Part shown: piece by piece, positions 1 through 63,998 of the stretch
How positions within the stretch are numbered: the stretch's first letter is position 1
Layout: every line of letters begins with the position of its first letter
DNA from: an uncultured Gammaproteobacteria bacterium
Lineage (GTDB): Bacteria; Patescibacteriota; Patescibacteriia; Veblenbacterales; UBA10138
Direction: 5' to 3'
NCBI GenBank assembly: GCA_964348825.1
Contig: CAYGDX010000005.1
Span: forward strand, 1 to 63,998
Length of the DNA: 63,998 nucleotides
Program-made: the position numbers and the translations under genes
Notes under the pieces: model-generated
What the model was told of the DNA's origin: nothing
Database searches by the model: none
Seen by the model: the letters and a program-made list of their open reading frames with translations, nothing else

Positions 1-55
1 ACTACAGCGAGACACATTCAAAAGGAAAGCGCATGAGAATTTTTCACATAAAAAA
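1..55. repeat. Terminal direct repeat, copy 1 (assembly overlap of a circular molecule)
   Basis: Bases 1-55 are identical to bases 63944-63998. Confidence 0.95.
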
Positions 56-421
56 TAGATGGCTACAACCATCCGTGCTAAGAAGAAACCATGTGCTAAC
101 CCAATTTCACGTAATCGAGTTTTTTGTCAATCAGGTTATTATCTTTTTACTTTTATTTAGGACAAGCAAACTTTATCCATTTACCATTCATGGATTTGGC
201 ACGTTCCCAGTGTATCAATATTACCAGTATTGATAATCCGAGAACATGCCGATTCGAGCAACAATGCTCAGCTCTTTTGTTCCTACCACAGAACACTTTA
301 GCCTTTTGCAGAGGCTAGGTAAAGGCACACCCTCATAAGAGGCTTATTTGTTGTGTCCTTTAACTTTAGTATATCATACTCGATTGTAATTGAAAGGTCA
401 ATAGGTATTTTGGGGAAATTT

Positions 422-634
422 ATGCTTTTTTATCATAAATGTTTCCTAAAAAGTAAAAATGAGGTGAAAGTCTTGATTGCAAAAAAATACAAGACTGAGG
501 AAGAGGTTAAGGCAAGGAGGGAAGAGATAGCGAGACAAAAGCGTGAATGGAGAAAAAACAACCCTGAGAAGCAGCAGGCTATCTATGATCGGTTTTATGC
601 GAAGAAGGCAGGAGTACAAAAGGAGGATTTATGA
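422..634 (+). CDS. Small K/E/R-rich hypothetical protein
   Basis: ORF in frame of 353..634. ATG 422 follows GGGGA; alternative TTG 474 follows GAGGTG. Stop overlaps next gene start. Confidence 0.4.
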   Translation: MLFYHKCFLKSKNEVKVLIAKKYKTEEEVKARREEIARQKREWRKNNPEKQQAIYDRFYAKKAGVQKEDL

Positions 635-1302
635 ACAACATCGCAACTATTCATGTAGAAATTGATCTCGGGGTAAATTCACACGATGGAGCAGTCATAG
701 TTAGTAGCCGACACATAGCTCAAGTATTTAATAAGGAGCATAAAGATGTGCTTCGAGCTATTCAAAATTGTAGCTGTAGTGATGAATTCGGACGGCGTAA
801 TTTTAAGCAGTCCTCATACAAGAATGAGCAGAACAAAAAGCAGCCAGAGGTCTTACTAACCAAAGATGGATTCGCTTTTATCGTAATGGGGTTCACTGGA
901 AAGAAAGCAGCTCAATTCAAAGAAGCTTACATTAATCGTTTCAATGAAATGGAAAAGGCCCTCAAGGATCTCAATATTGCAAGACTTGAATATCCCGAGC
1001 TAACCGAGGCTATTAAATCAATGCACACGGAACCAAAGTTCTTCCACTACTCAAACGAAGCGGATATGTTCAATCAAATTATCCTCGGCATGAAAGCAAA
1101 GCAATTTCGAAGAATACATGGTCTTGAAAAAGGCGAGTCAATTAGACCGAAACTAACGCCATTCCAAGCAGAAGCCATGAGGAAGCTACAGCAGTTTGAC
1201 GTTGGCCTAGTGGTAGCGGTTTCCGACTTCAAGGAACGCAAAAAGATACTTACTACTTATTTCATGCAGATGTATTTTCCAGAGTCATTAAAAATTGAAT
1301 GA
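631..1302 (+). CDS. Rha-family phage regulatory protein
   Basis: N-terminal VIVSSRHIAQVFNKEHKDVLRAIQN matches the Phage_pRha signature. ATGA overlap with upstream ORF. Confidence 0.75.
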   Translation: MNNIATIHVEIDLGVNSHDGAVIVSSRHIAQVFNKEHKDVLRAIQNCSCSDEFGRRNFKQSSYKNEQNKKQPEVLLTKDGFAFIVMGFTGKKAAQFKEAYINRFNEMEKALKDLNIARLEYPELTEAIKSMHTEPKFFHYSNEADMFNQIILGMKAKQFRRIHGLEKGESIRPKLTPFQAEAMRKLQQFDVGLVVAVSDFKERKKILTTYFMQMYFPESLKIE

Positions 1303-1318
1303 AGGCGAGGAAGCAAAA

Positions 1319-1588
1319 ATGTTATTCAGTAAAAAGGTCAACGGTGCAATCGAAAATGTTATGGCTAAGGGTGCAAAATCTAAAAGTCGCAAAGTGAGTT
1401 TGCTTTCCGGTCTGCAAAATACCTTAACCGGACTCAAAGAAGAGGAACAAGTTCTGGAAGATGTTCGCTCAGAAATCAGAGGCATTATGTGTAACCTCGA
1501 AGTTGAAAACGAAATGCTGGGGAAAGAGCTGTTATCTATTTCTGCGGTTCGGTCAAACATTGAAAAGTTGCTCGGCAGCGGAGAGTGA
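1319..1588 (+). CDS. Hypothetical coiled-coil protein
   Basis: ORF with GGCGAGGAAG Shine-Dalgarno before ATG 1319. The ORF track starts at 1295. Confidence 0.5.
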   Translation: MLFSKKVNGAIENVMAKGAKSKSRKVSLLSGLQNTLTGLKEEEQVLEDVRSEIRGIMCNLEVENEMLGKELLSISAVRSNIEKLLGSGE

Positions 1589-1661
1589 TAATTGGAGGGA
1601 ATAAGCCCAATCTAAATCAGGAAGTGCTTATTAAAAATTAAACGAAAGCGAGTGGAACAAA

Positions 1662-2006
1662 TTGAAATGTTATGACTTTGAAAAAGCCAAGGAACTAATT
1701 GCAAAACATGGGGAAGAAGTTAAGGAAGCTAGTTTGGGGATGCACGAAGATTGGACGTGGACAGCAGAAACCATTTTTGAAGATGGCGAGTTTACTCAAG
1801 AGCTTAAAGACGGCGATAAAATTGCGGGTATCAACGGTTCGGGTTGGGCTACTCCTGTTTTAGAAATCGAATTCAAGGATGGCAGAACCGAAACCTTCAA
1901 TTGCTTCAAGGGGGAAAGCACGGGCAATAAACCTAGTTACTTTTCTTTGGGAGTATTGTCTAGTCCGTGCCAAGAGCTAAGGGATGGAATAGAAGTAAAG
2001 GAGTAA
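1662..2006 (+). CDS. Hypothetical protein
   Basis: 114-aa ORF with TTG start, plausible globular composition, tight packing. Confidence 0.5.
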   Translation: MKCYDFEKAKELIAKHGEEVKEASLGMHEDWTWTAETIFEDGEFTQELKDGDKIAGINGSGWATPVLEIEFKDGRTETFNCFKGESTGNKPSYFSLGVLSSPCQELRDGIEVKE

Positions 2007-2010
2007 ATCG

Positions 2011-2157
2011 ATGCAACTTACAAACTCAATCTTCCTAAACCACGCACTCCCATTCCTAGCACTCTTGCAACTCTCAATGCACTACTACCACTGGAAAAAA
2101 GAAAATGCCCGCAAACGTTCGCAGCGTTTACGGGCCAGAGAAAAACTCTCAATCTAG
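2011..2157 (+). CDS. Small hypothetical protein (48 aa)
   Basis: ATG 2011 preceded by AAAGGAG. Below the 60-aa cutoff of the ORF track; hand translated. Confidence 0.35.
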   Translation: MQLTNSIFLNHALPFLALLQLSMHYYHWKKENARKRSQRLRAREKLSI

Positions 2158-2210
2158 TATACCACTTTTGATTAGAACTATTCCATCCCCAAAAGAAAGG
2201 GGGTATTGGC

Positions 2211-2450
2211 ATGAACATAGACCGGAAAAGGAAGCTGGAGTGCATAGATGCTCAATGCGGATTTACTAAAGAACGTTGTTTGAAGTTCTTGGGTCGAGAA
2301 TGTATCAAGCTAGGTGGAACAAGATTTCCTTTGCAATCTAGCTCAGTTAGCGAAAGTTTTCCTTTGAGCGTTCCTGCTCAAACTTCTAGGATGAAACCTT
2401 ATTTCATAACTGACGGATGGGCAATTGAGGATGAGGAGGATGATTTATGA
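2211..2450 (+). CDS. Hypothetical protein with acidic C-terminus
   Basis: 79-aa ORF preceded by AAAGGGGG. Stop overlaps next start (ATGA). Confidence 0.45.
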   Translation: MNIDRKRKLECIDAQCGFTKERCLKFLGRECIKLGGTRFPLQSSSVSESFPLSVPAQTSRMKPYFITDGWAIEDEEDDL

Positions 2451-2794
2451 AGGACTTAACCAAAGACCAACTATTTGTAATTCAACAACTAGCAAAAAGT
2501 CCTTTAATTACTAAAGTTGGCTGGGATATCGAAAACGGAATGACCCGAATTACAGTTAAATCAACTATAGGAGCAGATTGGAATGCGGTTGATGCAACTA
2601 TTGGTACAGTTTTAAAGGCAGAGCTTTCAGAGCTTGAGTATATGGGCATTCCTGCAAAATACACAAATCCTTCTACTGGGATTGAGGAAGAAATGCACTT
2701 TATTAACTTTAATGGCGAGACACTTATTTGGCTGATTATGCAGTTAGCTCCTGCGAAATGGAGTCCTCAAGACATACTCCGACAGGAGGGGTAA
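2447..2794 (+). CDS. Hypothetical protein
   Basis: 115-aa ORF, translationally coupled to upstream gene. Confidence 0.55.
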   Translation: MKDLTKDQLFVIQQLAKSPLITKVGWDIENGMTRITVKSTIGADWNAVDATIGTVLKAELSELEYMGIPAKYTNPSTGIEEEMHFINFNGETLIWLIMQLAPAKWSPQDILRQEG

Positions 2795-2795
2795 C

Positions 2796-3026
2796 GTGAA
2801 GTCTTTCAGCGAACGAGTCAAGCCATTCCTCATACATCTTGAAAATTGCAATGGCTGCGTAGGCAAAAGAAACCCTAGCAACTGTAAGTTCGCCTTGGAA
2901 TGCTCCGTGACAGAAGTTTTAAGCAGAAGGGGGCTGATAACTAATTCTAAAGAGTTGTTGCTTTATAGCAGTAATCATCGTAGCACTGGTTATTTTCCCG
3001 AGGGATGTGTTAGCACCGATTTCTAA
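2796..3026 (+). CDS. Cys-rich small protein; possibly the N-terminal part of the following 3D-domain gene
   Basis: GTG start 2 nt after previous stop. CxxC..C..C pattern. Overlaps the 3007 ORF in another frame. Confidence 0.4.
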   Translation: MKSFSERVKPFLIHLENCNGCVGKRNPSNCKFALECSVTEVLSRRGLITNSKELLLYSSNHRSTGYFPEGCVSTDF

Positions 3027-3402
3027 GCCTGTGAAGGTTAATGTTAGTCGGAGTGTTGCGGAGGTTGTTGAGCGTAGGGTGATGGTTTGCACGGCATATA
3101 CAGCAGGATTTGAAAGCACCGGAAAAGTCCCATCCGATTCAGATTATGGTCAAGTGGCAATCAGTACGCCTAATAATCCTGTTTACGCTAAAGAATGGTA
3201 CACGATTGCAGCACCACCAAGTATTCCGATAGGGACGAAAATCTATATTCCTTATTTTGTGGACAAGCCCAATCGTGGGGTGTTTGTTGTGGAGGATAGA
3301 GGTGGACAAATTAAGGGCGATAGGTTGGACGTATTTATGGAGAAGCGTGAGGATGCCTTGGAATTTGGGAAAAGAGATTTGGAAGTTTGGGTGAGGTATT
3401 GA
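3007..3402 (+). CDS. 3D domain protein (MltA/YuiC-like cell-wall-binding or lytic fold)
   Basis: CTAYTAGFESTGK...GTKIYIPYF...VVEDRGGQIKGDRLDVFM matches the 3D domain signature. Confidence 0.7.
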   Translation: MLAPISKPVKVNVSRSVAEVVERRVMVCTAYTAGFESTGKVPSDSDYGQVAISTPNNPVYAKEWYTIAAPPSIPIGTKIYIPYFVDKPNRGVFVVEDRGGQIKGDRLDVFMEKREDALEFGKRDLEVWVRY

Positions 3403-3409
3403 GGGGAGG

Positions 3410-4798
3410 GTGAAAGTGTACAACGAGATTGTTGTTGATAATTTTTGCGGAGGTGGGGGAGCTTCTACCGGAATATCCTTAGCAATCGGCAGATCGATAG
3501 ACATAGCCATAAACCACGATCCTGCCGCAATAGCCATGCACAAGGTCAATCATCCGGACACAAGGCATTATAACGAATCGGTTTGGGAAGTTGAACCTCT
3601 CAAAGTAGCGAACGGTAGGCCGGTAGCCTTGGTTTGGTTAAGTCCGGATTGTAAACATTTCTCCAAGGCCAAGGGTGGAAAACCTGTTGAAAAGAGCGTT
3701 AGGGGCCTAGCGTGGGTAGCTGTCCGATGGGCGGCAACGGTAAAGCCTCGGGTGATTATACTCGAAAATGTTGAGGAATTTAAAACATGGGGGCCGCTAC
3801 TTAAAAACGGAATGCCCGACACTAAGCAGAGAGGGAGAACATTCAACGCATTTGTTAACGCACTTAAAAAACAAGGATATCACGTTCAGCATAGAGAGTT
3901 AAGGGCTTGTGATTACGGAGCACCGACGATTCGCAAACGGTTTTTCCTTGTTGCAAGATGTGACGGACAACCGATTTCATGGCCCAAGCCAACTCATGGA
4001 GATCCAAGAAGTACAGATGTTATTGCCGGTAGACTAAAGCCATGGAGAGTGGCCGCCGAGATAATAGATTGGTCGATACCTTGCCCATCAATATTCGAAC
4101 GCAAGAAACCCCTGGCAAGTAACACGCTAAGCCGCATAGCAAGGGGAACCCAAAAGTTCATCATCAACGACACTAATCCTTTCATAGCACCAATCAATTT
4201 CGATGCTAATGATCATTCAGGACAGGTCGCGTCATTTCTAATTAGCTACCATTCTGAAACAACCGCACATGAGGTAAGGGGATTAAGTCTAGATGGGCCT
4301 ATTCACACAATCGATGCCTCCAATAGATTTGCCCTTGTATCTGCTTTCGTCGTCCAAAACTACAAAACATCAGTAGGCCAACCACTTAATAATCCCTTGA
4401 ACTCAATAACGACAGTTAATAAAGCGAGTCTAGTTACAGCATTCTTAATAAAATACTATGGTTCGGATTTGGGACAAACGCTTGATGGGCCATTACACAC
4501 AGTGACCACAAAAGACAGATTCGGATTAGTCACGATTCATGGGCAGGATTTTCAAATTATGGATATCGGAATGAGAATGTTGAAACCCCACGAACTGTTT
4601 GCGGCACAAGGATTTCCCCTCGATTACATCATTGACCGTGATTCGGAAGGCAAGGCATATCCGCTAACTGAGCAAACGGCAAGGTGCGGCAATGCAGTTC
4701 CTCCACCATTCGCGGAGCATCTTGTTAGGGCAAATTTACCCGAGCTATGCGACAGGAACCCAATGGGAATACCACAGCAACTAGCCTTATTTCATTAA
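3410..4798 (+). CDS. DNA (cytosine-5) methyltransferase
   Basis: Motif I DNFCGGGG, motif IV SPDCKHFS, ENV (ILENVEEF), motif VIII CDYGAPTIRKRFFLVA, motif X GNAVPPP. Confidence 0.9.
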   Translation: MKVYNEIVVDNFCGGGGASTGISLAIGRSIDIAINHDPAAIAMHKVNHPDTRHYNESVWEVEPLKVANGRPVALVWLSPDCKHFSKAKGGKPVEKSVRGLAWVAVRWAATVKPRVIILENVEEFKTWGPLLKNGMPDTKQRGRTFNAFVNALKKQGYHVQHRELRACDYGAPTIRKRFFLVARCDGQPISWPKPTHGDPRSTDVIAGRLKPWRVAAEIIDWSIPCPSIFERKKPLASNTLSRIARGTQKFIINDTNPFIAPINFDANDHSGQVASFLISYHSETTAHEVRGLSLDGPIHTIDASNRFALVSAFVVQNYKTSVGQPLNNPLNSITTVNKASLVTAFLIKYYGSDLGQTLDGPLHTVTTKDRFGLVTIHGQDFQIMDIGMRMLKPHELFAAQGFPLDYIIDRDSEGKAYPLTEQTARCGNAVPPPFAEHLVRANLPELCDRNPMGIPQQLALFH

Positions 4799-4815
4799 GA
4801 AAGGAACTAAAAAAA

Positions 4816-5169
4816 ATGGATAAATACCAAATCGCTGTCTACAATGCCCTGCGAAAGTTAGGTATCCCTGCACATGTTAAGGGGTATGAGTTTTTGAAAT
4901 CCGCAATGAAAATCATCAACAAAGACACTCAATCTATCTTCTCAATGATGAAGCTCTATGAAGCAGTAGCTAAGGAACATGACACAACGGATAAGAAGGT
5001 TGAGAGAGGTATCAGACACGCCATTAGTCTTATTAGGGCTGATGATGCAGGGCAGTATTCGGTGCTAGGAAAAACAGGGCATTTGGCTAATAGGGAGTTT
5101 TTATCTACTCTCAACGAAAGCATAAAGCTGATGTTGGCGACTGAGGAAAGTCTGGCTGAGGCGAAATGA
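4816..5169 (+). CDS. Spo0A C-terminal (DNA-binding effector) domain-only protein
   Basis: GIPAHVKGYEFLKSAM and TTDKKVERGIRHAISL parallel B. subtilis Spo0A GVPAHIKGYLYLREAI and TTASRVERAIRHAIEV. No receiver domain. Confidence 0.8.
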   Translation: MDKYQIAVYNALRKLGIPAHVKGYEFLKSAMKIINKDTQSIFSMMKLYEAVAKEHDTTDKKVERGIRHAISLIRADDAGQYSVLGKTGHLANREFLSTLNESIKLMLATEESLAEAK

Positions 5170-5400
5170 AGAAACCAAAAGACCCACACCTTTACGATCC
5201 CCTTTAGTGGGGTTGCAAGGATTGAGGGAGAGAACACCTCCCAATAGTTTGACAAACCTACTTAGTCAGTAGATCCGTGAAAGTGCATATTCGTAGCATA
5301 AAAACCTTATGGAGTCGCGTTACCGTAAGTCAAAACGGGGCATGGGTAGCTTGTAAGGTTGCCGACTTGATGTGTAAAAATCATCAAGAAGGTAGTAAGG

Positions 5401-6141
5401 GTGGAACAAAAGCACATAGTAATGTTTTCCGGCGGTGCTGCAAGTTCGGTAGTCGCCAAGATGGTTGCAGATAAATTTCCGAACGATACAATTTTACTCC
5501 ATACTCCAGCAGGAGCAGAACACAAGGATGCGGATAGATTTAGGGAGCAAGTCGCAAAGTTTATAGGATTGCCAATAACGGTAGAATCGGCAAGCAAAAC
5601 GCTTTGGGAGTTAGTTGAGAGTAGGAAATATCTTCCCACAAACAACCTTCCATTCTGCACAACAGAACTTAAATTAATCCCAAAGGATAGATTCTTAAAG
5701 CGTTATGAAAAACAGGGAATTGACTTCATTCAATACTTAGGGTTGGGCGTTGATGAATGGCGAAGAATTCAGAAAGTATGGGCCAGAAATCAACAAGACG
5801 GTCGCAAGGTTGAATTTCCCCTCATGGATGCAAGGCTAACCGGAGCAGATTGCCAAAGAATTATCCGCGAAGAATGGAAAATTTGTTTACCTCAACCATA
5901 TATGTACCTTAGCCATAACAATTGCATTCCATGTTACAAGGGTGGTCAAGCTCATTGGTACAAAGTCTGGAAACACTATCCAGAAGAGTTCGGCAGAGCA
6001 TTAAGGGCAGAGCGTAAAGCTGAAAATACTGTTTTTAATGGGATTAGTCTTGAGGAACTTGCTAAAAAGTGGACAAATGAGCCAGATCAGATGGACCTGT
6101 TTGGAGATCAAGAAGGCATACCTTGTATGTGTGCATTGTAA
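5401..6141 (+). CDS. PP-loop ATPase, PAPS-reductase-like family
   Basis: N-terminal IVMFSGGAASSV PP-loop (SGGxxS). C-terminal CIPC pair. GTG start after AAGGTAGTAAGG. Confidence 0.65.
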   Translation: MEQKHIVMFSGGAASSVVAKMVADKFPNDTILLHTPAGAEHKDADRFREQVAKFIGLPITVESASKTLWELVESRKYLPTNNLPFCTTELKLIPKDRFLKRYEKQGIDFIQYLGLGVDEWRRIQKVWARNQQDGRKVEFPLMDARLTGADCQRIIREEWKICLPQPYMYLSHNNCIPCYKGGQAHWYKVWKHYPEEFGRALRAERKAENTVFNGISLEELAKKWTNEPDQMDLFGDQEGIPCMCAL

Positions 6142-6152
6142 GGAGTGAACCC

Positions 6153-6344
6153 ATGAACCAAAACGTTTACGAAACCCTAAACGAAGCTCGAAAAAAGCTA
6201 TTCGATATACAGACTTCATATGCAGCTAAAGATGATGTTTTAAGGCTTGAGTTGGATATTGTTGCAATGGCTGTAGACGATTCGTTAGATGAATTGGATC
6301 GGTTGGGGAAGAGGATTAGGGAATTAGAGAGTGGAGGGAAATAA
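6153..6344 (+). CDS. Hypothetical coiled-coil protein
   Basis: ATG 6153 preceded by AAGGAG; 63 aa. Confidence 0.5.
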   Translation: MNQNVYETLNEARKKLFDIQTSYAAKDDVLRLELDIVAMAVDDSLDELDRLGKRIRELESGGK

Positions 6345-6345
6345 A

Positions 6346-7248
6346 TTGAAGGCTAAAACAATTAAAGCCATTCTGACTAAAAAGCACAAGGATTTCGTTG
6401 CTTCAATCCAAGATGAAGAAGTGCAAAAATTAGTCGAGAAAAACTCAATCATCACCGGCGGGTCAATCGTTTCTATGTTGCTCGGTGAACAGGTTAATGA
6501 CTTTGACTATTACTTCACCAACAAAGAAACGGTATTGGCTGTCACTAACTACTATGTGAATAAATTTAACGAGTTAAATCCAGACAAGAACCCTAAGCCT
6601 GTGGTGGTAGAAACAGAGAATCGTGTGAGGATAAGGATTCAAAGCATGGGTATAGCATCCGAGGGACAAAAGTCAGAATACCAATATTTTGAAACAGTTG
6701 ATCCATCGGAGGGTACGAATTTTATTGATGAGGTTGCGGATGTCCTAGAAAAAGAGCTGGAAGAAAAGCAAAACTATAGACCAATATTTCTTTCAGACAA
6801 TGCCATTACCTTATCGGGAAAAATTCAGCTTGTAATTAGGTTTTACGGCGAAACTGAAGAGATACACGATAACTATGATTTTGTCCATGCAATGTGTTAT
6901 TGGAGATCGGAAAATAATCACTTAGATTTACCTAAAAAATCATTAGAGGCGACAATAACACGCGAGTTGGTTTATCACGGTTCCAAGTATCCTTTAGCTT
7001 CAATAATCCGCACAAGAAAATTCATACAAAGAGGTTGGAGTATTAACGCAGGGCAATATCTGAAAATGTGCTTGCAGATAAACGAATTGGACTTGAAAGA
7101 TGTTGAAGTTCTGGAAGAACAACTAACAGGAATGGATGCCGCTTACTTTGTGCAAGTCTTATCACTCATAAGGAAACGCATGGATGAAGATGAAAACTTT
7201 AAATTAACAAGTGCGTATTTAATTGAAATTATCGACCGGATATTTTAA
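6346..7248 (+). CDS. Class II nucleotidyltransferase-like protein (CCA-adding enzyme / poly(A) polymerase head domain)
   Basis: GGSIVSMLLGEQVNDFDYY fits GGxVRDxLLGxxxxDxD. FLSDNAITL resembles the RDFTINA motif. TTG 6346 follows GGAGGG. Confidence 0.45.
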   Translation: MKAKTIKAILTKKHKDFVASIQDEEVQKLVEKNSIITGGSIVSMLLGEQVNDFDYYFTNKETVLAVTNYYVNKFNELNPDKNPKPVVVETENRVRIRIQSMGIASEGQKSEYQYFETVDPSEGTNFIDEVADVLEKELEEKQNYRPIFLSDNAITLSGKIQLVIRFYGETEEIHDNYDFVHAMCYWRSENNHLDLPKKSLEATITRELVYHGSKYPLASIIRTRKFIQRGWSINAGQYLKMCLQINELDLKDVEVLEEQLTGMDAAYFVQVLSLIRKRMDEDENFKLTSAYLIEIIDRIF

Positions 7249-7259
7249 GGAGGAAGAAA

Positions 7260-9257
7260 ATGCAAACTGATATTCGCCTACAATCCCTATCATTCAAAAA
7301 CATCAAGGGCTTTGAGGATTATGCTATAAACTTTGATGGCAAAAACACTGACATATTTGGAAGGAACGCAACAGGAAAATCAAGTACCTATGATTTATTT
7401 CTTTGGATTTTGTTCGGAAAAGATTCCTTCAATCGCTCTGATTATCAGATTAAACCCCAGGACGAAGAGGGCAACGAACGTCATCATTTAGATTGCATTG
7501 CCGAGGCAAACCTAACTATAAACGGCAAGCCCTTAAAACTAAAACGCCAGCTTTCGGAAAAATGGACGAAGCGACAAGGGACTCAAACTAAGGAATTCAC
7601 AGGCAACGAGACTTCCTATTGGGCCAACGATGTCCCGACAAAAGCAAAAGACTATGCCGTGGAAATTGGCTCACTCATAAAAGAGAACATTTTCAAACTC
7701 CTAACAAATCCACTCTTCTTCAACACAAATGAGAAGGGGTTCGGATGGCAGGAACGCAGGAAAATTCTCTTTGAAATATGCGGTGATGTAACGGATGTCG
7801 AGGTAATTGATTCTAATGTAACAGTTTCAGACAAAAGTATGCTCGATTTACTCCCCATCATCAATTCAGGCCGAACGATTGAGCAACACAAATTAGTTGT
7901 TGCCGATAAGATCAAATCCACTAAGGCAAGCATGGACGGCATACCTTCGAGAATCAACGAGCAACAACGAAATATCCCTGTGGATGCGGTTGATTATGCC
8001 GCACTGGAAACCTCACTATTGGATCAAAAAGAGGTTCTAGTTGGCATTGAATCTGAATTAGCCACAAATGCCCTCGGAGCTAGTATATATCGTCAAAAAC
8101 AACAACAAGCACATAGGGTTCAAGGTGAAATTGATACTCGTAAAAAAGAGATTGATGCCGAGTTGGGTAAGGGACTTAAACGGTTAGTGGACGAGAAGGC
8201 AAGTCTTGAAAATGAGAAATACCGAATTAGTGCGGATATTTCTTCTCTCAACAATAAGACTGACCTTAAATTCAAGGAATCCGAATCGATTGGATTAAAG
8301 ATTTTGGAACTACGCAAGACGTGGAAAGACGAGGAGTCTAAACAATTTATTAAGCCTGAAGGATTTACTTGTCCTACTTGCGAGCAAGCGTTATCGGAAG
8401 GACAGCAAGAGGAAAAATTAAAGCAATTACAATACAACTTTGACAAAAATAAACTTCAGTTACTTGCTTCTGTAAAAGCAGAGGGAAAGCAAAAAGCTGA
8501 ATCAATTCAATTAATTACTTTGGAACTTGCCGAAATCAAGGACGCTATTGATACCTTGAATACTGAACTGAAACGAGTTACCGACCGTCTTGCCGAACTC
8601 GAAACGGAAATAGCATCCCAACAAAAAACAGAGGAACCAAATTACTTTACTGATGTGAATTATGGAATCCTCACTACTAGGCTCAATGAACTTAATGCTG
8701 AATTGGACAAGCCCATCGAGGACACAACAACCGAACTTCTTGCCAAAAAGCGTGAAGTCACTGAGCAGATTGAATCCCTAAACAAAACTCTTAATCAAAA
8801 GGAAGTTGTTGAAAAGGCTAAGATTCGCATTGATGAATTAAAGGCAGAAGAAAGCAAGTTCGCTGCCGAGTTGAATGGATGGGAACGACAGGACTTTCTG
8901 CTCAAGCAATTCACAAAGGCTAAGGTCAAAATGCTGGAGGATGCGATTAATAGCAGATTTAAGACGGTTAGGTTTAAGGTATTCGACATCTTGCAGGATG
9001 GGACCGAGAAAGAGACTTGTAAGACGTTGGTTAATACCAATGGCAGATGGGTTGAGTTCGATGGGGCGAATAATGGCGGCAAGATTAATGCAGGGCTAGA
9101 TATTATCGGTATGCTGTCGGAGTTTTATGGGGTTAGCTGCCCGATATTTATCGATAACAGCGAGTCGGTAAGTAGCTTTACCGAAATTAAGTCGCAGGTT
9201 ATTAAGCTCGTTGTGAGTGTGGATGATAGCGTTCTGAGGGTGGAGGTTGATGGCTAA
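7260..9257 (+). CDS. Rad50/SbcC-like SMC-family ATPase of the recombination module
   Basis: Walker A GRNATGKSS, long central coiled coil with CPTC zinc-hook-like motif, C-terminal signature/D-loop region IFIDNSES. Confidence 0.8.
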   Translation: MQTDIRLQSLSFKNIKGFEDYAINFDGKNTDIFGRNATGKSSTYDLFLWILFGKDSFNRSDYQIKPQDEEGNERHHLDCIAEANLTINGKPLKLKRQLSEKWTKRQGTQTKEFTGNETSYWANDVPTKAKDYAVEIGSLIKENIFKLLTNPLFFNTNEKGFGWQERRKILFEICGDVTDVEVIDSNVTVSDKSMLDLLPIINSGRTIEQHKLVVADKIKSTKASMDGIPSRINEQQRNIPVDAVDYAALETSLLDQKEVLVGIESELATNALGASIYRQKQQQAHRVQGEIDTRKKEIDAELGKGLKRLVDEKASLENEKYRISADISSLNNKTDLKFKESESIGLKILELRKTWKDEESKQFIKPEGFTCPTCEQALSEGQQEEKLKQLQYNFDKNKLQLLASVKAEGKQKAESIQLITLELAEIKDAIDTLNTELKRVTDRLAELETEIASQQKTEEPNYFTDVNYGILTTRLNELNAELDKPIEDTTTELLAKKREVTEQIESLNKTLNQKEVVEKAKIRIDELKAEESKFAAELNGWERQDFLLKQFTKAKVKMLEDAINSRFKTVRFKVFDILQDGTEKETCKTLVNTNGRWVEFDGANNGGKINAGLDIIGMLSEFYGVSCPIFIDNSESVSSFTEIKSQVIKLVVSVDDSVLRVEVDG

Positions 9258-9527
9258 ATGTATGAAGTTGTTTTGTGTACCTACGAAAATCTACCAAGCG
9301 AGGTGGATAAAGAATGGGGCCTATCGGATAACGGGGCCGGCAAAGAATACGCCGGATATATCATTGAAAAGGTGGACGGAGAGGTAATTGCTGTCCATTC
9401 TGACGCAATGGAATCGGAGGACGCTAGTTTTTACAGGGACTTAAAGTGGATAGCAGATGCCTTAAGGGAAGCGTATTTGCGTGGTCTAGAATATGGAATT
9501 GAGAAGAGAACGGAGGTACAAGCATAA
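9258..9527 (+). CDS. Hypothetical acidic protein
   Basis: 89-aa ORF starting 1 nt after the previous stop. Confidence 0.5.
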   Translation: MYEVVLCTYENLPSEVDKEWGLSDNGAGKEYAGYIIEKVDGEVIAVHSDAMESEDASFYRDLKWIADALREAYLRGLEYGIEKRTEVQA

Positions 9528-10522
9528 TGGCAAATGAAGTTGCGGTCAAAGAACAAACTATGGCAGAACGCTTTACAGGTAAGGTAACGGCGTTATTTCA
9601 AGCCAACGTAGGCGAGGTAGCACTTACTAATTTTCAAAAGCGTTTAGCTCAAAACTATTTCATCGTTGCTGATTCTGTTCTTAAAAAAGCTGAGGAAAAG
9701 CGGCAGAAAAAGTCTGAGCAATATAGAGATAAGGTTCCGGTTATTTGGGCTAATGTCAATATGGATGAGCTTGCCCAAAGTGTTGTGTCGGCTGCAAGGA
9801 TCGGATGGGACCCTACACAGGAAAATCATGTCAACCTTATCCCTTATAAGGATAATGCAACTCAAAAGTACAATCTGACGTTTATCCCCGGCTATCGAGG
9901 GCGTGAATTAAAGGCGAAGAAATATGGGCTTGAGGTTCCGGATGATGTTGTTGTAAGCCTTGTTTACTCCAACGATGTATTTAAGCCTCACATGAAGTCG
10001 TTTAAAAATCCTGTAGAGCATTATGAGTTTGATATTGTAAATCCGTTTGATCGTGGTGAAATTATCGGCGGTTTCTACTACCATATATTCTTCGAGAAAC
10101 CCGAGAAAAACAAACTTGTTATTATGTCTATCAAGGAAATCCTAAAACGAAAACCCGATAAAGCATCGGCAGAGTTTTGGGGCGGGGAAAAGGATGTCTG
10201 GAAAAACGGCAAGGTTGTTGGCAAGGAAACGGTTGAGGGTTGGTACGACAAGATGTGTTATAAGACTGTTTTCATCGCCGCCTACAAAGACATTACCATC
10301 GACAGCCAAAAGATTGATGACGATTATCTCAGACTTAATCAACTTGAAAATGATTTCAAGGAAATCGAAGTTGAACGGGAGATTGCCGAAAATGCCAATA
10401 GTGGCAATGTTGTGGATATTCAAGGCGAAGATGTTCCCGACAAGGAAGGCATTACCGATGCTGAGATAGTCGAAGTGGATAAGAAAGCAGAGGAAAATAC
10501 GGACAAAGGGCCGGGCTTTTAG
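9527..10522 (+). CDS. recT: RecT-family single-strand annealing protein
   Basis: Size, PGYRGRELKAKKYG-type motif, acidic tail, and position between ATPase and MBL nuclease/SSB. Confidence 0.7.
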   Translation: MANEVAVKEQTMAERFTGKVTALFQANVGEVALTNFQKRLAQNYFIVADSVLKKAEEKRQKKSEQYRDKVPVIWANVNMDELAQSVVSAARIGWDPTQENHVNLIPYKDNATQKYNLTFIPGYRGRELKAKKYGLEVPDDVVVSLVYSNDVFKPHMKSFKNPVEHYEFDIVNPFDRGEIIGGFYYHIFFEKPEKNKLVIMSIKEILKRKPDKASAEFWGGEKDVWKNGKVVGKETVEGWYDKMCYKTVFIAAYKDITIDSQKIDDDYLRLNQLENDFKEIEVEREIAENANSGNVVDIQGEDVPDKEGITDAEIVEVDKKAEENTDKGPGF

Positions 10523-10523
10523 G

Positions 10524-11267
10524 ATGAATCTTAAAGTTATCGGAAGTTCTAGTAAGGGTAATGCCTACGTTTTAGAGTCACCAACCGGGAAACTTCTCCT
10601 AGAGTGCGGTTTTTCTAACTTTAGGATTATCAAAGAAGCGTTGAATTACGACTTAAAAAGCGTAAAAGGATGCCTACTCACGCATTCTCATTCCGATCAT
10701 TCTGCCTCAATTTACTATGTTTGTCGTAACGGTATTGATATCTATATGACGCAAGAAACAGCAAATGCAACAGGGGCTAAAGGACATCGAGTAAACATCA
10801 TTGAATCCGGCAAGCATTTTGATGTAGGAGACTTCACCTGTCTCCCCTTCCCCACCGAACACGACTGCCCCGGATCGGTTGGATATTTAATCTACTACAA
10901 ACCAACAGGCGAAAAGCTGATTTTTGCAACAGATACCTATTTCATTCGTAATCGCTTCAAGGGATTAGATTATATCCTTTGCGAGTGCAATTACTGCAAA
11001 GATACCTTAGACTACAACATCGAAAACGGATACATCGCTCAAGGCATGAAAAACCGATTACTCGAAAGTCACTTTTCGCTCGAACACGTTAAAGAATTTT
11101 TATCTGCAAATGACTTATCAAAAGTGAAAGTGATAGTTCTTCTTCATCTCTCCTATCACAATGCAGATGCAGGGAGAATGATTCGAGAGATTAGTGAATT
11201 GACAGGTAAGATAGTTGTTATTGCTGAGGCTGGGAAGGACATTCCGTTAGAGCAATTTCCATTTTAG
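10524..11267 (+). CDS. Metallo-beta-lactamase fold hydrolase (probable recombination exonuclease)
   Basis: HSHSDH motif (HxHxDH) plus downstream H/D ligands. Confidence 0.85.
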   Translation: MNLKVIGSSSKGNAYVLESPTGKLLLECGFSNFRIIKEALNYDLKSVKGCLLTHSHSDHSASIYYVCRNGIDIYMTQETANATGAKGHRVNIIESGKHFDVGDFTCLPFPTEHDCPGSVGYLIYYKPTGEKLIFATDTYFIRNRFKGLDYILCECNYCKDTLDYNIENGYIAQGMKNRLLESHFSLEHVKEFLSANDLSKVKVIVLLHLSYHNADAGRMIREISELTGKIVVIAEAGKDIPLEQFPF

Positions 11268-11280
11268 AGGAGGAAAACCA

Positions 11281-11688
11281 ATGAATCGATGGACAGGAAT
11301 TGGAAGATTAGTACGGGATCCAGAATTGAGGTATAGCACTTCAGGAGTTGCCGTAACTAAATTCACTGTAGCCGTAGACCGTAAATTTAAAAATGCTCAA
11401 GGTGAAAAGGAAACTGACTTTATTCAAACTACTACCTTTAAACAACTGGCCGAACTATGTGCGAATTATTTAAGCAAAGGGAAGCAAGTTTGTGTCAGTG
11501 GGGAATTACAGATTACTTCTTACAATGATAAGGACGGAAACAAGAAGTGGTCCACAGACATTATTGCGGATGATGTTACCTTTCTGAGTCCTAAAAGTGA
11601 AGAACAAAACACAACACCACCCCCACCAACCACCAGCTCATTCGGTCACGAAGTCAACCTAGATGACGACGGAGGTGTGCCCTTCTAA
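11281..11688 (+). CDS. ssb: Single-stranded DNA-binding protein
   Basis: MNRWTGIGRLVRDPELRYSTSGVAVTKFTVAV OB-fold start, Pro-rich linker, acidic tip DDDGGVPF. Confidence 0.9.
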   Translation: MNRWTGIGRLVRDPELRYSTSGVAVTKFTVAVDRKFKNAQGEKETDFIQTTTFKQLAELCANYLSKGKQVCVSGELQITSYNDKDGNKKWSTDIIADDVTFLSPKSEEQNTTPPPPTTSSFGHEVNLDDDGGVPF

Positions 11689-11702
11689 AATAGAAGGCGA
11701 AC

Positions 11703-12248
11703 ATGAAGATGTGTTTTAAATGCGGCATAGAAAAACCTCTTACCGAATTTTACAAACACTCCGCAATGAAAGACGGTCACTTGGGAAAATGTAAACAATG
11801 TACCAAGGATGATTCCAATAAGCACCGTGCAGATAATCTTGAGAGTTGCCAAGCATACGACCGTAAAAGGGCCAATCTACCTCACAGGGTTGCATTAAGG
11901 AAAGAGGTAACGAAAACGTGGGTAGAGGACGGTAGGCAAGCCGATTCGCAGAGAAGATACAGAGAAAGGTATCCCGAAAAATACCACGCTCGAACAATCC
12001 TGGGTAATGCGGTAAGGGATGGGTTGATCATTAAGCCTAATCGGTGTGTCGAGTGTGGAGCAAAGACAAAACTAGAGGGCCACCACGACGATTACAGTAA
12101 ACCATTAGATGTCCGGTGGCTGTGCAATTCCTGTCATGTAGATACTCGCAGAAAATATCCAAAAGATAAAACAGAAGTCTTGTATTTACAACCAAAATCA
12201 ACGCAAATGGAGCTATTTGAATCAAAATCACCTTATTGTTACGTGTAA
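11703..12248 (+). CDS. HNH endonuclease with N-terminal zinc finger
   Basis: CFKCG..CKQC then CVECG...EGHHDDYSKPLDVRWLCNSCH (HNH core). Confidence 0.75.
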   Translation: MKMCFKCGIEKPLTEFYKHSAMKDGHLGKCKQCTKDDSNKHRADNLESCQAYDRKRANLPHRVALRKEVTKTWVEDGRQADSQRRYRERYPEKYHARTILGNAVRDGLIIKPNRCVECGAKTKLEGHHDDYSKPLDVRWLCNSCHVDTRRKYPKDKTEVLYLQPKSTQMELFESKSPYCYV

Positions 12249-12481
12249 TTAGCCATCTTTGGGCAGAAACAACCTCTCAGTCTGGATGCATACGGACTAC
12301 ATACTCTTTCTGCCCGATTAAATCGAATGATTGGAAGTGTTGATTAAATGAAAATGCAGGAAGTTCTTGCAGCTTTAAACGATGAAAGAACTCTTAAATT
12401 TGTTTGCGAAAAACAGCCAAATAATCAAATGGTTTAATTAATGACACTCTTTGTTGGCTAAAAAGTAAAGACCCTGTTGAG

Positions 12482-12718
12482 TTGAATTTTAAATCATATT
12501 TTACCGTTGGCACTATTGAAAAATACGACTGGCAGCTAATTCCTCAAGAAGTAACATGGCAGGAAGCTATTCAAGCGTGGATGGATGGTAAAGAGATAAG
12601 GTGCGATGTAGCTAATGCGAGCTTTAAATATGATTTAATCTGCCATTTCATGAAGGACGTTGAAGGTTTACCACTTAGTAGATCGGGTTTAAGGGATGGC
12701 AAATGGTACATTCTCTAA
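12482..12718 (+). CDS. Hypothetical protein
   Basis: 78-aa ORF with TTG start and no clear Shine-Dalgarno. Confidence 0.35.
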   Translation: MNFKSYFTVGTIEKYDWQLIPQEVTWQEAIQAWMDGKEIRCDVANASFKYDLICHFMKDVEGLPLSRSGLRDGKWYIL

Positions 12719-12724
12719 AAAATT

Positions 12725-12749
12725 AACCAGGAGTTTATTCCTCCTGGTT
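12725..12749 (-). terminator. Intrinsic terminator hairpin shared by convergent genes
   Basis: AACCAGGAG-N7-CTCCTGGTT perfect 9-bp stem. T-run follows on the minus strand. Confidence 0.6.
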
Positions 12750-12908
12750 AATCTCAAAATTATACTTTTTAAATAAATCCTCTAATGCTTCGTCGGTCAG
12801 TTTACTAGCTGGAATCCTAGTATTTTTTGAAAGTTTTCTCAATGCCTCTAAAAGTTTTTTTTCTACTGCTACACCGAATCTCTCCCTATTCTTTAGTTCC
12901 CCTGCCAA
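12735..12908 (-). CDS. Ribbon-helix-helix (CopG/Arc-like) small regulator, 57 aa
   Basis: Hand-translated LAGELKNRERFGVAVEKKLLEALRKLSKNTRIPASKLTDEALEDLFKKY. TTG start 11 nt after AGGAGG. Not in the ORF track (<60 aa). Confidence 0.6.
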   Translation of the reverse strand: MAGELKNRERFGVAVEKKLLEALRKLSKNTRIPASKLTDEALEDLFKKYNFEINQEE

Positions 12909-12988
12909 TTCACTATCATCCTCCTTTATTTCGTATTTTTCTCTATCATATCAGTATATGCAAGTTGTGTAAAGTATATACCTATTGA

Positions 12989-13017
12989 TTGTTACTTGTA
13001 CAAGTTTATGGTATAAT
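12989..13017 (+). promoter_or_regulatory. Sigma-A-type promoter with palindromic operator
   Basis: TTGTTA, 17-nt spacer, TGgTATAAT. Spacer holds the perfect 12-bp palindrome ACTTGTACAAGT (12994-13005). Confidence 0.6.
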
Positions 13018-13048
13018 ATTAATATAGGAAGGAAGTGGTTATACACAA

Positions 13049-13267
13049 ATGGCAAGAGTAAAAACTAATTGCTTTGAATTATCAAAAGCTAGAATAATGG
13101 CCGGATTAACGGTCGCTGAGTTAGCGGAGAAAGTTGGTTGTTCAAGGCAAAACCTATACATGATTGAAGCCGGAAAAACTAGGCCGACTCCAAAATTAAT
13201 GCAAAAAATTGTAGCGATACTCAACATTCCCTTCGATCAAATTTTTTCAATAGTAGAGGGTGAGTAA
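13049..13267 (+). CDS. XRE-family helix-turn-helix regulator
   Basis: LTVAELAEKVGCSRQNLYMIEAGKTRPTPKLMQKIVAIL is a classic HTH_3 pattern. Confidence 0.85.
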   Translation: MARVKTNCFELSKARIMAGLTVAELAEKVGCSRQNLYMIEAGKTRPTPKLMQKIVAILNIPFDQIFSIVEGE

Positions 13268-13667
13268 GGAGTTGAGATATTTGAATAAGATTGAACAACT
13301 TTTTCAAGACACATTCGATTTATTAGTTGATGAGGACGAAGAGTTTTCGGCAGTTGTGGAACTTCTAAATCAAGTTGTAATCGGTATCTATAAAGTTGAT
13401 TTTGTTTACGACAAATGCGTTATTGAGATTGACGGGCATGAGTTTCATAAAACAAAGGAACAAAGAGAGAGAGATTACAAGCGAGAAAGATACCTAATGC
13501 GCCAAGGATATACGGTAATACGGTATATGGGTACTGAGGTATTTTTAAATCCAAAAGAATGCGTTATTGAGGCAATCGAGTTAGGAAATGAAATAACAAG
13601 TAGGGAAATAACGGCATTTCTTGACGGACAAGATGATGGACGCAAGTATGGCAAATGTGCAAATTGA
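13260..13667 (+). CDS. DUF559 / Vsr-like endonuclease-fold protein
   Basis: VIEIDGHEFHKTKEQRERDYKRERYLMRQGYTVIRY matches the DUF559 core. The start may be TTG 13281, 9 nt after AAGGAG. Confidence 0.65.
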   Translation: MSKELRYLNKIEQLFQDTFDLLVDEDEEFSAVVELLNQVVIGIYKVDFVYDKCVIEIDGHEFHKTKEQRERDYKRERYLMRQGYTVIRYMGTEVFLNPKECVIEAIELGNEITSREITAFLDGQDDGRKYGKCAN

Positions 13668-14469
13668 TAACGGAGAGTACACAAGGATTGCGAACATCTT
13701 GCTTGAAAAAACCGCACGGCTCCATTTAAACGGGACGCAGTATTCAATAATACTTACCGTATGGAGATACACATATGGTTTTCAACGATGTGAGCATGAT
13801 CTCTCTATAACTTTTATATCAAATGCGACTAGTGTATCAACTAGAGCCATAAAGAAGGAACTTAAAAATCTTATTGACCGAAATGTGCTTTTAGTGGCAA
13901 AAGAAAGCACTAAGGCAAATTCAAGAGTTCTTAAATTTAATAAGGATTATGACACTTGGCTTGAGGGGAACAATCAATCCCCACCTCAACAGGGGAACAA
14001 TCAATCCCCAGGGGAACAATCAATCCCCTCACAGGGGAACAAAAGATCCCCTCAACAGGGGAACAAAACGACCCCTAAGAAAGAAATAAAAGAAAACTTT
14101 AAAGAAAATATATATATAGTGTTCCAACACTGGAATGCAAAAAAGATAATAACCCACAAATCACTCACCGAAAAGATATCTGGACACATAAACGCAAGGT
14201 TTGAAGAAGGATATTTGGTTGAAGAAATTCTTGAAGCAATTAACAACTATGAAACTATACTTACCGACAATGTTAGTTATTTCTGGACTTACAAATGGGG
14301 ACTTGGTGATTTCTTGGTCAGAGGATTAGAAAAATTTAAATCAGAAAGTAATCCATTTACTAACTTTGCCAACAAGCCAAATACAAGTCAAGTAAATAAA
14401 GTCAATAGACCGAAATCCTTTGATGCAATAGACCAATGGTACGACATGACAAAGGAGATGAAACAATGA
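13633..14469 (+). CDS. Replication initiator, lambda O N-terminal-like winged helix
   Basis: YTRIANILLEKTARLHLNGTQYSIILTVWRYTYGFQR fits the phage replication protein O N-terminus. Linker encoded by iterons. Confidence 0.7.
   Translation: MMDASMANVQIDNGEYTRIANILLEKTARLHLNGTQYSIILTVWRYTYGFQRCEHDLSITFISNATSVSTRAIKKELKNLIDRNVLLVAKESTKANSRVLKFNKDYDTWLEGNNQSPPQQGNNQSPGEQSIPSQGNKRSPQQGNKTTPKKEIKENFKENIYIVFQHWNAKKIITHKSLTEKISGHINARFEEGYLVEEILEAINNYETILTDNVSYFWTYKWGLGDFLVRGLEKFKSESNPFTNFANKPNTSQVNKVNRPKSFDAIDQWYDMTKEMKQ
13965..14075. repeat. Five 18-bp iterons inside the initiator gene (candidate origin)
   Basis: GGGGAACAATCAATCCCC at 13965, 13992 and 14011; variants at 14034 and 14058. Each is an internal inverted repeat. 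An AT-rich tract follows (14076-14125). Confidence 0.85.
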
Positions 14470-15237
14470 ACACTTTAACTCACTTCTCGTTATTTAGCGG
14501 TATCGGAGGAATTGATTTAGCGGCAGAATGGGCCGGATTTGAATCAGTTGGACAATGTGAGTTTGCGGATTATCCAACTAAGGTATTAGAAAAGCATTGG
14601 CCGGAAGTGCCAAGATGGAGGGATATAAGAGATGTTACAACAGAGTCTATTCGAGAACGAATTGGGGGGCAGAATCACCCTCTTGTCAGGTGGATTTCCT
14701 TGCCAACCATTTAGTATTGCTGGAGAACAAAGAGGGAAAGAGGATGAGCGTTACCTCTGGCCTGAAATGTTTAGAGTCATCGAAGAATTGCGGCCGACTT
14801 GGGTTATTGGAGAAAATGTTGCTAACTTCGTCAATATGGCACTCGAAGAAACGTGTGTTGACCTGGAAAGCGCAGGATATGAAGTCCAACCGTTTGTTAT
14901 TCCGGCTTGTGCCGTCGAAGCTCCACACCAAAGACAGAGAGTCTTTATTATCGGACATGTTCCCGACACCGAGCGCAACGGATACCAGGGGTTTGAACGA
15001 TTACAACAAAACATTAGAACGCTTAAAGAACGGAGAGAGGGCACACTTGGGACAATTGCCGAACTATTTAATGATGTTGATTGGGAGAAAAGGGCAATCG
15101 AATCCGGCTTTTTGGGAGCAAATAATGGGGTTCCCAACCGGATGGACAGACTTAAGTGCCTAGGGAATGCGGTAGTACCACAGCAGGTATACCCAATACT
15201 CCAAGCTATAGCGGATATAGAAAGGAGCAGTAGCTAA
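14466..15237 (+). pseudogene. DNA (cytosine-5) methyltransferase interrupted by a frameshift at a G6 tract
   Basis: Motif I FSGIGG is in frame 0. Motif IV GGFPCQPFS, ENV and GNAVVP are in frame +1. The frames join if G6 (14664-14669) were G5. Confidence 0.85.
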
Positions 15238-15800
15238 TGACGCAGGATGAATTTAGAAAGTTCTTCAAATACATTTCCTCAGTGACAACCGACACAAACC
15301 CATCACCAGAAAGAACCCAAGTTTACTACGATACCCTGAATGACCTACCCTTCGATGTTGCCATGATTGCAGCAAGAAAAGTAATAGCAACCCTTGAAAA
15401 TCCATTCTTACCGATGCCAGCAGTATTTAGAGGGGCGGCCGCAGAAATAACAGGGCCAAAAATACCTCCTGCTCCAGATGCTTATGCAGAGGTATTACGA
15501 GCTATTAGATTATTCGGGAGCTATAAACAAAAAGAAGCCCTAGAAAGCCTATCGCCTTTAGTCAGAAAAGCTGCAGAGGCAATCGGATGGAAAGACCTTT
15601 GTTTGAGTGAGGAACCGGACGTAATACGAGGTCAATTCAGAATGGCCTATGAGACACTTGAAAAGCGAGAGGTTATAAACACTAGGACCCCTCAATCTCT
15701 CAAGCAAATAATAGGGGCTATGCAAGAACAAAACGCATTGCCAGAACCTAAGCAAATCACAAAGATGGGTGCTGAAAAAGCAGAGCAGTTTTATTTATAG
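15237..15800 (+). CDS. Putative replicative helicase loader (G39P-like)
   Basis: N-terminal FRKFFKYISS...VYYDTLNDLPFDVAMIAARKVI resembles the SPP1 G39P family. Position after the initiator. Confidence 0.5.
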   Translation: MTQDEFRKFFKYISSVTTDTNPSPERTQVYYDTLNDLPFDVAMIAARKVIATLENPFLPMPAVFRGAAAEITGPKIPPAPDAYAEVLRAIRLFGSYKQKEALESLSPLVRKAAEAIGWKDLCLSEEPDVIRGQFRMAYETLEKREVINTRTPQSLKQIIGAMQEQNALPEPKQITKMGAEKAEQFYL

Positions 15801-15814
15801 GGAGGGACAAGCCT

Positions 15815-16360
15815 ATGGAAGAATACACGTTTAAAAAGTCAACGTGTGAACGCTACGATTTGCGATGGAAACACAACGGGTGGGCTACATTTACGATTGA
15901 TGAAAATGGTGGATTGTTTAGCGTTCAATCTGATTTTGGAAATTACAACTACGCTTGGCCTTTTCATGGAAGAGAATCGTTTAAACATTACATCGTCAAT
16001 GAACTGGCTCGTGATTCTGATTATTTTCTTGGAAAAGTGTCTAATAGAAATTACTTTGACTCAAGCAAAGCAGAAAAACAATGGAAGAAAAAGATTATTG
16101 AACTTCGTAAAGATGGAGAATGCACCAAAGAGCAAGCCCGTGATGCTTGGGAATTTCTTGTGAATGATTTGGGTGTTGACGGTTCCGTAGATTATATCCA
16201 AAACGAAATTTATGGAAGTAGTGCGATATCTGCGTTATCCGAGGAACCTTGGTACGACTTTGACATCGAACTTGATTACCCATATATGGCAATAAGATTT
16301 GCCAACGAAGTTATGCCAATGTTTGCGGACATCCTTAGAAAAGAAATTGAAACGCCATGA
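15815..16360 (+). CDS. Hypothetical protein
   Basis: 181-aa ORF after GGAGGGACAAGCCT spacing. Confidence 0.55.
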   Translation: MEEYTFKKSTCERYDLRWKHNGWATFTIDENGGLFSVQSDFGNYNYAWPFHGRESFKHYIVNELARDSDYFLGKVSNRNYFDSSKAEKQWKKKIIELRKDGECTKEQARDAWEFLVNDLGVDGSVDYIQNEIYGSSAISALSEEPWYDFDIELDYPYMAIRFANEVMPMFADILRKEIETP

Positions 16361-16710
16361 GGCCAATAACCTTCGACCAAACAAAAGCTAAAAAACTCTA
16401 CCTTAAACTAAAGTCGGATGCAGAAATAGGAAAGGCCTTAAATGTACCACCAAGCACAATAAAGTCATGGAGGCAAAGGGAGAGACTTAAAGACATAGCA
16501 GTTAAGAAAAATACTAAACGATACCATAAGCCCAAAAAACGCAAAAATTATGCGGATGTTCTTCCCTTTGAGCAAGCAATAGAGATGAATAAATTCCTCA
16601 AAACATTATCAAGGGTTGGAAGAATTGCGGTTAAGGCAGGGGTTAAGCCGGACGTTGGAAAGTTAATGAACGCATGGAGAGGCGAAGTGCCGAGAGAAGG
16701 AGTGAGTTGA
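16357..16710 (+). CDS. Small HTH DNA-binding protein
   Basis: DAEIGKALNVPPSTIKSWRQRERL helix-turn-helix, basic tail. Confidence 0.5.
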   Translation: MRPITFDQTKAKKLYLKLKSDAEIGKALNVPPSTIKSWRQRERLKDIAVKKNTKRYHKPKKRKNYADVLPFEQAIEMNKFLKTLSRVGRIAVKAGVKPDVGKLMNAWRGEVPREGVS

Positions 16711-16916
16711 TTATCGCGATGGAAATAGACGAAGCAAAAGCAACAGAACTTTGGAATATTGGCCTACTCGACCGCGATATCTGCGAAAGACTTGGATACA
16801 ACCGAAAAACCTTTGCAAAGTGGCGAAAGAACAGAGGGATGGCAAGTAATAAAGGTGTGCTTGATTGGACTAATGCCACAGAAACCACAGCAGGGGTCAA
16901 GGGAATGGCATTGTAG
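16707..16916 (+). CDS. Small HTH DNA-binding protein
   Basis: DRDICERLGYNRKTFAKWRKNRG; TTG overlaps the previous stop. Confidence 0.45.
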   Translation: MIIAMEIDEAKATELWNIGLLDRDICERLGYNRKTFAKWRKNRGMASNKGVLDWTNATETTAGVKGMAL

Positions 16917-16998
16917 GCGTTAGGATTGTTTGGGGGTAGGAATATTAGGTGGACAGGCTGTAGGGTGGCTTGAGGAAGCGAGAGAGGGGTTGTAATGA

Positions 16999-17382
16999 AT
17001 GAGTGAAACTAAGTTTACATCTGGTCCGTGGGAACTTGAACAAACTGAGGATGGCCACGTTATCAGAATGGGTAAGGCTATTGAAAATCATAGTGAGTTT
17101 CCTAGTCATCTAGAAATTGATTATGACCATGGATGTTTATTGGATGGAGAAGAAGGCGATGTTTTCAACGAAATAGAGATTAAGCAAGCAGAAGAAGCTT
17201 ATGCCAATGCAAGGCTAATAGCCGCTGCTCCCGATATGCATAAAGCATTGAACGATATTTTATCTCATGTGGAAAATATTCCGTTGAATCCTCACGTTCT
17301 GAGCATTATCTCAATATACGAAGAAGTCATGGTAAAAGCTCAATATGGAGAACGCCCTCTAGCTATGGAGGATAAAACATGA
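16999..17382 (+). CDS. Conserved phage hypothetical protein
   Basis: SGPWE...ANARLIAAAPDM motif recurrent in phage proteins of unknown function. Confidence 0.55.
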   Translation: MSETKFTSGPWELEQTEDGHVIRMGKAIENHSEFPSHLEIDYDHGCLLDGEEGDVFNEIEIKQAEEAYANARLIAAAPDMHKALNDILSHVENIPLNPHVLSIISIYEEVMVKAQYGERPLAMEDKT

Positions 17383-17915
17383 TAATCATCGGAATTGATC
17401 CGAGTTTAGTTTCTACGGGAATCTGCTTAATGCCAGAAGATGGAGAAGTTATAGAATCGAATGCAATACAACCAAAGAGTGTAGGCATGGAACGATTATC
17501 TTTTCTTCGTCAACAAATCATAAATATCATTGCAAAGTATGATATTCACGACATTAGAGCATTTATCGAGGGGTATTCTCATGGTAGTAGTGGCATGAGG
17601 GAGTCAATGGCTGAATGGGGAGGAGTCTTACGCCTGGCACTTTATGAAAACAATATAGAATTTATCGAAGTGCCGCCAAAAACATTGAAGAAATTTGCTA
17701 CTGGAAACGGTAATGCTGACAAAATCCTGATGGGCGTACAGCTCATGAAAGAGTTTGGACTAGAATATCCAACAAGCGATCAGACAGACGCGTTTTGGCT
17801 TTCGTTTTTTGGTAGAGCTTACTATGGATTAATCCCAAAATTAACAAAGGCCCGGGAAGAAATTATTGCAGATATGAAAAAGCCTAAAGTTAAAAAGAAG
17901 GTGACCAAAAAGTGA
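17379..17915 (+). CDS. ruvC: RuvC-like Holliday junction resolvase
   Basis: IIGIDPSLVSTGICL catalytic Asp start, E..., DQTDAFWL C-terminal acidic motif. Confidence 0.85.
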   Translation: MIIIGIDPSLVSTGICLMPEDGEVIESNAIQPKSVGMERLSFLRQQIINIIAKYDIHDIRAFIEGYSHGSSGMRESMAEWGGVLRLALYENNIEFIEVPPKTLKKFATGNGNADKILMGVQLMKEFGLEYPTSDQTDAFWLSFFGRAYYGLIPKLTKAREEIIADMKKPKVKKKVTKK

Positions 17916-18211
17916 GCAAGTGCCAATCGTGCGAACGCTTTACCTATAAAGCAGGAATAAGCCTAGGGCTACAAAAGATGACCGGAATTAATGGACCTAC
18001 ATCTCCAACCTGCTACTGCGACTACGCGAATGTCCAGTGGGCTAGACATTCGGGAGAAATCAAGAAACCGTTTGGAATTAAATGCGACTACAAAATAAGA
18101 GTTATGCACTGTGATGAGTGTGGCAAACTTTTGAAAAGCAATAACGATATTTGGATGAAACTCACGCAGGAAACTTATATTTGCAAGAAGTGCGGGGGGA
18201 AGAAAAAATGA
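17912..18211 (+). CDS. Cys-rich zinc-binding protein
   Basis: CQSC, CDEC, CKKC pairs; coupled start. Confidence 0.5.
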   Translation: MSKCQSCERFTYKAGISLGLQKMTGINGPTSPTCYCDYANVQWARHSGEIKKPFGIKCDYKIRVMHCDECGKLLKSNNDIWMKLTQETYICKKCGGKKK

Positions 18212-18312
18212 AACCTCTAAAACCAAAACAGAAAAAGGTCAAGTGTCCGAAATGCGGAGCGATGATCAGTAAAGAGTGGATGAGTCGGCATAAGTGCAGG
18301 GGAGGGTATTAG
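18208..18312 (+). CDS. Small zinc-ribbon protein (34 aa)
   Basis: Hand-translated MKPLKPKQKKVKCPKCGAMISKEWMSRHKCRGGY; fills the gap exactly. Confidence 0.4.
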   Translation: MKPLKPKQKKVKCPKCGAMISKEWMSRHKCRGGY

Positions 18313-18762
18313 ATGATGAGTAAAGGGAAATTTTGTTCAACCTGTAAAAACATAAAAAAGAGCATGGAGATAGATCCTTGTAAGGCTTGCGTTGAAACGG
18401 ATTGCTTGGATTTATGGGAAGAAAAGGATTTAGAAACCTTTGACCAATACCAACAAGCTACAGCACGAACAGATAACCACACAAACGACAAAGAGGCCAT
18501 ATTAAATTTTGCACTTGGAATTGCTGGGGAAGCTGGGGAAATAGTTGATATTGTGAAAAAGTTAATCTTTCATAATCATCCTGCGGATAAGGAGAAAATG
18601 AGAGATGAGCTAGGTGATCAACTTTGGTATGTCACAAGGATGGCAAGCAGATACGGATTAACCCTTGAAGAAGTAGCAAAAGCCAATATTGACAAACTCA
18701 AGAAACGATACCCCGATGGATTTAGCCAAGAGAAAAGCATTAACAGGGAGGAAAGCAAATGA
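18313..18762 (+). CDS. mazG: MazG-like nucleotide pyrophosphohydrolase
   Basis: GIAGEAGEIVDIVKK...DELGDQLWY...NIDKLKKRYPDGF (EExxE/D MazG core). Confidence 0.85.
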   Translation: MMSKGKFCSTCKNIKKSMEIDPCKACVETDCLDLWEEKDLETFDQYQQATARTDNHTNDKEAILNFALGIAGEAGEIVDIVKKLIFHNHPADKEKMRDELGDQLWYVTRMASRYGLTLEEVAKANIDKLKKRYPDGFSQEKSINREESK

Positions 18763-18923
18763 TAGCAATAGCACTGACTGCAATCCTCTGTACTGTAATG
18801 GGCTATGGCTTATGTGCAATCCTAACGGTCGGCAAAAAATACGATTCTCCTCAAAACACTTGTAAGCCATCGAACTGTAATAGACACTGTATTGCCTGGA
18901 ATAGATGCGATGCCAAATGGTGA
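18759..18923 (+). CDS. Small membrane protein (54 aa)
   Basis: Hand translated. N-terminal TM IAIALTAILCTVMGYGLCAIL. ATGA overlap with mazG. Confidence 0.4.
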   Translation: MIAIALTAILCTVMGYGLCAILTVGKKYDSPQNTCKPSNCNRHCIAWNRCDAKW

Positions 18924-19036
18924 AAGACGTTTTTACGGATGCAGAAAAGGCAATCATCGAAGCGTTGTGGGAGCAGTATATTCCAATGCCAGAAGTAAAT
19001 AATCAATCGGGTGGCAAGGAGGAAGAGAAAGAGTGA
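18917..19036 (+). CDS. Small hypothetical protein (39 aa)
   Basis: Hand translated; overlaps neighbours by a few nt. Confidence 0.3.
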   Translation: MVKDVFTDAEKAIIEALWEQYIPMPEVNNQSGGKEEEKE

Positions 19037-19467
19037 CACTTGCTTGGTACATTACGCCTCAGCATTATTCGATTGCCGAGGAAAATAATATTAGTCCGAG
19101 AACCCTAGAACAACGTGTTCGAGATAACGGTTGGCACATTGAAAAGGCGATCTCTGAGCCTGTCAGACCTAGGAAAACATATGGACAATGGATAAAGATA
19201 GCCGAACAAAACGGCATCTGCTCAAACACATTTAGGGTTAGGGTGAACCTTTATGGATGGAGCAATGAACGAGCTGCCACAGAAGCGTTAATGAACCGCC
19301 AAGAACATATGTCAAAGATTCTAAAAAGGCAAAGGAATTACCCATTAAGCTTTATTGAACAAGCTGAGAAAAACGGCATCTGTTACAATACTTTTTTATC
19401 TAGGATGCACAGAGGTTGGAGCATGGAAGAGGCAAGTAGCGTGAGGGTGAAAGGAGCGAGGGTGTGA
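19033..19467 (+). CDS. DNA-binding protein with three tandem HTH-like repeats
   Basis: Three repeats of the form AE-NGI---TF--R---GW--E-A. Confidence 0.55.
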   Translation: MTLAWYITPQHYSIAEENNISPRTLEQRVRDNGWHIEKAISEPVRPRKTYGQWIKIAEQNGICSNTFRVRVNLYGWSNERAATEALMNRQEHMSKILKRQRNYPLSFIEQAEKNGICYNTFLSRMHRGWSMEEASSVRVKGARV

Positions 19468-19745
19468 TTGGCTTTTTAAACGGTATGGAGCTAGTAGAAA
19501 ACAACATCTTAACCATCGAACATAAGGAAATCAAACGTAAGCACAGACAAAAGCGGATACAAAAGAAATGGATTAAGAAGTATGGGTATAACTACTCAAA
19601 CATTCCAAGCCCTCAAGTGCTTATATTTCAGAATAAGATTTTTGGTCATCCAGAAACCCTTAAAGCAATAATCAACAAAGTGAAGGGAGAGGAATGCCTA
19701 AATGATTCTCGACAAACTAAAAACCGCATTTACCAAAAAGCCTAA
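19464..19745 (+). CDS. Hypothetical basic protein
   Basis: 93-aa ORF, coupled start. Confidence 0.45.
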   Translation: MIGFLNGMELVENNILTIEHKEIKRKHRQKRIQKKWIKKYGYNYSNIPSPQVLIFQNKIFGHPETLKAIINKVKGEECLNDSRQTKNRIYQKA

Positions 19746-19950
19746 TCCTCATCTCACAGACAAAATAGCAAACATCGGACTGACGGATAGAACTTATCAC
19801 TGTCTCAGAAAAGCAGGGATATGGACTGTGGGGGATTTAACCGAATTATCACGTAAGGACATCAAGGCTTGTCGTGGAGTCGTTAGAAAGACCTGTGAAG
19901 AGGTTGAGAAGGTTTTGGATGGGATGGGGTTGGGATTACGAAAGGAGTAG
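19702..19950 (+). CDS. RNA polymerase alpha-subunit C-terminal-domain-like protein (standalone)
   Basis: LTDRTYHCLRKAGIWTVGDLTELSRKDIKACRGVVRKTCEEVEKVLDGMGLGLRKE parallels Bacillus RpoA CTD LSVRSYNCLKRAGINTV...NLGRKSLEEVK..LGLGLRKDD. Confidence 0.7.
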   Translation: MILDKLKTAFTKKPNPHLTDKIANIGLTDRTYHCLRKAGIWTVGDLTELSRKDIKACRGVVRKTCEEVEKVLDGMGLGLRKE

Positions 19951-19954
19951 TTTT

Positions 19955-20125
19955 ATGTCTCACTGTAAAAAGAGAGGGATGAGCAATTTGAATATAAGAT
20001 TAATCTTAAAGCTGGGTGACATAATCAAGTTAATTTTAGGATGGGAAGTCTTAATTTTGGATTCAAATCACAACAGCATCTACATGGTTCAAAAGGGTGA
20101 TGACACTTACATTTGTAAGGGGTGA
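19955..20125 (+). CDS. Small hypothetical protein
   Basis: ATG after GAAAGGAG. Confidence 0.4.
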   Translation: MSHCKKRGMSNLNIRLILKLGDIIKLILGWEVLILDSNHNSIYMVQKGDDTYICKG

Positions 20126-20129
20126 CGAA

Positions 20130-20369
20130 ATGAACCTCATCGAAAAAATAACCTCTAGAAAAGCAGAACTAGCAGAAGTAACAAAACGGAAAATATATCT
20201 CGAAGAGGAAATTAAGGATTTGGAATATCGGATGAGTTGCGAAAAGATTAATAATCCGGTGGCTTGTTTGAATCCAATTATGTTCGAGGAGAAAAAATGT
20301 GGGGCATGTGGATTTTACGAACGATGTGCTTATCGTTACAAAGGGGACTATGGGAGATTTAAGTTGTAG
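20130..20369 (+). CDS. Hypothetical protein
   Basis: ATG after AAGGGGTGA; coiled-coil N-terminus, Cys cluster at the C-terminus. Confidence 0.45.
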   Translation: MNLIEKITSRKAELAEVTKRKIYLEEEIKDLEYRMSCEKINNPVACLNPIMFEEKKCGACGFYERCAYRYKGDYGRFKL

Positions 20370-20372
20370 GGG

Positions 20373-20849
20373 GTGATTGCCATAACTAATACAACCAAGC
20401 CATTTATCCATACAATCCATAGGCTTATCCAATACCCAAAACATAAAAGAAAGGTCATTATGCTAAGGCAGGAAATAGAGGCCGCAGGTCCTAGTATTAC
20501 GGCTGGATATAGCTTAACGCCTGGGGGTAGTGGTACGTCAGATAACACTGGGCAACTTGCGACTAGGATGGGTGATAAGTTATCTGAATTGAGGGGAATA
20601 GAGAATGAGATAAAGCTTATTGATTTAGCGGTAAGTATGCTGTCTGCTCCTAAAAAACTGATAATAGAGGTTAGGTATCTAACTGCTGATGGTCAAGACA
20701 AAGGAGCTAGAATCACACTTCGAGCCAATGCAAAAAAGCATAAATGGAGAGCGATGCACCATAGCACATATGAACGGTTGAGGGATGAGGCTGTTAGGGA
20801 GATAGCGGAGATGTTAGGGGAAAAAGAAGGGGGAAATAATGATGAGTAA
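20373..20849 (+). CDS. ArpU-family late transcriptional regulator (sigma region-4-like)
   Basis: LIQYPKHKRKV..., SITAGYSLTPGGSGTSDNT, LIDLAVSMLSAPKKLIIEVRYL pattern typical of ArpU/RinA-like regulators. Last early gene. Confidence 0.6.
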   Translation: MIAITNTTKPFIHTIHRLIQYPKHKRKVIMLRQEIEAAGPSITAGYSLTPGGSGTSDNTGQLATRMGDKLSELRGIENEIKLIDLAVSMLSAPKKLIIEVRYLTADGQDKGARITLRANAKKHKWRAMHHSTYERLRDEAVREIAEMLGEKEGGNNDE

Positions 20850-22458
20850 AGTAATAACTATCAACAACACAGAGGAACGAAATGGTGACTGTTATCCCGA
20901 ATTTGGCTTATCAATCAGAACGCATTTTAATTCAATCGTTAGTCAAGGTGTGCCGTTATTTACAACCGACACAGAGGGATTATTCGAAGCATTTCTAAGT
21001 AATTTACCGGATGAAGCACGACAACATTATACCTGTAATGCTTGCAGAAATTTTGTTAATCGCTTTGGTGGACTAGTGACTATCTCTGATAATGGCGAGA
21101 CGAAATCTGCATTTTGGAATGAAAAAGATGTTCCGGCGTTCTTTGCAAAGTCCGTTAAGGCAATGAAAAATATTGTTTTGAAATCTAAAGTTAATGGAAT
21201 TTTCTTATCGAGTGATAAGGTTTTGGGACAGCCAATAACAGGAGAGTGGCAGCATATGTCGGCAGTATTGCCTAATGCGATGGTTTATGGCTCAAGATTA
21301 ATAACCGCAAATCAAGCGATGGCCGAAAAGAGAGAGGACTTCAGAATATTAATTGCAGGGCTATTAGAATATCCGGACCATGTTGTTGATCAAGCTGTAA
21401 CACTATTAAAAACCGAATCCCTTTACAGGTCAGAGAAGTGTTTAGGGGTTGCTGAGTGGTTACTTGGCTTGCATGTCAAACGTGCTAATACAAAGAATAG
21501 TAAACTAAAAAATAACATCGTGTGGCTTGCGGTTGGTTCTGCACCTACAGGGTATTGTCATGTAAAAAGTTCGATGATTGGAACTTTGCTAGATGATATT
21601 GCGGAGGGAATGTCTTTTGATGATGTGAGTCGTAGATTTGCAAGCAAAATGCACCCGTTACAATATCAACGTCCACAGGCTGCACCAACGGCAGGAAATA
21701 TTCAGCAAGCAGAAAAGATTGTGGAAAAGCTGGGGATAAAAAGATCACTTGAGCGTAGATTTGCAAGGATTGAAGAACTTAAAAAAGTATGGATCCCAAA
21801 AGAAAAGGAAGAACAAATAAAAGGCGATGGTGTATTTTCGCACCTTATGGCCAAGGATTCCAAAGAGTTACCAAAGATGGACATACCGCCAATTACGATG
21901 ACCTGGGAAAAATTCTCCAAAACGGTTCTTCCCTTCGCTGAAGAGATTGAATTCCTTGTAAAGAGTGGATCAGATAATTTTTCAGCCATTCTTACAGCAG
22001 TGCATGAAGATTCTCCACCAATTTTACAATGGGATAACGAGGAACAACGCAATCCCTTTTCGTGGTATGTATATAACGGTGGTTCAACTTACAGTAGATG
22101 GGGCCTTTCTACGGGATGTTGCAAAGTGACCGGGGTTTGCCTTCAACCTTCTATGTGGTACGGTGATTTTCCTCATCAGAGCAAGAGTGTGTATTTTATC
22201 CTAGATGGAGCAAGGGACAGCGGATATAAACATGGCGGTGGTGGTAGAGGGAATTTATTATTCCCTGAAATACTAAAATCAGAATTACGTGAAATCCGTT
22301 CGACAATTGAAGCATATTCCAAAAATGCAACTATCGAAGGCTATGACGATGCTTCAGCGTGTGGCATTAGATTACAACACGGATCAAACTTCAACGCTAC
22401 TTTCCGTGTAAAAACCGATACAGGGATGGTGGTATACAAGCTTGATAGATGGGATTAA
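20839..22458 (+). CDS. Large conserved-looking protein of unknown function (539 aa)
   Basis: Long uninterrupted ORF. N-terminal CNACRNFVNRFGG Cys motif. No family recognised. Confidence 0.7.
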   Translation: MMSKVITINNTEERNGDCYPEFGLSIRTHFNSIVSQGVPLFTTDTEGLFEAFLSNLPDEARQHYTCNACRNFVNRFGGLVTISDNGETKSAFWNEKDVPAFFAKSVKAMKNIVLKSKVNGIFLSSDKVLGQPITGEWQHMSAVLPNAMVYGSRLITANQAMAEKREDFRILIAGLLEYPDHVVDQAVTLLKTESLYRSEKCLGVAEWLLGLHVKRANTKNSKLKNNIVWLAVGSAPTGYCHVKSSMIGTLLDDIAEGMSFDDVSRRFASKMHPLQYQRPQAAPTAGNIQQAEKIVEKLGIKRSLERRFARIEELKKVWIPKEKEEQIKGDGVFSHLMAKDSKELPKMDIPPITMTWEKFSKTVLPFAEEIEFLVKSGSDNFSAILTAVHEDSPPILQWDNEEQRNPFSWYVYNGGSTYSRWGLSTGCCKVTGVCLQPSMWYGDFPHQSKSVYFILDGARDSGYKHGGGGRGNLLFPEILKSELREIRSTIEAYSKNATIEGYDDASACGIRLQHGSNFNATFRVKTDTGMVVYKLDRWD

Positions 22459-22894
22459 CTGACTAGCACAAAAATAGCACAGGACTAGCATACAAATATT
22501 TGTTTATAAGCAAAACTCACTATATACTGAAAATGTGGACAATCACCTAGATTTAATTTTTAGGCGGCTGTCCACTTTTATTTGTTTAAATGGGGGGTGT
22601 TTTGATGTGGGAACGTGCTTGCAATTCATGGCGGCATGGGAAAGTAAATATGAGAACTGCTGTACCTGCATCAAATGGAACCGAGATGACTTAGTTTGCA
22701 TGGATCCTGCAGAAGTAGTAAAGCGTCGAAGGGAATCGGAACTTAGGGTTATTAATAAAATGATTCGTGGTAATAAGCCGATACGGGGGCCATTGTAAGT
22801 TAGAAGATGAGCACCATCTAAAACCCTTGGTACACAAGGGCTTAGGAGTATTTTGACCCATAAAAATGGGTATTCTGAGCTCGTTGTTTTGGGC

Positions 22895-22923
22895 AAGAAA
22901 AAAGACCCTCGTTTGAGAGTCTT
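22895..22923 (-). terminator. Intrinsic terminator of the minus-strand operon
   Basis: On the minus strand, GACTCTC-AAAC-GAGGGTC followed by TTTTTT. Confidence 0.55.
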
Positions 22924-23069
22924 AGCTAGAGTGATACTTTTTATATGTGCCGAAATTCCTCCACATGAAGAACTGGGGCTTTTCGTAGATACTCCAATAT
23001 CCCCAATGGCCTTGATAGACTCCCTCGGGAACTGATGGACAAGAATTGATTTTCATTATTATTCCTCCT

Positions 23070-23957
23070 TCATTTATTGATATCTAGCTTTAGAAAATCG
23101 CCAACCTTTTTATTTTGTCCGTGCATATAAACTTGGGTTGTCATAATCGACTTATGATTTAGATATTCCTGCACGTCCCGAATGTCTGCACCTGCACTTA
23201 ATGCGTTCGAGCAAAATGAGTGCCTCAAGGTATGAGGTGTTACCGATTTCGTGATCTTAGCTCGCTTGCTTGCCGAAACAATCCATGACCTCAAGGTAAC
23301 CACAGATGCCCTGTCACCGCTTGGATTGCTGAATAAGTGTGATTGGTCGAAGTTGTTTATTTCCTTGCCTGTATAGGCTTGTATGGCTTCCCACACGTCG
23401 TTGCGAAGTGCTAAGAGCTGGCGTTCGTTGCCCTTTCTTAGTGCTGATACGCTGATGGATTCATCTGGCATGATGTAGAAGTCTTTCCAGCTTAGTTGTT
23501 GTACTTCGCTTATTCTCATTCCAGTGCTTGCAAGGAGTAGACCTAAGATAAAATGCTTTTCGCTTTTTTGCTTTAAGGCTGTCAGTAGCTTATCGATTTC
23601 CTTAGTTGTTAAGAATTTATTCGCTACGTTGCTAGGGGAGCCGTGCTGCTTAATTAAGGCGAATGGGTTTTTGTCAATCAATCCGCATTCCATCGCAAAT
23701 TTGAAAAACATCTTTAGTGTGGCAATTCTGTTTTGAACTGTCGCGGTTGAGCAAGTGGCCTTTAAGTATGCGTCATAATCTAGGGCTTGAAATGGTGTAA
23801 TGGTCCGGTAGTCCTGGTTGTTGGTCCATGCAAAGAAGCCCTTTAAGACACTAGCGTAGGTTTTAGATGTGCTGGGGGTTTGTTGTGATAAGTAGTAGTT
23901 CACTACATCGGATGTCGGCATTATGGCGAGTTTGGCTGATTCCGCTGATACTAGCAT
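23070..23957 (-). CDS. Tyrosine recombinase, short XerC/XerD-like (295 aa)
   Basis: Catalytic pattern GMRISE (R), HTLRHSF (HxxR), HKSIMTTQVYMH (H..Y). SAM-like core-binding N-domain. No arm-binding domain. Confidence 0.9.
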   Translation of the reverse strand: MLVSAESAKLAIMPTSDVVNYYLSQQTPSTSKTYASVLKGFFAWTNNQDYRTITPFQALDYDAYLKATCSTATVQNRIATLKMFFKFAMECGLIDKNPFALIKQHGSPSNVANKFLTTKEIDKLLTALKQKSEKHFILGLLLASTGMRISEVQQLSWKDFYIMPDESISVSALRKGNERQLLALRNDVWEAIQAYTGKEINNFDQSHLFSNPSGDRASVVTLRSWIVSASKRAKITKSVTPHTLRHSFCSNALSAGADIRDVQEYLNHKSIMTTQVYMHGQNKKVGDFLKLDINK

Positions 23958-23969
23958 AACAATTCCTCC

Positions 23970-24224
23970 TTAATCCTTTTCGCTATAGTCATGGGTTATC
24001 TGACCGTCGAGGACCTTGTAAATATCCCTAGTGAGTGAATCCTTGGCAATAACTACGAGTTCCCAACCTAGATTATTCTTAGACATACGGAAACTTTTTG
24101 CTTCAATTTTTGGCATTGAGTAATAGTCAAAAGACACGTTTCCAAGGTTAGATATCTCGCATTGATTGATTAATCCTATGATGCGGTTTCGAGTGGTTAG
24201 GTCAAGTTTGTGATATGGTTTCAT
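23970..24224 (-). CDS. Hypothetical protein
   Basis: 84-aa ORF after AAGGAGGAATCAGCGGA. Confidence 0.55.
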   Translation of the reverse strand: MKPYHKLDLTTRNRIIGLINQCEISNLGNVSFDYYSMPKIEAKSFRMSKNNLGWELVVIAKDSLTRDIYKVLDGQITHDYSEKD

Positions 24225-24349
24225 TCCGCTGATTCCTCCTTAGCTTCAAAATTTAAACAATATCCCAGGTTGTCAATTTCAATAGTACAACAGTTGCAAA
24301 AACTAAATAATAAATACTTGCAATTTTTTCTATCACATGAGACTAGCAT
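24221..24349 (-). CDS. Small Cys-rich protein (42 aa)
   Basis: Hand-translated MLVSCDRKNCKYLLFSFCNCCTIEIDNLGYCLNFEAKEESAE. AAGGAGG SD. ATGA overlap with the next gene. Confidence 0.45.
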   Translation of the reverse strand: MLVSCDRKNCKYLLFSFCNCCTIEIDNLGYCLNFEAKEESAE

Positions 24350-24434
24350 GATTTATTCCTCCTTAGCTTATTCCTTCGCCTTCGTCCCTTACCTAGTTTA
24401 AGGACCAAAGGCGGGAGAATAAACTCCCTGGGGT

Positions 24435-24617
24435 TTACCTTAATATCACGTTTTTGCGTTCGTTGTTTGTCGAATCCAAGATAATGTATCTGCCTTCAAA
24501 TTCTCTATTGAATTCTCTTCGAGCTAGGGCAAAACTTGTAGTATTAATGGTCTTGAATAGGCAACCTTCAGTATTAATTAGTTCATAGGTCTTGATTTTC
24601 TCTTCATACTTTTTCAT
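24435..24617 (-). CDS. Small hypothetical protein
   Basis: 60-aa ORF after GAAAGGTGG. Confidence 0.5.
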   Translation of the reverse strand: MKKYEEKIKTYELINTEGCLFKTINTTSFALARREFNREFEGRYIILDSTNNERKNVILR

Positions 24618-24642
24618 TTTTATTTTCCACCTTTCAATTTTA

Positions 24643-24666
24643 CGCCGGTATATGCCCCGGCTGGCT
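24643..24666 (-). repeat. Conserved intergenic hairpin, copy A
   Basis: Minus-strand reading AGCCAGCCGGGGCATATACCGGCG, stem GCCGG/CCGGC, just upstream of an SD. Confidence 0.8.
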
Positions 24667-24715
24667 AATTTGTTTTACTTCGAGTTTGGGGAGTGATTCC
24701 CCTGCTTATCGTCAC

Positions 24716-24940
24716 CTAGTTAACTTCCTTGTAGTGAAACAGTTTAAGTGTGTCAACGAATGCCTTTTCTGTTTTGTGTCCTATCCCTTGAATAGTGTGC
24801 TCCCATGTTGAAAATGCTTTGTTTGTTCGGAGGTCAAAGATTTCATTTAAAACATTTTCACCTTCGATTGTGACTCGTTCGAGGATTGGATTGGCGAAGA
24901 GTAAACGATTGTGTTCAAAGATTCGTTTCATTGCTTTCAT
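24716..24940 (-). CDS. Small hypothetical protein
   Basis: 74-aa ORF after GAAAGGA. Confidence 0.5.
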   Translation of the reverse strand: MKAMKRIFEHNRLLFANPILERVTIEGENVLNEIFDLRTNKAFSTWEHTIQGIGHKTEKAFVDTLKLFHYKEVN

Positions 24941-24945
24941 CCTTT

Positions 24946-24971
24946 CGCCGGGCTATAGCTCCCGGACCGCT
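24946..24971 (-). repeat. Conserved intergenic hairpin, copy B
   Basis: Minus-strand reading AGCGGTCCGGGAGCTATAGCCCGGCG, stem CCGGG/CCCGG. Confidence 0.75.
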
Positions 24972-24987
24972 TAATGTTTTTTGCGTG

Positions 24988-25296
24988 TTAGTCCAATAAC
25001 GATTCGCGAGATATCGAATACTGAGTTTTCAGCTTGTCGAGTGCTAATGATGTTGCCGTGTAGCTGTACCATCCGACGAGGTATTGACCGGATTCGGTTA
25101 GGTCCTCGCTGGCGTATTGCTTCCTAAGTTTGATTCCCCTGCCCTTTAATTCAAGCGGGGTGTCGATATAGTAGGTTCCGTAGTGGCCTATTGTTACTCT
25201 CATTTGGCAGTTAGGCTTGCACTGTCCCATTTCAGGGGTGTAGGCGTGGACGCCTTTTGCGATTCTATCGGCTGGGAATTCTAGGACTTTAGCCAT
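24988..25296 (-). CDS. Hypothetical protein
   Basis: 102-aa ORF after GAAGGAGGAAAAGC. Confidence 0.55.
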   Translation of the reverse strand: MAKVLEFPADRIAKGVHAYTPEMGQCKPNCQMRVTIGHYGTYYIDTPLELKGRGIKLRKQYASEDLTESGQYLVGWYSYTATSLALDKLKTQYSISRESLLD

Positions 25297-25312
25297 TTTG
25301 CTTTTCCTCCTT

Positions 25313-25336
25313 CGCCGGATTAAGCCCCGGCTGGCT
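25313..25336 (-). repeat. Conserved intergenic hairpin, copy C
   Basis: Minus-strand reading AGCCAGCCGGGGCTTAATCCGGCG, stem GCCGG/CCGGC, abutting GAAGGAGG. Confidence 0.8.
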
Positions 25337-25341
25337 TTGTA

Positions 25342-25572
25342 TTACTCGAAAGATAAGTTTATGTTGCCTGAATCCTTTTGGTATCTGTACCAATTGAGCA
25401 TTGTCACGAAGTCACCTGCGCTTATGCTGTATGGTATTTCCTTTTGGCCTTTGCTGTCGAGGGTGGTTACATATACTGGGCCGTCATTTCTTGCTTGGAA
25501 TACTTCGATTGTTTGACCATTATTTACTTCGAAATTCATTCTCATTCTAATTCCTTCTTTCATCTTCTTCAT
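25342..25572 (-). CDS. Small hypothetical protein
   Basis: 76-aa ORF; the true start may be an internal Met. Confidence 0.5.
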   Translation of the reverse strand: MKKMKEGIRMRMNFEVNNGQTIEVFQARNDGPVYVTTLDSKGQKEIPYSISAGDFVTMLNWYRYQKDSGNINLSFE

Positions 25573-25622
25573 TCGCTCACGTCCCTAAGTTTTAGAGATA
25601 TGAGCGAGGGAAGAAATTCCCT

Positions 25623-25766
25623 CTAGTCAACTTGATTGATGGTTATTGCGGTGTGACCCCAAAATCTCCTAGCCTCTGCAATCTTGTTAGCTGAACTCAG
25701 AGTATTGGTAAAAGTGATTTCCATACAGTTGCAAGTGTTGACGCTTCTGACTTCGTAGTGTTTCAT
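25623..25766 (-). CDS. Small hypothetical protein (47 aa)
   Basis: Hand-translated MKHYEVRSVNTCNCMEITF...; GGAAGGA SD. Confidence 0.4.
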   Translation of the reverse strand: MKHYEVRSVNTCNCMEITFTNTLSSANKIAEARRFWGHTAITINQVD

Positions 25767-25783
25767 TTGGTGTTCCTTCCTTT

Positions 25784-25942
25784 CTATTGGTGAGTTGCTA
25801 AGTAGGTTTCCTCTGTTGCCTTTTCGCCTTCATGCAGCTTGCCATAACATGTGCAGTTCATTTCCTCACGGTGTCCACATTTGACATACCTTCCAGCTAA
25901 TACCCACGCTTGATTGATGTAGTCGAACCATTCATTTGTCAT
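25784..25942 (-). CDS. Small Cys/His-rich protein (52 aa)
   Basis: Hand-translated MTNEWFDYINQAWVLAGRYVKCGHREEMNCTCYGKLHEGE...; AAAGGAG SD. Confidence 0.45.
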   Translation of the reverse strand: MTNEWFDYINQAWVLAGRYVKCGHREEMNCTCYGKLHEGEKATEETYLATHQ

Positions 25943-26025
25943 TGTTTTGCATCTCCTTTGTTTATACTTCCGTCTAAACTAGCTAGATAGTTAGCTTAGA
26001 CGAGAGCATAAGCTCTCAGGATACC

Positions 26026-26316
26026 TTATTTTTCTATTTCAAATAGTCTATGACCTTCTGGGAAAATCCTGTCCTTTAGGTAGATTCTCGCGCCATACTC
26101 AAGACTCCCATAAGCTGGACGGCAACCCCCATCGGTCCATTTAATAGCGGGTTGAATGGAGATAACCTGAGACTTGTCAAAGTAGCTTACTGAAATATTT
26201 GTAATTTGGAGTGAGTTATACTCGTTTGGGTGAATTACTTGGTCCATGTTGCCTAAAGTTCGGGATATGTCATTAGCGGAAATACCTAATGTGGGTAAAT
26301 ATTCAGTTATTGTCAT
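26026..26316 (-). CDS. Hypothetical protein
   Basis: ORF 26026..26337. Met at 26316 follows AAGGCGAGGA. Confidence 0.55.
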   Translation of the reverse strand: MTITEYLPTLGISANDISRTLGNMDQVIHPNEYNSLQITNISVSYFDKSQVISIQPAIKWTDGGCRPAYGSLEYGARIYLKDRIFPEGHRLFEIEK

Positions 26317-26494
26317 TGTTGTTTTCCTCGCCTTCAATGTTTTATTTGATGTGTTAACTATAACATTATAACATCACAACGTCAAGTATTTAACAAACAT
26401 TTATATTCTGCTATAAATCCAGTGTTCATGCGGTTCTTAAGGCTTTTCGTTACAATTGGTTAAAAATTCTTTTCAGAAAAGATAAGTTTTTAGA

Positions 26495-26526
26495 CAAAAA
26501 AATAACCCGGCAATCAAACCGGGTTA
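26495..26526 (-). terminator. Intrinsic terminator after the first gene of the minus block
   Basis: TAACCCGG-N8-CCGGGTTA stem with T-run on the minus strand; overlaps the stop codon. Confidence 0.6.
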
Positions 26527-26792
26527 GATGAGAAGTATTCGGTTAGTAGGTTGACAACTATTGTATTGGCACTCTTACTTGATTCCGGATCAATCTTAGA
26601 TAGAAGTAACCGGCTGTGGATTTCCGTTAGGTCACCAATACCGAAATGCTGCGTCAGTAGTCGGAGCATTAAAGTGTTACCAGGTTCTTTAGTTATGATT
26701 GTGTATTTGGCCAGTTGTCGCCATAGGTCAATTGGTAGCCGGATCGATAACCTAGCATCTCCTAGATATAGTGTTGTTGATTTGGTGGACAT
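26514..26792 (-). CDS. Putative ribbon-helix-helix regulator
   Basis: RLSIRLPIDLWRQLAKY beta-strand/helix pattern. Own promoter and terminator. Confidence 0.5.
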   Translation of the reverse strand: MSTKSTTLYLGDARLSIRLPIDLWRQLAKYTIITKEPGNTLMLRLLTQHFGIGDLTEIHSRLLLSKIDPESSKSANTIVVNLLTEYFSSNPV

Positions 26793-26812
26793 TGTTTCAG
26801 CTCCTTTACCAC

Positions 26813-26841
26813 ATTATGAAGGTATGGAGTTATAGAGTCAA
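26813..26841 (-). promoter_or_regulatory. Sigma-A-type promoter for the minus-strand block
   Basis: On the minus strand, TTGACT, 17-nt spacer, CATAAT, about 20 nt before the SD AAAGGAG. Confidence 0.5.
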
Positions 26842-26985
26842 TCTTTAATCTACCTGCACGAACGGAACTAGGCAAGGATAGTAAAAGTTGGGCGGCAGAG
26901 AGATGATATTTGGGGTTTGAGCTTAGTGTTAATTGATCTAGGGTTAGTATTGGATTTGTTAATGGTGGGCTTAGGTGGTGGTTAG

Positions 26986-27141
26986 GTGATAGTTTTAATT
27001 GAACGCATTTGCAAGAATTGCTTCTTTCGTTACTGCAGAGATTTAGAAGATGATATCTGTTTTCAAGAGGGTGGATGCAAAGGGTTTTCGCCTATTGGGT
27101 TACGCCTGGAGGATTTAAACGATAAAGAAAATGGAAGGTGA
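26986..27141 (+). CDS. Possible small Cys-rich protein (51 aa)
   Basis: Hand translated. CKNC...C...C..C pattern. GTG start after AGGTGGTGG. Confidence 0.3.
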   Translation: MIVLIERICKNCFFRYCRDLEDDICFQEGGCKGFSPIGLRLEDLNDKENGR

Positions 27142-27145
27142 TAGT

Positions 27146-27190
27146 ATGGCTGCTGCAATAGGGAATACATATGCAGTCTTAAATAGATAG
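27146..27190 (+). CDS. Possible 14-codon leader ORF
   Basis: MAAAIGNTYAVLNR after GGAAGGTGA SD; lies just before a terminator. Confidence 0.25.
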   Translation: MAAAIGNTYAVLNR

Positions 27191-27218
27191 TTTTCCTGCC
27201 ATAAGCAAGCAGGATTTA

Positions 27219-27258
27219 AGGGGTTAACCTTCTCCTATGGGTTAGCCTCTTTTTGTTG
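27219..27258 (+). terminator. Intrinsic terminator upstream of the late operon
   Basis: 11-bp stem AGGGGTTAACC / GGTTAGCCTCT (with G-U pairs) followed by TTTTGTTGTT. Confidence 0.6.
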
Positions 27259-27299
27259 TTCGCTAGTAGGAGAAAAGATAGTAGGAGGATGATTAAGTT

Positions 27300-27836
27300 A
27301 TGGGTAAAAGTTCAGAAGTTAGACCGGCAGAAGGAATGAAGAGGTGCAGTAAGTGTCGCGTAGTAAAGGAAGCGACAACAGAATTCTTTGGCAACTGTAA
27401 GGAAACTAAGGACAATCTAGCTTATTATTGTAAAGAGTGTGTAGCCAAGTCGAACAAAGATAAATACACATCGGGCAGAATTAAGGCTATTGAAAAGCAA
27501 AAGATATATAATTCACATCATTTAGCTGATATTCATAGGTGCAGAGTTCAGCCAGGTGCACCAGATACATTAACGGATGAAGAATGGCAGGAATCACTCG
27601 TTTATTTTAATGGGCTTGATGCTTATACCGGAGAGGAAATAAAAAACCTCTCTATTGATCACATAATTCCCCTTAAACAAGGTGGAGGGAATGAACGATG
27701 TAACGTTCTTCCTTGTGATAAAGGCATTAACAGTAGGAAGTTTAGAAGCGAAATGGAAACATGGTATAGAAATCAAACGTTCTTCTCTGAGGAACGGTTA
27801 TTAAAGATAAAAGAATGGATTAACAGGAGGGGTTAA
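27300..27836 (+). CDS. HNH endonuclease (terminase-associated)
   Basis: LSIDHIIPLKQGGGNERCNVLPCDKGINSRK HNH core, N-terminal zinc fingers, directly upstream of terS. Confidence 0.85.
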   Translation: MGKSSEVRPAEGMKRCSKCRVVKEATTEFFGNCKETKDNLAYYCKECVAKSNKDKYTSGRIKAIEKQKIYNSHHLADIHRCRVQPGAPDTLTDEEWQESLVYFNGLDAYTGEEIKNLSIDHIIPLKQGGGNERCNVLPCDKGINSRKFRSEMETWYRNQTFFSEERLLKIKEWINRRG

Positions 27837-27837
27837 G

Positions 27838-28452
27838 ATGGCGAACAAGCTAACGATTAAACAGGAAAAGTATGTGCAGGGTTTATTTGCTGGATTAACC
27901 CAAAGGGAAGCGTATAAACAATCATATGACTGTGAAAACATGACAGATAAGAGCATTGATGAGTTAGCTTGCAGGGCTGCTGCTGATATCAAGTTAATGT
28001 CAAGGCTTGAGGAATTGACCGATGAGCTTAAATACAGGAATATGGCAACGACTGAGAGGGTATTAACTGAGTATGCAAAGATTGCATTTGCTGATATAAA
28101 GGACTTTCTAGCGTTTAAGACAGAAAGGACTGTCATTGATCACGACGATGAAGGACGGCCTATTTATGACTATAAGCAGGTAGTTGATGCGAAACCTTCT
28201 GAGGAAATCGACGGAACGATGGTCAATGAAGTCTCTATTAGTAGAGATGGAACATTTAAGTTTAAGCTACATGATAAAAAGGCAGCTCTTGATATGATCG
28301 GCAAGCATTTAGGTATGTTTACTGAGAAAGTAGAACTTACTGGGGCTAATGGTGGGCCCGTTGAGCTTTCTAACGTCACAGCATTAAGCGATGCCGACTT
28401 AAAGAGAGTCATTGATATAATGGAGAATGGAGAGAAGTTATTGACCGAATAG
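27838..28452 (+). CDS. terS: Terminase small subunit
   Basis: LTIKQEKYVQGLFAGLTQREAYKQSY and KKAALDMIGKHLGMF typical of the Terminase_2 family. Confidence 0.85.
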   Translation: MANKLTIKQEKYVQGLFAGLTQREAYKQSYDCENMTDKSIDELACRAAADIKLMSRLEELTDELKYRNMATTERVLTEYAKIAFADIKDFLAFKTERTVIDHDDEGRPIYDYKQVVDAKPSEEIDGTMVNEVSISRDGTFKFKLHDKKAALDMIGKHLGMFTEKVELTGANGGPVELSNVTALSDADLKRVIDIMENGEKLLTE

Positions 28453-28692
28453 GGTATCTAAGTGAGAATGAGAATGAGAATTTTCGAAAATCAACATTTA
28501 ACAAAGTTTATTCAGCCTCATTAACCCGGCCATTCATCCAGGTATTCGGCATCAATGCTGATCAATATTGCAGTAGCTCGGGTGTCATTGCTGCTACTCT
28601 CCTGCTCTTTGGCTTGCTCTAGCTTCCTTCTCTGGCTGTAGCTCCTTGGCTTGTCTCTTGACTTGTTGATCTGAGGTTAGGATGAGATTTGA

Positions 28693-28710
28693 CCCCCCCA
28701 GCACCCAAAC
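28693..28710 (+). repeat. C-rich motif, copy 1
   Basis: CCCCCCCAGCACCCAAAC. Confidence 0.7.
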
Positions 28711-28792
28711 TGTGAGCGAGGGTAAAGGGGTTGTCTGTATGTATATCTCCCTAACTAACTACAGCTATTCCACATAAGGGGGAATGATAAAG

Positions 28793-28993
28793 ATGCTGAA
28801 CTTATCTAATCAAGAAATCAACTTAATCAGACAATGGTACAATTCCGTAAAAGATACGAGTCCTCAATTCCTTGAAGAAGAGGATGCTCAGTTAATGACT
28901 AAGATATTAAAGAGTTATGAAGTAACTATAACTGTCAATGAGTATGACAAACTCCTAGAATATAAATCCATGTACGAAGGATTGTGTAAGTAA
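28793..28993 (+). CDS. Hypothetical protein
   Basis: ORF 28784..28993. Second ATG has AAGGGGG SD at proper spacing. Confidence 0.5.
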   Translation: MLNLSNQEINLIRQWYNSVKDTSPQFLEEEDAQLMTKILKSYEVTITVNEYDKLLEYKSMYEGLCK

Positions 28994-28994
28994 A

Positions 28995-29020
28995 ATTAGC
29001 CTCCCCCTACACCCAAAAAC
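28995..29020 (+). repeat. C-rich motif, copy 2
   Basis: ATTAGCCTCCCCCTACACCCAAAAAC immediately after a stop codon. Confidence 0.7.
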
Positions 29021-29220
29021 AACACTAGGTACTTAAATAAAACTGACCACCTTTTATATATTATGAGGTAGTTTTTTGGTGTGCGTAATTAGGACCAAAA
29101 AGAATTACTATTAGTGTGACGGTAAAATTACCAAAAAATAATGGCTGAAACCGTTGCTAGAGTAAGAGTGTAGCGATTTTTTTAACTTTTCAAATTTGAC
29201 AGGGTTAGGAGGTGGTAAAA

Positions 29221-29799
29221 GTGGATGAAAAAGCGGCTAAATATTTTCAAAGAGATGTCAATGCAGCGATTATGCCCGCTATGTTTGGTAGAGAAAAACT
29301 TGGTTCGGGAAGGGAACACATAACCATAACCGACCCCGAAACAAACAATGTCCTTTACAATTTCTTTAACAAATATCATCCTCCAAAACCACCTAAGATT
29401 GTAGATGACGATAGTTTAGTAGTCGAACCGGAAATAAAACCTAAGCCCAAAAGTTCTGGAAATAAACTCACATATGCGAAGTTGTATATTAGTGAGATTC
29501 ATAAATTCCCAAAGAGTAAATTGAGTTATGAACACGCAGGAATGTGTATGCACTTAGCACCTTATATTGAGTGGCACGATGGGACTTTAGTTATTGGGAG
29601 TGGGAAACGAAGAAAGTTCATGGAACGCAGGGATATTGCGAAGGCATTAAAGATTAGCGATTCGACAGCTAGGCGACTTATATCTAAGTTGGAGGAATCG
29701 AAGTTGATTTCCCATGATGGTAAAAAGTATCGGATGATTGGAAAATTATTTGGCAAAGGGAGGGAAATAGAATGCGAATCAAGTTTGAAAAAGGAATGA
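29221..29799 (+). CDS. Winged-helix DNA-binding protein
   Basis: C-terminal RRDIAKALKISDSTARRLISKLEESKLISHDGKKYRMIG (MarR/wHTH-like). GTG 29221 is 8 nt after AGGAGG. Confidence 0.55.
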   Translation: MDEKAAKYFQRDVNAAIMPAMFGREKLGSGREHITITDPETNNVLYNFFNKYHPPKPPKIVDDDSLVVEPEIKPKPKSSGNKLTYAKLYISEIHKFPKSKLSYEHAGMCMHLAPYIEWHDGTLVIGSGKRRKFMERRDIAKALKISDSTARRLISKLEESKLISHDGKKYRMIGKLFGKGREIECESSLKKE

Positions 29800-30023
29800 C
29801 TCCGGAACGCATTGCTCAAGCCTTTGTTGATTTTGTTCGTAAAAACAATTTGGTTATTGGTTCTGTTAATATTTACGTCCAGACTTATGACGAGAACATG
29901 AAGGCTGAGAAAAACAACAGCGATACATATACGCTGTGTGAGCCATCGGAAAAGCTCAAGACTGAGTATACAGAAGATGTTGCGTTGATTCGGCGTGGAA
30001 GGTTGAGGGCTGTAAATGAATGA
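29772..30023 (+). CDS. Hypothetical protein
   Basis: 83-aa ORF overlapping both neighbours. Confidence 0.45.
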   Translation: MRIKFEKGMTPERIAQAFVDFVRKNNLVIGSVNIYVQTYDENMKAEKNNSDTYTLCEPSEKLKTEYTEDVALIRRGRLRAVNE

Positions 30024-30405
30024 ACCTATTCTAACCAAACGTGAACCTCGTGGGGATGATTATCAACCTATGACGTGGGAAATCTTTTTAAAACTAAGAG
30101 ACTACGCAAAACACATAGCAGATAAAACGGGTTACAAAGTGTATTTAGTTGGTTCTGTTTTAGAAAAGGAAATCCCTCGCGATATTGATATTTCAGTGAT
30201 TATTCCCTTTAAAGAGTATGAGCGATTATATGGTAAATGGCCTGATGGCACTAAAGAACGTAATGAATACATGGCTCAAACATGGGAAAATAATGTTGAG
30301 TATTATTTCGGAATACTTGAAGCGGTGGATAATAAAGTTTATGTCGATTTGAAATTCTGCCCTGATACTTGGTGGCATGAAAAACCTAAGTTGCTATTAG
30401 CCTAA
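30016..30405 (+). CDS. Minimal Pol-beta-superfamily nucleotidyltransferase
   Basis: VYLVGSVLEKEIPRDIDISV fits GSx(9-11)DxD. Confidence 0.65.
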   Translation: MNEPILTKREPRGDDYQPMTWEIFLKLRDYAKHIADKTGYKVYLVGSVLEKEIPRDIDISVIIPFKEYERLYGKWPDGTKERNEYMAQTWENNVEYYFGILEAVDNKVYVDLKFCPDTWWHEKPKLLLA

Positions 30406-30430
30406 TGCCTAACCCCTCCCCCTAGGCACA
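30396..30430 (+). repeat. C-rich motif, copy 3 (with 12-nt insertion)
   Basis: ATTAGCCTaatgcctaacccCTCCCCCTAGGCACA, followed by the G-rich complement GGCGGGGGCTGG. Confidence 0.65.
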
Positions 30431-30632
30431 TGGCGGGGGCTGGCGGCGGTGTAGCGGTGATTTAAATATGCAGGAAAACTTAATCGTTTTCCCTCTAACC
30501 CCTTCTTTAATTTCAAATCCCTCGATTTTACCCACCTTAAAACTTGTCTACCGTTATGGATAGGCAATATTCAAGTGAACCAATTGTCAAACGTATTAAT
30601 TAACGTTTAAGACGAACTTAGGAGGAAGAGAA

Positions 30633-30851
30633 ATGAACTGCGAAAACTGTAATAATAAAACCATATGCAAGTTTACGGACGATTTTAAAGAAGCCAATGC
30701 AATGGGAGACAAAATATTTCAAACATTCCACGCAGCACCTTTTACCGTATCAATAAAATGTCAAATGCACAAATGTGACGTAAAACCAAAAGACAGTAAT
30801 TTTCTTCAACAAATGCAAACCCGACCATCAATTTGTTATCAACCTAGATAG
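30633..30851 (+). CDS. Cys-rich small protein
   Basis: CENCNNKTIC...; AGGAGGAAGAG SD. Confidence 0.5.
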   Translation: MNCENCNNKTICKFTDDFKEANAMGDKIFQTFHAAPFTVSIKCQMHKCDVKPKDSNFLQQMQTRPSICYQPR

Positions 30852-30863
30852 GAGGACAACCTT

Positions 30864-31031
30864 ATGTCCCAATCAGAAAATCGAAGTTGCCCCGAATTCT
30901 TAAACATAGAACCCGGACTCATTTGTAATTGCCCGAACTGTAAACGATGGCTTGCTTCAAAACATAAATGCCGAGAAGAGATTTGGGTTAAGGAATGGGT
31001 GAGTTATTTATTGGAGGGATCCTTGTGGTAA
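30864..31031 (+). CDS. Cys-rich small protein (55 aa)
   Basis: Hand translated; CPEF..CNCPNC..C; GGAGGA SD. Confidence 0.4.
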   Translation: MSQSENRSCPEFLNIEPGLICNCPNCKRWLASKHKCREEIWVKEWVSYLLEGSLW

Positions 31032-32851
31032 AGGCGAAAGTCGAAACTAAAAAAGATCCTCCAACACCTAAGCCAAAGATTAAAGCTAGTGATTTGCCGA
31101 GCTTGGAAGCTGTTAAGCAGGAATTAGCAAGGCGTGATGATGAATATTTCTGCAAGTATTACATTAAAATTGTTGACAAAAAGGGGAATCAAGTTCCCTT
31201 CACATATAACTCTATTCAAAAACAAATTGACGATAAGATAAAAGAACTTGATTCAAAAGGTATCCCTGCACGAATCATTGTACTGAAGGCAAGGCAGGAA
31301 GGAGTATCGACTTATACCCAAGCAAAAATACTTTGTCACATAGCAAAGAATAAGAACAGAAACGCTCTTGTGGTAGCCCATCGGGACGATTCAACGTCCT
31401 CTATCTTTGAAAAAGCAAAGTATATGTACCGATACTTACCGGACCATATCAAGCCATTGCAGCAAGCCTCAAATGCAAGAGAACTTATTTTTGATAAACC
31501 ACCTCATTATAAGGGTAAAGCGGAAGGACTTAACTCTAAGATTAAGGTCCAGACGGCAGGAAGTGATAGCATTGGACGTTCTGATACCTATTTTCTCGTT
31601 CATCTTTCTGAGTTTGCTTTCTATTCGGGTGAACCTAAGAAAACATTAGCAGGGATACTTCAATCAGTTCCCAATATCCCTGGAACAATAGTTTTAATCG
31701 AATCAACTGCTAATGGCATGAATGACTTTATGGAACTTTGGGATATGGCTGAAGCCGGGGAAAATGATTTCATACCCATGTTCTTTGCATGGCATGACTA
31801 TATCGAGTACCAAATGCCGGTCGAGAATGAAGATGAACGAATTCAGATTATGTCAAACCTCAACGAGTACGAGACTAAGATAGTCGGCCTTTATAACCTT
31901 TCGGCAGAACAAATTAAATGGTATCGCTGGAAGCTAAAGAATGACTGTAGTAATGATACTGACTTAATGAAACAGGAAAATCCCTCATACCCAAAAGAAG
32001 CTTTCCTTTCCACAGGTAGACCTGTCTTTGCAAACGAAACCGTAGAGATGAGAATTGAAGAACTTAAAAAGTTATACAAGGAACACCCTCCGAAAGTAGG
32101 GCGTTTTTCTTTTGAGTGGGTCGATCCCGAAACTCAAGACAAAATCAAAGAGGGTTCAATTCATTGGGTTGATGATCCAAAAGGATTCATTACCATCTAT
32201 GAGGATGTCAAAAAGGATTTCCCTTATGTAATCGGCGGGGACACAAAAGGGGAGGGTGGAGATTATTACGCCGCCTCAGCAATCAATAACATAACCGGAA
32301 AACGTGTGGCCACAATGCATATGCAATCCTCCAACTCTAAACCGTACACATACCAAATGTATTGTCTCGGAATGTATTTCAATATAGCACTTATCGGTAT
32401 TGAAATGAACTTCAATACTGCACCTCTCGAAGAACTTGAACGGCTAAAATATCCGAGCCAATATATGCGTCAGTCTTACGACAAAATCAACAAAGAGATT
32501 CAGAAAAAGTTTGGCTGGAAAACAGACGGCAACACAAGGCCGTTGATTATTGACAAGGAAATTGATCTTATTGAAAACAACATCGAGCTTTTCAGTGATG
32601 TCACAATGTTAGGCGAGTGCTTAACCTTTGTATACGACAAGAACAATAGACCGGATGCTCAAAGTGGCAAACATGACGATGTTCTGATGAGTGATATGAT
32701 TGCCAATGAGATAAGGCCACAGCAGAGAATGAGTGTGCAGGAAACCAAAACGCATGACCTTAGTAAACTTCCAGAAGATATTCTGGAGGATTTGGACAAT
32801 GCTCGAAGTGCCGAGGAAAGAGCTTATATACTCAAGAAGATTGGGAGGTAA
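31025..32851 (+). CDS. terL: Terminase large subunit
   Basis: VLKARQEGVSTY ATPase motif, LVHLSEFAF Walker B-like, C-terminal nuclease HDDVLMSDMIA. GTG 31025 is 6 nt after GGAGGG (ORF opens at 30995). Confidence 0.9.
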   Translation: MVKAKVETKKDPPTPKPKIKASDLPSLEAVKQELARRDDEYFCKYYIKIVDKKGNQVPFTYNSIQKQIDDKIKELDSKGIPARIIVLKARQEGVSTYTQAKILCHIAKNKNRNALVVAHRDDSTSSIFEKAKYMYRYLPDHIKPLQQASNARELIFDKPPHYKGKAEGLNSKIKVQTAGSDSIGRSDTYFLVHLSEFAFYSGEPKKTLAGILQSVPNIPGTIVLIESTANGMNDFMELWDMAEAGENDFIPMFFAWHDYIEYQMPVENEDERIQIMSNLNEYETKIVGLYNLSAEQIKWYRWKLKNDCSNDTDLMKQENPSYPKEAFLSTGRPVFANETVEMRIEELKKLYKEHPPKVGRFSFEWVDPETQDKIKEGSIHWVDDPKGFITIYEDVKKDFPYVIGGDTKGEGGDYYAASAINNITGKRVATMHMQSSNSKPYTYQMYCLGMYFNIALIGIEMNFNTAPLEELERLKYPSQYMRQSYDKINKEIQKKFGWKTDGNTRPLIIDKEIDLIENNIELFSDVTMLGECLTFVYDKNNRPDAQSGKHDDVLMSDMIANEIRPQQRMSVQETKTHDLSKLPEDILEDLDNARSAEERAYILKKIGR

Positions 32852-32855
32852 AAAC

Positions 32856-33122
32856 ATGGAGCGATACCGCGAAGGAAGATGGGCGTTCTGGCATGAGACA
32901 GGCGAAATAATCCACATCAAAGGACACTACAGGCAAGAGGGTACTCCAATAGATAGGGATCAATTCGATGTAATAATCCCTGCCGAATATCACCATGAGC
33001 TAATTGATTTTATGGATAAACAAAACATGATTAAGCCAAAAATGGATGACCAAAGCAGGTCGGAAGATTTGAAAATAGTTCATCGTCTCCTAGATATTAC
33101 TGAGAAAATTGCAGGGAAGTAA
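32856..33122 (+). CDS. Hypothetical protein
   Basis: ATG after GGAGG, 88 aa. Confidence 0.5.
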   Translation: MERYREGRWAFWHETGEIIHIKGHYRQEGTPIDRDQFDVIIPAEYHHELIDFMDKQNMIKPKMDDQSRSEDLKIVHRLLDITEKIAGK

Positions 33123-33145
33123 TTTGAGATAAAAGGAGAAAACCA

Positions 33146-33313
33146 ATGACAGAGTTTCGATGCACTAAATGCAATAAACTATTGGCTAAAATCGAAGGCG
33201 ATGTACCGACACTCAAAGGTTCTGTAAACATTACTATTAAATGCCCTCATAACTACCGTGATGGAAACGGAAAAAATGTACAGTGTAAAACATTCAATTC
33301 TATTGTGATTTAA
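33146..33313 (+). CDS. Mu Com-like zinc-finger protein (55 aa)
   Basis: Hand-translated MTEFRCTKCNKLLAKIEG...IKCPH parallels Mu Com IRCKNCNKLLFKADS...IRCPRC. Confidence 0.65.
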   Translation: MTEFRCTKCNKLLAKIEGDVPTLKGSVNITIKCPHNYRDGNGKNVQCKTFNSIVI

Positions 33314-33336
33314 GAGAAACCCTAAGGAGGTTCGAA

Positions 33337-33513
33337 ATGGATTATAACCAAAAAGCAAGATACAAGAATCATGCAGTAGATAAAGGCATTTGCGGTACTT
33401 GCAAAAAATATACAGATGGTTGTCAAGCTTCCTGCGATGGAGAATATGGAAAGATGTTTGCAGTCGAAGAATGTTCACAATACAAGATAGATTATGCAAG
33501 AGTAGAAAGATGA
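33337..33513 (+). CDS. Cys-rich small protein (58 aa)
   Basis: Hand translated; CGTC...C..C; AAGGAGG SD. Confidence 0.45.
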   Translation: MDYNQKARYKNHAVDKGICGTCKKYTDGCQASCDGEYGKMFAVEECSQYKIDYARVER

Positions 33514-33529
33514 AACCCAAGGAGGTTCA

Positions 33530-33697
33530 ATGATGAATAATTCCAATGAAATATGTTCTGTCATGACTCGGGATAATTTTGATAAGGCAATTGATAAATT
33601 AAAGGACTGGATCAATAATCCGATGTACGACCCCGAACCCATCTATATGAATCAAGAAGATTCAGAAAAGCTAATTAAACTGTTTGAAACCAAATAA
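33530..33697 (+). CDS. Small hypothetical protein (55 aa)
   Basis: Hand translated; AAGGAGG SD nearly identical to that of the previous gene. Confidence 0.45.
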   Translation: MMNNSNEICSVMTRDNFDKAIDKLKDWINNPMYDPEPIYMNQEDSEKLIKLFETK

Positions 33698-33710
33698 CTA
33701 GAGGCTCACT

Positions 33711-33751
33711 GAAGCCCATCTCTCTTAACTGAGGGGTGGGCTTCTTTTTTA
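33711..33751 (+). terminator. Intrinsic terminator before the portal gene
   Basis: 10-bp stem GAAGCCCATC / GGTGGGCTTC followed by TTTTTT. Confidence 0.65.
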
Positions 33752-33768
33752 TTCCCCGAAAGGAAGTG

Positions 33769-35910
33769 ATGCAATTGCTTGACCAAATAAAAGATTTCGG
33801 TAAAAAGGTGGTGAGTAGGATCAAGAAAAAGGCATTGACTATGAAGGAAGAATCCGAGCAACAACTTCGCCTAAAGGAATGGCAGGATAAGTTAAGGGAA
33901 GCACAGACCAACGAAATGGACGTACTTCGTGATGAACGAGAGGCAATCTACCTCGGCACTTCAAAAGTCGATGGGAATATTAATCAACGCTCATCGAATG
34001 GAGTCAGAAAGCAAGCCAATAACGTAGTCAATTTAGTCCTTGAATTCATCGAGACAGGCGTAGACTCAACCATCCCACAACCATCTGTCAGAACAAAACT
34101 CCCAGGCTATGAAGCTCAAGCGATGATGATCGAGGATTCTTTAACTGCAGACATAACAGAGTTAGGCATGACAGCAATCAACGACATAAACGAACGCATA
34201 ACGCCGGTGCAAGGCTACTCCGCAATGTTGGTAGGCTGGAATCCAGACTTTAAGCACCATCTTTACCGTGGTGAATTGGAAATAGAATCAGTTCATCCTA
34301 AGCGAATAATTCCTCAACCTGGTGTCTTTTTTCTCCAATCAATGGACTACTTCTTTATTTTGTCATCAGTAACAAAAAACTACATCAAGAAGCGTTATGG
34401 CGTGGAGTTAGAAAACAGCGGTGAGCAATTCCCCAACATAAGCACTGTTATGAATACCACTCAACCGAATAACCCCGACATGGTGACTGAAATCGTTTGT
34501 TGGTATAAGAACGACGATGGCGAAGTCAGCAAGTTAACATGGTGTGATGAAGAAATATTAGAGGACCATTCCAATTACTTCGCTCGAAGAATCGACGGCA
34601 AGATTCAAAAGTTTGAAGAACTCGGAAGCGAAGTCACTCTTGCATCGGTTAACGGACAACCTGGCGAAGTTCTCCCCATCGGCACAAAGGTTCCCTACTT
34701 CACGCCAACTCGTTACCCTCTAGTCATACGCGAAAACATTCCTCTTAATTTCGCCTTTGGTGGTCAATCTGATGTTGATGTAATCCGCGACCAACAAGAC
34801 GCTTATAAAAAAGTAGTCTCGACTATCGAGGAAAAAATACTTCGTGGCTCTGTTGTGGTAACAGCTTTAGATGGGCATAGATTCAATCTTAGTAATGAGT
34901 TGTATGGAGTTATCCGAGGATCGCAAGCCGAACTAAACGCTTTAAGTGTAAAAAATCTTTCCGCAAATATCACTAATGACCTAGCCTTTGCCCAACAGCA
35001 ATACAAGGCCGCACAATCAACTCTTGGTATCACAAACTCATATCAAGGCAAAGCGGATTCAACCGCAGTATCGGGTATTGCTAAACAAATTCAAGTACAG
35101 CAAGCAAGTGGTCGATTGCGGTCTAAAGAAGCAAACAAATACGCAGCCTTTAAGCAGCTCTACGAAATCATGTTTGAGTTTAAGCTTGCCTTTTATGATG
35201 AGCTTCGACCGTTCGTAACCACAGATGAAAAAGGCACAGAGAATTACGGCGACTTTGACAAATACAAATTCCTTGTCAGAGATAAGGCGGGCGAACTCTA
35301 CTACAACACTGATTTCATATTCCAAGCAGACGCAGGGATGGGATTGCCGCGAGATAAGATGTGGCTATTCAATCAAGTGAATGAACAATTGAAGTATGGG
35401 GCTTACAATCCGACTCCTGCCGCCGTGACTTATTGGACCCAAATGACAGCTCAGAAATATCCTAACGCTAAGGTCGTTCTCGACAGCATCAATAAACAGA
35501 TAGAAGCACAGGCCAAAAAGCCCGATGTTTTGCCGAAAGCTACTATCACCTACAAAGACCTTATGCCCGATGCACAGTCTCAGTTATTAGAGAAAGTGGG
35601 TATTAAGTCACAAGGAGGACAGCCATTAGTGACGGCAGGACAGCAAGCCGCACAACCACAACCACAAGAAATGCCACAACAAGGCATGGAAGGGCAACCA
35701 CAGCCACAAGAAATGCCACAACAAGGCATGGAAGGGCAACCACAGCCACAGGAGCAAGAAGGTGGCATGAACCCACAGCAAGACGTTCAGCAAGTCATAG
35801 AAGAGGCGTTGGCGAATATGACAGATGAGGAAAAACAGGCATTTGCACAGTTACCCGATGAGAAGAAGGTTGAAATTATCCAACAATTATTAATGGAGGG
35901 TGAGCAATAA
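33769..35910 (+). CDS. Portal protein
   Basis: 713 aa, downstream of terL. Conserved-looking core. Q/P/E-rich repetitive C-terminus. ATG after AAAGGAAG. Confidence 0.75.
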   Translation: MQLLDQIKDFGKKVVSRIKKKALTMKEESEQQLRLKEWQDKLREAQTNEMDVLRDEREAIYLGTSKVDGNINQRSSNGVRKQANNVVNLVLEFIETGVDSTIPQPSVRTKLPGYEAQAMMIEDSLTADITELGMTAINDINERITPVQGYSAMLVGWNPDFKHHLYRGELEIESVHPKRIIPQPGVFFLQSMDYFFILSSVTKNYIKKRYGVELENSGEQFPNISTVMNTTQPNNPDMVTEIVCWYKNDDGEVSKLTWCDEEILEDHSNYFARRIDGKIQKFEELGSEVTLASVNGQPGEVLPIGTKVPYFTPTRYPLVIRENIPLNFAFGGQSDVDVIRDQQDAYKKVVSTIEEKILRGSVVVTALDGHRFNLSNELYGVIRGSQAELNALSVKNLSANITNDLAFAQQQYKAAQSTLGITNSYQGKADSTAVSGIAKQIQVQQASGRLRSKEANKYAAFKQLYEIMFEFKLAFYDELRPFVTTDEKGTENYGDFDKYKFLVRDKAGELYYNTDFIFQADAGMGLPRDKMWLFNQVNEQLKYGAYNPTPAAVTYWTQMTAQKYPNAKVVLDSINKQIEAQAKKPDVLPKATITYKDLMPDAQSQLLEKVGIKSQGGQPLVTAGQQAAQPQPQEMPQQGMEGQPQPQEMPQQGMEGQPQPQEQEGGMNPQQDVQQVIEEALANMTDEEKQAFAQLPDEKKVEIIQQLLMEGEQ
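35653..35750 (+). repeat. 42-bp tandem repeat (about 2.3 copies) in the portal 3' end
   Basis: CAACCACA(A/G)CCACAAGAAATGCCACAACAAGGCATGGAAGGG repeated; encodes QPQPQEMPQQGMEG. Confidence 0.9.
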
Positions 35911-36369
35911 ATGTTACCGCCAATTGAATTTAAGGTTTGCGGTCAAGGTGATAATCCAACTGCCTACAATGAGTGTGAGGAATTCATTAAAAAGTGGCAG
36001 AAAATCCTTAACATCCAAGAATGGGGAATAAAGCTAGGTTTTCTGAGTGGTATTGAAATTCATAGGTCTATGGGATCGGAGGATTACAACGCCTTATGTG
36101 AAAGGACATCAGAAAATAAATCTGCAGCGATAAGTATTAATGCAGAAAGTGAACAAATCAATAAAGACCTTGAAAGAACTTTGATTCATGAGCTATTACA
36201 CATTGTATTCGATGACTATCAAACGGTTGTCGAGCTTGCTGTTAAAGATGATTACGCACGTAAAATAATAAACCTAAAAATGGAACAAACGATCGAGAGT
36301 TTAGCAAAATCATTTGTGAATTTCATTAAGGAGAGTGAAGCTGATGGTAATGACAGCGTGGGACAATAG
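35911..36369 (+). CDS. Putative zinc metallopeptidase (HExxH)
   Basis: LIHELLHIVFDD motif; starts 1 nt after the portal stop. Confidence 0.5.
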   Translation: MLPPIEFKVCGQGDNPTAYNECEEFIKKWQKILNIQEWGIKLGFLSGIEIHRSMGSEDYNALCERTSENKSAAISINAESEQINKDLERTLIHELLHIVFDDYQTVVELAVKDDYARKIINLKMEQTIESLAKSFVNFIKESEADGNDSVGQ

Positions 36370-36484
36370 CAAGGATTTTGTTTATGAACTTGAACCCATA
36401 GATTTCCATGAGATAGAAAGTGTAAGCAGGAGCGAAGAGATTTTACTTAGGGTTATTTGGGATATGAAGAAGGGGAAGTGTTAA
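36344..36484 (+). CDS. Small hypothetical protein (46 aa)
   Basis: Hand translated; bridges the gap between neighbours. Confidence 0.3.
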
Positions 36485-36486
36485 TT

Positions 36487-36849
36487 ATGTTGATTTTATC
36501 AACTATTCAAAAAAGAGAGAAACTAAATGATGTTTATGCGGTCGATGAAAAGGGGAATGGTGGAGCGTACCATAACTATGAAATTCAATGTAGCCCCAAT
36601 CGAGATGAAGAGATACACGAAATAATATTCCAAAACGGTGCAAGGAAGTTAGAAAATTCAACTACTGGAATATTAGATACTGACTTGCTTGAAATCGTTA
36701 GACACAGACTCCAATGCTTTCAACAAGGCGAATTCTCTTCGAGGGAAAATGCGGTAGCCTTAACCCATATTGAAGAGGCATTAATGTGGATGAATCGCAG
36801 AGTCGAGGATAGAATCGAACGAAACGTGTTAGGGACAAATAACAAATGA
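36487..36849 (+). CDS. Conserved phage protein of unknown function
   Basis: GGAYHNYEI...FQNG...[40 protein letters not shown] pattern seen in many phages. Confidence 0.55.
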
Positions 36850-36995
36850 TTAATGCAAAAATGTGTAGCGGTCCATGCAATTCGGATGCTGATGACTATT
36901 GCGGAATGTATCTCGAAGGTGAAGAGTGTCCTGCCTGTGCCGCGATTAAAAAATCCGACCACGTTTCAACCGTGGACGAAATAAACGCCAACTGA
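36846..36995 (+). CDS. Small Cys-rich protein (49 aa)
   Basis: Hand translated; ATGA overlap with the previous gene. Confidence 0.4.
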
Positions 36996-36996
36996 C

Positions 36997-37019
36997 GAAC
37001 CGAAAGGTTCTTATTTTTT
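36997..37019 (+). terminator. Intrinsic terminator
   Basis: GAACC-GAAA-GGTTC followed by TTATTTTTT. Confidence 0.7.
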
Positions 37020-37049
37020 ATCCATTTTCATGTGAAGGGTGGTGAGAAC

Positions 37050-37169
37050 ATGAAAGACAAAATGAAAATTCCTCAAAACTCTGCAGGTTACATCAAGGCT
37101 ACCAACATGGACAAAAAGAATTCCAAACCTGTGAAGAAAACTGGTAAAGACCTTCGTTCTGGCAAGTAA
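37050..37169 (+). CDS. Small lysine-rich peptide (39 aa)
   Basis: Hand-translated MKDKMKIPQNSAGYIKATNMDKKNSKPVKKTGKDLRSGK. GGTGGTGAG SD. Bracketed by two terminators. Confidence 0.45.
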   Translation: MKDKMKIPQNSAGYIKATNMDKKNSKPVKKTGKDLRSGK

Positions 37170-37184
37170 TCAATCTTTTTAAAA

Positions 37185-37210
37185 GGCGGGCAATGCGACC
37201 CGTCTTTCCT
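37185..37210 (+). terminator. Weak intrinsic terminator
   Basis: GGCGGG-N8-CCCGTC followed by TTTCCTT. Confidence 0.45.
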
Positions 37211-37290
37211 TATGCCTAGTTTGAGGCATGGGTTCATCCTCCTAATGGATGCAATACGTTGGCGAACGGAAACGCAAAAGGAGATTTACG

Positions 37291-38190
37291 ATGTTTATTT
37301 TCAACCTAAGACACTTACGTCCAATGATGGATGAGCTAGATAGTAGCGGAGGTGGGGAAGTCGCTACAACCCAAGAGACAACTTCAACAGAATCAACCAC
37401 AGATACCTCTACTAGCACATCGACAGAATCCACAGAGTCTACTACAGACCAAAGTGAAGGAACGACTGATGTAGCCACAGAGGTAGACACAAAACCAAAG
37501 CAAACTCCCGAGCAAGACAGAGCGTATGCCGAGCTTAGGCGTAAAGCAGAAGCGGCAGAACGACGAGCCATTGAACTCGAAGGGCAAAGACAAAGGGATG
37601 CACAGATAGCTCGAAAGTTCGGGCAATACGGCGTGTTCTCGGATGCTGATGTTGCGGAGAAGTATGGGGAGTCTCATGGGATTAAGACTGTAGCAGAGTT
37701 TGAAGAAACCCTACAGCGACAGGAATATGAAGCTAAGGGCATTGACCCCGACATGATTAAAAAGATTGTAGATGAACATCCCGCAATCAAGCAAGCACAG
37801 GCAGAGAAACAAGCACTCGCCAAAGAAAGGGAAGATAACTTTTTAGTTAGTTCGTTTGATGAGCTAAAGAAAGAGTATTCCGATGTCAAGAGTGTCGATG
37901 ATGTTCCTGCTGAGGTTTGGGCGTTGTGGAAGCAAGGTAGTACAGGGTTGACACTGAATCAAGCATACCTCGTTGTGAATCACAAGAGTATTTCGACGAA
38001 GCAAGCAGAGGCGGCCAAACAGGCGGCACTTAACAACATTCAGTCGAAGGATCATGTTAGGGGAAATGGCAAGGGAACCGAGACTGATACAACTAGGATT
38101 CCGGATGATGTTATGGAAATGTACAAGAGATTTAATCCGGGTAAGACAATGGATGAGTACAAGAAGCATTATAAAGCTTCAACGAAATAA
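37291..38190 (+). CDS. Scaffolding protein
   Basis: S/T/E/D-rich N-terminus, long charged helical body, position before the capsid gene. ATG after AAAGGAG. Confidence 0.65.
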   Translation: MFIFNLRHLRPMMDELDSSGGGEVATTQETTSTESTTDTSTSTSTESTESTTDQSEGTTDVATEVDTKPKQTPEQDRAYAELRRKAEAAERRAIELEGQRQRDAQIARKFGQYGVFSDADVAEKYGESHGIKTVAEFEETLQRQEYEAKGIDPDMIKKIVDEHPAIKQAQAEKQALAKEREDNFLVSSFDELKKEYSDVKSVDDVPAEVWALWKQGSTGLTLNQAYLVVNHKSISTKQAEAAKQAALNNIQSKDHVRGNGKGTETDTTRIPDDVMEMYKRFNPGKTMDEYKKHYKASTK

Positions 38191-38198
38191 GGAGATGA

Positions 38199-38606
38199 AT
38201 GACAATGGCATTTAAAGTAGTGGGTGGTCTTAATGGGACCCAAGCACCTTTTGAGTATTTTCTTTTAACTGATAATGAGGGGGCTACCCTTGGTGAAGCA
38301 TTATCTCAAACATCCGGCAGATTGACAAAGTGTGCAGCTACCGGAGTACCGGAGTTTATTGCAATGGCAAGTAGAACCGCAGAATCAACTTCTGTTACAC
38401 CATTGCCCGTTATCCGAGTAACTGAGTTGTTGGAGTTTTCCACACAGAGCATGGCGACTGTGGCGGTCACGTTGATTGGTACTAAGGTTACTTTGCACAC
38501 CGATGGGCTTTTGACTACGGCCACAACCTCTAGTGGTGTGTTTGAGATTAGTGCGACCGACGGGGCGACTACAACCTCCAATATCAAGGGATATTTCAGA
38601 CGCTAA
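38199..38606 (+). CDS. Putative head structural or decoration protein
   Basis: 135-aa T/A/G-rich beta-type protein between scaffold and capsid. Confidence 0.45.
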   Translation: MTMAFKVVGGLNGTQAPFEYFLLTDNEGATLGEALSQTSGRLTKCAATGVPEFIAMASRTAESTSVTPLPVIRVTELLEFSTQSMATVAVTLIGTKVTLHTDGLLTTATTSSGVFEISATDGATTTSNIKGYFRR

Positions 38607-38680
38607 GTTAATTGAATTGGTGATGGACTTCTCGAAATGAGGGGTCCTTTTTTGATTGAAATTTTAAGGAGTGAAGGATA

Positions 38681-39682
38681 ATGATTTTTAGCAAAGCTAG
38701 TGGAGTGAATGATTCTATTTTTGGAAAGAGCCAGGAGCCTATCAAAATGATGCTCGAACAACAAGAAGAGGCATTTCAAAAAATGTCTATTATTGACAAG
38801 GTGTTCTACATGGACGAGACAAAGGACTTTGCCAATAAGTACACCATCGAAACATCTTTAGGTAACTTTAGCCCGGTCGGTGAAAATGGTAAGTACCCTG
38901 AATCCACCTTCCAAGAGGGATACAGCAAGACCATTGAACCCGAGACTTGGAAGAATCAATTCTCTGTTACTCAAGAAATGGTGGAAGATGCTAAGTTCGG
39001 TAAGGTCAAGAGTCGTGCTTCTGCCTTCATGCTTTCCTACAATCGGACAAAGGAACTTTTTGCGGCTGGCATTATAAACAAAGGAAATGCAACCACAATG
39101 ACTTTCATGGGCAAGAACTTTGATATCTCTGGAGCTGATGGTAAGGCTATGTTTGCGACTGACCATCCTTCCATTACCGGAGGGACAGGGACGCAATCCA
39201 ATCTCTATGATGCAGCGTTCTCGTATGATAACTTGAATTATCTTGAAGAAAAAGCACATTATCTAACTGATGATGATGGCAACATTTTGAGCGTGACTCC
39301 CGACACTATCATCATTCCCGACAAGGCCTCTATCAAGAAGTTGGTGTTCGAGGCAATTGGCTCCGAGCTTAATCCCACCACGGCGAACAATGGGATTAAC
39401 GTGAACGCTTCTAGGTGGAACGTGATCATCTCGCCATATCTTACAGCATTCGCCGGAACAACTAGTGGGCTTGACACATGGTTCATTATGGACTCTGCCT
39501 TCAACGAAGCATATCAAGCTCTTATTTGGTTGGATCGTATTCCATTAACCACAAAGAGTTATATCAACGACAATGATGATTCCAACGTGTTTGCCGGTCG
39601 CTCACGCTACAGTGCGGGTATCAATAATTTCCGCACTATTCTTTGTGGCGCACCTGGTCTTTCTGGAGCATCAAGCTTCTAA
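38681..39682 (+). CDS. Major capsid protein
   Basis: 333 aa, strong SD (AAGGAG), position after the scaffold, terminator-like hairpin before it. Confidence 0.65.
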   Translation: MIFSKASGVNDSIFGKSQEPIKMMLEQQEEAFQKMSIIDKVFYMDETKDFANKYTIETSLGNFSPVGENGKYPESTFQEGYSKTIEPETWKNQFSVTQEMVEDAKFGKVKSRASAFMLSYNRTKELFAAGIINKGNATTMTFMGKNFDISGADGKAMFATDHPSITGGTGTQSNLYDAAFSYDNLNYLEEKAHYLTDDDGNILSVTPDTIIIPDKASIKKLVFEAIGSELNPTTANNGINVNASRWNVIISPYLTAFAGTTSGLDTWFIMDSAFNEAYQALIWLDRIPLTTKSYINDNDDSNVFAGRSRYSAGINNFRTILCGAPGLSGASSF

Positions 39683-39735
39683 TCAACTAGGCGGGTAGAA
39701 ATACTCGCCTTACTCTATTTTGAGGAGGCATAAAC

Positions 39736-40203
39736 ATGACTGTGGGAGTTAGTAATTTTACCATTGTAGACGCAGATTCTTTTTCTATGGGAGGCGTACC
39801 AATAACGGCATCGGCGACTGAGCTAAATCGTTCAATGAAAAAGGTAACTGGAGCATTAGCAGCCGTTGATACTGGTGGCGGTATTTTCTCTTGGGCAAAC
39901 CCCGAGACAGGAGCAATCTTAGTCCATCATGTGGTACTAAACGTCACCACCAAGACTACTGGTGCTTGCTCAATTGACGTTGGAACTACTGCCACAAGTG
40001 CAACAACTTCGAGCGACACTTTAATCGACGGTAAGGATATCGCCGCTGCAACAGGCATTTTCACCAACGATGAATCGGCAGGAACAAACGGTAAGCCATT
40101 CAAACGCCTAGCATCCGGCAAATGGGTAACAGGTTCGATGGTGGCCGGTGGTGCAACTGCCGGACTAGTCGGAACATACGAAATCTATTACACAGCACTT
40201 TAA
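39736..40203 (+). CDS. Putative capsid accessory or structural protein
   Basis: 155 aa, G/T/A-rich, GAGGAGG SD. Confidence 0.5.
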   Translation: MTVGVSNFTIVDADSFSMGGVPITASATELNRSMKKVTGALAAVDTGGGIFSWANPETGAILVHHVVLNVTTKTTGACSIDVGTTATSATTSSDTLIDGKDIAAATGIFTNDESAGTNGKPFKRLASGKWVTGSMVAGGATAGLVGTYEIYYTAL

Positions 40204-40242
40204 TTGGGGGCCTTCGGGCCTCTTTTCTTTTGGAGGTAAATT

Positions 40243-40620
40243 ATGAGAGAAGAACAACTTGATCTTAGCACAACCGAACGTCAACTACTCTTTGACATTC
40301 GCTCAGAAATGCGAATTAATAACGAACTATTAACCCAACTTCTCAAAGTTCTGCATCCGATAGCTAGGGATACAGTACAAGCGGAAGAATCAAAGGAGGG
40401 ATTACCCCATGGCACATTGCCCATTAGCAAAGGAAGTTCTAGTGGTGGGAACGCTAGTCGCAACGGCACAGAGCATAGCGGTAAACGGAAGACCGTGCAT
40501 GATAAGCAACACAGGAGCACAACCTCTGTACTTTCATCCGACGACAACAGCAACGGCGGCAAACGGGTTTCTGGTTCCGGCAGGAACACTACTGCAAATA
40601 AAATTCTCAGTAAAAAATAA
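40243..40620 (+). CDS. Hypothetical protein with disordered basic tail, overlapping the next gene
   Basis: GGAGG SD. First about 55 aa look helical, the rest is S/G/N/K-rich. 212-nt out-of-frame overlap with 40409..40681. Confidence 0.35.
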   Translation: MREEQLDLSTTERQLLFDIRSEMRINNELLTQLLKVLHPIARDTVQAEESKEGLPHGTLPISKGSSSGGNASRNGTEHSGKRKTVHDKQHRSTTSVLSSDDNSNGGKRVSGSGRNTTANKILSKK

Positions 40621-40681
40621 CTTATCGGTTTTATCTAACGCAACAGGCACAAGTTGTGCTGTGTTGATTTTAGATATTTAG
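40409..40681 (+). CDS. Small beta-rich structural protein
   Basis: AGGAGG 9 nt upstream of the ATG; plausible globular composition. Confidence 0.55.
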   Translation: MAHCPLAKEVLVVGTLVATAQSIAVNGRPCMISNTGAQPLYFHPTTTATAANGFLVPAGTLLQIKFSVKNNLSVLSNATGTSCAVLILDI

Positions 40682-40693
40682 GAGGAGGTGTAA

Positions 40694-41284
40694 ATGAATG
40701 TTGCAGAGCTTAGAAAGTTTTCGTTAAAACTTGCAAACTCTTTTTCTGCCGATGGGGTGGAGCTTCCTGCCTCGGATATTTCAGATTTCAAACTTGCCTT
40801 TTTGGACTTCCTTAATACAGCTCAAGAAAAGTTTGCCGAAAAGGATAAGATAGAGGATTCAACGACAATTGTTCAAGCTCCATTGGATGTTGGTGTTGAT
40901 CCAAGTCTTGTGCTAAATCCTTTGCCGGATGATTTTGTGGAAATGAATAAGGTTGTATTTCTTGATAGTTATGGTAATCGAGGATTGTTCAATGACTATT
41001 CAATAGAGATGGAGAACATAGTCATTAGCTCTGATTATGAGGGAACATTTACAATTTATTATTTTAAACGTCCTGTCGATCTTGTGCTTGATACGGATGT
41101 CCCTCAAATACGTCCACAGCATCACCGAAAATTGGCCTATTATTGTGCTGGGGAATGGCTTTTTTCTACTGGGACTCAAAACGCTGGCTTAGTTTATCTC
41201 AATCGTTTTGATAGTTTCTTGACGGAAATGAAGCCTAGTGTTCAAGATTGTGGGAGTGGGATTTCTAATGAAACTGGATGGTAA
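40694..41284 (+). CDS. Putative head-tail adaptor or structural protein
   Basis: 196 aa, AGGAGGAGG SD, position. Confidence 0.5.
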   Translation: MNVAELRKFSLKLANSFSADGVELPASDISDFKLAFLDFLNTAQEKFAEKDKIEDSTTIVQAPLDVGVDPSLVLNPLPDDFVEMNKVVFLDSYGNRGLFNDYSIEMENIVISSDYEGTFTIYYFKRPVDLVLDTDVPQIRPQHHRKLAYYCAGEWLFSTGTQNAGLVYLNRFDSFLTEMKPSVQDCGSGISNETGW

Positions 41285-41358
41285 ATAGACCTAAAATATG
41301 GAGTCCAACAATTAGCACTCATGTGAGTGCTAATCTTATGCCCGAAAGGAGGCAGGCT

Positions 41359-43182
41359 ATGGCACAGGTTCGTATTCCAAAGTTCCCTAACACTTCTCGC
41401 AGCTTAACTTATAATGACTTTTCTGGCGGGCTTAATTTCCGGTCAAACCCTAGCTTAATAAAAGCTAACCAGTCTCCCGAGATGCAGAATTGTAGGATCA
41501 GAGATTCGACTTTATCCAAAAGACCTGGCTACTCACGCCTATACCCAACTAGCTTAGGTGCGGGTAAGATTAATGGAGTTTCGCCCTACATCAAAGCATC
41601 GGGAACCAAATATAGACTCATAGCTCACGGAACAAAACTCTATACCCAATCTGCGAATGGCCAACCTGTCGAGATTAAGAGTGGCCTAGCAAATGCTAAG
41701 GCTTCTTTTTTTATTCTCTCCGACACGCTCTATATGAAGAATGGAACTGACTACATCTCCTTTGATGGTACAACGGTAGCGACTGTTGTAACAGTCGCCT
41801 ATTACCCCCTAGTCCTTACCGGCAGAAGTCCAACAGGCTCCCCGAACGCAGGAACGACCAACGAGCGATTCAATCTCTTGTCTGCAGGGTTTCGTATTGC
41901 TTTTAGCTCTACAGGCTCAGGAACGGATTACACGCTTCCTTACACATCCTTGGATGCAACAGCTATTACAGCAGTAGTCAATGGCGTGGCGATGGTCGAA
42001 ACAACTAACTTTACAGTAAACCGAACAACAGGTGTAGTCACCTTTTTAGTAACTCCAACTATCGGAACAAACAATGTCGTAATCACAGCATTTAAAGCAT
42101 CCTTAACTCATCCCGAATACATCCTCAACTGCACTATTGCCACCGTTTATGGAGGCAAAACAGAGGCAACCGTATTCCTTTCGGGCAATCCAAACTTCCC
42201 CGATTTGATATGGCACTCTCGTTTGTATGGCGAGAATTACAATGCAGACTACTTCCCGGATGATGCACTACAGAAAGTGCCGGGTAATGTCGCGGGGCTA
42301 GCTCATATCTTTGATTTGCTATATGTCAGCCATTCGAAGGGGCATGGTTACCTTTCGTATTTAGATGGCACAACATATCCGATTTTCCCTTATGCGGGTA
42401 TCAACCTTGAAAAAGGCTCAGACATAGCGGGCAGTATTCAAGAGGTCGATAATTCCGTTATATGTGCTTCTACCTCAAATGGAGCTATGCAAGTCCTCTC
42501 AAACACCACCGTCAACAATCGCTTATCAGTCAACGACATTAGCGACCTAGTGAATCAGTCGAAGTCTGGAAGAACAGATTTAGGGATTCTTATTCAGCCA
42601 AATTTAACAGGAGCAATTAGCTACAACTTTGATGGTTATTATGGATTATGTGTCAATAATGTCTGTTATGTGTGGGACTACAAGCTCAACGCATGGCTTT
42701 ACGACACAAACATTCCTGCATCCTGTTTTGCGGTAATTGACAACACGTTATGCTTTGGCAGTAACACAATTGGAATGGTCTATCAGTTTGATCCGTTATT
42801 AGCAAATGATGATGGCGTAGCAATTGACGCTTGGTATGACACAAAGGAAGATAATGCAGGAACCCCAAATAAGGTCAAGGTCGTAAATCGAGTTAATCTT
42901 ATTGCCAAACCATTGAACAGGGGTTCAGTTGAAGTGACATTTCGTTCACGCAGAAGTAATGGCGTTATTGCATTGAATATGCAGACGAGTGCATTTAGTT
43001 TTGTCGGTTTCAACTTTGTAAATTTCACGTTTAATACTTCTTTCTTCCCTGTTTTAAAACGAAAGAGAATGTCAAAAAGGGCGAACTATTTTCAATTTAG
43101 ATTTCAGAATGATGTTTTGGACGAGGGGATGTCGGTCATCAGTCTTGAGGTCGAGTACGATAGCGGATCGGAGGTTAGATAA
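41359..43182 (+). CDS. Large tail structural protein
   Basis: ATG 41359 after AAAGGAGG. YNDFSGGLN N-terminal motif. Beta-rich, 607 aa. Confidence 0.55.
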   Translation: MAQVRIPKFPNTSRSLTYNDFSGGLNFRSNPSLIKANQSPEMQNCRIRDSTLSKRPGYSRLYPTSLGAGKINGVSPYIKASGTKYRLIAHGTKLYTQSANGQPVEIKSGLANAKASFFILSDTLYMKNGTDYISFDGTTVATVVTVAYYPLVLTGRSPTGSPNAGTTNERFNLLSAGFRIAFSSTGSGTDYTLPYTSLDATAITAVVNGVAMVETTNFTVNRTTGVVTFLVTPTIGTNNVVITAFKASLTHPEYILNCTIATVYGGKTEATVFLSGNPNFPDLIWHSRLYGENYNADYFPDDALQKVPGNVAGLAHIFDLLYVSHSKGHGYLSYLDGTTYPIFPYAGINLEKGSDIAGSIQEVDNSVICASTSNGAMQVLSNTTVNNRLSVNDISDLVNQSKSGRTDLGILIQPNLTGAISYNFDGYYGLCVNNVCYVWDYKLNAWLYDTNIPASCFAVIDNTLCFGSNTIGMVYQFDPLLANDDGVAIDAWYDTKEDNAGTPNKVKVVNRVNLIAKPLNRGSVEVTFRSRRSNGVIALNMQTSAFSFVGFNFVNFTFNTSFFPVLKRKRMSKRANYFQFRFQNDVLDEGMSVISLEVEYDSGSEVR

Positions 43183-43829
43183 TGGCTTTTCCAACGAAAG
43201 ACACGTTTACATTTGATTTTGAAACACAGGCAGATTATCCGAGTTGGACTCCCGAACAAACTAAGGAATACCTTAATGCTAGGGGAGAAGAATTAAGATT
43301 AGCCTTAAATGCTGTAGCTAATTTGCTTAATGCGACAACTAGCGATGTTAGTGGAGCAGATAATTTAGGCATACCAGAAACAGTGGCAGGTAGCGGAACG
43401 AATGTTAGGGATAGGGCCGATTGGTTGTATGCTCTGATTATTAACGCTGTCTTAGGGCAAATACCCGATAATTCCCTTACTGTCGCTAAGTTAGCATTTG
43501 ACCCTGCTACACAGGAAGAATTGGATACCCATTTAAACGATGCTGCACCACATAATATGACCTTCCTTAAAGCTGAAACTGGTTATCAAAAATTACCTAG
43601 TGGCATAATTATGCAATGGGGTTACGTTGTATCTAGTGCAACTCCCAACACCTTTGCTTTTTATGATTTCCCCACACCTTTTCCGAATGCGTTATTCGCG
43701 GTTTCGGCCCTTGGTGATGGCTCTTTATCCACTGCAACAATAGTACAAGGTGGGGGATCGGCAACTCAAGTTGCTCTAGTTTGCAATATAGCAAGTCAAC
43801 CTATTCGTTATATTGCATTTGGTCATTGA
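43182..43829 (+). CDS. Tail fibre / receptor-binding protein
   Basis: C-terminal GYQKLPSGIIMQWGYV...FPTPFPNALFAVSA resembles the gp53-like tail fibre C-domain. Confidence 0.6.
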   Translation: MAFPTKDTFTFDFETQADYPSWTPEQTKEYLNARGEELRLALNAVANLLNATTSDVSGADNLGIPETVAGSGTNVRDRADWLYALIINAVLGQIPDNSLTVAKLAFDPATQEELDTHLNDAAPHNMTFLKAETGYQKLPSGIIMQWGYVVSSATPNTFAFYDFPTPFPNALFAVSALGDGSLSTATIVQGGGSATQVALVCNIASQPIRYIAFGH

Positions 43830-43853
43830 AAAAAATGGATAATATGGTATAAT
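43826..43853 (+). promoter_or_regulatory. Sigma-A-type promoter of a moron
   Basis: TTGAAA, 16-nt spacer, TGgTATAAT. Confidence 0.55.
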
Positions 43854-43878
43854 TGTTGCGTAAATTGGAGGGATTTTT

Positions 43879-44628
43879 ATGAAAAGACTTTTCACCTTGC
43901 CATTAACCTTAATGGTTATGCTACTCTTTACTGTATCTGCCCTTGGCGTTACTGGGTGGTATCAATCGTCGATATGGTCAAAAGTAGAGAATCAGAGTCT
44001 ATCATTCATTGGTGGAACTGTTAGACAAGAGGAAAGCGGAACATGGTTTGTTCAAAATGACACTCAGCATACTTCCTTAAACATTAGTTCTGCTGAAGTT
44101 TTAAACGGGAAGGTAAGGCTTAATTTTCAATCAAACATTAACAAAGTAATATCTTTAATTGTTACACCCGACGATTATTTAGCGAAAAAAGGCTATGTGG
44201 TAAGCGGATCTTCTGTCGGGATATCTGCAGCAGAGTTTAGCGTTGGAAGAATGCTGAATGTATACGGTGGAGTTAGTTATAGCCCTTCGACAGGTTCATG
44301 GAATCTGTCATATCAAAACTCTAATGAATATACCCTAAGATTAGAGCAACTATCAGACGGAGTATTAAGAGTATGGCATAATGATAATTTTGGACTAATA
44401 CCCACGCAACTAACGGCAAGGGACGGGGGATATACCCCGAAGTTATATCTTTTTGACCCTTATTACTTTGATGTAAGATTCTATGATGATTCCGGGAACC
44501 TTGTAACAACCTTTGACCAAAAGTGCAACTTTCTCTTTAATCGTTCGGGGTACAGATTAGTTGATGTAACCACAGAGAGATTTCCTCCAGACGGAAACTT
44601 TTGGATTATGGGAGTAATGGAAATGTAG
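43879..44628 (+). CDS. Secreted protein (moron) with signal peptide
   Basis: MKRLFTLPLTLMVMLLFTVSALG signal peptide. Own promoter and terminator inside the tail module. Confidence 0.65.
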   Translation: MKRLFTLPLTLMVMLLFTVSALGVTGWYQSSIWSKVENQSLSFIGGTVRQEESGTWFVQNDTQHTSLNISSAEVLNGKVRLNFQSNINKVISLIVTPDDYLAKKGYVVSGSSVGISAAEFSVGRMLNVYGGVSYSPSTGSWNLSYQNSNEYTLRLEQLSDGVLRVWHNDNFGLIPTQLTARDGGYTPKLYLFDPYYFDVRFYDDSGNLVTTFDQKCNFLFNRSGYRLVDVTTERFPPDGNFWIMGVMEM

Positions 44629-44658
44629 AGAATTTAAGAATAAAAACAACTAATCATG

Positions 44659-44685
44659 GGACTTCTTAGTGAGGTCCTTTTTCTT
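44659..44685 (+). terminator. Intrinsic terminator after the moron
   Basis: 7-bp stem GGACTTC / GAGGTCC followed by TTTTTCTT. Confidence 0.55.
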
Positions 44686-44709
44686 ATTCCCTAAGAAGGA
44701 GTTGATTAA

Positions 44710-45777
44710 ATGTCAGTATATGACCAAATATCTGACGGAACATTAAGAACTAACTACGAGATTACTGACAGAATCGCGGCTAATTTACAAGCTGCAAGCG
44801 ACAGGGCAACCGCAAATGAAAATGCTGGCTATGCTGGGATTAGTGGTGCTACTCAAAGATTAGGTGATGACAGTAAAGGAACATCGTATATCGCCCCTGC
44901 TACAACCGCTACCCCATACACTACAACCGCAACCGCCGACACAGCCGAGCAAATCAGAAAAGCTCAAGCAGACGCAGAAGCCACAAGAAAGGCTCAAACG
45001 GATGCACTAAAAACAACCTATGGCGACCAACTAAAGGCAACCATTAGACCTTATGAAACGGCTAAGGCTGAGATACCAGGACAAGTAGCTACCTTTAATA
45101 ATCAAGCATCCAACAACGGAATGGTTAATGCTCAGAAAATCAGAAATACACTTTCTCAAATGGGGTTATTGCAATCGGGTGAATCGGCAAGCCAACAGCT
45201 CACAAACAATGTTGGTACAGCAAATAGTATCAACGCCAATAACCTCCAAGGTCAACAGCTTGAGACAGGGTATAACGACAAAATAGCAATGGCAACTGCA
45301 CAGAATGCCCTTGAGTTAAATAACGCTCTATTCAAGGTGGATCAACTTTCTCAAACCCTTGGCTTATCCCAAGCACAATTTGCGGCACAATTAGCTCAAC
45401 AGGGTGTCGATAATGCTTACAGGGATAAGGCTTTTGCTCAGTCTGCTAATCAATTTGCTCAACAGTTGGGCATGAGTCAACAGCAATATGCGAGTGGATT
45501 AGATCAGTGGGCTAAGACGTTTGCTCAACAACAAGCACAAGATACTTTCAATAACGGAATTAATGCTGGCAACTTAACGGGTTATGCTCCTAAAATTATC
45601 TCTGACCTTTACCCCAATATGTCGAATCCTAATTCTACAACCAAAACGTCGACTGCGACAGGATTACCTCCCGAGGTTGCTTCATCATTCCCGGGTGCAA
45701 CATTAATAAGTAGCAATAATGGGTCCTATAAATTCACTAACGCCAATGGCGATCTTGTTTATTATAGTGCGGGCTAA
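44710..45777 (+). CDS. Q/A/N-rich putative internal virion or ejection protein
   Basis: 355 aa, low-complexity helical, position before the giant protein. Confidence 0.5.
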   Translation: MSVYDQISDGTLRTNYEITDRIAANLQAASDRATANENAGYAGISGATQRLGDDSKGTSYIAPATTATPYTTTATADTAEQIRKAQADAEATRKAQTDALKTTYGDQLKATIRPYETAKAEIPGQVATFNNQASNNGMVNAQKIRNTLSQMGLLQSGESASQQLTNNVGTANSINANNLQGQQLETGYNDKIAMATAQNALELNNALFKVDQLSQTLGLSQAQFAAQLAQQGVDNAYRDKAFAQSANQFAQQLGMSQQQYASGLDQWAKTFAQQQAQDTFNNGINAGNLTGYAPKIISDLYPNMSNPNSTTKTSTATGLPPEVASSFPGATLISSNNGSYKFTNANGDLVYYSAG

Positions 45778-45824
45778 GAAAGGAGAGTTTTTAATAAGCT
45801 CTCTTTTCTTATGTCTCAGAAAGG

Positions 45825-46715
45825 ATGATGATTGTGGCCGTTTATGGATTACCTGCTGATGTTGAAGAGAATAAAGGCAGGAATGTTAATCTTTATGTTC
45901 CGGGCAAAACAAAGTTAACTGCACAAGATGTTTTTTTAGGTGGTCCCGGAACTGGTGTAGATGACACTATGCTTAATGGTGCAACTCGCGTGTTCGGAAA
46001 CGACAGAAAAGGTACAGCCATGGCATTGAATGAGTACAGCAATGACCTTGCATCTCAAATCAAATCTGCCATAGCCACGAATGCCGCACCGAGGGCTGAC
46101 GCAAATATCGGGATGCCCACTATGGCGAGGCAAAAGATGGAAATAGACCAAGCTCAAAATGCTATTGATAACCCAATGAAAGCGGCGGCGTTGACAGGTA
46201 GATTCAATAATGAGGATACTTTAGCTCAAAGGACATTCAACCATAACGTAGGGCAGGATGCTTTTTCGAATGAGTATAATGTCGGGAATCTGATGGGTGA
46301 GTATCAAGGGAAGCCTACGTTATCGAGAGTGACCCTGGATACTAATTCCGCTATGGATAGGGCGCAGTTGGCGGCGAGTATTGCTAAGGCGAGTAGTAGT
46401 GCAACTAAGGCAAGTACACCCAAACCAACAGAAGGCGATAGAATTGCTAGTGCCACTGGACAAGCTCAAACTTATCTCAGCAAGTGGGCGGCTGGCGAAG
46501 CCATGGATGACGAAGGGAATTTATTACCGAAACCCTCTAAGGATGAGATTTTGAAATGGATAGACGCTAAATCGGGAGAGTTAACCTCTCAAAGAGTTAA
46601 TACCTCTACGCTTAAAGAGTGGGCAGACGATGTGCAATGGCCCGAGCGTGAGTCCGAGGCCGAACCTGCTCCATATAAAAAGACTTTAGATGATTGGTTG
46701 CCTTGGAAGTGGTAA
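45825..46715 (+). CDS. Putative internal virion protein
   Basis: 296-aa ORF in the structural operon. Confidence 0.5.
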   Translation: MMIVAVYGLPADVEENKGRNVNLYVPGKTKLTAQDVFLGGPGTGVDDTMLNGATRVFGNDRKGTAMALNEYSNDLASQIKSAIATNAAPRADANIGMPTMARQKMEIDQAQNAIDNPMKAAALTGRFNNEDTLAQRTFNHNVGQDAFSNEYNVGNLMGEYQGKPTLSRVTLDTNSAMDRAQLAASIAKASSSATKASTPKPTEGDRIASATGQAQTYLSKWAAGEAMDDEGNLLPKPSKDEILKWIDAKSGELTSQRVNTSTLKEWADDVQWPERESEAEPAPYKKTLDDWLPWKW

Positions 46716-46734
46716 GAATTGAGGTGATGTTTAG

Positions 46735-49700
46735 ATGAGCTTATACGGGCGAACCTTTGACCGTGGAGATGATGACGAAGAACAACAAAATAAGAAACCG
46801 AATGGCGGCAGTAATCTCTATGGGCAAACATTTAATCCTAAATTTGTTGCCAAAGCAAAGGAATCCAAGCCACTTGAAGTAAAATCCTCCAAACCGATTA
46901 TTGCACCGATTCCATCTGCAACTCAATTCCAAATGAGGCCATCGCACGAACCGATAATCGAACCAAAGAAAGCCTCTACATGGGAGCAAATCAAAGCAGG
47001 GGATATTAAGGGATTAGCAAAACAAGTCGGAATTGGATTATCCCAAGGTATATCGAAATTGGGTTCAGCAAAGCAAGATGTTGAATTTGCTAAGATAATG
47101 GCAGACAGCACCCTTCCGCGTATTGCAGAGAGGGGTAAGCAGAAGCGAGGGGAAATACAGGCTAACCAAGATTATCTAAAAGCTAATCCTGTCGATTCCC
47201 TCCCTGCTATGTTGGGCGAGGAACTCACTCGCATACCTTTGTGGATGGCTGGGGAAGGTGCTGTCGGTCTTGCAGGTAAGGGGTTAAGTAAACTCTCCCC
47301 TCGCCTTGGTGCAATTGGCGAGAAGGTCGGAAGTAAAGTTCCAGACTTTATCAAGGGTGGGTTGAAGGATGCTGCGGCTTATGGTTCGGTTGTCGCACCC
47401 ACTCAGAATATTCAAGAGGGAGGTAGTTTCCAAGACCTACTCGAAAAAGAAAAACAATTGCCGATGATTGCTTTAGGTGGAGTGGCGGCTAGGGGAGCGT
47501 TTAAGGGAGTAGGCAAGGGCATAGAGAAGACCAAAAGTGCAATCAAACCATTAGGCGTTCCTCCTGCTCCATTTGGACCACCGCGACCAACTTCATCCGT
47601 TCAACGTAGAAGCGGATTAGGGCCACTTAAAACGAATGACACTATTCCCCTTGAGGATGGATTAGGGTTAGCATCATCCATAAGGAAAGCTAGTATGGAG
47701 GCTAATCCACTTGATGATGTGCGGAATGCTTACAAGGCTCCATCAATCCGCGATGTAAAAACACAGAAGTATAACGAGCTATTTTCGAGTGATGCAAAAC
47801 CGTTAGCCACAGAGCAACGAATAAACATTAGGCAACCATTAGCGAGTCAAGGGATGACGGATGCTGAATTGCTTGCACAAAGAAAATCTGCTGCTCAAGA
47901 TGTTTTTGGCGATCCCTTAAAAACCTTTAAGAAAAACACTGATACCCAAAACACTATTGAAGAATTATCTGCCCAAATGGATAACCAACTTAAAGGCATC
48001 GAAACCATGATTAGGCAAGCTGATGAACAAACTCCAATCGGAACAATCCGTAAAAAGATTAAAGATATGGGCGGGATAAAGCAAGCTGATGACGGCATAT
48101 TCGAAGAGAGAAAAGTCATCCCGAATTGGATACGCAACGATAAGGGCGGTAGACCTTTAGATGAAGTCGCAGACACGTTGGGAATGAACTCAGATGAATT
48201 GCTAGTGGCCATAAGCGATTCGGCATATAAGCCAAGGAACTACGCCGCGGAAGCACAGGCACTTGCGAATAAGGATGCCGAGTATTTAGCGTTGGGTAAT
48301 ACGCTTGAGATGTTGAAGGGTGAGTTATCGGGTAAGAGGACGCTCGACTCATTGAAGAATAAGTCAATCCCCGTTAACGGAAGCCCGCAAACCGAATTAA
48401 TTCCTTATGCTCCAAAGCCGCAAAAACCACTTGCCGATTCATACGATGGATATCAAAAACTGATTGATGATGCAGACGATGTGCTGATTTCTAAGTACGG
48501 TGTGGATGATTGGTTAAAGATGGCCCAAGGCTTAGAAAGCAAAATTACCAAGTCTGAGGTATCTAGTTACAATTCCCTAGTAGATGTAAGAAATAAGATT
48601 TGGGAAGCAGAAAAAGCCGGAAATATTAAAAATGTTTCTGATGGGGTTGATTTTGGTAAATATGATAAAGGTAAAGAATGGGTAGCGGATAAACAAAGCG
48701 TCGACAACGCACTCAAGGAATTACAAGATGATGCTAATTGGTACTCCATCAACAAGGAGGAATACAATCCAACCGTTGAGCAAATAAAGGAGAGTCTATA
48801 CAACAAATTAATTCAGTCAACCGATGCACCGGAACAACTTTGGGGGGAGTATCGCCTAGCTCGTGAATTGGCAAGTGATTTTAATAATTCTCCACTAGGC
48901 AAAAGCACTAAGCCCTTAATGCAACAGATTGATGAAATAGTCGAGTCTATGCTTAACCCACGAGAAGAAGTTAAGTTATTGGGTTCCGTTAAGACCGAAA
49001 ATCCAATAAAGCCTTTAACCAAATCGGATATCAGACTCAAACCAAGAGAACTAAAGGGGCCTCAAAAAATCGAGTCAATACCAACGGAAAGGATTCTTCC
49101 TAAGCAAGAACCTTTGACTTGGACTAATCGGGAAGGGTTAGGTCCTTCGAGTAGTCCTGCTCCTATTCGCCCGATAGCTGAGCAAGGTGGATTGCCGAAT
49201 GGACGAATAGCTAATTCCGTTAGGCAGGAACCGATTAGGCCGATTGAAGCTACTACTGATATCGATATTCCTGTGGTTGGTGGTAGGGCTGATCTGAGTA
49301 ATGTTTTAGAAATACCAAGGACTAGAACGATGAATGCTATGATCGAAAGTCCTAATACTACTTTATCAAGTAGTCCATTGAGAAGTCCCGCTCCTATAAG
49401 GCCACAAATTCCAGCAGAATTGCCAGCTCCACAAAGTGATATTGTTATTGGCAGACCGAAGGAACCATTCAGCTTCAAGAAGGCGTGGGAAAAGTTTTAT
49501 ACCGGAGTAGTTGACACAACTAGCCCTACCGGAAAAGTTGATGAAACATTACGCATGAAAGCCTTGAATACAAAAAATGTCGGGGGTATAGTTGATTACA
49601 ATTTCCTAAAGGGCATGGTTGATAAGAGCGGGAACAAAATTGGAGAATCATTTAAGTCAACTGTGGAGGCAGTACCAAAGGGCAAGGAAAAGGAATTTTG

Positions 49701-51831
49701 GTCTTATATGTCCCAACGACACAATATCGACCGAGCTAGAGAGGGGAAACACGTTCAAGCGAATTACACTCCCGAAATGTCGGCAGATGCCGTTAAGATT
49801 GCAGAGCAAGCTAATCCTGAGTATAAGGCTATTGGCGATGGCATTGTAAAATGGATTGATGAGTTCATGCAAACATGGGGCGTTGATACAGGCATTGTCA
49901 ATAAAGAGCTTTACGGCAATCTTCGCCAAACCTACAAAAGCTATTTCCCAACTCAGAGAGATTTTAGCGAACTTGAGAAAGCTATCCCGGATAATGTAAG
50001 TCGGAAGTTTGCAGACCAAAGAACTCCGATTCGTAAAGCGACAGGTTCCGAGAGGGACATTATTGACCCTGTGGAAAACATCATGAATTTAGTTGACCGA
50101 ACAATTAGAACTGCCAAATATAATGAAGTTGGTCAGAGTTTGCTGGGATCAGTTAGACAAGCACCTGAAAAACTCAAACCTTTAGCTGAAGTTATTCAAA
50201 TCAAAGACGGAATGTTCTCCAACAAGGATAATATTATTACTGTTCTTGAAGATGGAAAACCTATTTACTTGCAGATTAATGATAAACGTTTCCTTGATGC
50301 AATAAACGGATTACCAAAGTCGATAGGCGAGATTCCAGTTCTCAGCACACTGACTAATGGATTCAAGCAATTGATTACACAGAGCAATCCTATCTTCGCC
50401 GTTCGTAACATTTTTCGGGATATTCCCACGGCGTATGTCTATGGAAGTGAAGCGAATCCTTTTAAGTTTGGTGCAGGGATTATCGGGGCCGGGAAGGATA
50501 TCGTAACCAACAGTCCGCGCTTACAGAAATATCAAGCTGTAGGTGGAGGTGGTGCGAACTTCTTTAGTGCTGGTGATATAACAAAGTCGGCTGCTGAATT
50601 AACAGGTAAGATTAACCCTATCAAAAAGGTTGTATCGGCTCCGATTAAGGCGATTCAAAAGTTCAACAATTTGACAGAAACTGCTCCAAGACTTGCGGAA
50701 TTCAACAGGGTGCTTGCGAAAACAGGGGATGTTAACAAGGCATTGTTTGCCGCTAATGATGTATCTGTCAACTTCTCGCGGGGTGGAAATATTACCAAAA
50801 ATGTGGATAAGGTTGTTCCTTACCTTAATGCCGGGGTTCAGGGGTTGGATAAATTCTTCAGAGGATTTAAAGACCCTAAAACGGCAATTCAAACAATTGT
50901 TAAGTCAGGCGTTGCAATCACTACGCCGACCATTGCTCTCTACCTAGTAAACAAGGATAATCCCAATTATCAAGCATTGGATAACAGGACGAAGGATGCC
51001 TATTATTTGGTCCCTAAAGAGAATGGCACATTCTTTAAAATTCCCAAGTCAAGAGAGTTGGGGGTATTATTCAGCTCATTACTACAAAGAGGTTTAAGGC
51101 AAGCCGAAGGTCAAGAGAATTCTTTCAAGGGATTCGGTAACACTGTAGCAACGAACTTCAGTCCAGCCAACCCGATTGATAGCAACTTTTTTGCTCCTGC
51201 CTTAGAGATTATTGGCAAGGGGGATAATAAGGACTTCGCTAATAGGCCGATAATTCCGCAGGCCATGCTCATGGATAAGCGTTCCGATTATCTTCAGTAT
51301 GACGAAAAGACTACAACGATTGCCAAAGCTATTGGGGAAATGACGAAGGGTATGCCTGGTAACGAGGATGGTATTTCTCCAAAACAATTAGATTATTTTA
51401 TTAAGTCATATAGTGGGGTAATCGGTCAATTTGGAATACCCTTGGCAACACCAGGAGGAAGTCCTAAGAAAGCTTTAACTTCTCAATTTGTGGCAGATCC
51501 CACTTTTAGTAATCAATCAACAACCGACTTCTATGATAAGCTCGATAAGCTTTCAGCATCGGCGGTAGACAAAAATATTACTCAGAAGATTCCTAGCAAA
51601 AAGCTCACGCCTGAAGAAGATATGAGAAATTCCATGAACGCCATAAGTTCATCAATAAGCAAAGGCACAAAAACAATTAATTCAATTCAAGCAAGCGAAG
51701 ATCCACTCAAAGAGAAAAAGATTAAGATAATCAAGGAACAACAACTCCAATTAATGAGGAAAGGTGTTTTGGCAAATACGCCTAAGATTATGCAAAAAGT
51801 AGAGACTGAGGCAAAGAAAATATTCAAATAA
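46735..51831 (+). CDS. Giant virion-associated protein (1698 aa), polyvalent/ejection-protein-like
   Basis: Uninterrupted 5.1-kb ORF. Gly-rich hydrophobic N-region. Repeated SPAPIRP linkers. Last structural gene. Confidence 0.8.
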   Translation: MSLYGRTFDRGDDDEEQQNKKPNGGSNLYGQTFNPKFVAKAKESKPLEVKSSKPIIAPIPSATQFQMRPSHEPIIEPKKASTWEQIKAGDIKGLAKQVGIGLSQGISKLGSAKQDVEFAKIMADSTLPRIAERGKQKRGEIQANQDYLKANPVDSLPAMLGEELTRIPLWMAGEGAVGLAGKGLSKLSPRLGAIGEKVGSKVPDFIKGGLKDAAAYGSVVAPTQNIQEGGSFQDLLEKEKQLPMIALGGVAARGAFKGVGKGIEKTKSAIKPLGVPPAPFGPPRPTSSVQRRSGLGPLKTNDTIPLEDGLGLASSIRKASMEANPLDDVRNAYKAPSIRDVKTQKYNELFSSDAKPLATEQRINIRQPLASQGMTDAELLAQRKSAAQDVFGDPLKTFKKNTDTQNTIEELSAQMDNQLKGIETMIRQADEQTPIGTIRKKIKDMGGIKQADDGIFEERKVIPNWIRNDKGGRPLDEVADTLGMNSDELLVAISDSAYKPRNYAAEAQALANKDAEYLALGNTLEMLKGELSGKRTLDSLKNKSIPVNGSPQTELIPYAPKPQKPLADSYDGYQKLIDDADDVLISKYGVDDWLKMAQGLESKITKSEVSSYNSLVDVRNKIWEAEKAGNIKNVSDGVDFGKYDKGKEWVADKQSVDNALKELQDDANWYSINKEEYNPTVEQIKESLYNKLIQSTDAPEQLWGEYRLARELASDFNNSPLGKSTKPLMQQIDEIVESMLNPREEVKLLGSVKTENPIKPLTKSDIRLKPRELKGPQKIESIPTERILPKQEPLTWTNREGLGPSSSPAPIRPIAEQGGLPNGRIANSVRQEPIRPIEATTDIDIPVVGGRADLSNVLEIPRTRTMNAMIESPNTTLSSSPLRSPAPIRPQIPAELPAPQSDIVIGRPKEPFSFKKAWEKFYTGVVDTTSPTGKVDETLRMKALNTKNVGGIVDYNFLKGMVDKSGNKIGESFKSTVEAVPKGKEKEFWSYMSQRHNIDRAREGKHVQANYTPEMSADAVKIAEQANPEYKAIGDGIVKWIDEFMQTWGVDTGIVNKELYGNLRQTYKSYFPTQRDFSELEKAIPDNVSRKFADQRTPIRKATGSERDIIDPVENIMNLVDRTIRTAKYNEVGQSLLGSVRQAPEKLKPLAEVIQIKDGMFSNKDNIITVLEDGKPIYLQINDKRFLDAINGLPKSIGEIPVLSTLTNGFKQLITQSNPIFAVRNIFRDIPTAYVYGSEANPFKFGAGIIGAGKDIVTNSPRLQKYQAVGGGGANFFSAGDITKSAAELTGKINPIKKVVSAPIKAIQKFNNLTETAPRLAEFNRVLAKTGDVNKALFAANDVSVNFSRGGNITKNVDKVVPYLNAGVQGLDKFFRGFKDPKTAIQTIVKSGVAITTPTIALYLVNKDNPNYQALDNRTKDAYYLVPKENGTFFKIPKSRELGVLFSSLLQRGLRQAEGQENSFKGFGNTVATNFSPANPIDSNFFAPALEIIGKGDNKDFANRPIIPQAMLMDKRSDYLQYDEKTTTIAKAIGEMTKGMPGNEDGISPKQLDYFIKSYSGVIGQFGIPLATPGGSPKKALTSQFVADPTFSNQSTTDFYDKLDKLSASAVDKNITQKIPSKKLTPEEDMRNSMNAISSSISKGTKTINSIQASEDPLKEKKIKIIKEQQLQLMRKGVLANTPKIMQKVETEAKKIFK

Positions 51832-51834
51832 AAA

Positions 51835-51856
51835 GAGCAGGATTAACTCCCTGCTC
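51835..51856. terminator. Bidirectional terminator hairpin
   Basis: GAGCAGG-N8-CCTGCTC between convergent genes. Confidence 0.6.
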
Positions 51857-52112
51857 ACTCTGCATAATAATTACGTTTCGGTATTGGTAGCCTCCTGTTT
51901 AATTCAGCTATAAGGCATTTGTTTGTGTAGATTATAATCAACGTGAAGATGATTTGAAGAAAAACAGCCGTTATCTCTCCTGGATAAAACCCAAAGTCCA
52001 TCAATATTCCAAAGACTAGATAAATTATGAAGGCAAACCCAATGAACATTATTACCTCTGTAGTTAGAATTACCCGTTCCCAAAACCTTCTTGATTTCTC
52101 AAAGTCAGTCAA
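51855..52112 (-). CDS. Small two-TM membrane protein
   Basis: TTG start 6 nt after GGAGGG. Two hydrophobic helices. Opposite strand to all neighbours. Confidence 0.6.
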   Translation of the reverse strand: MTDFEKSRRFWERVILTTEVIMFIGFAFIIYLVFGILMDFGFYPGEITAVFLQIIFTLIIIYTNKCLIAELNRRLPIPKRNYYAE

Positions 52113-52189
52113 CGAAATCCCTCCAATGTAAATTATTTCATTTTACCTATATTATCAGATATGCTAGACTATTAAAATCGGTGGATATA

Positions 52190-52296
52190 TAAATGTTTGC
52201 TTTGCAAGGCGACATTTACGAAAAAGCATTGCCCAATGCTTCCCCGGTCCGTATCGGGCAACCTATGGGCAGGGTGCATAGCTGGCACTCTAAGAA
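52190..52296 (+). promoter_or_regulatory. Structured leader upstream of the lysis operon
   Basis: Several local hairpins (AAGCATT-GCCC-AATGCTT, CTATG-N9-CATAG) before a terminator and the comEA-like SD. Confidence 0.4.
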
Positions 52297-52326
52297 GAAC
52301 ATCGAGAGATCGGTGTTCTTTTCTTA
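52297..52326 (+). terminator. Intrinsic terminator inside the lysis-operon leader
   Basis: 9-bp stem GAACATCGA / TCGGTGTTC (one G-U pair) followed by TTTTCTT, 25 nt before the start codon. Confidence 0.65.
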
Positions 52327-52350
52327 TTCCCATTTATAAGGGGGTGCACT

Positions 52351-52650
52351 ATGCCAACAGATTTAGAAAGGAAGAAAAACCCTAAAGATACTAAAACTCT
52401 CGTAACCATGCTTTTACTTATTGCAATAGTTTTACTCTCCTTCTTTCTCATGCACAATAGGGATTCTCCTAAGATTAATATCAACACTTCGAGCATTGAA
52501 GCATTGGAATCGTTGCCTAACATTGGCCCTGTTTTAGCGAGAAGGATAGTCCAAAACAGACCATATTCCGATGTCTGGGAATTAGATAAAATTAAGGGTA
52601 TAGGACCCGCTACCATCGAATCAATCAAAAGCAAAGTGATGGCCAAGTAA
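52351..52650 (+). CDS. ComEA-like helix-hairpin-helix DNA-binding membrane protein
   Basis: N-terminal TM, then NINTSSIEALESLPNIGPVLARRIV...LDKIKGIGPATIESIK (ComEA HhH signature). Confidence 0.8.
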   Translation: MPTDLERKKNPKDTKTLVTMLLLIAIVLLSFFLMHNRDSPKININTSSIEALESLPNIGPVLARRIVQNRPYSDVWELDKIKGIGPATIESIKSKVMAK

Positions 52651-52666
52651 TGGGTAGCGTGAAAGG

Positions 52667-53080
52667 ATGGAGAGAATGAAGGAGTTTAGTTTTAATGCCT
52701 TTTTTGCGGTATTAGGAACAACTGCAACAGCGTGTCTAGGGGGATTTGATGCTTCCCTAAAGGTCTTAATTGCCTTTATGGTGCTTGATTATGTAACGGG
52801 CTTTCTAGGGGCTGTCAGAGGCCATAAAGTGAACAGTGAGGTTATGTATTGGGGTGGCGTTAGAAAAGGGGTAATTCTGGCCGTATTAGTGATTTCTGTC
52901 CTTCTTGATGAAATGGTTGGCAATGCTGAACCTATTTTCAGAACACTTACTATTTATTTTTATATATCGAGAGAAGGAATATCGGTTACAGAGAATTTAG
53001 GGGTTTTGGGTGTGCCATTACCGCCTTTTATCTCAAAGGTACTTAGCCAATTAAATGAGAAGGGAGACGAAAACAAATGA
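52667..53080 (+). CDS. Holin (phage_holin_4_1 / TcdE-like family)
   Basis: MVLDYVTGFLGA...GVRKGVILAVLVISVLLDE...YISREGISVTENLGVLGVPLP. Confidence 0.9.
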   Translation: MERMKEFSFNAFFAVLGTTATACLGGFDASLKVLIAFMVLDYVTGFLGAVRGHKVNSEVMYWGGVRKGVILAVLVISVLLDEMVGNAEPIFRTLTIYFYISREGISVTENLGVLGVPLPPFISKVLSQLNEKGDENK

Positions 53081-53781
53081 GGGTGTGCATCGACCCAGGC
53101 CACAATAACACAGGAGCAGATACAGGCTCACAAGGCAATGGGCTAAACGAAGGAGCAGTAACTTTAGCCATTGCTTCAAGATTAAAGCCCTTACTCGAAC
53201 ATAATGGAATCGAAGTCGTAATGACTAGGGAAAGTGATTTCGTTAGTCCCTTTCCTAGATCGGTCATCGAATCCCTTCAAACTCGGGTAAACATTGCCAA
53301 TAATGCTAAAGTAGATTTATTCGTTTCAATTCATATCAACGCCGGTGGTGGAACTGGTGTAGAAGTTCTCATCATGGGTACTGGTGGCAGGGCAGAAATA
53401 GCCGCCAAAAAAGTCCTGCCCCATCTTGTAAAAGCAGGAAGTTGGGTTAATCGTGGAGTCAAAACTCAAAATGCTCACGTTCTCAGAGAAACTACAATGC
53501 CCGCAATCCTCACTGAAAATGGTTTCATCGATTCTGCATCTGATTCAGCTAAACTCAAAGGCTGTGATTTCCTCCAAACTCTAGCTGTAGCTCATGCAAA
53601 AGGAATTTGTGAATACTTTGGTCTGACTTATAAGGGAGAGGCTCAGAAGGTGGTTGTAGCTCCTGTGGTGGAGGATAAGGACATATATCTGTCTGTTAGG
53701 GTGAGAACATCAAAAGCAGATGCACTCGTAAAGCAGATTCAAGGCATGGGATATGCCACAAAGGTAATGGATTTAGCGTAA
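53077..53781 (+). CDS. N-acetylmuramoyl-L-alanine amidase endolysin (Amidase_3)
   Basis: VCIDPGHNNTGADTG...EVVMTRE...FVSIHINAGGGTGVEV. Confidence 0.9.
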   Translation: MRVCIDPGHNNTGADTGSQGNGLNEGAVTLAIASRLKPLLEHNGIEVVMTRESDFVSPFPRSVIESLQTRVNIANNAKVDLFVSIHINAGGGTGVEVLIMGTGGRAEIAAKKVLPHLVKAGSWVNRGVKTQNAHVLRETTMPAILTENGFIDSASDSAKLKGCDFLQTLAVAHAKGICEYFGLTYKGEAQKVVVAPVVEDKDIYLSVRVRTSKADALVKQIQGMGYATKVMDLA

Positions 53782-53797
53782 AGAAAGGAATGATTTT

Positions 53798-53971
53798 ATG
53801 AATATAGGAACTCGTAAGGCAATTGCGTTATCTATGGCTGGTGCATATATTTTATTCACTGCCTATGGAATGGTAATGGGTAAAGCTGTACCAGTTGAGT
53901 TTGTTGGAATTGTCGGGCCAATCATTGGCTATTACTTTGGGAAAAGTACAGCCCTTGAGCAACCTAAATAA
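53798..53971 (+). CDS. Small two-TM membrane protein (57 aa)
   Basis: Hand translated; GAAAGGAA SD; follows the endolysin. Confidence 0.5.
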   Translation: MNIGTRKAIALSMAGAYILFTAYGMVMGKAVPVEFVGIVGPIIGYYFGKSTALEQPK

Positions 53972-53981
53972 GTTTTCTCCT

Positions 53982-54015
53982 GCCCTCTGCCTTAATTGGT
54001 AGAGGGCTCCTTTTC
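53982..54015. terminator. Bidirectional terminator
   Basis: GCCCTCT-N12-AGAGGGC followed by TCCTTTT. Confidence 0.65.
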
Positions 54016-54245
54016 TATTTCACCCTAACAAACTGCCCAAGCACTCCCAAAGAAACAGCATCCCCACTCTTAAACACCGTCATAAAATACAAATCACTAA
54101 CACTTCCATTCTGAACATAAGCAGAATAATCGGATGGCTTTACATTCGTGTTAGCCATTATCACTAATACTAATGCTAATATCGCAAGAACCTTCTGCAT
54201 TTTAGTTAAAGTTACTGCTTTGAAATCTGAGATTATTTCGTCCAT
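54015..54245 (-). CDS. Small membrane or secreted protein
   Basis: 76 aa, central TM VLAILALVLVIMA, AAAGGAGG SD. Confidence 0.55.
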   Translation of the reverse strand: MDEIISDFKAVTLTKMQKVLAILALVLVIMANTNVKPSDYSAYVQNGSVSDLYFMTVFKSGDAVSLGVLGQFVRVK

Positions 54246-54314
54246 GTGATGGCCTCCTTTTGAGATATTAGGTTTATTATGTCCATATTCGTCAGGATTA
54301 GTCGTTATTTCTCG

Positions 54315-54352
54315 TGGACAAACTTACGTTAAAAGGTGTACAATTAACGTAA
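54315..54352 (+). promoter_or_regulatory. Promoter with inverted-repeat operator
   Basis: TGGACA, 18-nt spacer, TACAAT. Perfect 9-bp inverted repeat TTACGTTAA-N11-TTAACGTAA brackets the -10. Confidence 0.5.
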
Positions 54353-54371
54353 CACAAAAGGAGGTGTATTA

Positions 54372-54500
54372 GTGAAGAGGCTTGACTTGAGGGTTACTGA
54401 ACCACAGCATAAATGGTTAGAAAAAATGGCTGAGAAATTAGGTATTGGTAAGTCGGAATTTGTTCGTAGGATTTTGGATAAGGAGATGAAAAAGAAGTGA
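54372..54500 (+). CDS. Ribbon-helix-helix protein, MobC/CopG-like (42 aa)
   Basis: Hand-translated MKRLDLRVTEPQHKWLEKMAEKLGIGKSEFVRRILDKE; AAAGGAGG SD. Confidence 0.6.
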   Translation: MKRLDLRVTEPQHKWLEKMAEKLGIGKSEFVRRILDKEMKKK

Positions 54501-55327
54501 ATCCAATCTATGACTTACTTAGAGCAGATGGAAGTATTGTAATAAATAAGAATTTAATTATTTCTATCGGCCTAAATGAGTCTATTATGTTTTGCGAGTT
54601 ACTATCACGTTACTATTACTTTTTAGAAAGGAAACAACTACAGGATGACGGAAGTTTCTTTAATACAATCTTTGACTTATCTCTTGCAACAGGTTTAGCG
54701 GATAAGGCACAAAGGACAGCAATTACCAATCTTAAAAAACTAGGACTGCTTAGTGTAGATGTTAAGGGAATACCTGCTAAAAGATACTTCAAAGTTTGTG
54801 GTAGTCAAGAATTAATCGAGAGTTATCTTCGTAGTGGAGTTGAGAAAAAACAAAAATTGATTGATGAACATCGTGAAAACCCTTTAAATTCAACAGTTTT
54901 GCCAAAAGCAGAGACTTGCCATGCCCTACAGCCATTACTTGCTATTGCTGATGGGGGCCGTAATAATACAACCTATAATACTAATCCAATAATACAAAAT
55001 AATGATAATGGTACGAAGTCTGACGACATTCGTACGTCACTTTCTAAACCCTATACGGAAGGGGTTACTTATGTAGTAGATTATTATTTCAAGGCATATC
55101 GTCAATGTTTCGGAACAAGTCATGCAAGGTTAAAGGGCAAGCAAACAAAGACAGTTATGAGAAATATTAGCGACTTTATGGAAGAAAATATGTTAGATGA
55201 AGGAAACCTTGAAGCTATGATTGATAGGCACTTTGAGAGAAATCATCTCAATACTGATTACAATATCAACCACTTTGCCACAGAGGGAATATTAGCTAAT
55301 CTGATATTTGAGTCAGGGTTACATTAG
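54497..55327 (+). CDS. Second replication initiator-like protein (DnaD / RepA_N-like winged helix)
   Basis: N-terminal ...IMFCELLSRYYYFLERKQLQDDGSFFNTIFDL...TAITNLKKLGLL pattern. N/T-rich linker encoded by AT-rich repeats. Confidence 0.55.
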   Translation: MNPIYDLLRADGSIVINKNLIISIGLNESIMFCELLSRYYYFLERKQLQDDGSFFNTIFDLSLATGLADKAQRTAITNLKKLGLLSVDVKGIPAKRYFKVCGSQELIESYLRSGVEKKQKLIDEHRENPLNSTVLPKAETCHALQPLLAIADGGRNNTTYNTNPIIQNNDNGTKSDDIRTSLSKPYTEGVTYVVDYYFKAYRQCFGTSHARLKGKQTKTVMRNISDFMEENMLDEGNLEAMIDRHFERNHLNTDYNINHFATEGILANLIFESGLH

Positions 55328-55343
55328 AAGGAGAGGAATTATT

Positions 55344-55709
55344 TTGAGGGAAATTAAGTTTAGGGCATGGGATAGGGCGACAAAATTAATGTTTGTAATA
55401 TTCGATAACGAGGGAGAAAATTGGTTTCTCCCTAAATGGAAAAGCAATTACGAGGTAATGGAATTCACGGGACTTCTTGACGAAGAAGGTAAAGAAATTT
55501 ACGAAGGTGATCTTGCTGAAAATGACGGAAGGATATACCAAGTTGTATGGATGCCTAATCACGCAAAATGGGGCGTAAAGGTTATTAAGACAACCCATGT
55601 ATTATCAAAAAATATGACCTTTCCAATTTGGCAATACGTACACGAAGGAACAAGCACAACAAATTTCAAGGTAATCGGCAATATCCACGAAACGCAGGAG
55701 GCCAACTAA
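55344..55709 (+). CDS. YopX family protein
   Basis: IKFRAWD...EFTGLLDEEGKEIYEGD...VIGNIHE. Confidence 0.8.
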   Translation: MREIKFRAWDRATKLMFVIFDNEGENWFLPKWKSNYEVMEFTGLLDEEGKEIYEGDLAENDGRIYQVVWMPNHAKWGVKVIKTTHVLSKNMTFPIWQYVHEGTSTTNFKVIGNIHETQEAN

Positions 55710-55873
55710 TGTCCGACAACAAAGAGAAATCAAACAAGCCACAAATTAAGGTTTATCTCAGAGATGAAGATGAGGTAAAAATATTCAAGGAGCAGGCTGA
55801 GAAGAAAGGTTATTCAGCTAGTGCATGGCTAAGGGGATTGGGTATTAAGGATATTGGGAAGAAGGGGAAGTAA
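55709..55873 (+). CDS. MobC-type ribbon-helix-helix protein
   Basis: IKVYLRDEDEVKIFKEQAEKKGYSASAWLRGLGI fits the relaxosome accessory RHH pattern. Confidence 0.5.
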   Translation: MSDNKEKSNKPQIKVYLRDEDEVKIFKEQAEKKGYSASAWLRGLGIKDIGKKGK

Positions 55874-55876
55874 GAG

Positions 55877-56296
55877 ATGGGAATAACAATAAGCTCAAAA
55901 AGGCATAGTTGCGACATGGGGTATGGCGGTTTTGGTAGGTTTAGAAACGTGGTAGCCGAAAAGGTGAGTAAAAAATTCAGTGAGCATTATGTAAGCATGG
56001 ATAAGCCAGAGGTTATGTTTTTGTCTGGAAGTAGTAGGGATGATTTTTTCAAAAAGTATGATGCAACTACAGAGGAACTCATAGAGCAAAAAGAAGTAAC
56101 GGAAGAAGTGGCTAATTTCTTGTACCAAACAGATTGCAACGGCAAGATAGACAGAAAACAAGCCAAGGAAATATACTCGCTAATTAAAGAATGTGATGAC
56201 AATATTAGTTTTGGTTATTCTGGTAGAAAAGATTGTGCCAAAATGTCAGATTTGAAGAGTATTTTTTCTGACGGTACAAAGGTTGAATGGCGTTGA
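55877..56296 (+). CDS. Hypothetical protein
   Basis: 139-aa ORF, coupled. Confidence 0.5.
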   Translation: MGITISSKRHSCDMGYGGFGRFRNVVAEKVSKKFSEHYVSMDKPEVMFLSGSSRDDFFKKYDATTEELIEQKEVTEEVANFLYQTDCNGKIDRKQAKEIYSLIKECDDNISFGYSGRKDCAKMSDLKSIFSDGTKVEWR

Positions 56297-56366
56297 ATTT
56301 TCTCCGCTAGTGCATCATCCAGAAGTGGGCCTTAAAGCAGTTGAAGAGGGGGAGGGAGTAAGAGGG

Positions 56367-56522
56367 ATGATTTGTAAAAATAGTAAACTTAAAAAGATTA
56401 GATATTGTGAACATGGAACGGTGACTATTACAGTTTGCCTATTAACTGGAAAGGAGTGCCATTCTCACGGATTCGAGGAACAATGCACAGTGGAAAGCAA
56501 AGCTGTTAAAGAAATATTGTAG
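56367..56522 (+). CDS. Small Cys-rich protein
   Basis: ATG after GGGGGAGGGAG; 51 aa. Confidence 0.4.
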   Translation: MICKNSKLKKIRYCEHGTVTITVCLLTGKECHSHGFEEQCTVESKAVKEIL

Positions 56523-56535
56523 GGGGGGATGAAGG

Positions 56536-56913
56536 ATGGATAATTGCCGATTAAGACCGTATCCAGCAGGACTGAAGGATTCCGATATCTACGGTTACGC
56601 TTTAGTTGATGAAAATGGGCATTATGTCGCAAGTAAATACTTACTAGTCAAAAAGGGTAGTGAGGTCGTCGCTACAAGATCAAAAAAATATATAACCGAT
56701 GGTTTTTATTATTTCTCCACTCAGGATAAAGCAGAGGAGGAATTAAGGGAACTCAATGCCATGAACGAAAAGTACCAATTAAATAAAGAGTTTAGTATTA
56801 AGAAATTTAACAAGAAAGAAAATTCTATGATGGAATCAAAAGAATGTGAGTCTGATAATTTCTATGAGCGAAAAGCTTTCTTTAGGAATTCAGAAATAAT
56901 TACGCCGTTATAA
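56536..56913 (+). CDS. Hypothetical protein
   Basis: 125-aa ORF after GGGGGGGATGAAGG. Confidence 0.5.
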   Translation: MDNCRLRPYPAGLKDSDIYGYALVDENGHYVASKYLLVKKGSEVVATRSKKYITDGFYYFSTQDKAEEELRELNAMNEKYQLNKEFSIKKFNKKENSMMESKECESDNFYERKAFFRNSEIITPL

Positions 56914-56918
56914 ATAAG

Positions 56919-56955
56919 TAAAGCCCAACTCACAAGAGAAGGGCTTTTATTTTTA
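56919..56955. terminator. Bidirectional terminator between convergent operons
   Basis: AAGCCC-N14-GGGCTT followed by TTATTTTT. Confidence 0.6.
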
Positions 56956-57050
56956 TATTAGCATATATGGATAGTGTGCTTTTTCTCAACTCTCCCTTTC
57001 CCGTTCCTTATCCCTTGCACACCCTCAACCTCTCGCCCTCTCTTTGTTTT

Positions 57051-57713
57051 TCATATCAACAACGGCAATAACTTAAAGGCCATCAACGCCATCCCTGCCA
57101 ACGTCAACGTATTCCCGAACAAAACTACAGCTTGAGTCGTATCATCAGATGTTGGAATCTCTGCTGGAACAGGCGGTCTATCTGGCAGCTCATTCTTATC
57201 CGTGAGATTATTCTTGATGACCTCCAAGTATTTCTCAAAGTTGTCATTGTCCCTAAAGTGTTCGCCTATCTCGATTCTGACCTTTTCCTTGATGGAGTCT
57301 GAGGTTATTTCTCGTTCATAGGTGACAGAATCCCTCGGTACATATTTCCCCGTTCCTCCGCTACTTATTTTCTTGCCGATTCGTGCTGTGATATATTTGC
57401 CAAGGTTATTTCCCAAGAACATAGCTTGACTAATTCCATATCCCTCGGGCAATCCGATCACTATCTGCTTATCAATCATCTTGCTCCACATGGCAAGGTT
57501 ATATGCTCCAAGTTCAGGATTACTTTCTGACCAAAATAGGGAGGTCTGAGAGGGGTTGTTGGATGGATAGGGGTAGAGATAGTATAACGAACTCTCGTTG
57601 GCTTGAGAGAGGTTTGGGAAGCTGAGGGAGAGTCCAACCATGATTAGTAGGATGGATAGGGCTAGGCTTCTTTTGATTGAGGATTTACGTAGGACTATGA
57701 ACATTTCGATCAC
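57051..57713 (-). CDS. Secreted protein with C-terminal membrane anchor
   Basis: N-terminal signal/TM LALSILLIMVGLSLSF and C-terminal TM AVVLFGNTLTLAGMALMAFKLLPLLI. Confidence 0.6.
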   Translation of the reverse strand: MIEMFIVLRKSSIKRSLALSILLIMVGLSLSFPNLSQANESSLYYLYPYPSNNPSQTSLFWSESNPELGAYNLAMWSKMIDKQIVIGLPEGYGISQAMFLGNNLGKYITARIGKKISSGGTGKYVPRDSVTYEREITSDSIKEKVRIEIGEHFRDNDNFEKYLEVIKNNLTDKNELPDRPPVPAEIPTSDDTTQAVVLFGNTLTLAGMALMAFKLLPLLI

Positions 57714-58444
57714 TCCTTCATTAATGGTCGTGGGTCAATCGCTTTTCCACCAACTCTAATTTCCATATGCAAATGTGGGCCTTTAGAATTCCCTGCTCCT
57801 TGCGTACCTTTCGTTCCTCCACTTAAACCAACTTGAATAGAATTACCCCACAGTCTATCTCCCTTCTTAACTGCAACCTTTGACAGATGAGCATAGAGTG
57901 TTTGCCATCCAGTACCATGTTCGACTAAAACGTAGTTTCCATAAACCTCATGCAATCCGACAACGGCAACCTTTCCTTCGCGTGATGCCTTGACGATAGT
58001 TCCCTCTTTGCAATCAATATCAATTCCATGATGCTCCGTTCCCTTGAACTCTTGAGTGATGGTTCCCGATAGTGGATAGTTGAAGCGTATTGTTGATGGC
58101 CTGAGTTTTTCGTATAAGGAAATGCCCGGGGGGTATTTACTCGCACCAACTCCAGCGAAGGGAATATTCTCCTTTTCCTCAGTCCATGAAGTAACTGCGT
58201 CAACAACTCCTACGGCCTTCTCTACACCGTTCTTTGTCTCAGTATAGGCAATGCTAAGGTCGTGAACATCATCGGCAACACGGGTTAAGTATGGGCCTAC
58301 AGTACCAACTATAGTCAAGGCTACTCCTGCCCAAAAAAGATACTTAACAATATGCTTTGAACTTGGTAGGGCAATTTCGACAAATACTCTGACTAATACA
58401 TAGAGGGCAGATAATCGGATTAAATCGGTAATCATTTGGGCCAC
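57710..58444 (-). CDS. Membrane-anchored M23 (LytM) peptidoglycan peptidase
   Basis: Two N-terminal TMs. Catalytic HHGID (HxxxD) and HLH (HxH) motifs. Confidence 0.85.
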   Translation of the reverse strand: MAQMITDLIRLSALYVLVRVFVEIALPSSKHIVKYLFWAGVALTIVGTVGPYLTRVADDVHDLSIAYTETKNGVEKAVGVVDAVTSWTEEKENIPFAGVGASKYPPGISLYEKLRPSTIRFNYPLSGTITQEFKGTEHHGIDIDCKEGTIVKASREGKVAVVGLHEVYGNYVLVEHGTGWQTLYAHLSKVAVKKGDRLWGNSIQVGLSGGTKGTQGAGNSKGPHLHMEIRVGGKAIDPRPLMKE

Positions 58445-58656
58445 ACGCCTTTACTGACTGATTCGGCAACTCCCATGAATCCACTTAATGAACTTAGTAC
58501 CATTACGGCTAATGAAGCAATTGCAAATATGTTGAGATATATTCTATAGCGTCCATAACCGAAAATATCTAATCCAATCCCAAATACAAACAATGCGGCC
58601 GCCACTTTAAGGACAAGGTACATATTTTGAATTGCAATTTCAGCCGGACTTGCCAT
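58432..58656 (-). CDS. Small two-TM membrane protein
   Basis: 74 aa, hydrophobic, overlapping both neighbours. Confidence 0.55.
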   Translation of the reverse strand: MASPAEIAIQNMYLVLKVAAALFVFGIGLDIFGYGRYRIYLNIFAIASLAVMVLSSLSGFMGVAESVSKGVWPK

Positions 58657-59356
58657 TGTGCGTCAACTCCTTCTGTCGATATTCCTCCCTCTTTTTAAGT
58701 GCAATTCTCCAGCAAAGTTCTCTGAGCTTATCGAGTTGATAGAATTCTAATCTGACGTTTTTCATGTTTGATAGTTCTTTGAGTAGTTGCTCCTTGATGT
58801 TGTCATAGGGGCCGGTAGTGACTACGGTTAATGATAGATATTGATCTTGAGCGAAGGTTTCAAATAATGCTCGATAGTTTTTGTTCCAACGATTTGATGA
58901 TTCATTTACTTGGAATTCACCAAAACAGTAAATGCTACCGTAAACTTTGTGGTCAATGACTCCATAGCAATCAGAGATGGGAAGGGTTTTGTTTTTCTCA
59001 TAAAATCTCCTTTCCTCTGATTTGAAATAGGTTAGCGTTTGATTGCCTTGAGAATCAAGTGCTTTTAAGTTCCATGCTGTATAAATCCATGATTTGCCTA
59101 GCCTGTGCTGAATTTGGTCTGGACGTTTTGAGTCGTAATCATGGAACCAATCGGGCATATCGGACCATTTCATTTCAACTCGTTTGATGAGCTTATCTTC
59201 GACTAAACGCTTAGTGCATCGGTGAGACATTTCGGTTGAGACATTCCAAAACTCAAGTAAATGTATTTGCTCCTGCGACAAGACGCTGCAAGCTTCGAGA
59301 TGGGCTAGAACTCGTTGATCTCGCTTCCTTCCTCGGGCGTGGGTAGAAGGGTTCAT
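58640..59356 (-). CDS. Replication-relaxation family protein (putative relaxase-like)
   Basis: RDQRVLAHLEACSVLSQEQIHLLEF...RCTKRLVEDKLIKRVE winged-helix start typical of the family. GAGG SD. Overlaps the ftsK-like 3' end by 104 nt. Confidence 0.6.
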   Translation of the reverse strand: MNPSTHARGRKRDQRVLAHLEACSVLSQEQIHLLEFWNVSTEMSHRCTKRLVEDKLIKRVEMKWSDMPDWFHDYDSKRPDQIQHRLGKSWIYTAWNLKALDSQGNQTLTYFKSEERRFYEKNKTLPISDCYGVIDHKVYGSIYCFGEFQVNESSNRWNKNYRALFETFAQDQYLSLTVVTTGPYDNIKEQLLKELSNMKNVRLEFYQLDKLRELCWRIALKKREEYRQKELTHNGKSG

Positions 59357-60611
59357 GTTCGTATACCTCGCCTTCTATGTCGTGGTAGGGGAGTGGGGTT
59401 TTTGGGAGTTGGGACATAAGCTGATGGAATTGTTCGGGCTGTTTATTCTCGGTAGGGAAATAGGGTGTCTGAACTTCTTCCTCTGTATCGTATTTGTAGA
59501 TTGCTCTACCTGGTGTCTTGGGAATATTCGCAGCCTTATCGCTCTCTAATATCATTTGGCTGTTAATTCTATCGGACATTCGGAAAGCTAAACGTGCTTC
59601 GAATTGGCTTTTGAACTCAGTAAATAGTTTTCCGTTTCCCCAGGCTTTTGCGGAAGGTCGTTGGGTAGCTGCTATAACATAGATTCCTTGCGAACGATAT
59701 TTCTTGACTGACCTCAGAAGCAATTCAGCACAATATTTATCTTCGCCAACCATGTCGCATTCGTCCACAAGTAGCACACAATAGGGCATATGATTTCCCT
59801 TGATGGAATTGTACTCAAGAATATCCCTGCACCGTCCTAGCTTGTTTTTACGCTCCTTGTCTGATTTGTCGATAAGGTATAGGAGTTGAGTGTAATCCCA
59901 TTCTTCATGGACGAATGTGGCTCCGTAATCCTCGAAGTATTCAAATTCCTTATTCTTTGGTCCGATAATAGCTGTCTGAACATAATCTCTTTTGGTGAGT
60001 TTATTTAGAAGTAAAAGGGTGTAAATAATTTGGTGCATTGCTGTAGATTTGCCTTTACCTCTAAGGCCTACTATTAATAACGAGTAGATAACTGCCAAGT
60101 CTTGCACGATAGGACCGTTTGCACCGTGACCAATAAGGATGGGGAGCTTCATTGTTTTCAGATAAGGCGTTGGGTCAAATGCGTAGGTGTAGGATTTTTC
60201 TAGGGCAATGTTTGAGATGGTCATGTAGGTGGCTCCACCGTTATGTTCAATTTCGCAAGAACCACCAACCGCAGTAGCGAAGAAATGCTCTTTTCCCTTA
60301 AAGTCCTCATACGAGATTCCCGGTGGTAAGTGAATAACCAAATGCCAAGTCTGCTTTAGTTTTGGTCTGACTTTTAGCCAATAGATAATTTCTTGGGGAG
60401 TTAGTTTTTTTGGGATGATAGGCTTTAGGCTTTGCTTTTCTTTTGGGGAGAGTAGAGTTTTTTTGTGTATGAACGGTTTGAGTGGAGCTTTAGCATAGAG
60501 GATTTCAATAGAATCATAGACAGCAGATGGAATTTCGGAATCCGGGCCACGATAGATAGCTCTCATAAAACCATCTTTTAGTTGGTCAACGAAATCATTA
60601 TGCTTTTTCAT
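59253..60611 (-). CDS. FtsK/SpoIIIE-family DNA translocase / coupling ATPase (no TM segment)
   Basis: Walker A GLRGKGKST, Walker B VLLVDECDM, IAATQRPS motif. Confidence 0.85.
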   Translation of the reverse strand: MKKHNDFVDQLKDGFMRAIYRGPDSEIPSAVYDSIEILYAKAPLKPFIHKKTLLSPKEKQSLKPIIPKKLTPQEIIYWLKVRPKLKQTWHLVIHLPPGISYEDFKGKEHFFATAVGGSCEIEHNGGATYMTISNIALEKSYTYAFDPTPYLKTMKLPILIGHGANGPIVQDLAVIYSLLIVGLRGKGKSTAMHQIIYTLLLLNKLTKRDYVQTAIIGPKNKEFEYFEDYGATFVHEEWDYTQLLYLIDKSDKERKNKLGRCRDILEYNSIKGNHMPYCVLLVDECDMVGEDKYCAELLLRSVKKYRSQGIYVIAATQRPSAKAWGNGKLFTEFKSQFEARLAFRMSDRINSQMILESDKAANIPKTPGRAIYKYDTEEEVQTPYFPTENKQPEQFHQLMSQLPKTPLPYHDIEGEVYEHEPFYPRPRKEARSTSSSPSRSLQRLVAGANTFT

Positions 60612-60741
60612 TGTTCATCTCTCTAAAAAGATCGACTGACATTAAGGCAACAATAATTTCCTCATCATACTTAGCTGTGATGCCATAGTCTTTGATAGCC
60701 TTACGGATTAGTTTTTGGATCTTGGTTATGTCGATTGTCAT
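60598..60741 (-). CDS. Small hypothetical protein (47 aa), first gene of the minus operon
   Basis: Hand-translated MTIDITKIQKLIRKAIKDYGITAKYDEEIIVALMSVDLFREMNNEKA; overlaps the ftsK-like start. Confidence 0.45.
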   Translation of the reverse strand: MTIDITKIQKLIRKAIKDYGITAKYDEEIIVALMSVDLFREMNNEKA

Positions 60742-60865
60742 CTTTCATTTCCCCTTCCAACGTTCTTATCAACGTTTACGTCGATGATAAAGAGTATTCA
60801 AACGAAATGCGTTAATGCTAGGTAATTAATGGAATGAATAAACGAACCCCGTTAGTGGCAGGATA

Positions 60866-60900
60866 ATAAAAATACCTCGACCATTACGGCTGAGGTATTT
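60866..60900 (-). terminator. Intrinsic terminator after the small 35-aa gene
   Basis: AATACCTC-N13-GAGGTATT with T-run on the minus strand; the stop codon lies in the loop. Confidence 0.55.
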
Positions 60901-60991
60901 GGGAGAGAATCAGATTGACTAGAAAGTCGGATAATTGTTGTAATTCTTGGTAATCGTCCTCATTTGGAAGAATTCTGACGATTTCTATCAT
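60884..60991 (-). CDS. 35-aa protein, paralog of 63869..63979
   Basis: Hand-translated MIEIVRILPNEDDYQELQQLSDFLVNLILSQIPQP; AAAGGAGGG SD and own terminator. Confidence 0.5.
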   Translation of the reverse strand: MIEIVRILPNEDDYQELQQLSDFLVNLILSQIPQP

Positions 60992-61008
60992 CTCTTTCCC
61001 TCCTTTGA

Positions 61009-61017
61009 TGGTATAAT
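61009..61017 (+). promoter_or_regulatory. Extended -10 element upstream of the serine recombinase
   Basis: TGgTATAAT. Confidence 0.4.
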
Positions 61018-61070
61018 TTATGCACCAACAAAGTTGTCCTAAAACAAAAAGGGGGAAATATATTTTGAAG

Positions 61071-62690
61071 ATGGATGCTTTTTATGGACGTAACTCTACG
61101 GATGAACAAGCCGAGAAGGGAACGATTGACGCACAGATTGATTATGCTAAAAAATACTTTAATTTAAACGACATTACCGATTACGAAATGTATCTTGATG
61201 AAGCAACGTCTGGAACGATTGCACTAAGCAACAGGGAAAATGCCTCTAAGATGCTAGAGGATGCGAAACGTGGGAAGATTAAGACTGTTTATGTTTATCG
61301 CTTGGATAGATTAGCAAGAAGTGTGAAGCATGTTTTAGATACCTATGAATTCTTAGAATCCTATAATGTACGTCTTGTTAGCATGACCGAAGCCTTTGAC
61401 ACTGGCACACCTACGGGTAAGTTCTTTATGACTCTTCTAGCGAGTATAGCAGCACTTGAGAGAGACACAATCTTAGAGAGGACACAAATGGGCAAGGATC
61501 GTAACGCAAGGGCTGGAAAGTGGGTTTCTGGAGCTTCGCCGTTTGGTTATCGCATAGGGGATGACGGAAAGCTCGTTATTTATGATCCAGAAGCGGAAAC
61601 GGTGAGGCTCATATTTAAGCTTTACTCTGAGGGAATGACCATGTTTGAGTTGGCAAAATATCTTAATGCTAAGGGAGTGGAAACCCCTGCAACATCTAAG
61701 AAAACAAAGGGAGTAAGCACAGGGAAATGGCACGCAGGACACATTTCTATTGTTCTCAAAACAGAAGCATATACAGGAATTTACGGATATCTTCAACGTT
61801 CAAAACGCAATAGAGATATTATCGAGGTCGACGTTCCGATGCTTATTGATGTAGAAACTTTTAACGAAATACAAAAGAAAATTCTTATCAATGCTGATAG
61901 TGCAAGAGGAAAGAGGGGGAGACTGTACTTGCTTCGTGGAGTTATATATTGCGGTCATTGCGGAAGGGCTATGATAGGTAATGCAGCAGGAACCAATCGC
62001 TCCTATTATCGCTGTACGGCTACAAATGATCAGGGGCAGGGTAAAACTTGCACAGCTAAACAAATAAAGGCTACAAGCATAGAGAATGCCGTGTGGGACG
62101 ATATATTGGAGATAGTAAGGTATCCGGAACAATTCAGGGAGTATGTAGAAAGATCGATTGCCAATACTAAAAAGGTAATGGAACCTATATACGATGAATT
62201 ATCGGAAGTGGAGGAATCGATTACTAAAAAGCAAAAGGCGAAAGAAAGAATTCTCTCATTAATTAACAGGGATATGGTTTCCGATAAGGATGCAGAAAAG
62301 GAACTCAAATCTATTTCCTTGGAGCTAAGGTCGCTGACTTCACGCAAGGAGCATTTATTTGAGCAACAGGAAAAATCAAAGTCGATTGAAACGGAAACGA
62401 TAAACTCACAAGTTGTATTTGACTACATTCTTAATCAATCGGAGATTCTTGATCCGGTGGTAAAGTCTCGAATTGTCCGTGGTCTTGTTAAGAAGATAGA
62501 AGTATTCACCATTGAGCAAGAAGACGACAAAAGGGGAAATAGAGCCGTTATATCTTATCGCTTAGGTCGTAGTTTGGAGTTAAGTCTTTTAAGAGATACT
62601 AGAACACAAACTACACTTCCAAATATAGAAAGCACCTGGGAGTTCCAGGCGTTTTCTAGACATGGAGGGCATAGAATCAGATGGCGGTAG
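61071..62690 (+). CDS. Large serine recombinase
   Basis: FYGRNSTDEQ catalytic Ser region, resolvase domain, recombinase domain, zinc ribbon CGHCG...YYRC, coiled-coil. Confidence 0.9.
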   Translation: MDAFYGRNSTDEQAEKGTIDAQIDYAKKYFNLNDITDYEMYLDEATSGTIALSNRENASKMLEDAKRGKIKTVYVYRLDRLARSVKHVLDTYEFLESYNVRLVSMTEAFDTGTPTGKFFMTLLASIAALERDTILERTQMGKDRNARAGKWVSGASPFGYRIGDDGKLVIYDPEAETVRLIFKLYSEGMTMFELAKYLNAKGVETPATSKKTKGVSTGKWHAGHISIVLKTEAYTGIYGYLQRSKRNRDIIEVDVPMLIDVETFNEIQKKILINADSARGKRGRLYLLRGVIYCGHCGRAMIGNAAGTNRSYYRCTATNDQGQGKTCTAKQIKATSIENAVWDDILEIVRYPEQFREYVERSIANTKKVMEPIYDELSEVEESITKKQKAKERILSLINRDMVSDKDAEKELKSISLELRSLTSRKEHLFEQQEKSKSIETETINSQVVFDYILNQSEILDPVVKSRIVRGLVKKIEVFTIEQEDDKRGNRAVISYRLGRSLELSLLRDTRTQTTLPNIESTWEFQAFSRHGGHRIRWR

Positions 62691-62985
62691 GACTCATTAG
62701 CCGACATACCCTACCTACGTTTTGGGAAGCAAACTTATTGGCCTTGACTTCCGTTTCTGTTTGTTGCATATCTATTCCTATTCCGCATGTACCGTGATCG
62801 TGTGCTAGGTGATATGTTTCGTGAGCTATTGTTTCTGCCGTGCATTCCTTGGATAGAGAATCGTCAATAAAAACATGGGATACATTTTTCCGAGAAACAT
62901 AGACGAAGCCTTTAACTTCTCCACCCAGTGGGACTAAGTGAAATTTAACTCCGTCTAAGTCGGATGAATGAAAATCCTGTCCCAT
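62677..62985 (-). CDS. ImmA/IrrE-family metallopeptidase
   Basis: AHETYHLAHDHG (HExxH). Downstream of the XRE repressor. 14-nt convergent overlap with the recombinase. Confidence 0.8.
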   Translation of the reverse strand: MGQDFHSSDLDGVKFHLVPLGGEVKGFVYVSRKNVSHVFIDDSLSKECTAETIAHETYHLAHDHGTCGIGIDMQQTETEVKANKFASQNVGRVCRLMSPTAI

Positions 62986-63039
62986 ACTGTCGCCTCCTAG
63001 TTGAAATTGGAGTAATTTGTATTAACCCATAGAGACACA

Positions 63040-63066
63040 AAATCCCAGGGCGTCATTGCCCTGGGT
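63040..63066 (-). terminator. Hairpin/terminator between repressor and ImmA
   Basis: CCCAGGGC-N6-GCCCTGGG perfect 8-bp stem, ATTTTGTG after it on the minus strand. Confidence 0.6.
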
Positions 63067-63070
63067 TTAG

Positions 63071-63469
63071 TTATTCACCTGCCTCTTCGTCCTCCACTAT
63101 TTTAATGTATCTTATTATACGTTTAATAGTTTCTTTTTTGAGGGGTCTTACTTGTTTGAATAATAATTTCAATTCATCCCTCTTTGATAAATCTTTAAAA
63201 AAGGAGAGTAATTCCTCATCGCCCTCCAATGCAAGGGCTATTTTTTTTATTGGAGAATCATTATTATCCTTTCCGTGGAGAATGTAATCGGTAGATACTT
63301 CGAGCAGATTGGACAGTTTGGGTAATTCCTCTGAATCGACAGGAGTATAACCTCGTTCCCAATTTGAAAGGACTTGGCGAGATACACCGATTTTGTCAGC
63401 AAGTTCTTGTTGCTTGAAACCACGGCGATCACGTAAGTCACGTATTCGATTTCCGACTGCATTAATCAT
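63071..63469 (-). CDS. CI-like XRE-family repressor
   Basis: IRDLRDRRGFKQQELADKIGVSRQVLSNWERG HTH plus C-terminal oligomerisation region. Confidence 0.85.
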   Translation of the reverse strand: MINAVGNRIRDLRDRRGFKQQELADKIGVSRQVLSNWERGYTPVDSEELPKLSNLLEVSTDYILHGKDNNDSPIKKIALALEGDEELLSFFKDLSKRDELKLLFKQVRPLKKETIKRIIRYIKIVEDEEAGE

Positions 63470-63523
63470 ATGAGAATTCCTCCAATCTAAATTATAGCAT
63501 AACCAATTTATATATTAAATAAT

Positions 63524-63579
63524 TGTACGGAATATGATTGTTTTTTGAAATAAGCCATTGACATGTACGGATTATGATT
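63524..63579. promoter_or_regulatory. Two 16-nt operator-like direct repeats in the switch region
   Basis: TGTACGGAATATGATT (63524-63539) and TGTACGGATTATGATT (63564-63579). Confidence 0.55.
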
Positions 63580-63586
63580 ATAAAAT
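63558..63586 (+). promoter_or_regulatory. Early rightward promoter (PR-like)
   Basis: TTGACA, 17-nt spacer, TAAAAT. The spacer is the second operator repeat. Confidence 0.6.
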
Positions 63587-63635
63587 AAGAACGTACCCAA
63601 GTAATATATTCCAAAAATAGAAAAGAGGTGAAAAG

Positions 63636-63881
63636 GTGATTAGGGACAATGTAAGGGACATAAGGGAAGCTAAAGGGATTACTGGAAGTCATGTTGCAGA
63701 AAAAATAGGCTTTACCCCGCAGGGATATCGTCATATTGAAAAGGGTAATTCTCGACTACAGGCCGAAACACTTAAGTCTATTGCTGTAGTATTAGAGGAA
63801 CCAGTATCAGTTTTTTTTGATCGAGAACAAACGGAATCCGTACTACAGAGGATTGGCGGTGAGGTCAAATGTACGAAATAG
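63636..63881 (+). CDS. Cro-like XRE-family regulator
   Basis: IREAKGITGSHVAEKIGFTPQGYRHIEKG HTH; GTG after AAGAGGTG. Confidence 0.8.
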   Translation: MIRDNVRDIREAKGITGSHVAEKIGFTPQGYRHIEKGNSRLQAETLKSIAVVLEEPVSVFFDREQTESVLQRIGGEVKCTK

Positions 63882-63979
63882 ATGCATCTGACCACAAAGA
63901 ACTACAAGATTTAGCGGATTATCTTGTTGATTTGGTCAGAATTACTACAGCGAGACACATTCAAAAGGAAAGCGCATGA
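63869..63979 (+). CDS. 36-aa protein, paralog of 60884..60991; crosses the circular junction
   Basis: Hand-translated MYEIDASDHKELQDLADYLVDLVRITTARHIQKESA. Confidence 0.45.
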   Translation: MYEIDASDHKELQDLADYLVDLVRITTARHIQKESA

Positions 63980-63998
63980 GAATTTTTCACATAAAAAA
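63944..63998. repeat. Terminal direct repeat, copy 2
   Basis: Identical to bases 1-55. Confidence 0.95.

Follow-up and report, generated by a model that had tools for sequence, protein, structure and literature searches.

Gene content of the phage genome

The window, meaning the whole stretch of 63,998 nucleotides that was analysed, is the sequence of a temperate tailed phage, free or integrated. Its structural and integration genes encode the large terminase, the portal, major head and tail proteins, a tyrosine recombinase, an FtsK-like protein and a large serine recombinase. Pfam searches further revealed genes for a Rha antirepressor, a 3D-domain protein, a C5 methylase, a PAPS-reductase-like protein, RecT and an MBL-fold protein, and the genome also encodes an SbcC-like ATPase, SSB and an endonuclease VII-like protein. 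No tRNA genes were found in the window.

A divergent pair of regulatory genes adjoins the serine recombinase gene. It is composed of a CI-like HTH repressor gene of the lysogeny switch at 63071-63469 on the minus strand (HTH_3, E 3.7e-17; Phage_CI_repr, E 2.5e-7) and a Cro-like HTH gene at 63636-63881 on the plus strand (HTH_3, E 2.2e-9), the latter being the likely start of a rightward early operon. If the genome is circular or permuted, this operon likely runs from the Cro-like gene across the window boundary, through Rha and a gene for a stand-alone Spo0A_C domain, into the recombination and replication genes. Neither a sigma-70-like promoter nor an intrinsic terminator was found beside the Spo0A_C gene, so its assignment as an early product is drawn from position. 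The original prediction had called it early, which is reasonable for a gene that shares a rightward operon with Rha, RecT and SSB behind a Cro-like start.

The phage had no megablast match among 50,697 deposited phages, and its terminase showed at most 29% identity with relatives in that collection. Elsewhere the relatives of the terminase were almost all unnamed metagenomic proteins, and the named ones came from MAGs of Clostridiaceae (54%) and Thermincolia (52%). Scanning genomes with the single Spo0A_C protein as query gave no match; scanning with an alignment returned one unclassified Bacillota MAG, which was the closest, and one Erysipelotrichaceae chromosome. Since the named terminase relatives belong to Clostridiaceae and Thermincolia, the putative host is an uncultured member of the Bacillota. 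The sequence was present in four metagenomic DNA runs, all of one study, and in zero RNA runs.

A stand-alone Spo0A effector domain

The gene for the stand-alone Spo0A_C (effector, or DNA-binding) domain is located at 4816-5169 on the plus strand. It starts with the ATG at 4816 and comprises 117 codons, with a TGA that ends at 5169. A ribosome-binding site, AGGA (4802-4805, plus strand), lies 10 nt upstream of the ATG, and the ATG itself is 17 nt past the stop codon of the C5 DNA methylase gene. An alternative in-frame ATG at 4747, which would give 140 aa, was rejected: that reading overlaps the methylase gene, and no such start is shared by the homologues, which begin with MDKY, MSKY or MTKH at the position matching 4816.

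The 117-aa protein matched the PF08769 Spo0A_C profile with 69.7 bits (E 2.4e-19; cut-off 25 bits). Residues 8-102 covered profile positions 1-103 of 104, which bears out the original prediction that the protein aligns with the C-domain of Bacillus Spo0A over its whole length. The three segments named in that prediction, GIPAHVKGY, VERGIRHAI and NREFL, were all present and aligned with GVPAHIKGY, VERAIRHAI and NSEFI of B. subtilis, whose C-domain sequence as used here is identical to 1lq1. Two of them contain the signature motifs of the family (pattern PAH[IV]KGY and VER[AG]IRHA), namely PAHVKGY at residues 18-24 and VERGIRHA at residues 62-69. In an alignment of 18 sequences, G23, Y24, E63, R64 and R67 were invariant.

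Searching the PDB by sequence gave as sole matches the Spo0A C-domains 1fc3 and 1lq1 (E ~2e-12). An AlphaFold2 model, for which 18 homologues were supplied, had a pLDDT of 94 and a pTM of 0.85 and contained seven helical segments. When this model was compared with the PDB by Foldseek, just seven chains fell below E = 1, all of them from 1lq1 or 1fc3, with 1lq1_D superposing at TM 0.82/0.89 and an rmsd of 1.5 Å. The predicted fold is thus the six-helix, helix-turn-helix fold of these two structures. The protein is a phage-encoded Spo0A effector domain without a receiver.

The absence of the receiver was examined over the whole window. The first residue of the protein corresponds to residue 150 of B. 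subtilis Spo0A, where the effector domain starts, and the sequence on its 5′ side belongs to the methylase gene. In tblastn searches with 31 Spo0A receivers, none of the six frames of the window gave a significant match (best E 0.16), and an HMM built from the same 31 receivers had zero matches in these frames; the B. subtilis receiver query was confirmed against PDB entries of the Spo0A receiver. The loss of the phosphoacceptor receiver, as originally proposed, is supported by all these results. A split gene with the receiver encoded separately was considered and rejected, as no window frame contained a receiver. A bona fide Spo0A has an N-terminal receiver with a phospho-acceptor aspartate, which is missing here, and is encoded by a single-copy chromosomal gene of spore formers, whereas the phage gene lies between methylase and recombination genes.

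Homologues and conserved gene neighbourhood

Relatives of the protein were abundant in viral sequences. A word-indexed search revealed 17, all of them short and composed of the Spo0A_C domain alone, and IMG/VR contributed 19 further loci with Spo0A_C homologues. Fourteen deposited gut contigs labelled 'Bacteriophage sp.' also encode a homologue, with identities of at most 46%, and six viral proteins in UniProt/BFVD are named 'Spo0A C terminal'. An exhaustive profile search returned 14,517 cluster representatives with a Spo0A_C domain (E <= 0.001). The family extends beyond the human gut, since one relative, P0007, was recovered from a metagenome of groundwater.

Homologues are similarly placed in about 20 other viral contigs or prophages. 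Two loci, L003 and L007, reach far enough upstream to include the switch, and both carry an integrase, a CI-like repressor, a second small gene and Rha or Bro on one side of the Spo0A_C gene. The small gene across the switch is of the HTH_3 Cro type in L007 and has no Pfam match in L003. In all five loci that were mapped (L003, L004, L007, L027 and L030), Spo0A_C is followed by Gp157, AAA, SbcC-like, RecT, ERF, SSB or PD-(D/E)XK genes. A Pfam census of 19 loci, with up to four neighbours on each side, gave HTH, Bro, Rha, 3D and methylase genes upstream, and AAA_23/SMC_N, RecT, ERF, Gp157, SSB and PD-(D/E)XK genes downstream.

Several small genes of the window around Spo0A_C recur in the related loci as a cassette. 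A 115-aa ORF at 2447-2794 is a cassette member of the clade. It is followed by a 76-aa Cys-rich ORF (2796-3026, plus strand), which has homologues 5′ of Spo0A_C in six loci; in P0005 the Cys-rich homologue (45% identity, E 2e-12) is fused in frame to Spo0A_C, and this fusion occurs on 14 contigs. The next member is the 131-aa 3D-domain protein (3007-3402, plus strand; Pfam 3D, E 5.6e-13), homologues of which lie 5′ of Spo0A_C in L001, L008, L011 and L030. In L030 the 3D gene directly adjoins and overlaps the Spo0A_C gene. The C5 cytosine DNA methyltransferase gene, which stands directly 5′ of Spo0A_C in the window (3410-4798, plus strand; DNA_methylase, E 1.3e-26), had a homologue in none of the other clade loci compared; it is an insertion relative to the syntenic L030, and so is the PAPS-reductase-like gene. 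Downstream, a 73-aa ORF at 6123-6344 is a further cassette member with homologues in four loci.

The Spo0A_C gene is under purifying selection. Compared with the 74%-identical copy in L003, its dN was 0.21 and its dS 1.84, giving a dN/dS of 0.11.

Recognition helix

For residue-level comparison, three sets were aligned: 30 authentic Spo0A proteins, 15 sequences of the window clade and 11 sequences of a second stand-alone class. The authentic proteins were full-length sequences from the exhaustive search, each with one Spo0A_C domain at the C-terminus and an N-terminus resembling a receiver. In B. subtilis numbering, the positions invariant among them were G165, P167, A168, H169, K171, G172, Y173, R177, T194, K195, L197-P199, T207, S210-A219, E221, W224, R226, G227, F236, G237, K246-N249, E251-I253 and D258.

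The signature loop of Spo0A is encoded at 4867-4887 on the plus strand (PAHVKGY, residues 18-24); across authentic Spo0A and the two phage classes, its P167, A168, H169, G172 and Y173 varied little or not at all. The predicted recognition helix is encoded at 4990-5028 on the plus strand (residues 59-71, KKVERGIRHAISL), and the model also places a helix at 59-71. E63, R64 and R67 of the protein correspond to E213, R214 and R217 of B. subtilis, which we take to be the base-contacting residues in the Spo0A DNA complex, contacts reportedly described by Zhao et al. in 2002. R214 and R217 were found in 100% of the sequences of all three sets, and E213 in 100% of the authentic set, 93% of the window clade and 100% of the second class. 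The window clade as a whole keeps the PAHxKGY loop together with L197, Y198, V212, E213, R214, I216, R217 and A219.

The original prediction was open to failure here, by loss of the recognition-helix residues, and no such loss was seen; the DNA-contacting helix is kept. Changes were found beside it: A215 is replaced by G in 100% of the window clade, and on the backbone side the window protein has T194 changed to M, S210 to K and R211 to K. Because of these substitutions its DNA specificity may have shifted. Judged from the retained residues, the 117-aa protein most likely recognises 0A-box-like (TGTCGAA-type) sites on the host chromosome.

Remodelled activation region

The region that follows the recognition helix is strongly altered. 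Residues 72-91, encoded at 5029-5088 on the plus strand, correspond to helix alpha-E and the next loop (B. subtilis 226-248), and in the model they form a short helix (77-84) and a 7-residue loop. Within this region, residues 227-240 (helix alpha-E and the next loop) are presumably the sigma-A-activating region of Spo0A, as is said to have been established by Buckner et al. 1998, Hatt and Youngman 1998 and Lewis et al. 2000.

In the 30 authentic sequences R226, G227, F236, G237, K246, P247 and T248 were invariant and Y238/T239 nearly so. The conserved activating region (226-248) that characterises a bona fide Spo0A is not retained in the window protein. In its clade R226/G227 are absent in 93% of the sequences and Y238-M242 in 100%, F236 is changed to L, K246, P247 and T248 are lost (KPT to HLA), and W224 and E221 are lost or changed. 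Outside the region, H162 is replaced by R in 87% and D258 by E in 93% of the clade, and A257 is N in the window protein, as it is in 47% of the clade, more often than any other residue. The second stand-alone class (P0010-P0016, L018, L021 and others) keeps the motif RG..FGYT..GKPTNSEF.

Together these observations suggest a protein in which the DNA-reading head is intact and the activation surface has been removed. The remodelled region is moderately conserved inside the clade (VLGRTG...NGEF) and may serve as a novel interface, perhaps one that still activates. A mutant of B. subtilis and its counter-mutation tie two of the changed positions, 257 and 162, to activation: A257V in Spo0A abolished activation of spoIIA and spoIIG and retained repression of abrB, and H162R and L174F counter its effect (PMC9195935).

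0A boxes and a conserved non-coding block

The consensus 0A box TGTCGAA was not in excess in the window, where seven copies were found and 7.3 expected. The degenerate form TGNCGAA occurred 44 times in the window with 28.5 expected, and an enrichment of real boxes was considered for this excess and rejected. Forty-one of the 44 copies were coding and three intergenic, and 18 of the 26 sense-strand copies were in the codon frame xxT-GNC-GAA, so the excess is a codon effect. The related loci when pooled contained 50 copies of TGTCGAA with 33 expected, which is not specific and can be ascribed to codon usage, since the degenerate box was equally in 1.5-fold excess. One locus, L030, had six copies of TGTCGAA with 1.0 expected, scattered within genes. 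A k-mer search of intergenic DNA found no enriched 0A-like words, the enriched ones being RBS-like or AT-rich. The lack of a consensus-box excess and the small number of intergenic copies argue against a regulon directed mainly at the phage itself.

Directly 3′ of the Spo0A_C gene we found an unusually conserved non-coding gap of 231 nt (5170-5400, plus strand). It showed 79% nucleotide identity with the corresponding block of L027, including invariant stretches of 33, 32 and 23 nt, and the proteins flanking it in the two genomes were 67% and 29% identical. The block contains TTTGACA, which is one mismatch from a reverse-complemented 0A box. It is missing from most relatives (L003, L008, L001 and L030); no Rfam family matched the window or the gap, and exact-pattern scans of IMG/VR and JGI metagenomes found no further copies.

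Proposed function and alternative explanations

We tentatively propose, with somewhat less than even confidence, that the protein competes or represses at 0A boxes of the host, independently of phosphorylation and without spoII-type activation. It would be made with the early lytic genes after infection or induction and, since it has no receiver domain, could not be held inactive and would be independent of the phosphorelay. Its recognition helix, near-identical to that of cellular Spo0A, would bind 0A-box-like sites of the host, and with the sigma-contact surface gone these boxes would be occupied and spoII-type promoters would not be activated. Phosphorylated Spo0A would be outcompeted or replaced at these sites, and during phage replication the infected cell would be barred from the programme of sporulation and stationary phase that Spo0A drives. 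We infer which DNA sequences the protein reads, that its target is the host, and in which direction the effect goes.

Two features of the sequence guided this choice. The reading helix is frozen in a protein that has elsewhere drifted to about 30% identity with cellular Spo0A, which favours a target with which the phage cannot co-evolve, such as host 0A boxes; and a competitor or repressor is favoured over an activator because the sigma-A-activating region is deleted or changed. The original prediction had left open whether the phage forces sporulation, blocks it or competes at 0A boxes, and the pattern of residues makes blocking or competing more likely than forcing. [quoted passage not shown]

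A more specific version is conceivable but rather unlikely, namely that phage Spo0A_C proteins form two functional classes and that the window class is a repressor-only mimic of Spo0A within an early cassette. The DNA-reading helix would then have been frozen and the sigma-A-activating helix and loop excised, and the positions of Spo0A-Spo0A or sigma contact would have been re-matched (H162R, D258E, A257N). The protein might pair with itself and not with host Spo0A, so that sporulation would be shut out in lytic growth, and its cassette partners would be the small Cys-rich protein, fused to it in one lineage, and the 3D-domain protein.

Among the alternatives, an early regulator directed at the phage itself, using the Spo0A-type helix-turn-helix on sites of the phage genome such as the 231-nt block, is unlikely, but it has several observations in its favour. 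A place between the switch and the replication genes is usual for phage regulators, and the block at 5170-5400, which travels with the gene, is more conserved than the flanking proteins and carries a near-match to the 0A box, could be a phage-borne target; the counts of TGTCGAA in L030 and in the pooled loci point the same way. The block is however missing in L003, L008, L001 and L030, the consensus box is not in excess in the window, the excess of the degenerate box is coding, the pooled 1.5-fold excess of the consensus box equals that of the degenerate one and so looks like codon usage, and no 0A-like motif is enriched between genes. Sites of the phage's own could moreover co-evolve with the protein, yet its recognition helix stays cellular. 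The same box counts weigh on the idea that the protein shields phage DNA, displacing or pre-empting phosphorylated host Spo0A there and averting a shutdown of the phi29 type. Spo0A represses promoters and replication of phi29 via 0A boxes of the phage (PMC2731898), and a look-alike that does not repress could relieve this. Such boxes are neither in excess nor promoter-proximal in the present phage, and one would expect an occupant of those sites to repress too, which makes a shield very improbable.

The opposite sign of effect has also to be considered. The sad67 allele or the isolated C-domain of B. subtilis turns the Spo0A regulon on regardless of nutrient signals, and a constitutive activator in the phage could do the same, driving the infected cell into stationary phase or sporulation, with the phage genome being carried into the spore. 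The activity of the unphosphorylated C-domain (PMC3485338) is consistent with this, and a passage of Schwartz et al. cites Ireton 1993 and Grimsley 1994 for it (PMC10294663). Entrapment in the spore is a known phage strategy, as in phi29 (PMC2731898), and the second phage class retains the activation region. In the window protein, by contrast, sigma-A-activating residues invariant in authentic Spo0A are deleted or changed and position 257 is Asn, and the presumed co-transcription with lytic replication genes is at odds with entry into a spore, so that we consider an activator improbable. Last, a truncated form of a cellular gene might be no more than a decaying, functionless fragment captured from a host. 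The low dN/dS with synonymous sites near saturation, the existence of a stand-alone family whose position is conserved in many phages, and the intact start, ribosome-binding site and full predicted fold leave this scarcely credible; selection and conservation effectively refute it.

The preferred reading, competition or repression at host 0A boxes, makes definite predictions. The protein should bind 0A boxes, repress abrB-type promoters, fail to activate spoII and be dominant-negative for sporulation, and the second phage class, with its activation region retained, offers a natural comparison set. For gut and soil Bacillota, sporulation offers shelter from phages and a means of transmission. 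If the reading is true, this would be the most direct known viral override of the sporulation decision, exerted at the DNA sites of the master regulator whatever the host signals, and such proteins would be compact, phosphorylation-independent tools to turn off Spo0A regulons in Bacillus and Clostridium.

Comparison with known systems

Genes of this kind have been described before in gut phages. A passage of Schwartz et al. 2023 in mBio reports 29 virome homologues of spo0A that align to the effector domain alone and proposes that they may act independently of host signals (PMC10294663), and Jiang et al. 2019 state, in a passage on Firmicutes gut mobile elements, that PF08769 is enriched in them (PMC6907783). 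The gene in the window is therefore a rediscovery of a described gene class. Measured against those passages, the split into two classes, the fixed operon position and the Cys-rich/3D cassette are modest additions (PMC10294663, PMC6907783). The literature searched contained no functional test of any phage Spo0A_C protein.

The window gene resembles the phage spo0A genes of Schwartz et al. in that it is carried by a viral genome and encodes the effector domain alone, the receiver being absent, and the hypothesis of a signal-independent control of host sporulation is shared with the passage cited. One difference is that the present phage has no close DNA relative among deposited phages. With the cellular Spo0A C-domain (1lq1, 1fc3) the protein shares the six-helix fold, the PAHxKGY loop and the VERxIRHA helix. 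It differs by an identity of about 30%, by the absence of receiver and linker, by its location outside the chromosomal spo0A locus and by a net loss of seven residues from helix alpha-E and the next loop. Like B. subtilis Spo0A A257V, it has a residue other than Ala at position 257 (Asn) with the DNA-reading helix intact, and it carries Arg at the position of the H162R counter-mutation of that study; A257V is however a point mutant of a full-length, phosphorylation-dependent Spo0A.

Other phage-borne genes are also predicted or shown to modify entry into sporulation, including sigF/sigG, Rap-Phr, spo0E-like and abrB-like genes and YqaH of the skin element. These devices act on the phosphorylation of Spo0A, on later sigma factors or through protein-protein contact, whereas the proposed action of the window protein is directly on the DNA sites of Spo0A. 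In phi29 and Nf (PMC2731898) the phage life cycle is likewise tied to the recognition of DNA by Spo0A. There the sites are phage-borne and Spo0A comes from the host, whereas in the present phage the protein is phage-borne and the sites are not in excess.

Conserved surroundings of the Spo0A_C gene

Directly 3′ of the Spo0A_C gene lies a non-coding gap of 231 nt (5170-5400), which is conserved in L027, a locus carrying a Spo0A_C homologue. The nucleotide identity between the gap and its L027 equivalent (L027:2511-2754) was 79%, and three blocks (33, 32 and 23 nt) were invariant, whereas the proteins on either side showed just 67% and 29% identity to their L027 counterparts. A hairpin in the gap, GGGAG-agaacac-CTCCC, corresponds to CTGTG-ataacac-CACGG in L027; three of the five pairs differ on both sides of the stem, and the pairing is preserved. 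The gap also contains a second hairpin (CCCC-TTTAGT-GGGG), the palindrome CTACT-TAGTC-AGTAG and the sequence TTGACA. Rfam returned no match for the gap, its folding z-score was only -1.4, and exact-pattern scans of IMG/VR and JGI metagenomes revealed no extra copies of the block. The conserved stretch could encode a structured RNA or have a regulatory role.

Within its own clade, the Spo0A_C gene is flanked by a conserved cassette, composed of a 115-aa ORF, a 76-aa Cys-rich ORF (CxxC...C...C) and a 3D-domain protein in 2447-3402, and a 73-aa ORF downstream at 6123-6344. Neither small ORF of the cassette had a match in Pfam or PHROG. In P0005, found on 14 contigs, the Cys-rich protein and the Spo0A_C domain are joined in one in-frame fusion.

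Sporulation-type and other phage genes

Schwartz et al. (2023, PMC10294663) listed kinds of sporulation genes that phages carry, and three more genes of the window are of such kinds or related to such functions: a PAPS-reductase-like protein of the yitB class (5401-6141), an M23 peptidase (57710-58444) and an FtsK/SpoIIIE-like protein (59253-60611).

The MBL-fold protein at 10524-11267 adjoins RecT, and its homologue in L030, another locus with a Spo0A_C gene, showed a weak Pfam match to the anti-Pycsar nuclease Apyc1. The protein could be an anti-defence cyclic-nucleotide phosphodiesterase instead of a recombination nuclease.

The genome is plus-strand except for a minus-strand gene block (22543-26337) between the replication and packaging modules. 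A tyrosine recombinase is encoded inside this block (23070-23957, minus strand), and the same phage contains a large serine recombinase (61020-62690); the block may have arisen by insertion of a separate element, or it may provide the phage with a second system for recombination.

Spo0A_C proteins in other contexts

A stand-alone Spo0A_C protein was also found in the Erysipelotrichaceae chromosome of Massilicoli timonensis (NZ_LT963434.1, L002:7965-8348), where the adjoining ORFs are large. The Pfam neighbour census, in which loci were pooled, included glycosyltransferase, EpsG, Polysacc_synt and epimerase matches, which we attributed to L002; if they belong there, this locus would not be a prophage but a gene cluster for polysaccharide biosynthesis.

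Many proteins among P0019-P0064 from the exhaustive search contained two to five tandem Spo0A_C domains, mostly without a receiver-like N-terminus, as exemplified by P0019 (439 aa, four domains). Spo0A occupies tandem 0A boxes in the form of head-to-tail dimers, which makes an architecture of covalently joined Spo0A_C repeats intriguing.

Follow-up and report, generated by a model that had tools for sequence, protein, structure and literature searches.

An enlarged FtsK/Replic_Relax operon with envelope proteins, native to a temperate phage lineage of uncultured Bacillota, as a candidate DNA-translocation module

Results

The window analysed here, a stretch of 63,998 nucleotides, carries on its minus strand an operon (57051-60741) of six ORFs, each overlapping its neighbour (by 4, 13, 17, 104 and 14 nt, from the 57051 side towards 60741). 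This pairwise overlap implies co-translation and formation of a complex. The operon lies between the lysis genes and the integrase in the same orientation as cI, and its ORFs were found where the first-pass annotation had placed them. The first ORF (60598-60741, minus strand, 47 aa) overlaps the start of the FtsK-like gene by 14 nt and encodes a soluble protein without a TM segment and without a family match in Pfam and PHROGs profile searches. In three related loci (L007, L008 and L027), the ORF at this position appears RHH-like by eye.

The second ORF encodes a FtsK/SpoIIIE-type ATPase of 452 aa (59253-60611, minus strand; PF01580, E=1.1e-7; phrog_1358 'FtsK/SpoIIIE-like', E=8e-39), filed by PHROGs as 'moron'. 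Its earlier description as a soluble FtsK-type enzyme is supported by the Walker A (GKGKST, at 185) and Walker B (VLLVDECD, at 279) motifs and TQRPS at 316, and the hydropathy scan detected no hydrophobic or TM segment. Comparison with the PDB returned the FtsK motor (E=1.5e-11) and TcpA of pCW3 (6o1w-z, E=3e-8); the protein is devoid of an FtsK gamma domain. The protein shares an N-terminal domain of about 150 aa with the Bacillus-phage FtsK-like proteins, and it aligns over nearly its full length with those of phages BtCS33, PK2, 268TH007 and PfEFR-4.

The third ORF (58640-59356, minus strand, 238 aa) overlaps the 3' end of the FtsK-like gene out of frame by 104 nt, and an overlap of about 100 nt is kept in most related loci. 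Both this overlap and the assignment to the Replic_Relax family stood up, but the latter is transitive, as no direct Pfam or NCBIfam Replic_Relax match was obtained: a profile of the protein's own family retrieved 42 representatives, and PF13814 was detected in all 20 distant ones scanned. PF13814 (Replic_Relax) belongs to the MOB_C relaxase superfamily (PMC5357655; PMC12857230). Judged by sequence relationships, the protein, hereafter RR, is homologous to PF13814 members and is a very divergent member of that superfamily. It combines an N-terminal wHTH-like region with a PD-(D/E)xK-like core, in which D129 and E147 are invariant and Q149 is near-invariant, giving an E-x-Q instead of an E-x-K motif. 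In the AF2 model the C-terminal domain is confident; the best Foldseek matches in the PDB are all PD-(D/E)xK nucleases, at non-significant scores, and matches in BFVD include a protein of Bacillus phage JL (E=1.5e-4).

The remaining three ORFs are predicted to encode membrane and envelope proteins. By hydropathy, the 74-aa product of the fourth (58432-58656, minus strand) has two TM segments; its position is conserved in related loci and it is a candidate membrane anchor. Of the two small TM proteins previously ascribed to the operon only this one belongs there, since the 47-aa protein has no TM segment and a 76-aa single-TM ORF (54015-54245, minus strand; homologue in L007) follows the lysis cassette, beyond the plus-strand genes; it is a separate transcription unit and probably does not belong to the operon. 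The fifth ORF encodes a 244-aa M23 metallopeptidase (57710-58444, minus strand; PF01551, E=1.7e-24) conserved in all related loci, for which intact HHGID (138), H186 and HLH (224) residues and two N-terminal hydrophobic segments agree with the proposed active, membrane-anchored enzyme. By hydropathy, the last product (57051-57713, minus strand, 220 aa) carries a signal or anchor at its N-terminus and a TM segment at its C-terminus, as first read. It matched none of the families in Pfam and PHROGs, diverges quickly (29-60% identity between relatives) and gives a poor AF2 model (pLDDT 57).

Upstream, between a -10-like TATCAT and the RBS of the first ORF, lies a direct repeat, ACGTTG-N6-ACGTTG (60758-60775, minus strand). 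The window contains a single occurrence, against 0.00 expected from shuffled sequence, and 10 related loci likewise have one at the equivalent site. It is a candidate operator or protein-binding site. This is the sole conserved repeat near the operon, with two copies of the motif placed like a transcriptional operator. The oriT or clt-like repeats that the first-pass annotation proposed to look for did not emerge from the repeat searches, nor did iteron-like arrays, and profile searches (Pfam, NCBIfam, PHROGs) detected no VirB4-, VirB6- or VirB8-type T4SS proteins.

Converging on the operon is a variable plus-strand set (54372-56913), of which related phages have only subsets. It comprises an RHH protein (54372-54500; RHH_1, E=2.6e-4; NikA-like, E=6.9e-5, below cut-off) coupled to a replication-initiator-like protein of 276 aa (54497-55327; initiator PHROGs, E=8.7e-9), YopX (55308/55344-55709), a second RHH protein (55709-55873; NikA-like, E=0.028, below cut-off) and two called ORFs without assignment (55877-56296, 56536-56913). 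YopX was confirmed (PF09643, E=2e-13). The two proteins regarded as MobC-type are indeed of RHH type, but gave no MobC-type match; likewise, the presumed DnaD/RepA_N-like initiator matches phage replication-initiator PHROGs but neither the Pfam DnaD nor the RepA_N model. The initiator-like gene is missing from many phages that retain the operon. Divergent from the operon, the large serine recombinase (61020-62690, plus strand) noted earlier was verified by its Resolvase, Recombinase and Zn_ribbon_recom domains. It acts as the integrase of this phage and has no fixed association with the operon, since tyrosine integrases replace it beside the same operon in L007 and L008.

The window is a complete circular phage genome of about 63.9 kb, its ends joined by a 55-nt overlap. 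The carrier is a temperate tailed phage, and its host an uncultured spore-forming member of the Bacillota. The TerL gene reported earlier is present, together with portal and capsid genes, and an early replication module (Phage_rep_O and SSB) lies apart from the block. The phage also encodes a Spo0A_C protein; Spo0A boxes are not enriched within the window. Further defence and anti-defence genes are carried by the genome.

In 17 non-redundant related loci from metagenomes the genes follow one order: FtsK, RR, TM protein, M23 peptidase, surface protein. FtsK identities go down to 32-38%, and the integrases are of the serine or the tyrosine type; an eighteenth locus (L041) keeps the first four genes, without a comparable downstream protein. 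This retention despite differing integrases indicates that the operon is native to the phage lineage and not an inserted mobilizable element. The same operon is also found in a chromosomal island of about 12 kb that adjoins tRNA-Thr, contains no phage structural genes and encodes a Spo0E-like protein.

In tblastn searches, relatives of the ATPase came from 202 phage records, of which 180 are Bacillus phages, and from 518 plasmid records, the majority typed non-mobilizable; across both sets, nearly all belong to elements of endospore-forming hosts. All four phages inspected (BtCS33, PK2, 268TH007, PfEFR-4) have an overlapping partner gene downstream of the FtsK gene. Two of these partners were scanned and both carry PF13814; that of 268TH007 is annotated as replication-relaxation, and that of PfEFR-4 is an unscanned hypothetical. 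Where the context could be resolved, in three temperate genomes, the FtsK gene has the lysis cassette on one side and the int/cI region on the other. The trio of 2-TM protein, soluble FtsK and Replic_Relax protein is encoded by the inspected Bacillus phages and also by a small plasmid of 15 kb that has no annotated Rep. Pathria et al. (2012, PMC3357382) had already described the module in phages under the name 'DNA translocation operon', a reading made for 0305phi8-36, SPO1, Gamma and GBSV1; it occurs in strictly lytic Bacillus phages as well, and phage 0305phi8-36 showed no laboratory phenotype once its operon was deleted (PMC3357382). The view that such genes are unusual for a tailed phage was therefore not borne out. 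In position and family these are ordinary phage genes, but the link to mobilization persists: the homology is real (PF13814 MOB_C; an ATPase akin to FtsK/TcpA; RHH, wall hydrolase and envelope proteins).

Discussion

Tentatively, and with somewhat less than even confidence, we regard the block as the lineage's enlarged version of the Bacillus-phage DNA translocation operon, native to the phage, and infer a DNA-moving mechanism. It is best read as a module anchored in membrane and wall that would translocate DNA, either between cells or out of the mother cell into the forespore. RR would recognise, and perhaps nick, a site on the phage DNA through its wHTH and PD-(D/E)xK domains and pass the DNA on to the soluble, hexameric FtsK-like pump, which would be tethered to the membrane by the 2-TM protein. 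The M23 peptidase would open the peptidoglycan locally and the anchored 220-aa protein would act at the outer face, so that the ensemble could carry a copy of the phage genome, with no virion involved, past a barrier formed by a membrane or a septum. That barrier might separate touching cells, the module then serving self-transfer or helper-driven mobilisation, or it might separate the forespore from the mother cell, in spore entrapment. The RHH, initiator-like and YopX genes form a variable accessory region.

The block could instead be a phage/IME chimera, in which an element with its own recombinase, Rep, RHH, coupling protein and relaxase was recently inserted or mis-assembled. Its gene content is IME-like, with a coupling-protein gene upstream of a relaxase gene and an adjoining serine integrase (PMC5357655), there is an initiator-like gene in addition to the early Phage_rep_O, and the operon also occupies a small non-phage island. 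This reading, raised by the first-pass annotation, is very improbable and has largely been refuted already. The window closes on itself; an independent contig is 100% identical over window positions 49253-63998, continuing into 1-6668, and covers both block junctions, which excludes a chimeric join; GC content and skew are uniform, the base composition of the block equals that of the remaining genome, and no flanking repeats were found around it. Moreover, the operon holds the same position in the 18 related loci (17 with all five genes) while integrases and plus-strand genes vary, and many Bacillus phages have an equivalent module as a native part of their genomes.

A role in episome maintenance is unlikely, though less so: the FtsK pump and a site-specific RR, possibly with the RHH-initiator cassette found near the operon, would act at the septum of dividing or sporulating cells, resolving or partitioning replicated circles of the phage or prophage without intercellular transfer. 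In the phage-plasmid RBClin15 the FtsK/RR pair is reported beside a repA-like gene and a parABS system (PMC11526630), a ParA gene directly adjoins the operon in L042, and the 15-kb plasmid without an annotated Rep and the mostly non-mobilizable plasmids also fit. However, the phage encodes both an integrase and a complete set of early replication genes, many operon-bearing phages have no initiator-like gene, and a purely cytoplasmic role hardly explains a wall hydrolase and a surface-exposed protein. We consider defence or superinfection exclusion improbable, with a FtsK/HerA-type ATPase and PD-(D/E)xK nuclease attacking incoming DNA and the envelope proteins blocking adsorption or injection. 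The site between lysis and integrase in cI orientation is a classic moron and defence position, matching the PHROGs category; the ATPase-nuclease pair resembles HerA-nuclease systems, the PK2 ATPase is annotated as DUF87/HerA-like, and other defence genes are present. Yet PADLOC gave only generic FtsK-domain matches (SspH, mad8) and none for the other five proteins, the module's presence in strictly lytic phages (PMC3357382) speaks against it, and RR is homologous to relaxases, not to known defence nucleases.

The translocation reading draws on the overlapping ORFs, the conserved gene order, the kinship of RR with MOB_C relaxases and of the ATPase with FtsK and TcpA, the Bacillus trio, the conserved upstream repeat and the occurrence of the operon in the tRNA-Thr island. 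Its spore variant is supported by the predominance of relatives in endospore formers, the phage Spo0A_C protein and the Spo0E-like protein of the island, but an integrated prophage reaches the spore without needing a pump, and the lack of Spo0A-box enrichment in the window also speaks against it. The reading as a whole is weakened by the missing VirB4, VirB6, VirB8 and oriT or clt, by an ATPase lacking TM segments and gamma domain, by the E-x-Q motif of an RR that misses the Pfam threshold, and by the 0305phi8-36 deletion without phenotype (PMC3357382). The FtsK gene of phage Fah, reported as delayed class in lytic infection (PMC4113786), fits a role in the infection cycle and also counts against translocation.

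The nearest known systems are the Bacillus-phage DNA translocation operons (0305phi8-36 orf200-207; SPO1 gp27.3/27.4; Gamma/Wbeta/Cherry/Fah; GBSV1; BtCS33; PK2; 268TH007), which share the soluble FtsK-type ATPase, the adjacent Replic_Relax/MOB_C-like protein and a small membrane protein and, in temperate phages, the location between the lysis cassette and the integrase/cI region. Identity to them is merely 22-28%, and RR falls short of the Pfam threshold. FtsK and RR overlap by about 100 nt here but by 4-20 nt there, the gene for the 2-TM protein lies downstream of FtsK where theirs lies immediately upstream, the M23 peptidase and anchored surface protein are added and conserved, and the host is an uncultured member of the Bacillota instead of Bacillus.

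With MOB_C relaxases (TraX of pAD1, MobC of CloDF13; PF13814) RR shares a wHTH-like N-terminus and a restriction-endonuclease-like PD-(D/E)xK core, but it has no direct Pfam match, its motif reads D...E-x-Q and its nicking activity is putative; repeat searches found no oriT with five direct repeats, and the partner is FtsK-type, whereas MOB_C in streptococcal IMEs is served by a VirD4-type coupling protein (PMC5357655). TcpA-type coupling proteins (Firmicutes ICEs and IMEs, pCW3) have the same FtsK-like motor domain, and in IMEs the coupling-protein gene likewise precedes the relaxase gene (PMC5357655). The ATPase here, however, has neither N-terminal TM segments nor an FA-type T4SS, and its partner is MOB_C-like, whereas TcpA pairs with MOB_T/RCR-type relaxases or TcpM. 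Actinomycete TraB/Spd conjugation of dsDNA similarly employs a single FtsK-like pump and small membrane proteins without a VirB4-type T4SS, but the NCBIfam TraB model is matched at 29.9 bits, far under its cut-off of 800, repeat searches gave no clt-like array of 8-bp repeats, and the present module has a nuclease/relaxase-like partner, an M23 hydrolase and a unicellular Bacillota host. Finally, SpoIIIE and SpoIIQ also combine an FtsK-family pump with a membrane-anchored M23 (LytM) protein in endospore-forming hosts; the phage pump differs in having no membrane domain, and the similarity to SpoIIQ is at domain level only (49.9 bits against a cut-off of 250), the M23 active site being intact in the phage protein.

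Genome closure and contiguity of the block

The first 55 bases of the window (1-55) recur as its last 55 (63944-63998), leaving a unique length of 63,943 bp, and a separately assembled contig spans these identical ends; the window is thus a complete circular or circularly permuted genome. This contig (Logan ERR3094292_58713, 42.8 kb, from a separate assembly collection) is 100% identical to the window from 49253 to its end and continues into 1-6668, and an ENA contig is 100% identical over 56819-60954, the independence of both being one of assembly only. More than one assembly thus reads continuously through the block at 54.0-62.7 kb and its two junctions, which contradicts the chimeric join considered in the first-pass annotation.

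The genome is that of a temperate tailed phage. It encodes TerL (30995-32851), the portal (33736-35910), the major capsid protein (38681-39682) and a 1698-aa tail protein upstream of a holin (52667-53080) and an amidase (53077-53781). The block is followed at 61.0-63.9 kb by a large serine recombinase, confirmed here, an ImmA-like protease, cI and cro, and the early region, with the replication genes Phage_rep_O and SSB, continues at the window start. With lysis genes before it and the integrase after it, the block fills a position that commonly holds accessory genes, and in GC content and skews it matches the remaining genome. Megablast of the block against GenBank phages returned zero matches, indicating that there is no close cultured relative; all homologues came from metagenomes or from one Bacillota MAG, the only species genome retrieved in a scan of GTDB, and no cultured host is known.

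Elsewhere in the genome, a minus-strand tyrosine recombinase gene was found at 23070-23957, within 22.5-26.8 kb, and the phage hence possesses serine and tyrosine recombinases. A plus-strand gene at 4747-5169 encodes a protein made of the Spo0A C-terminal (DNA-binding) domain, which points to an endospore-forming host and to a possible manipulation of sporulation; Spo0A boxes were not enriched in the window (7 found, 7.3 expected). The plus-strand genes clustered at 6331-11267 probably form a recombination and counter-defence region: an SbcC-like ATPase is encoded at 7260-9257 and a RecT-like annealase at 9527-10522, alongside a Gad2-like protein (anti-Gabija) and a protein of metallo-beta-lactamase fold that matches Apyc1 (anti-Pycsar) faintly.

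The six-gene operon and its plus-strand neighbours

Six minus-strand ORFs at 57051-60741 overlap pairwise by 4, 13, 17, 104 and 14 nt, a tight translational coupling. The FtsK/SpoIIIE ATPase (59253-60611, 452 aa) was confirmed by matches to PF01580 (E=1.1e-7) and to the phage FtsK family phrog_1358 (E=8e-39), with the previously noted motifs at residues 185, 279 and 316; as claimed, it is soluble, having zero hydrophobic or transmembrane (TM) segments. Equally upheld were the membrane-anchored M23 peptidase (57710-58444; PF01551, E=1.7e-24), which is predicted to be of the active type from its HHGID, H186 and HLH residues and carries two N-terminal hydrophobic segments, and the 220-aa surface protein (57051-57713), with a signal or anchor at its N-terminus and a TM segment at its C-terminus. 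An AF2 model of the latter was too poor to serve as a search query (pLDDT 57). Of the two small TM proteins assigned to the operon, the 74-aa protein (58432-58656) has two TM segments, but the 47-aa first ORF has none, and a 76-aa TM ORF (54015-54245) is a separate unit beyond the plus-strand genes. The largest membrane proteins among the ORFs at 54.0-62.7 kb contain two TM segments.

The plus-strand genes were described in the first-pass annotation as two MobC-type RHH proteins, a DnaD/RepA_N-like initiator and YopX. YopX was recovered by domain search. The RHH type holds for the two proteins (RHH_1 for the first, E=2.6e-4), but the MobC type could not be demonstrated, NikA-like matches (E=6.9e-5 and 0.028) falling under the cut-off. 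The 276-aa initiator-like protein matched replication-initiator PHROGs from phages (E=8.7e-9), but no Pfam model, and in pairwise comparison it resembled neither BtCS33 ORF24 nor the Rep_O of the phage. At 54372-55327 (plus strand) an RHH gene is translationally coupled to the initiator-like gene by a 4-nt overlap, and only some relatives have this pair. It exists besides the early Phage_rep_O gene at 13621-14469 and may constitute a second, plasmid-style replicon cassette.

Assignment of the RR protein to the Replic_Relax family

The gene overlapping that of the ATPase by 104 nt (58640-59356) encodes the 238-aa RR protein, which had been proposed to be of replication-relaxation type. Direct scans of RR with Pfam, NCBIfam and PADLOC gave no match, with none to PF13814 at E<=0.1; neither did a MOB_C Pfam/CONJscan model match above threshold, and pairwise BLASTP against the Replic_Relax proteins of the Bacillus phages PK2 and BtCS33 was not significant. 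One member of the RR family reaches PF13814 at E=0.14, and the remoter operon homologues at loci L027 and L028 do so at E=1e-4 and 2e-4, both under the gathering score. A search with a profile built from 18 family members retrieved only 42 proteins from 1.84 billion representatives; 20 of the distant matches were scanned, and PF13814 was detected in every one, in 19 of them above the gathering score.

D129 and E147 are invariant and Q149 is near-invariant in the alignment, and the RR pattern D...F-x-E-F-Q-V resembles PD...E-V-Q of the PK2 protein. In an AlphaFold model, confident over residues 77-234, the top Foldseek matches in the PDB were all PD-(D/E)xK nucleases (Can2, Mus81, PspGI, NucS, HamA), the best at a non-significant E=0.03, and the best viral matches included proteins of Bacillus phages JL (E=1.5e-4) and G (E=4.4e-3). 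A PDB sequence-profile search was discarded as it returned weak spurious matches only. The N-terminal 35 residues of RR, coded within the overlap with FtsK, align to the winged-helix (wHTH) start of Replic_Relax relatives, indicating that the long RR start is the real one; an FtsK/RR overlap of about 100 nt is retained in most related loci. From these sequence comparisons we conclude that RR is a very divergent Replic_Relax homologue: adjacency, overlap and PF13814 homology through the profile search stand, while the direct Pfam match is absent. The MOB_C relaxase superfamily is the counterpart of PF13814 (PMC5357655); its members are restriction-endonuclease-like, with an N-terminal wHTH in pAD1 TraX, and no covalent DNA intermediate is seen for them (PMC12857230).

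Distribution of the operon and of related phage modules

The order of the five-gene core (FtsK, RR, TM, M23, surface protein) is kept in the related metagenomic loci L007, L008, L010/L025 (the same contig), L014-L024, L027, L028 and L042, so that 17 non-redundant loci have the full core; with L041, which retains FtsK, RR, TM and M23 and has no comparable downstream protein, the loci with at least four genes number 18. Identity to the window across related loci is 32-80% for the FtsK-like ATPase, 31-79% for RR, 32-63% for the M23 peptidase and 29-60% for the surface protein. Around this core, in phage genomes of about 45-68 kb, the integrase varies between serine and tyrosine type, and the plus-strand RHH, initiator-like and YopX genes are present or absent by locus. 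Some phages with related tail or lysis modules lack the operon (L033, L036). The relatives found through the tail protein are mosaics with only tail or lysis genes in common and offer no clean presence/absence pair with sharp junctions. In the distant relative L042 (5550-11156; Logan SRR34139749, 45-kb contig), a divergent ParA gene and the gene of a small tyrosine recombinase border the operon and a large integrase is absent, which suggests a phage-plasmid lifestyle.

The operon also occurs in two other settings. On the 194-kb chromosomal contig L027 (JGI 3300036987), an island of about 12 kb (3541-15400) beside tRNA-Thr carries the RHH, FtsK, RR, TM, M23 and surface-protein genes together with Spo0E-like, Bro-N and fused HTH-M78 genes, and is flanked by gas-vesicle and lipid-synthesis genes; phage structural genes, a recognisable integrase and flanking repeats are all absent from it. 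A further copy lies on a 183-kb contig with a tRNA array.

A tblastn search with the ATPase retrieved 202 phage records, of which 180 belong to Bacillus phages, and the Bacillus-phage and window proteins align over almost their whole length, N-terminal domain included. In BtCS33, 268TH007 and PfEFR-4, a small ORF, a soluble FtsK of about 388 aa and an overlapping gene of about 205 aa lie between the lysis cassette and integrase/cI; PK2 has the same trio in uninformative flanks. The FtsK partners match PF13814 in PK2 (E=4e-13) and BtCS33 (E=6e-11), and are annotated as replication-relaxation family in 268TH007 and as hypothetical in PfEFR-4. A 15-kb Sutcliffiella plasmid carries the same trio. 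Among plasmids, 518 records contain FtsK relatives, and these come almost entirely from spore formers such as Bacillus, Priestia and Clostridium. The product of the small upstream ORF is predicted to be a membrane protein: PK2, 268TH007 and the plasmid show two TM segments in it, and in BtCS33 and PfEFR-4 a single segment passes the threshold.

Such modules have been described before. An operon that Pathria et al. (2012) named 'DNA translocation operon' joins a coupling ATPase and membrane anchors to a relaxase family with kinship to CloDF13 MobC; they reported it from 0305phi8-36 and, in partial form, from SPO1, GBSV1, BV1 and the Gamma/Wbeta group, and its deletion from 0305phi8-36 gave no laboratory phenotype (PMC3357382). 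The FtsK and Replic_Relax pair was noted in RBClin15 (PMC11526630), is a 2.5-kb indel separating two B. subtilis phages (PMC9476937), and a sporulation link has been speculated for the module (PMC3359378, PMC4113786). The 74-aa two-TM protein and the location between lysis and lysogeny modules match this layout, and the window operon is an enlarged, very divergent variant of the phage FtsK and Replic_Relax module.

Repeats and regulatory sites

Scans of the block for repeats, tandem repeats, promoters and terminators, including the oriT/clt-like repeats whose search had been suggested, revealed no oriT, clt or iteron-like array. The sole repeat found was the two-copy direct repeat ACGTTG-N6-ACGTTG (60758-60775), directly upstream of the first operon ORF, and a nic site for RR could not be inferred from the block. 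The window contains a single instance of this repeat (0.00 expected), as does each of 10 related loci at the same position; by its sequence and placement it looks like a candidate operator or a binding site for an RHH or wHTH protein. A pair of paralogous micro-ORFs, of 35 aa at 60884-60991 (minus strand) and 36 aa at 63869-63979 (plus strand), have the common motif ELQ-L-D-(F/Y)-LV-(N/D)-L; the former sits close upstream of the promoter of the FtsK operon, with a hairpin after it, the latter comes directly after cro, and their products may be small regulators. In L007 (7445-8335) and L008 (7553-8196), two small, divergent HTH_3 genes of cI/Cro-like type and an RHH-like first ORF precede the operon, which would give the module a private regulatory switch there.

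Possible roles of the operon

The observation behind the first-pass annotation was largely correct, and the mobilization-type homology is real. The proposed unusual phage/IME chimera is contradicted by the assembly evidence and by conservation throughout the lineage: the module belongs to the phage itself, and its kind was already known. Over deep divergence and in phage and non-phage settings, the genes for a DNA-binding nuclease-like protein and a DNA pump stay linked to those for membrane, wall-hydrolase and surface proteins, which argues that the module works at the cell envelope and not in the cytoplasm only. Its most likely role is that of a membrane- and wall-anchored machine that would move phage DNA over a barrier, from cell to cell or into the forespore. 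Cell-to-cell transfer or mobilisation would fit the kinship of its proteins with relaxases, coupling proteins and RHH proteins, the IME-like gene order, and the presence of a hydrolase and a surface protein; conjugation proper is disfavoured, since VirB4-, VirB6- and VirB8-type proteins are absent among the ORFs scanned at 54.0-62.7 kb, the block yielded no oriT or clt array, and the ATPase is without a TM segment. Delivery to the forespore, or segregation, would be in keeping with the near restriction of relatives to elements of endospore formers, with the Spo0A_C gene of the phage and the Spo0E-like gene of the L027 island, and with the occurrence of the module in strictly lytic Bacillus phages. 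A role as a defence system found no support from PADLOC.

In its boldest form, the envelope-associated reading would make the six-gene operon a self-sufficient, T4SS-independent transfer apparatus, in which an FtsK pump loaded by a MOB_C-like nuclease, tethered by the two-TM protein and helped by the M23 peptidase and surface protein, passes the phage genome, with no virion involved, directly to a neighbouring Bacillota cell or into the forespore; we consider this improbable. If true, it would represent a new minimal route of horizontal spread common to phages, plasmids and small islands of spore formers. Virion-free or spore-directed DNA movement would, if real, blur the boundary between phages and conjugative elements and bear on phage persistence in spore formers. 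Annotation of phages and plasmids of Bacillus already lists FtsK and Replic_Relax pairs, with FtsK relatives in hundreds of such records; the functions proposed for them in print are guesses that range over conjugation-like spread, sporulation control, segregation and prophage induction. The envelope-linked lineage narrows these to hypotheses testable in tractable Bacillus phages.

Comparison with known systems

Firmicutes conjugative T4SSs (FA/FATA) possess a VirB4-type ATPase and a VirB6-like polytopic membrane protein, neither of which was seen among the ORFs scanned at 54.0-62.7 kb (16 with Pfam, subsets with PHROGs and NCBIfam, a 79-aa ORF with Pfam only). An IME is a discrete att-bounded element with a dedicated integrase; here bounding repeats were not found, the integrase type varies, and the whole is a circular phage genome. 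Compared with the Streptomyces TraB system, the window ATPase scores 29.9 bits against NF041214 (cut-off 800), and the clt repeat array of that system was not found. TcpA coupling proteins have a related motor, but their N-terminal TM anchor is absent from the window ATPase. The phage 'DNA translocation operon' shares with the window a soluble FtsK, an adjacent overlapping Replic_Relax-family gene, a small membrane protein and the lysis-lysogeny position; relative to the Bacillus-phage module, the window operon adds a two-TM protein, a membrane-anchored M23 peptidase of predicted active type and an anchored surface protein.
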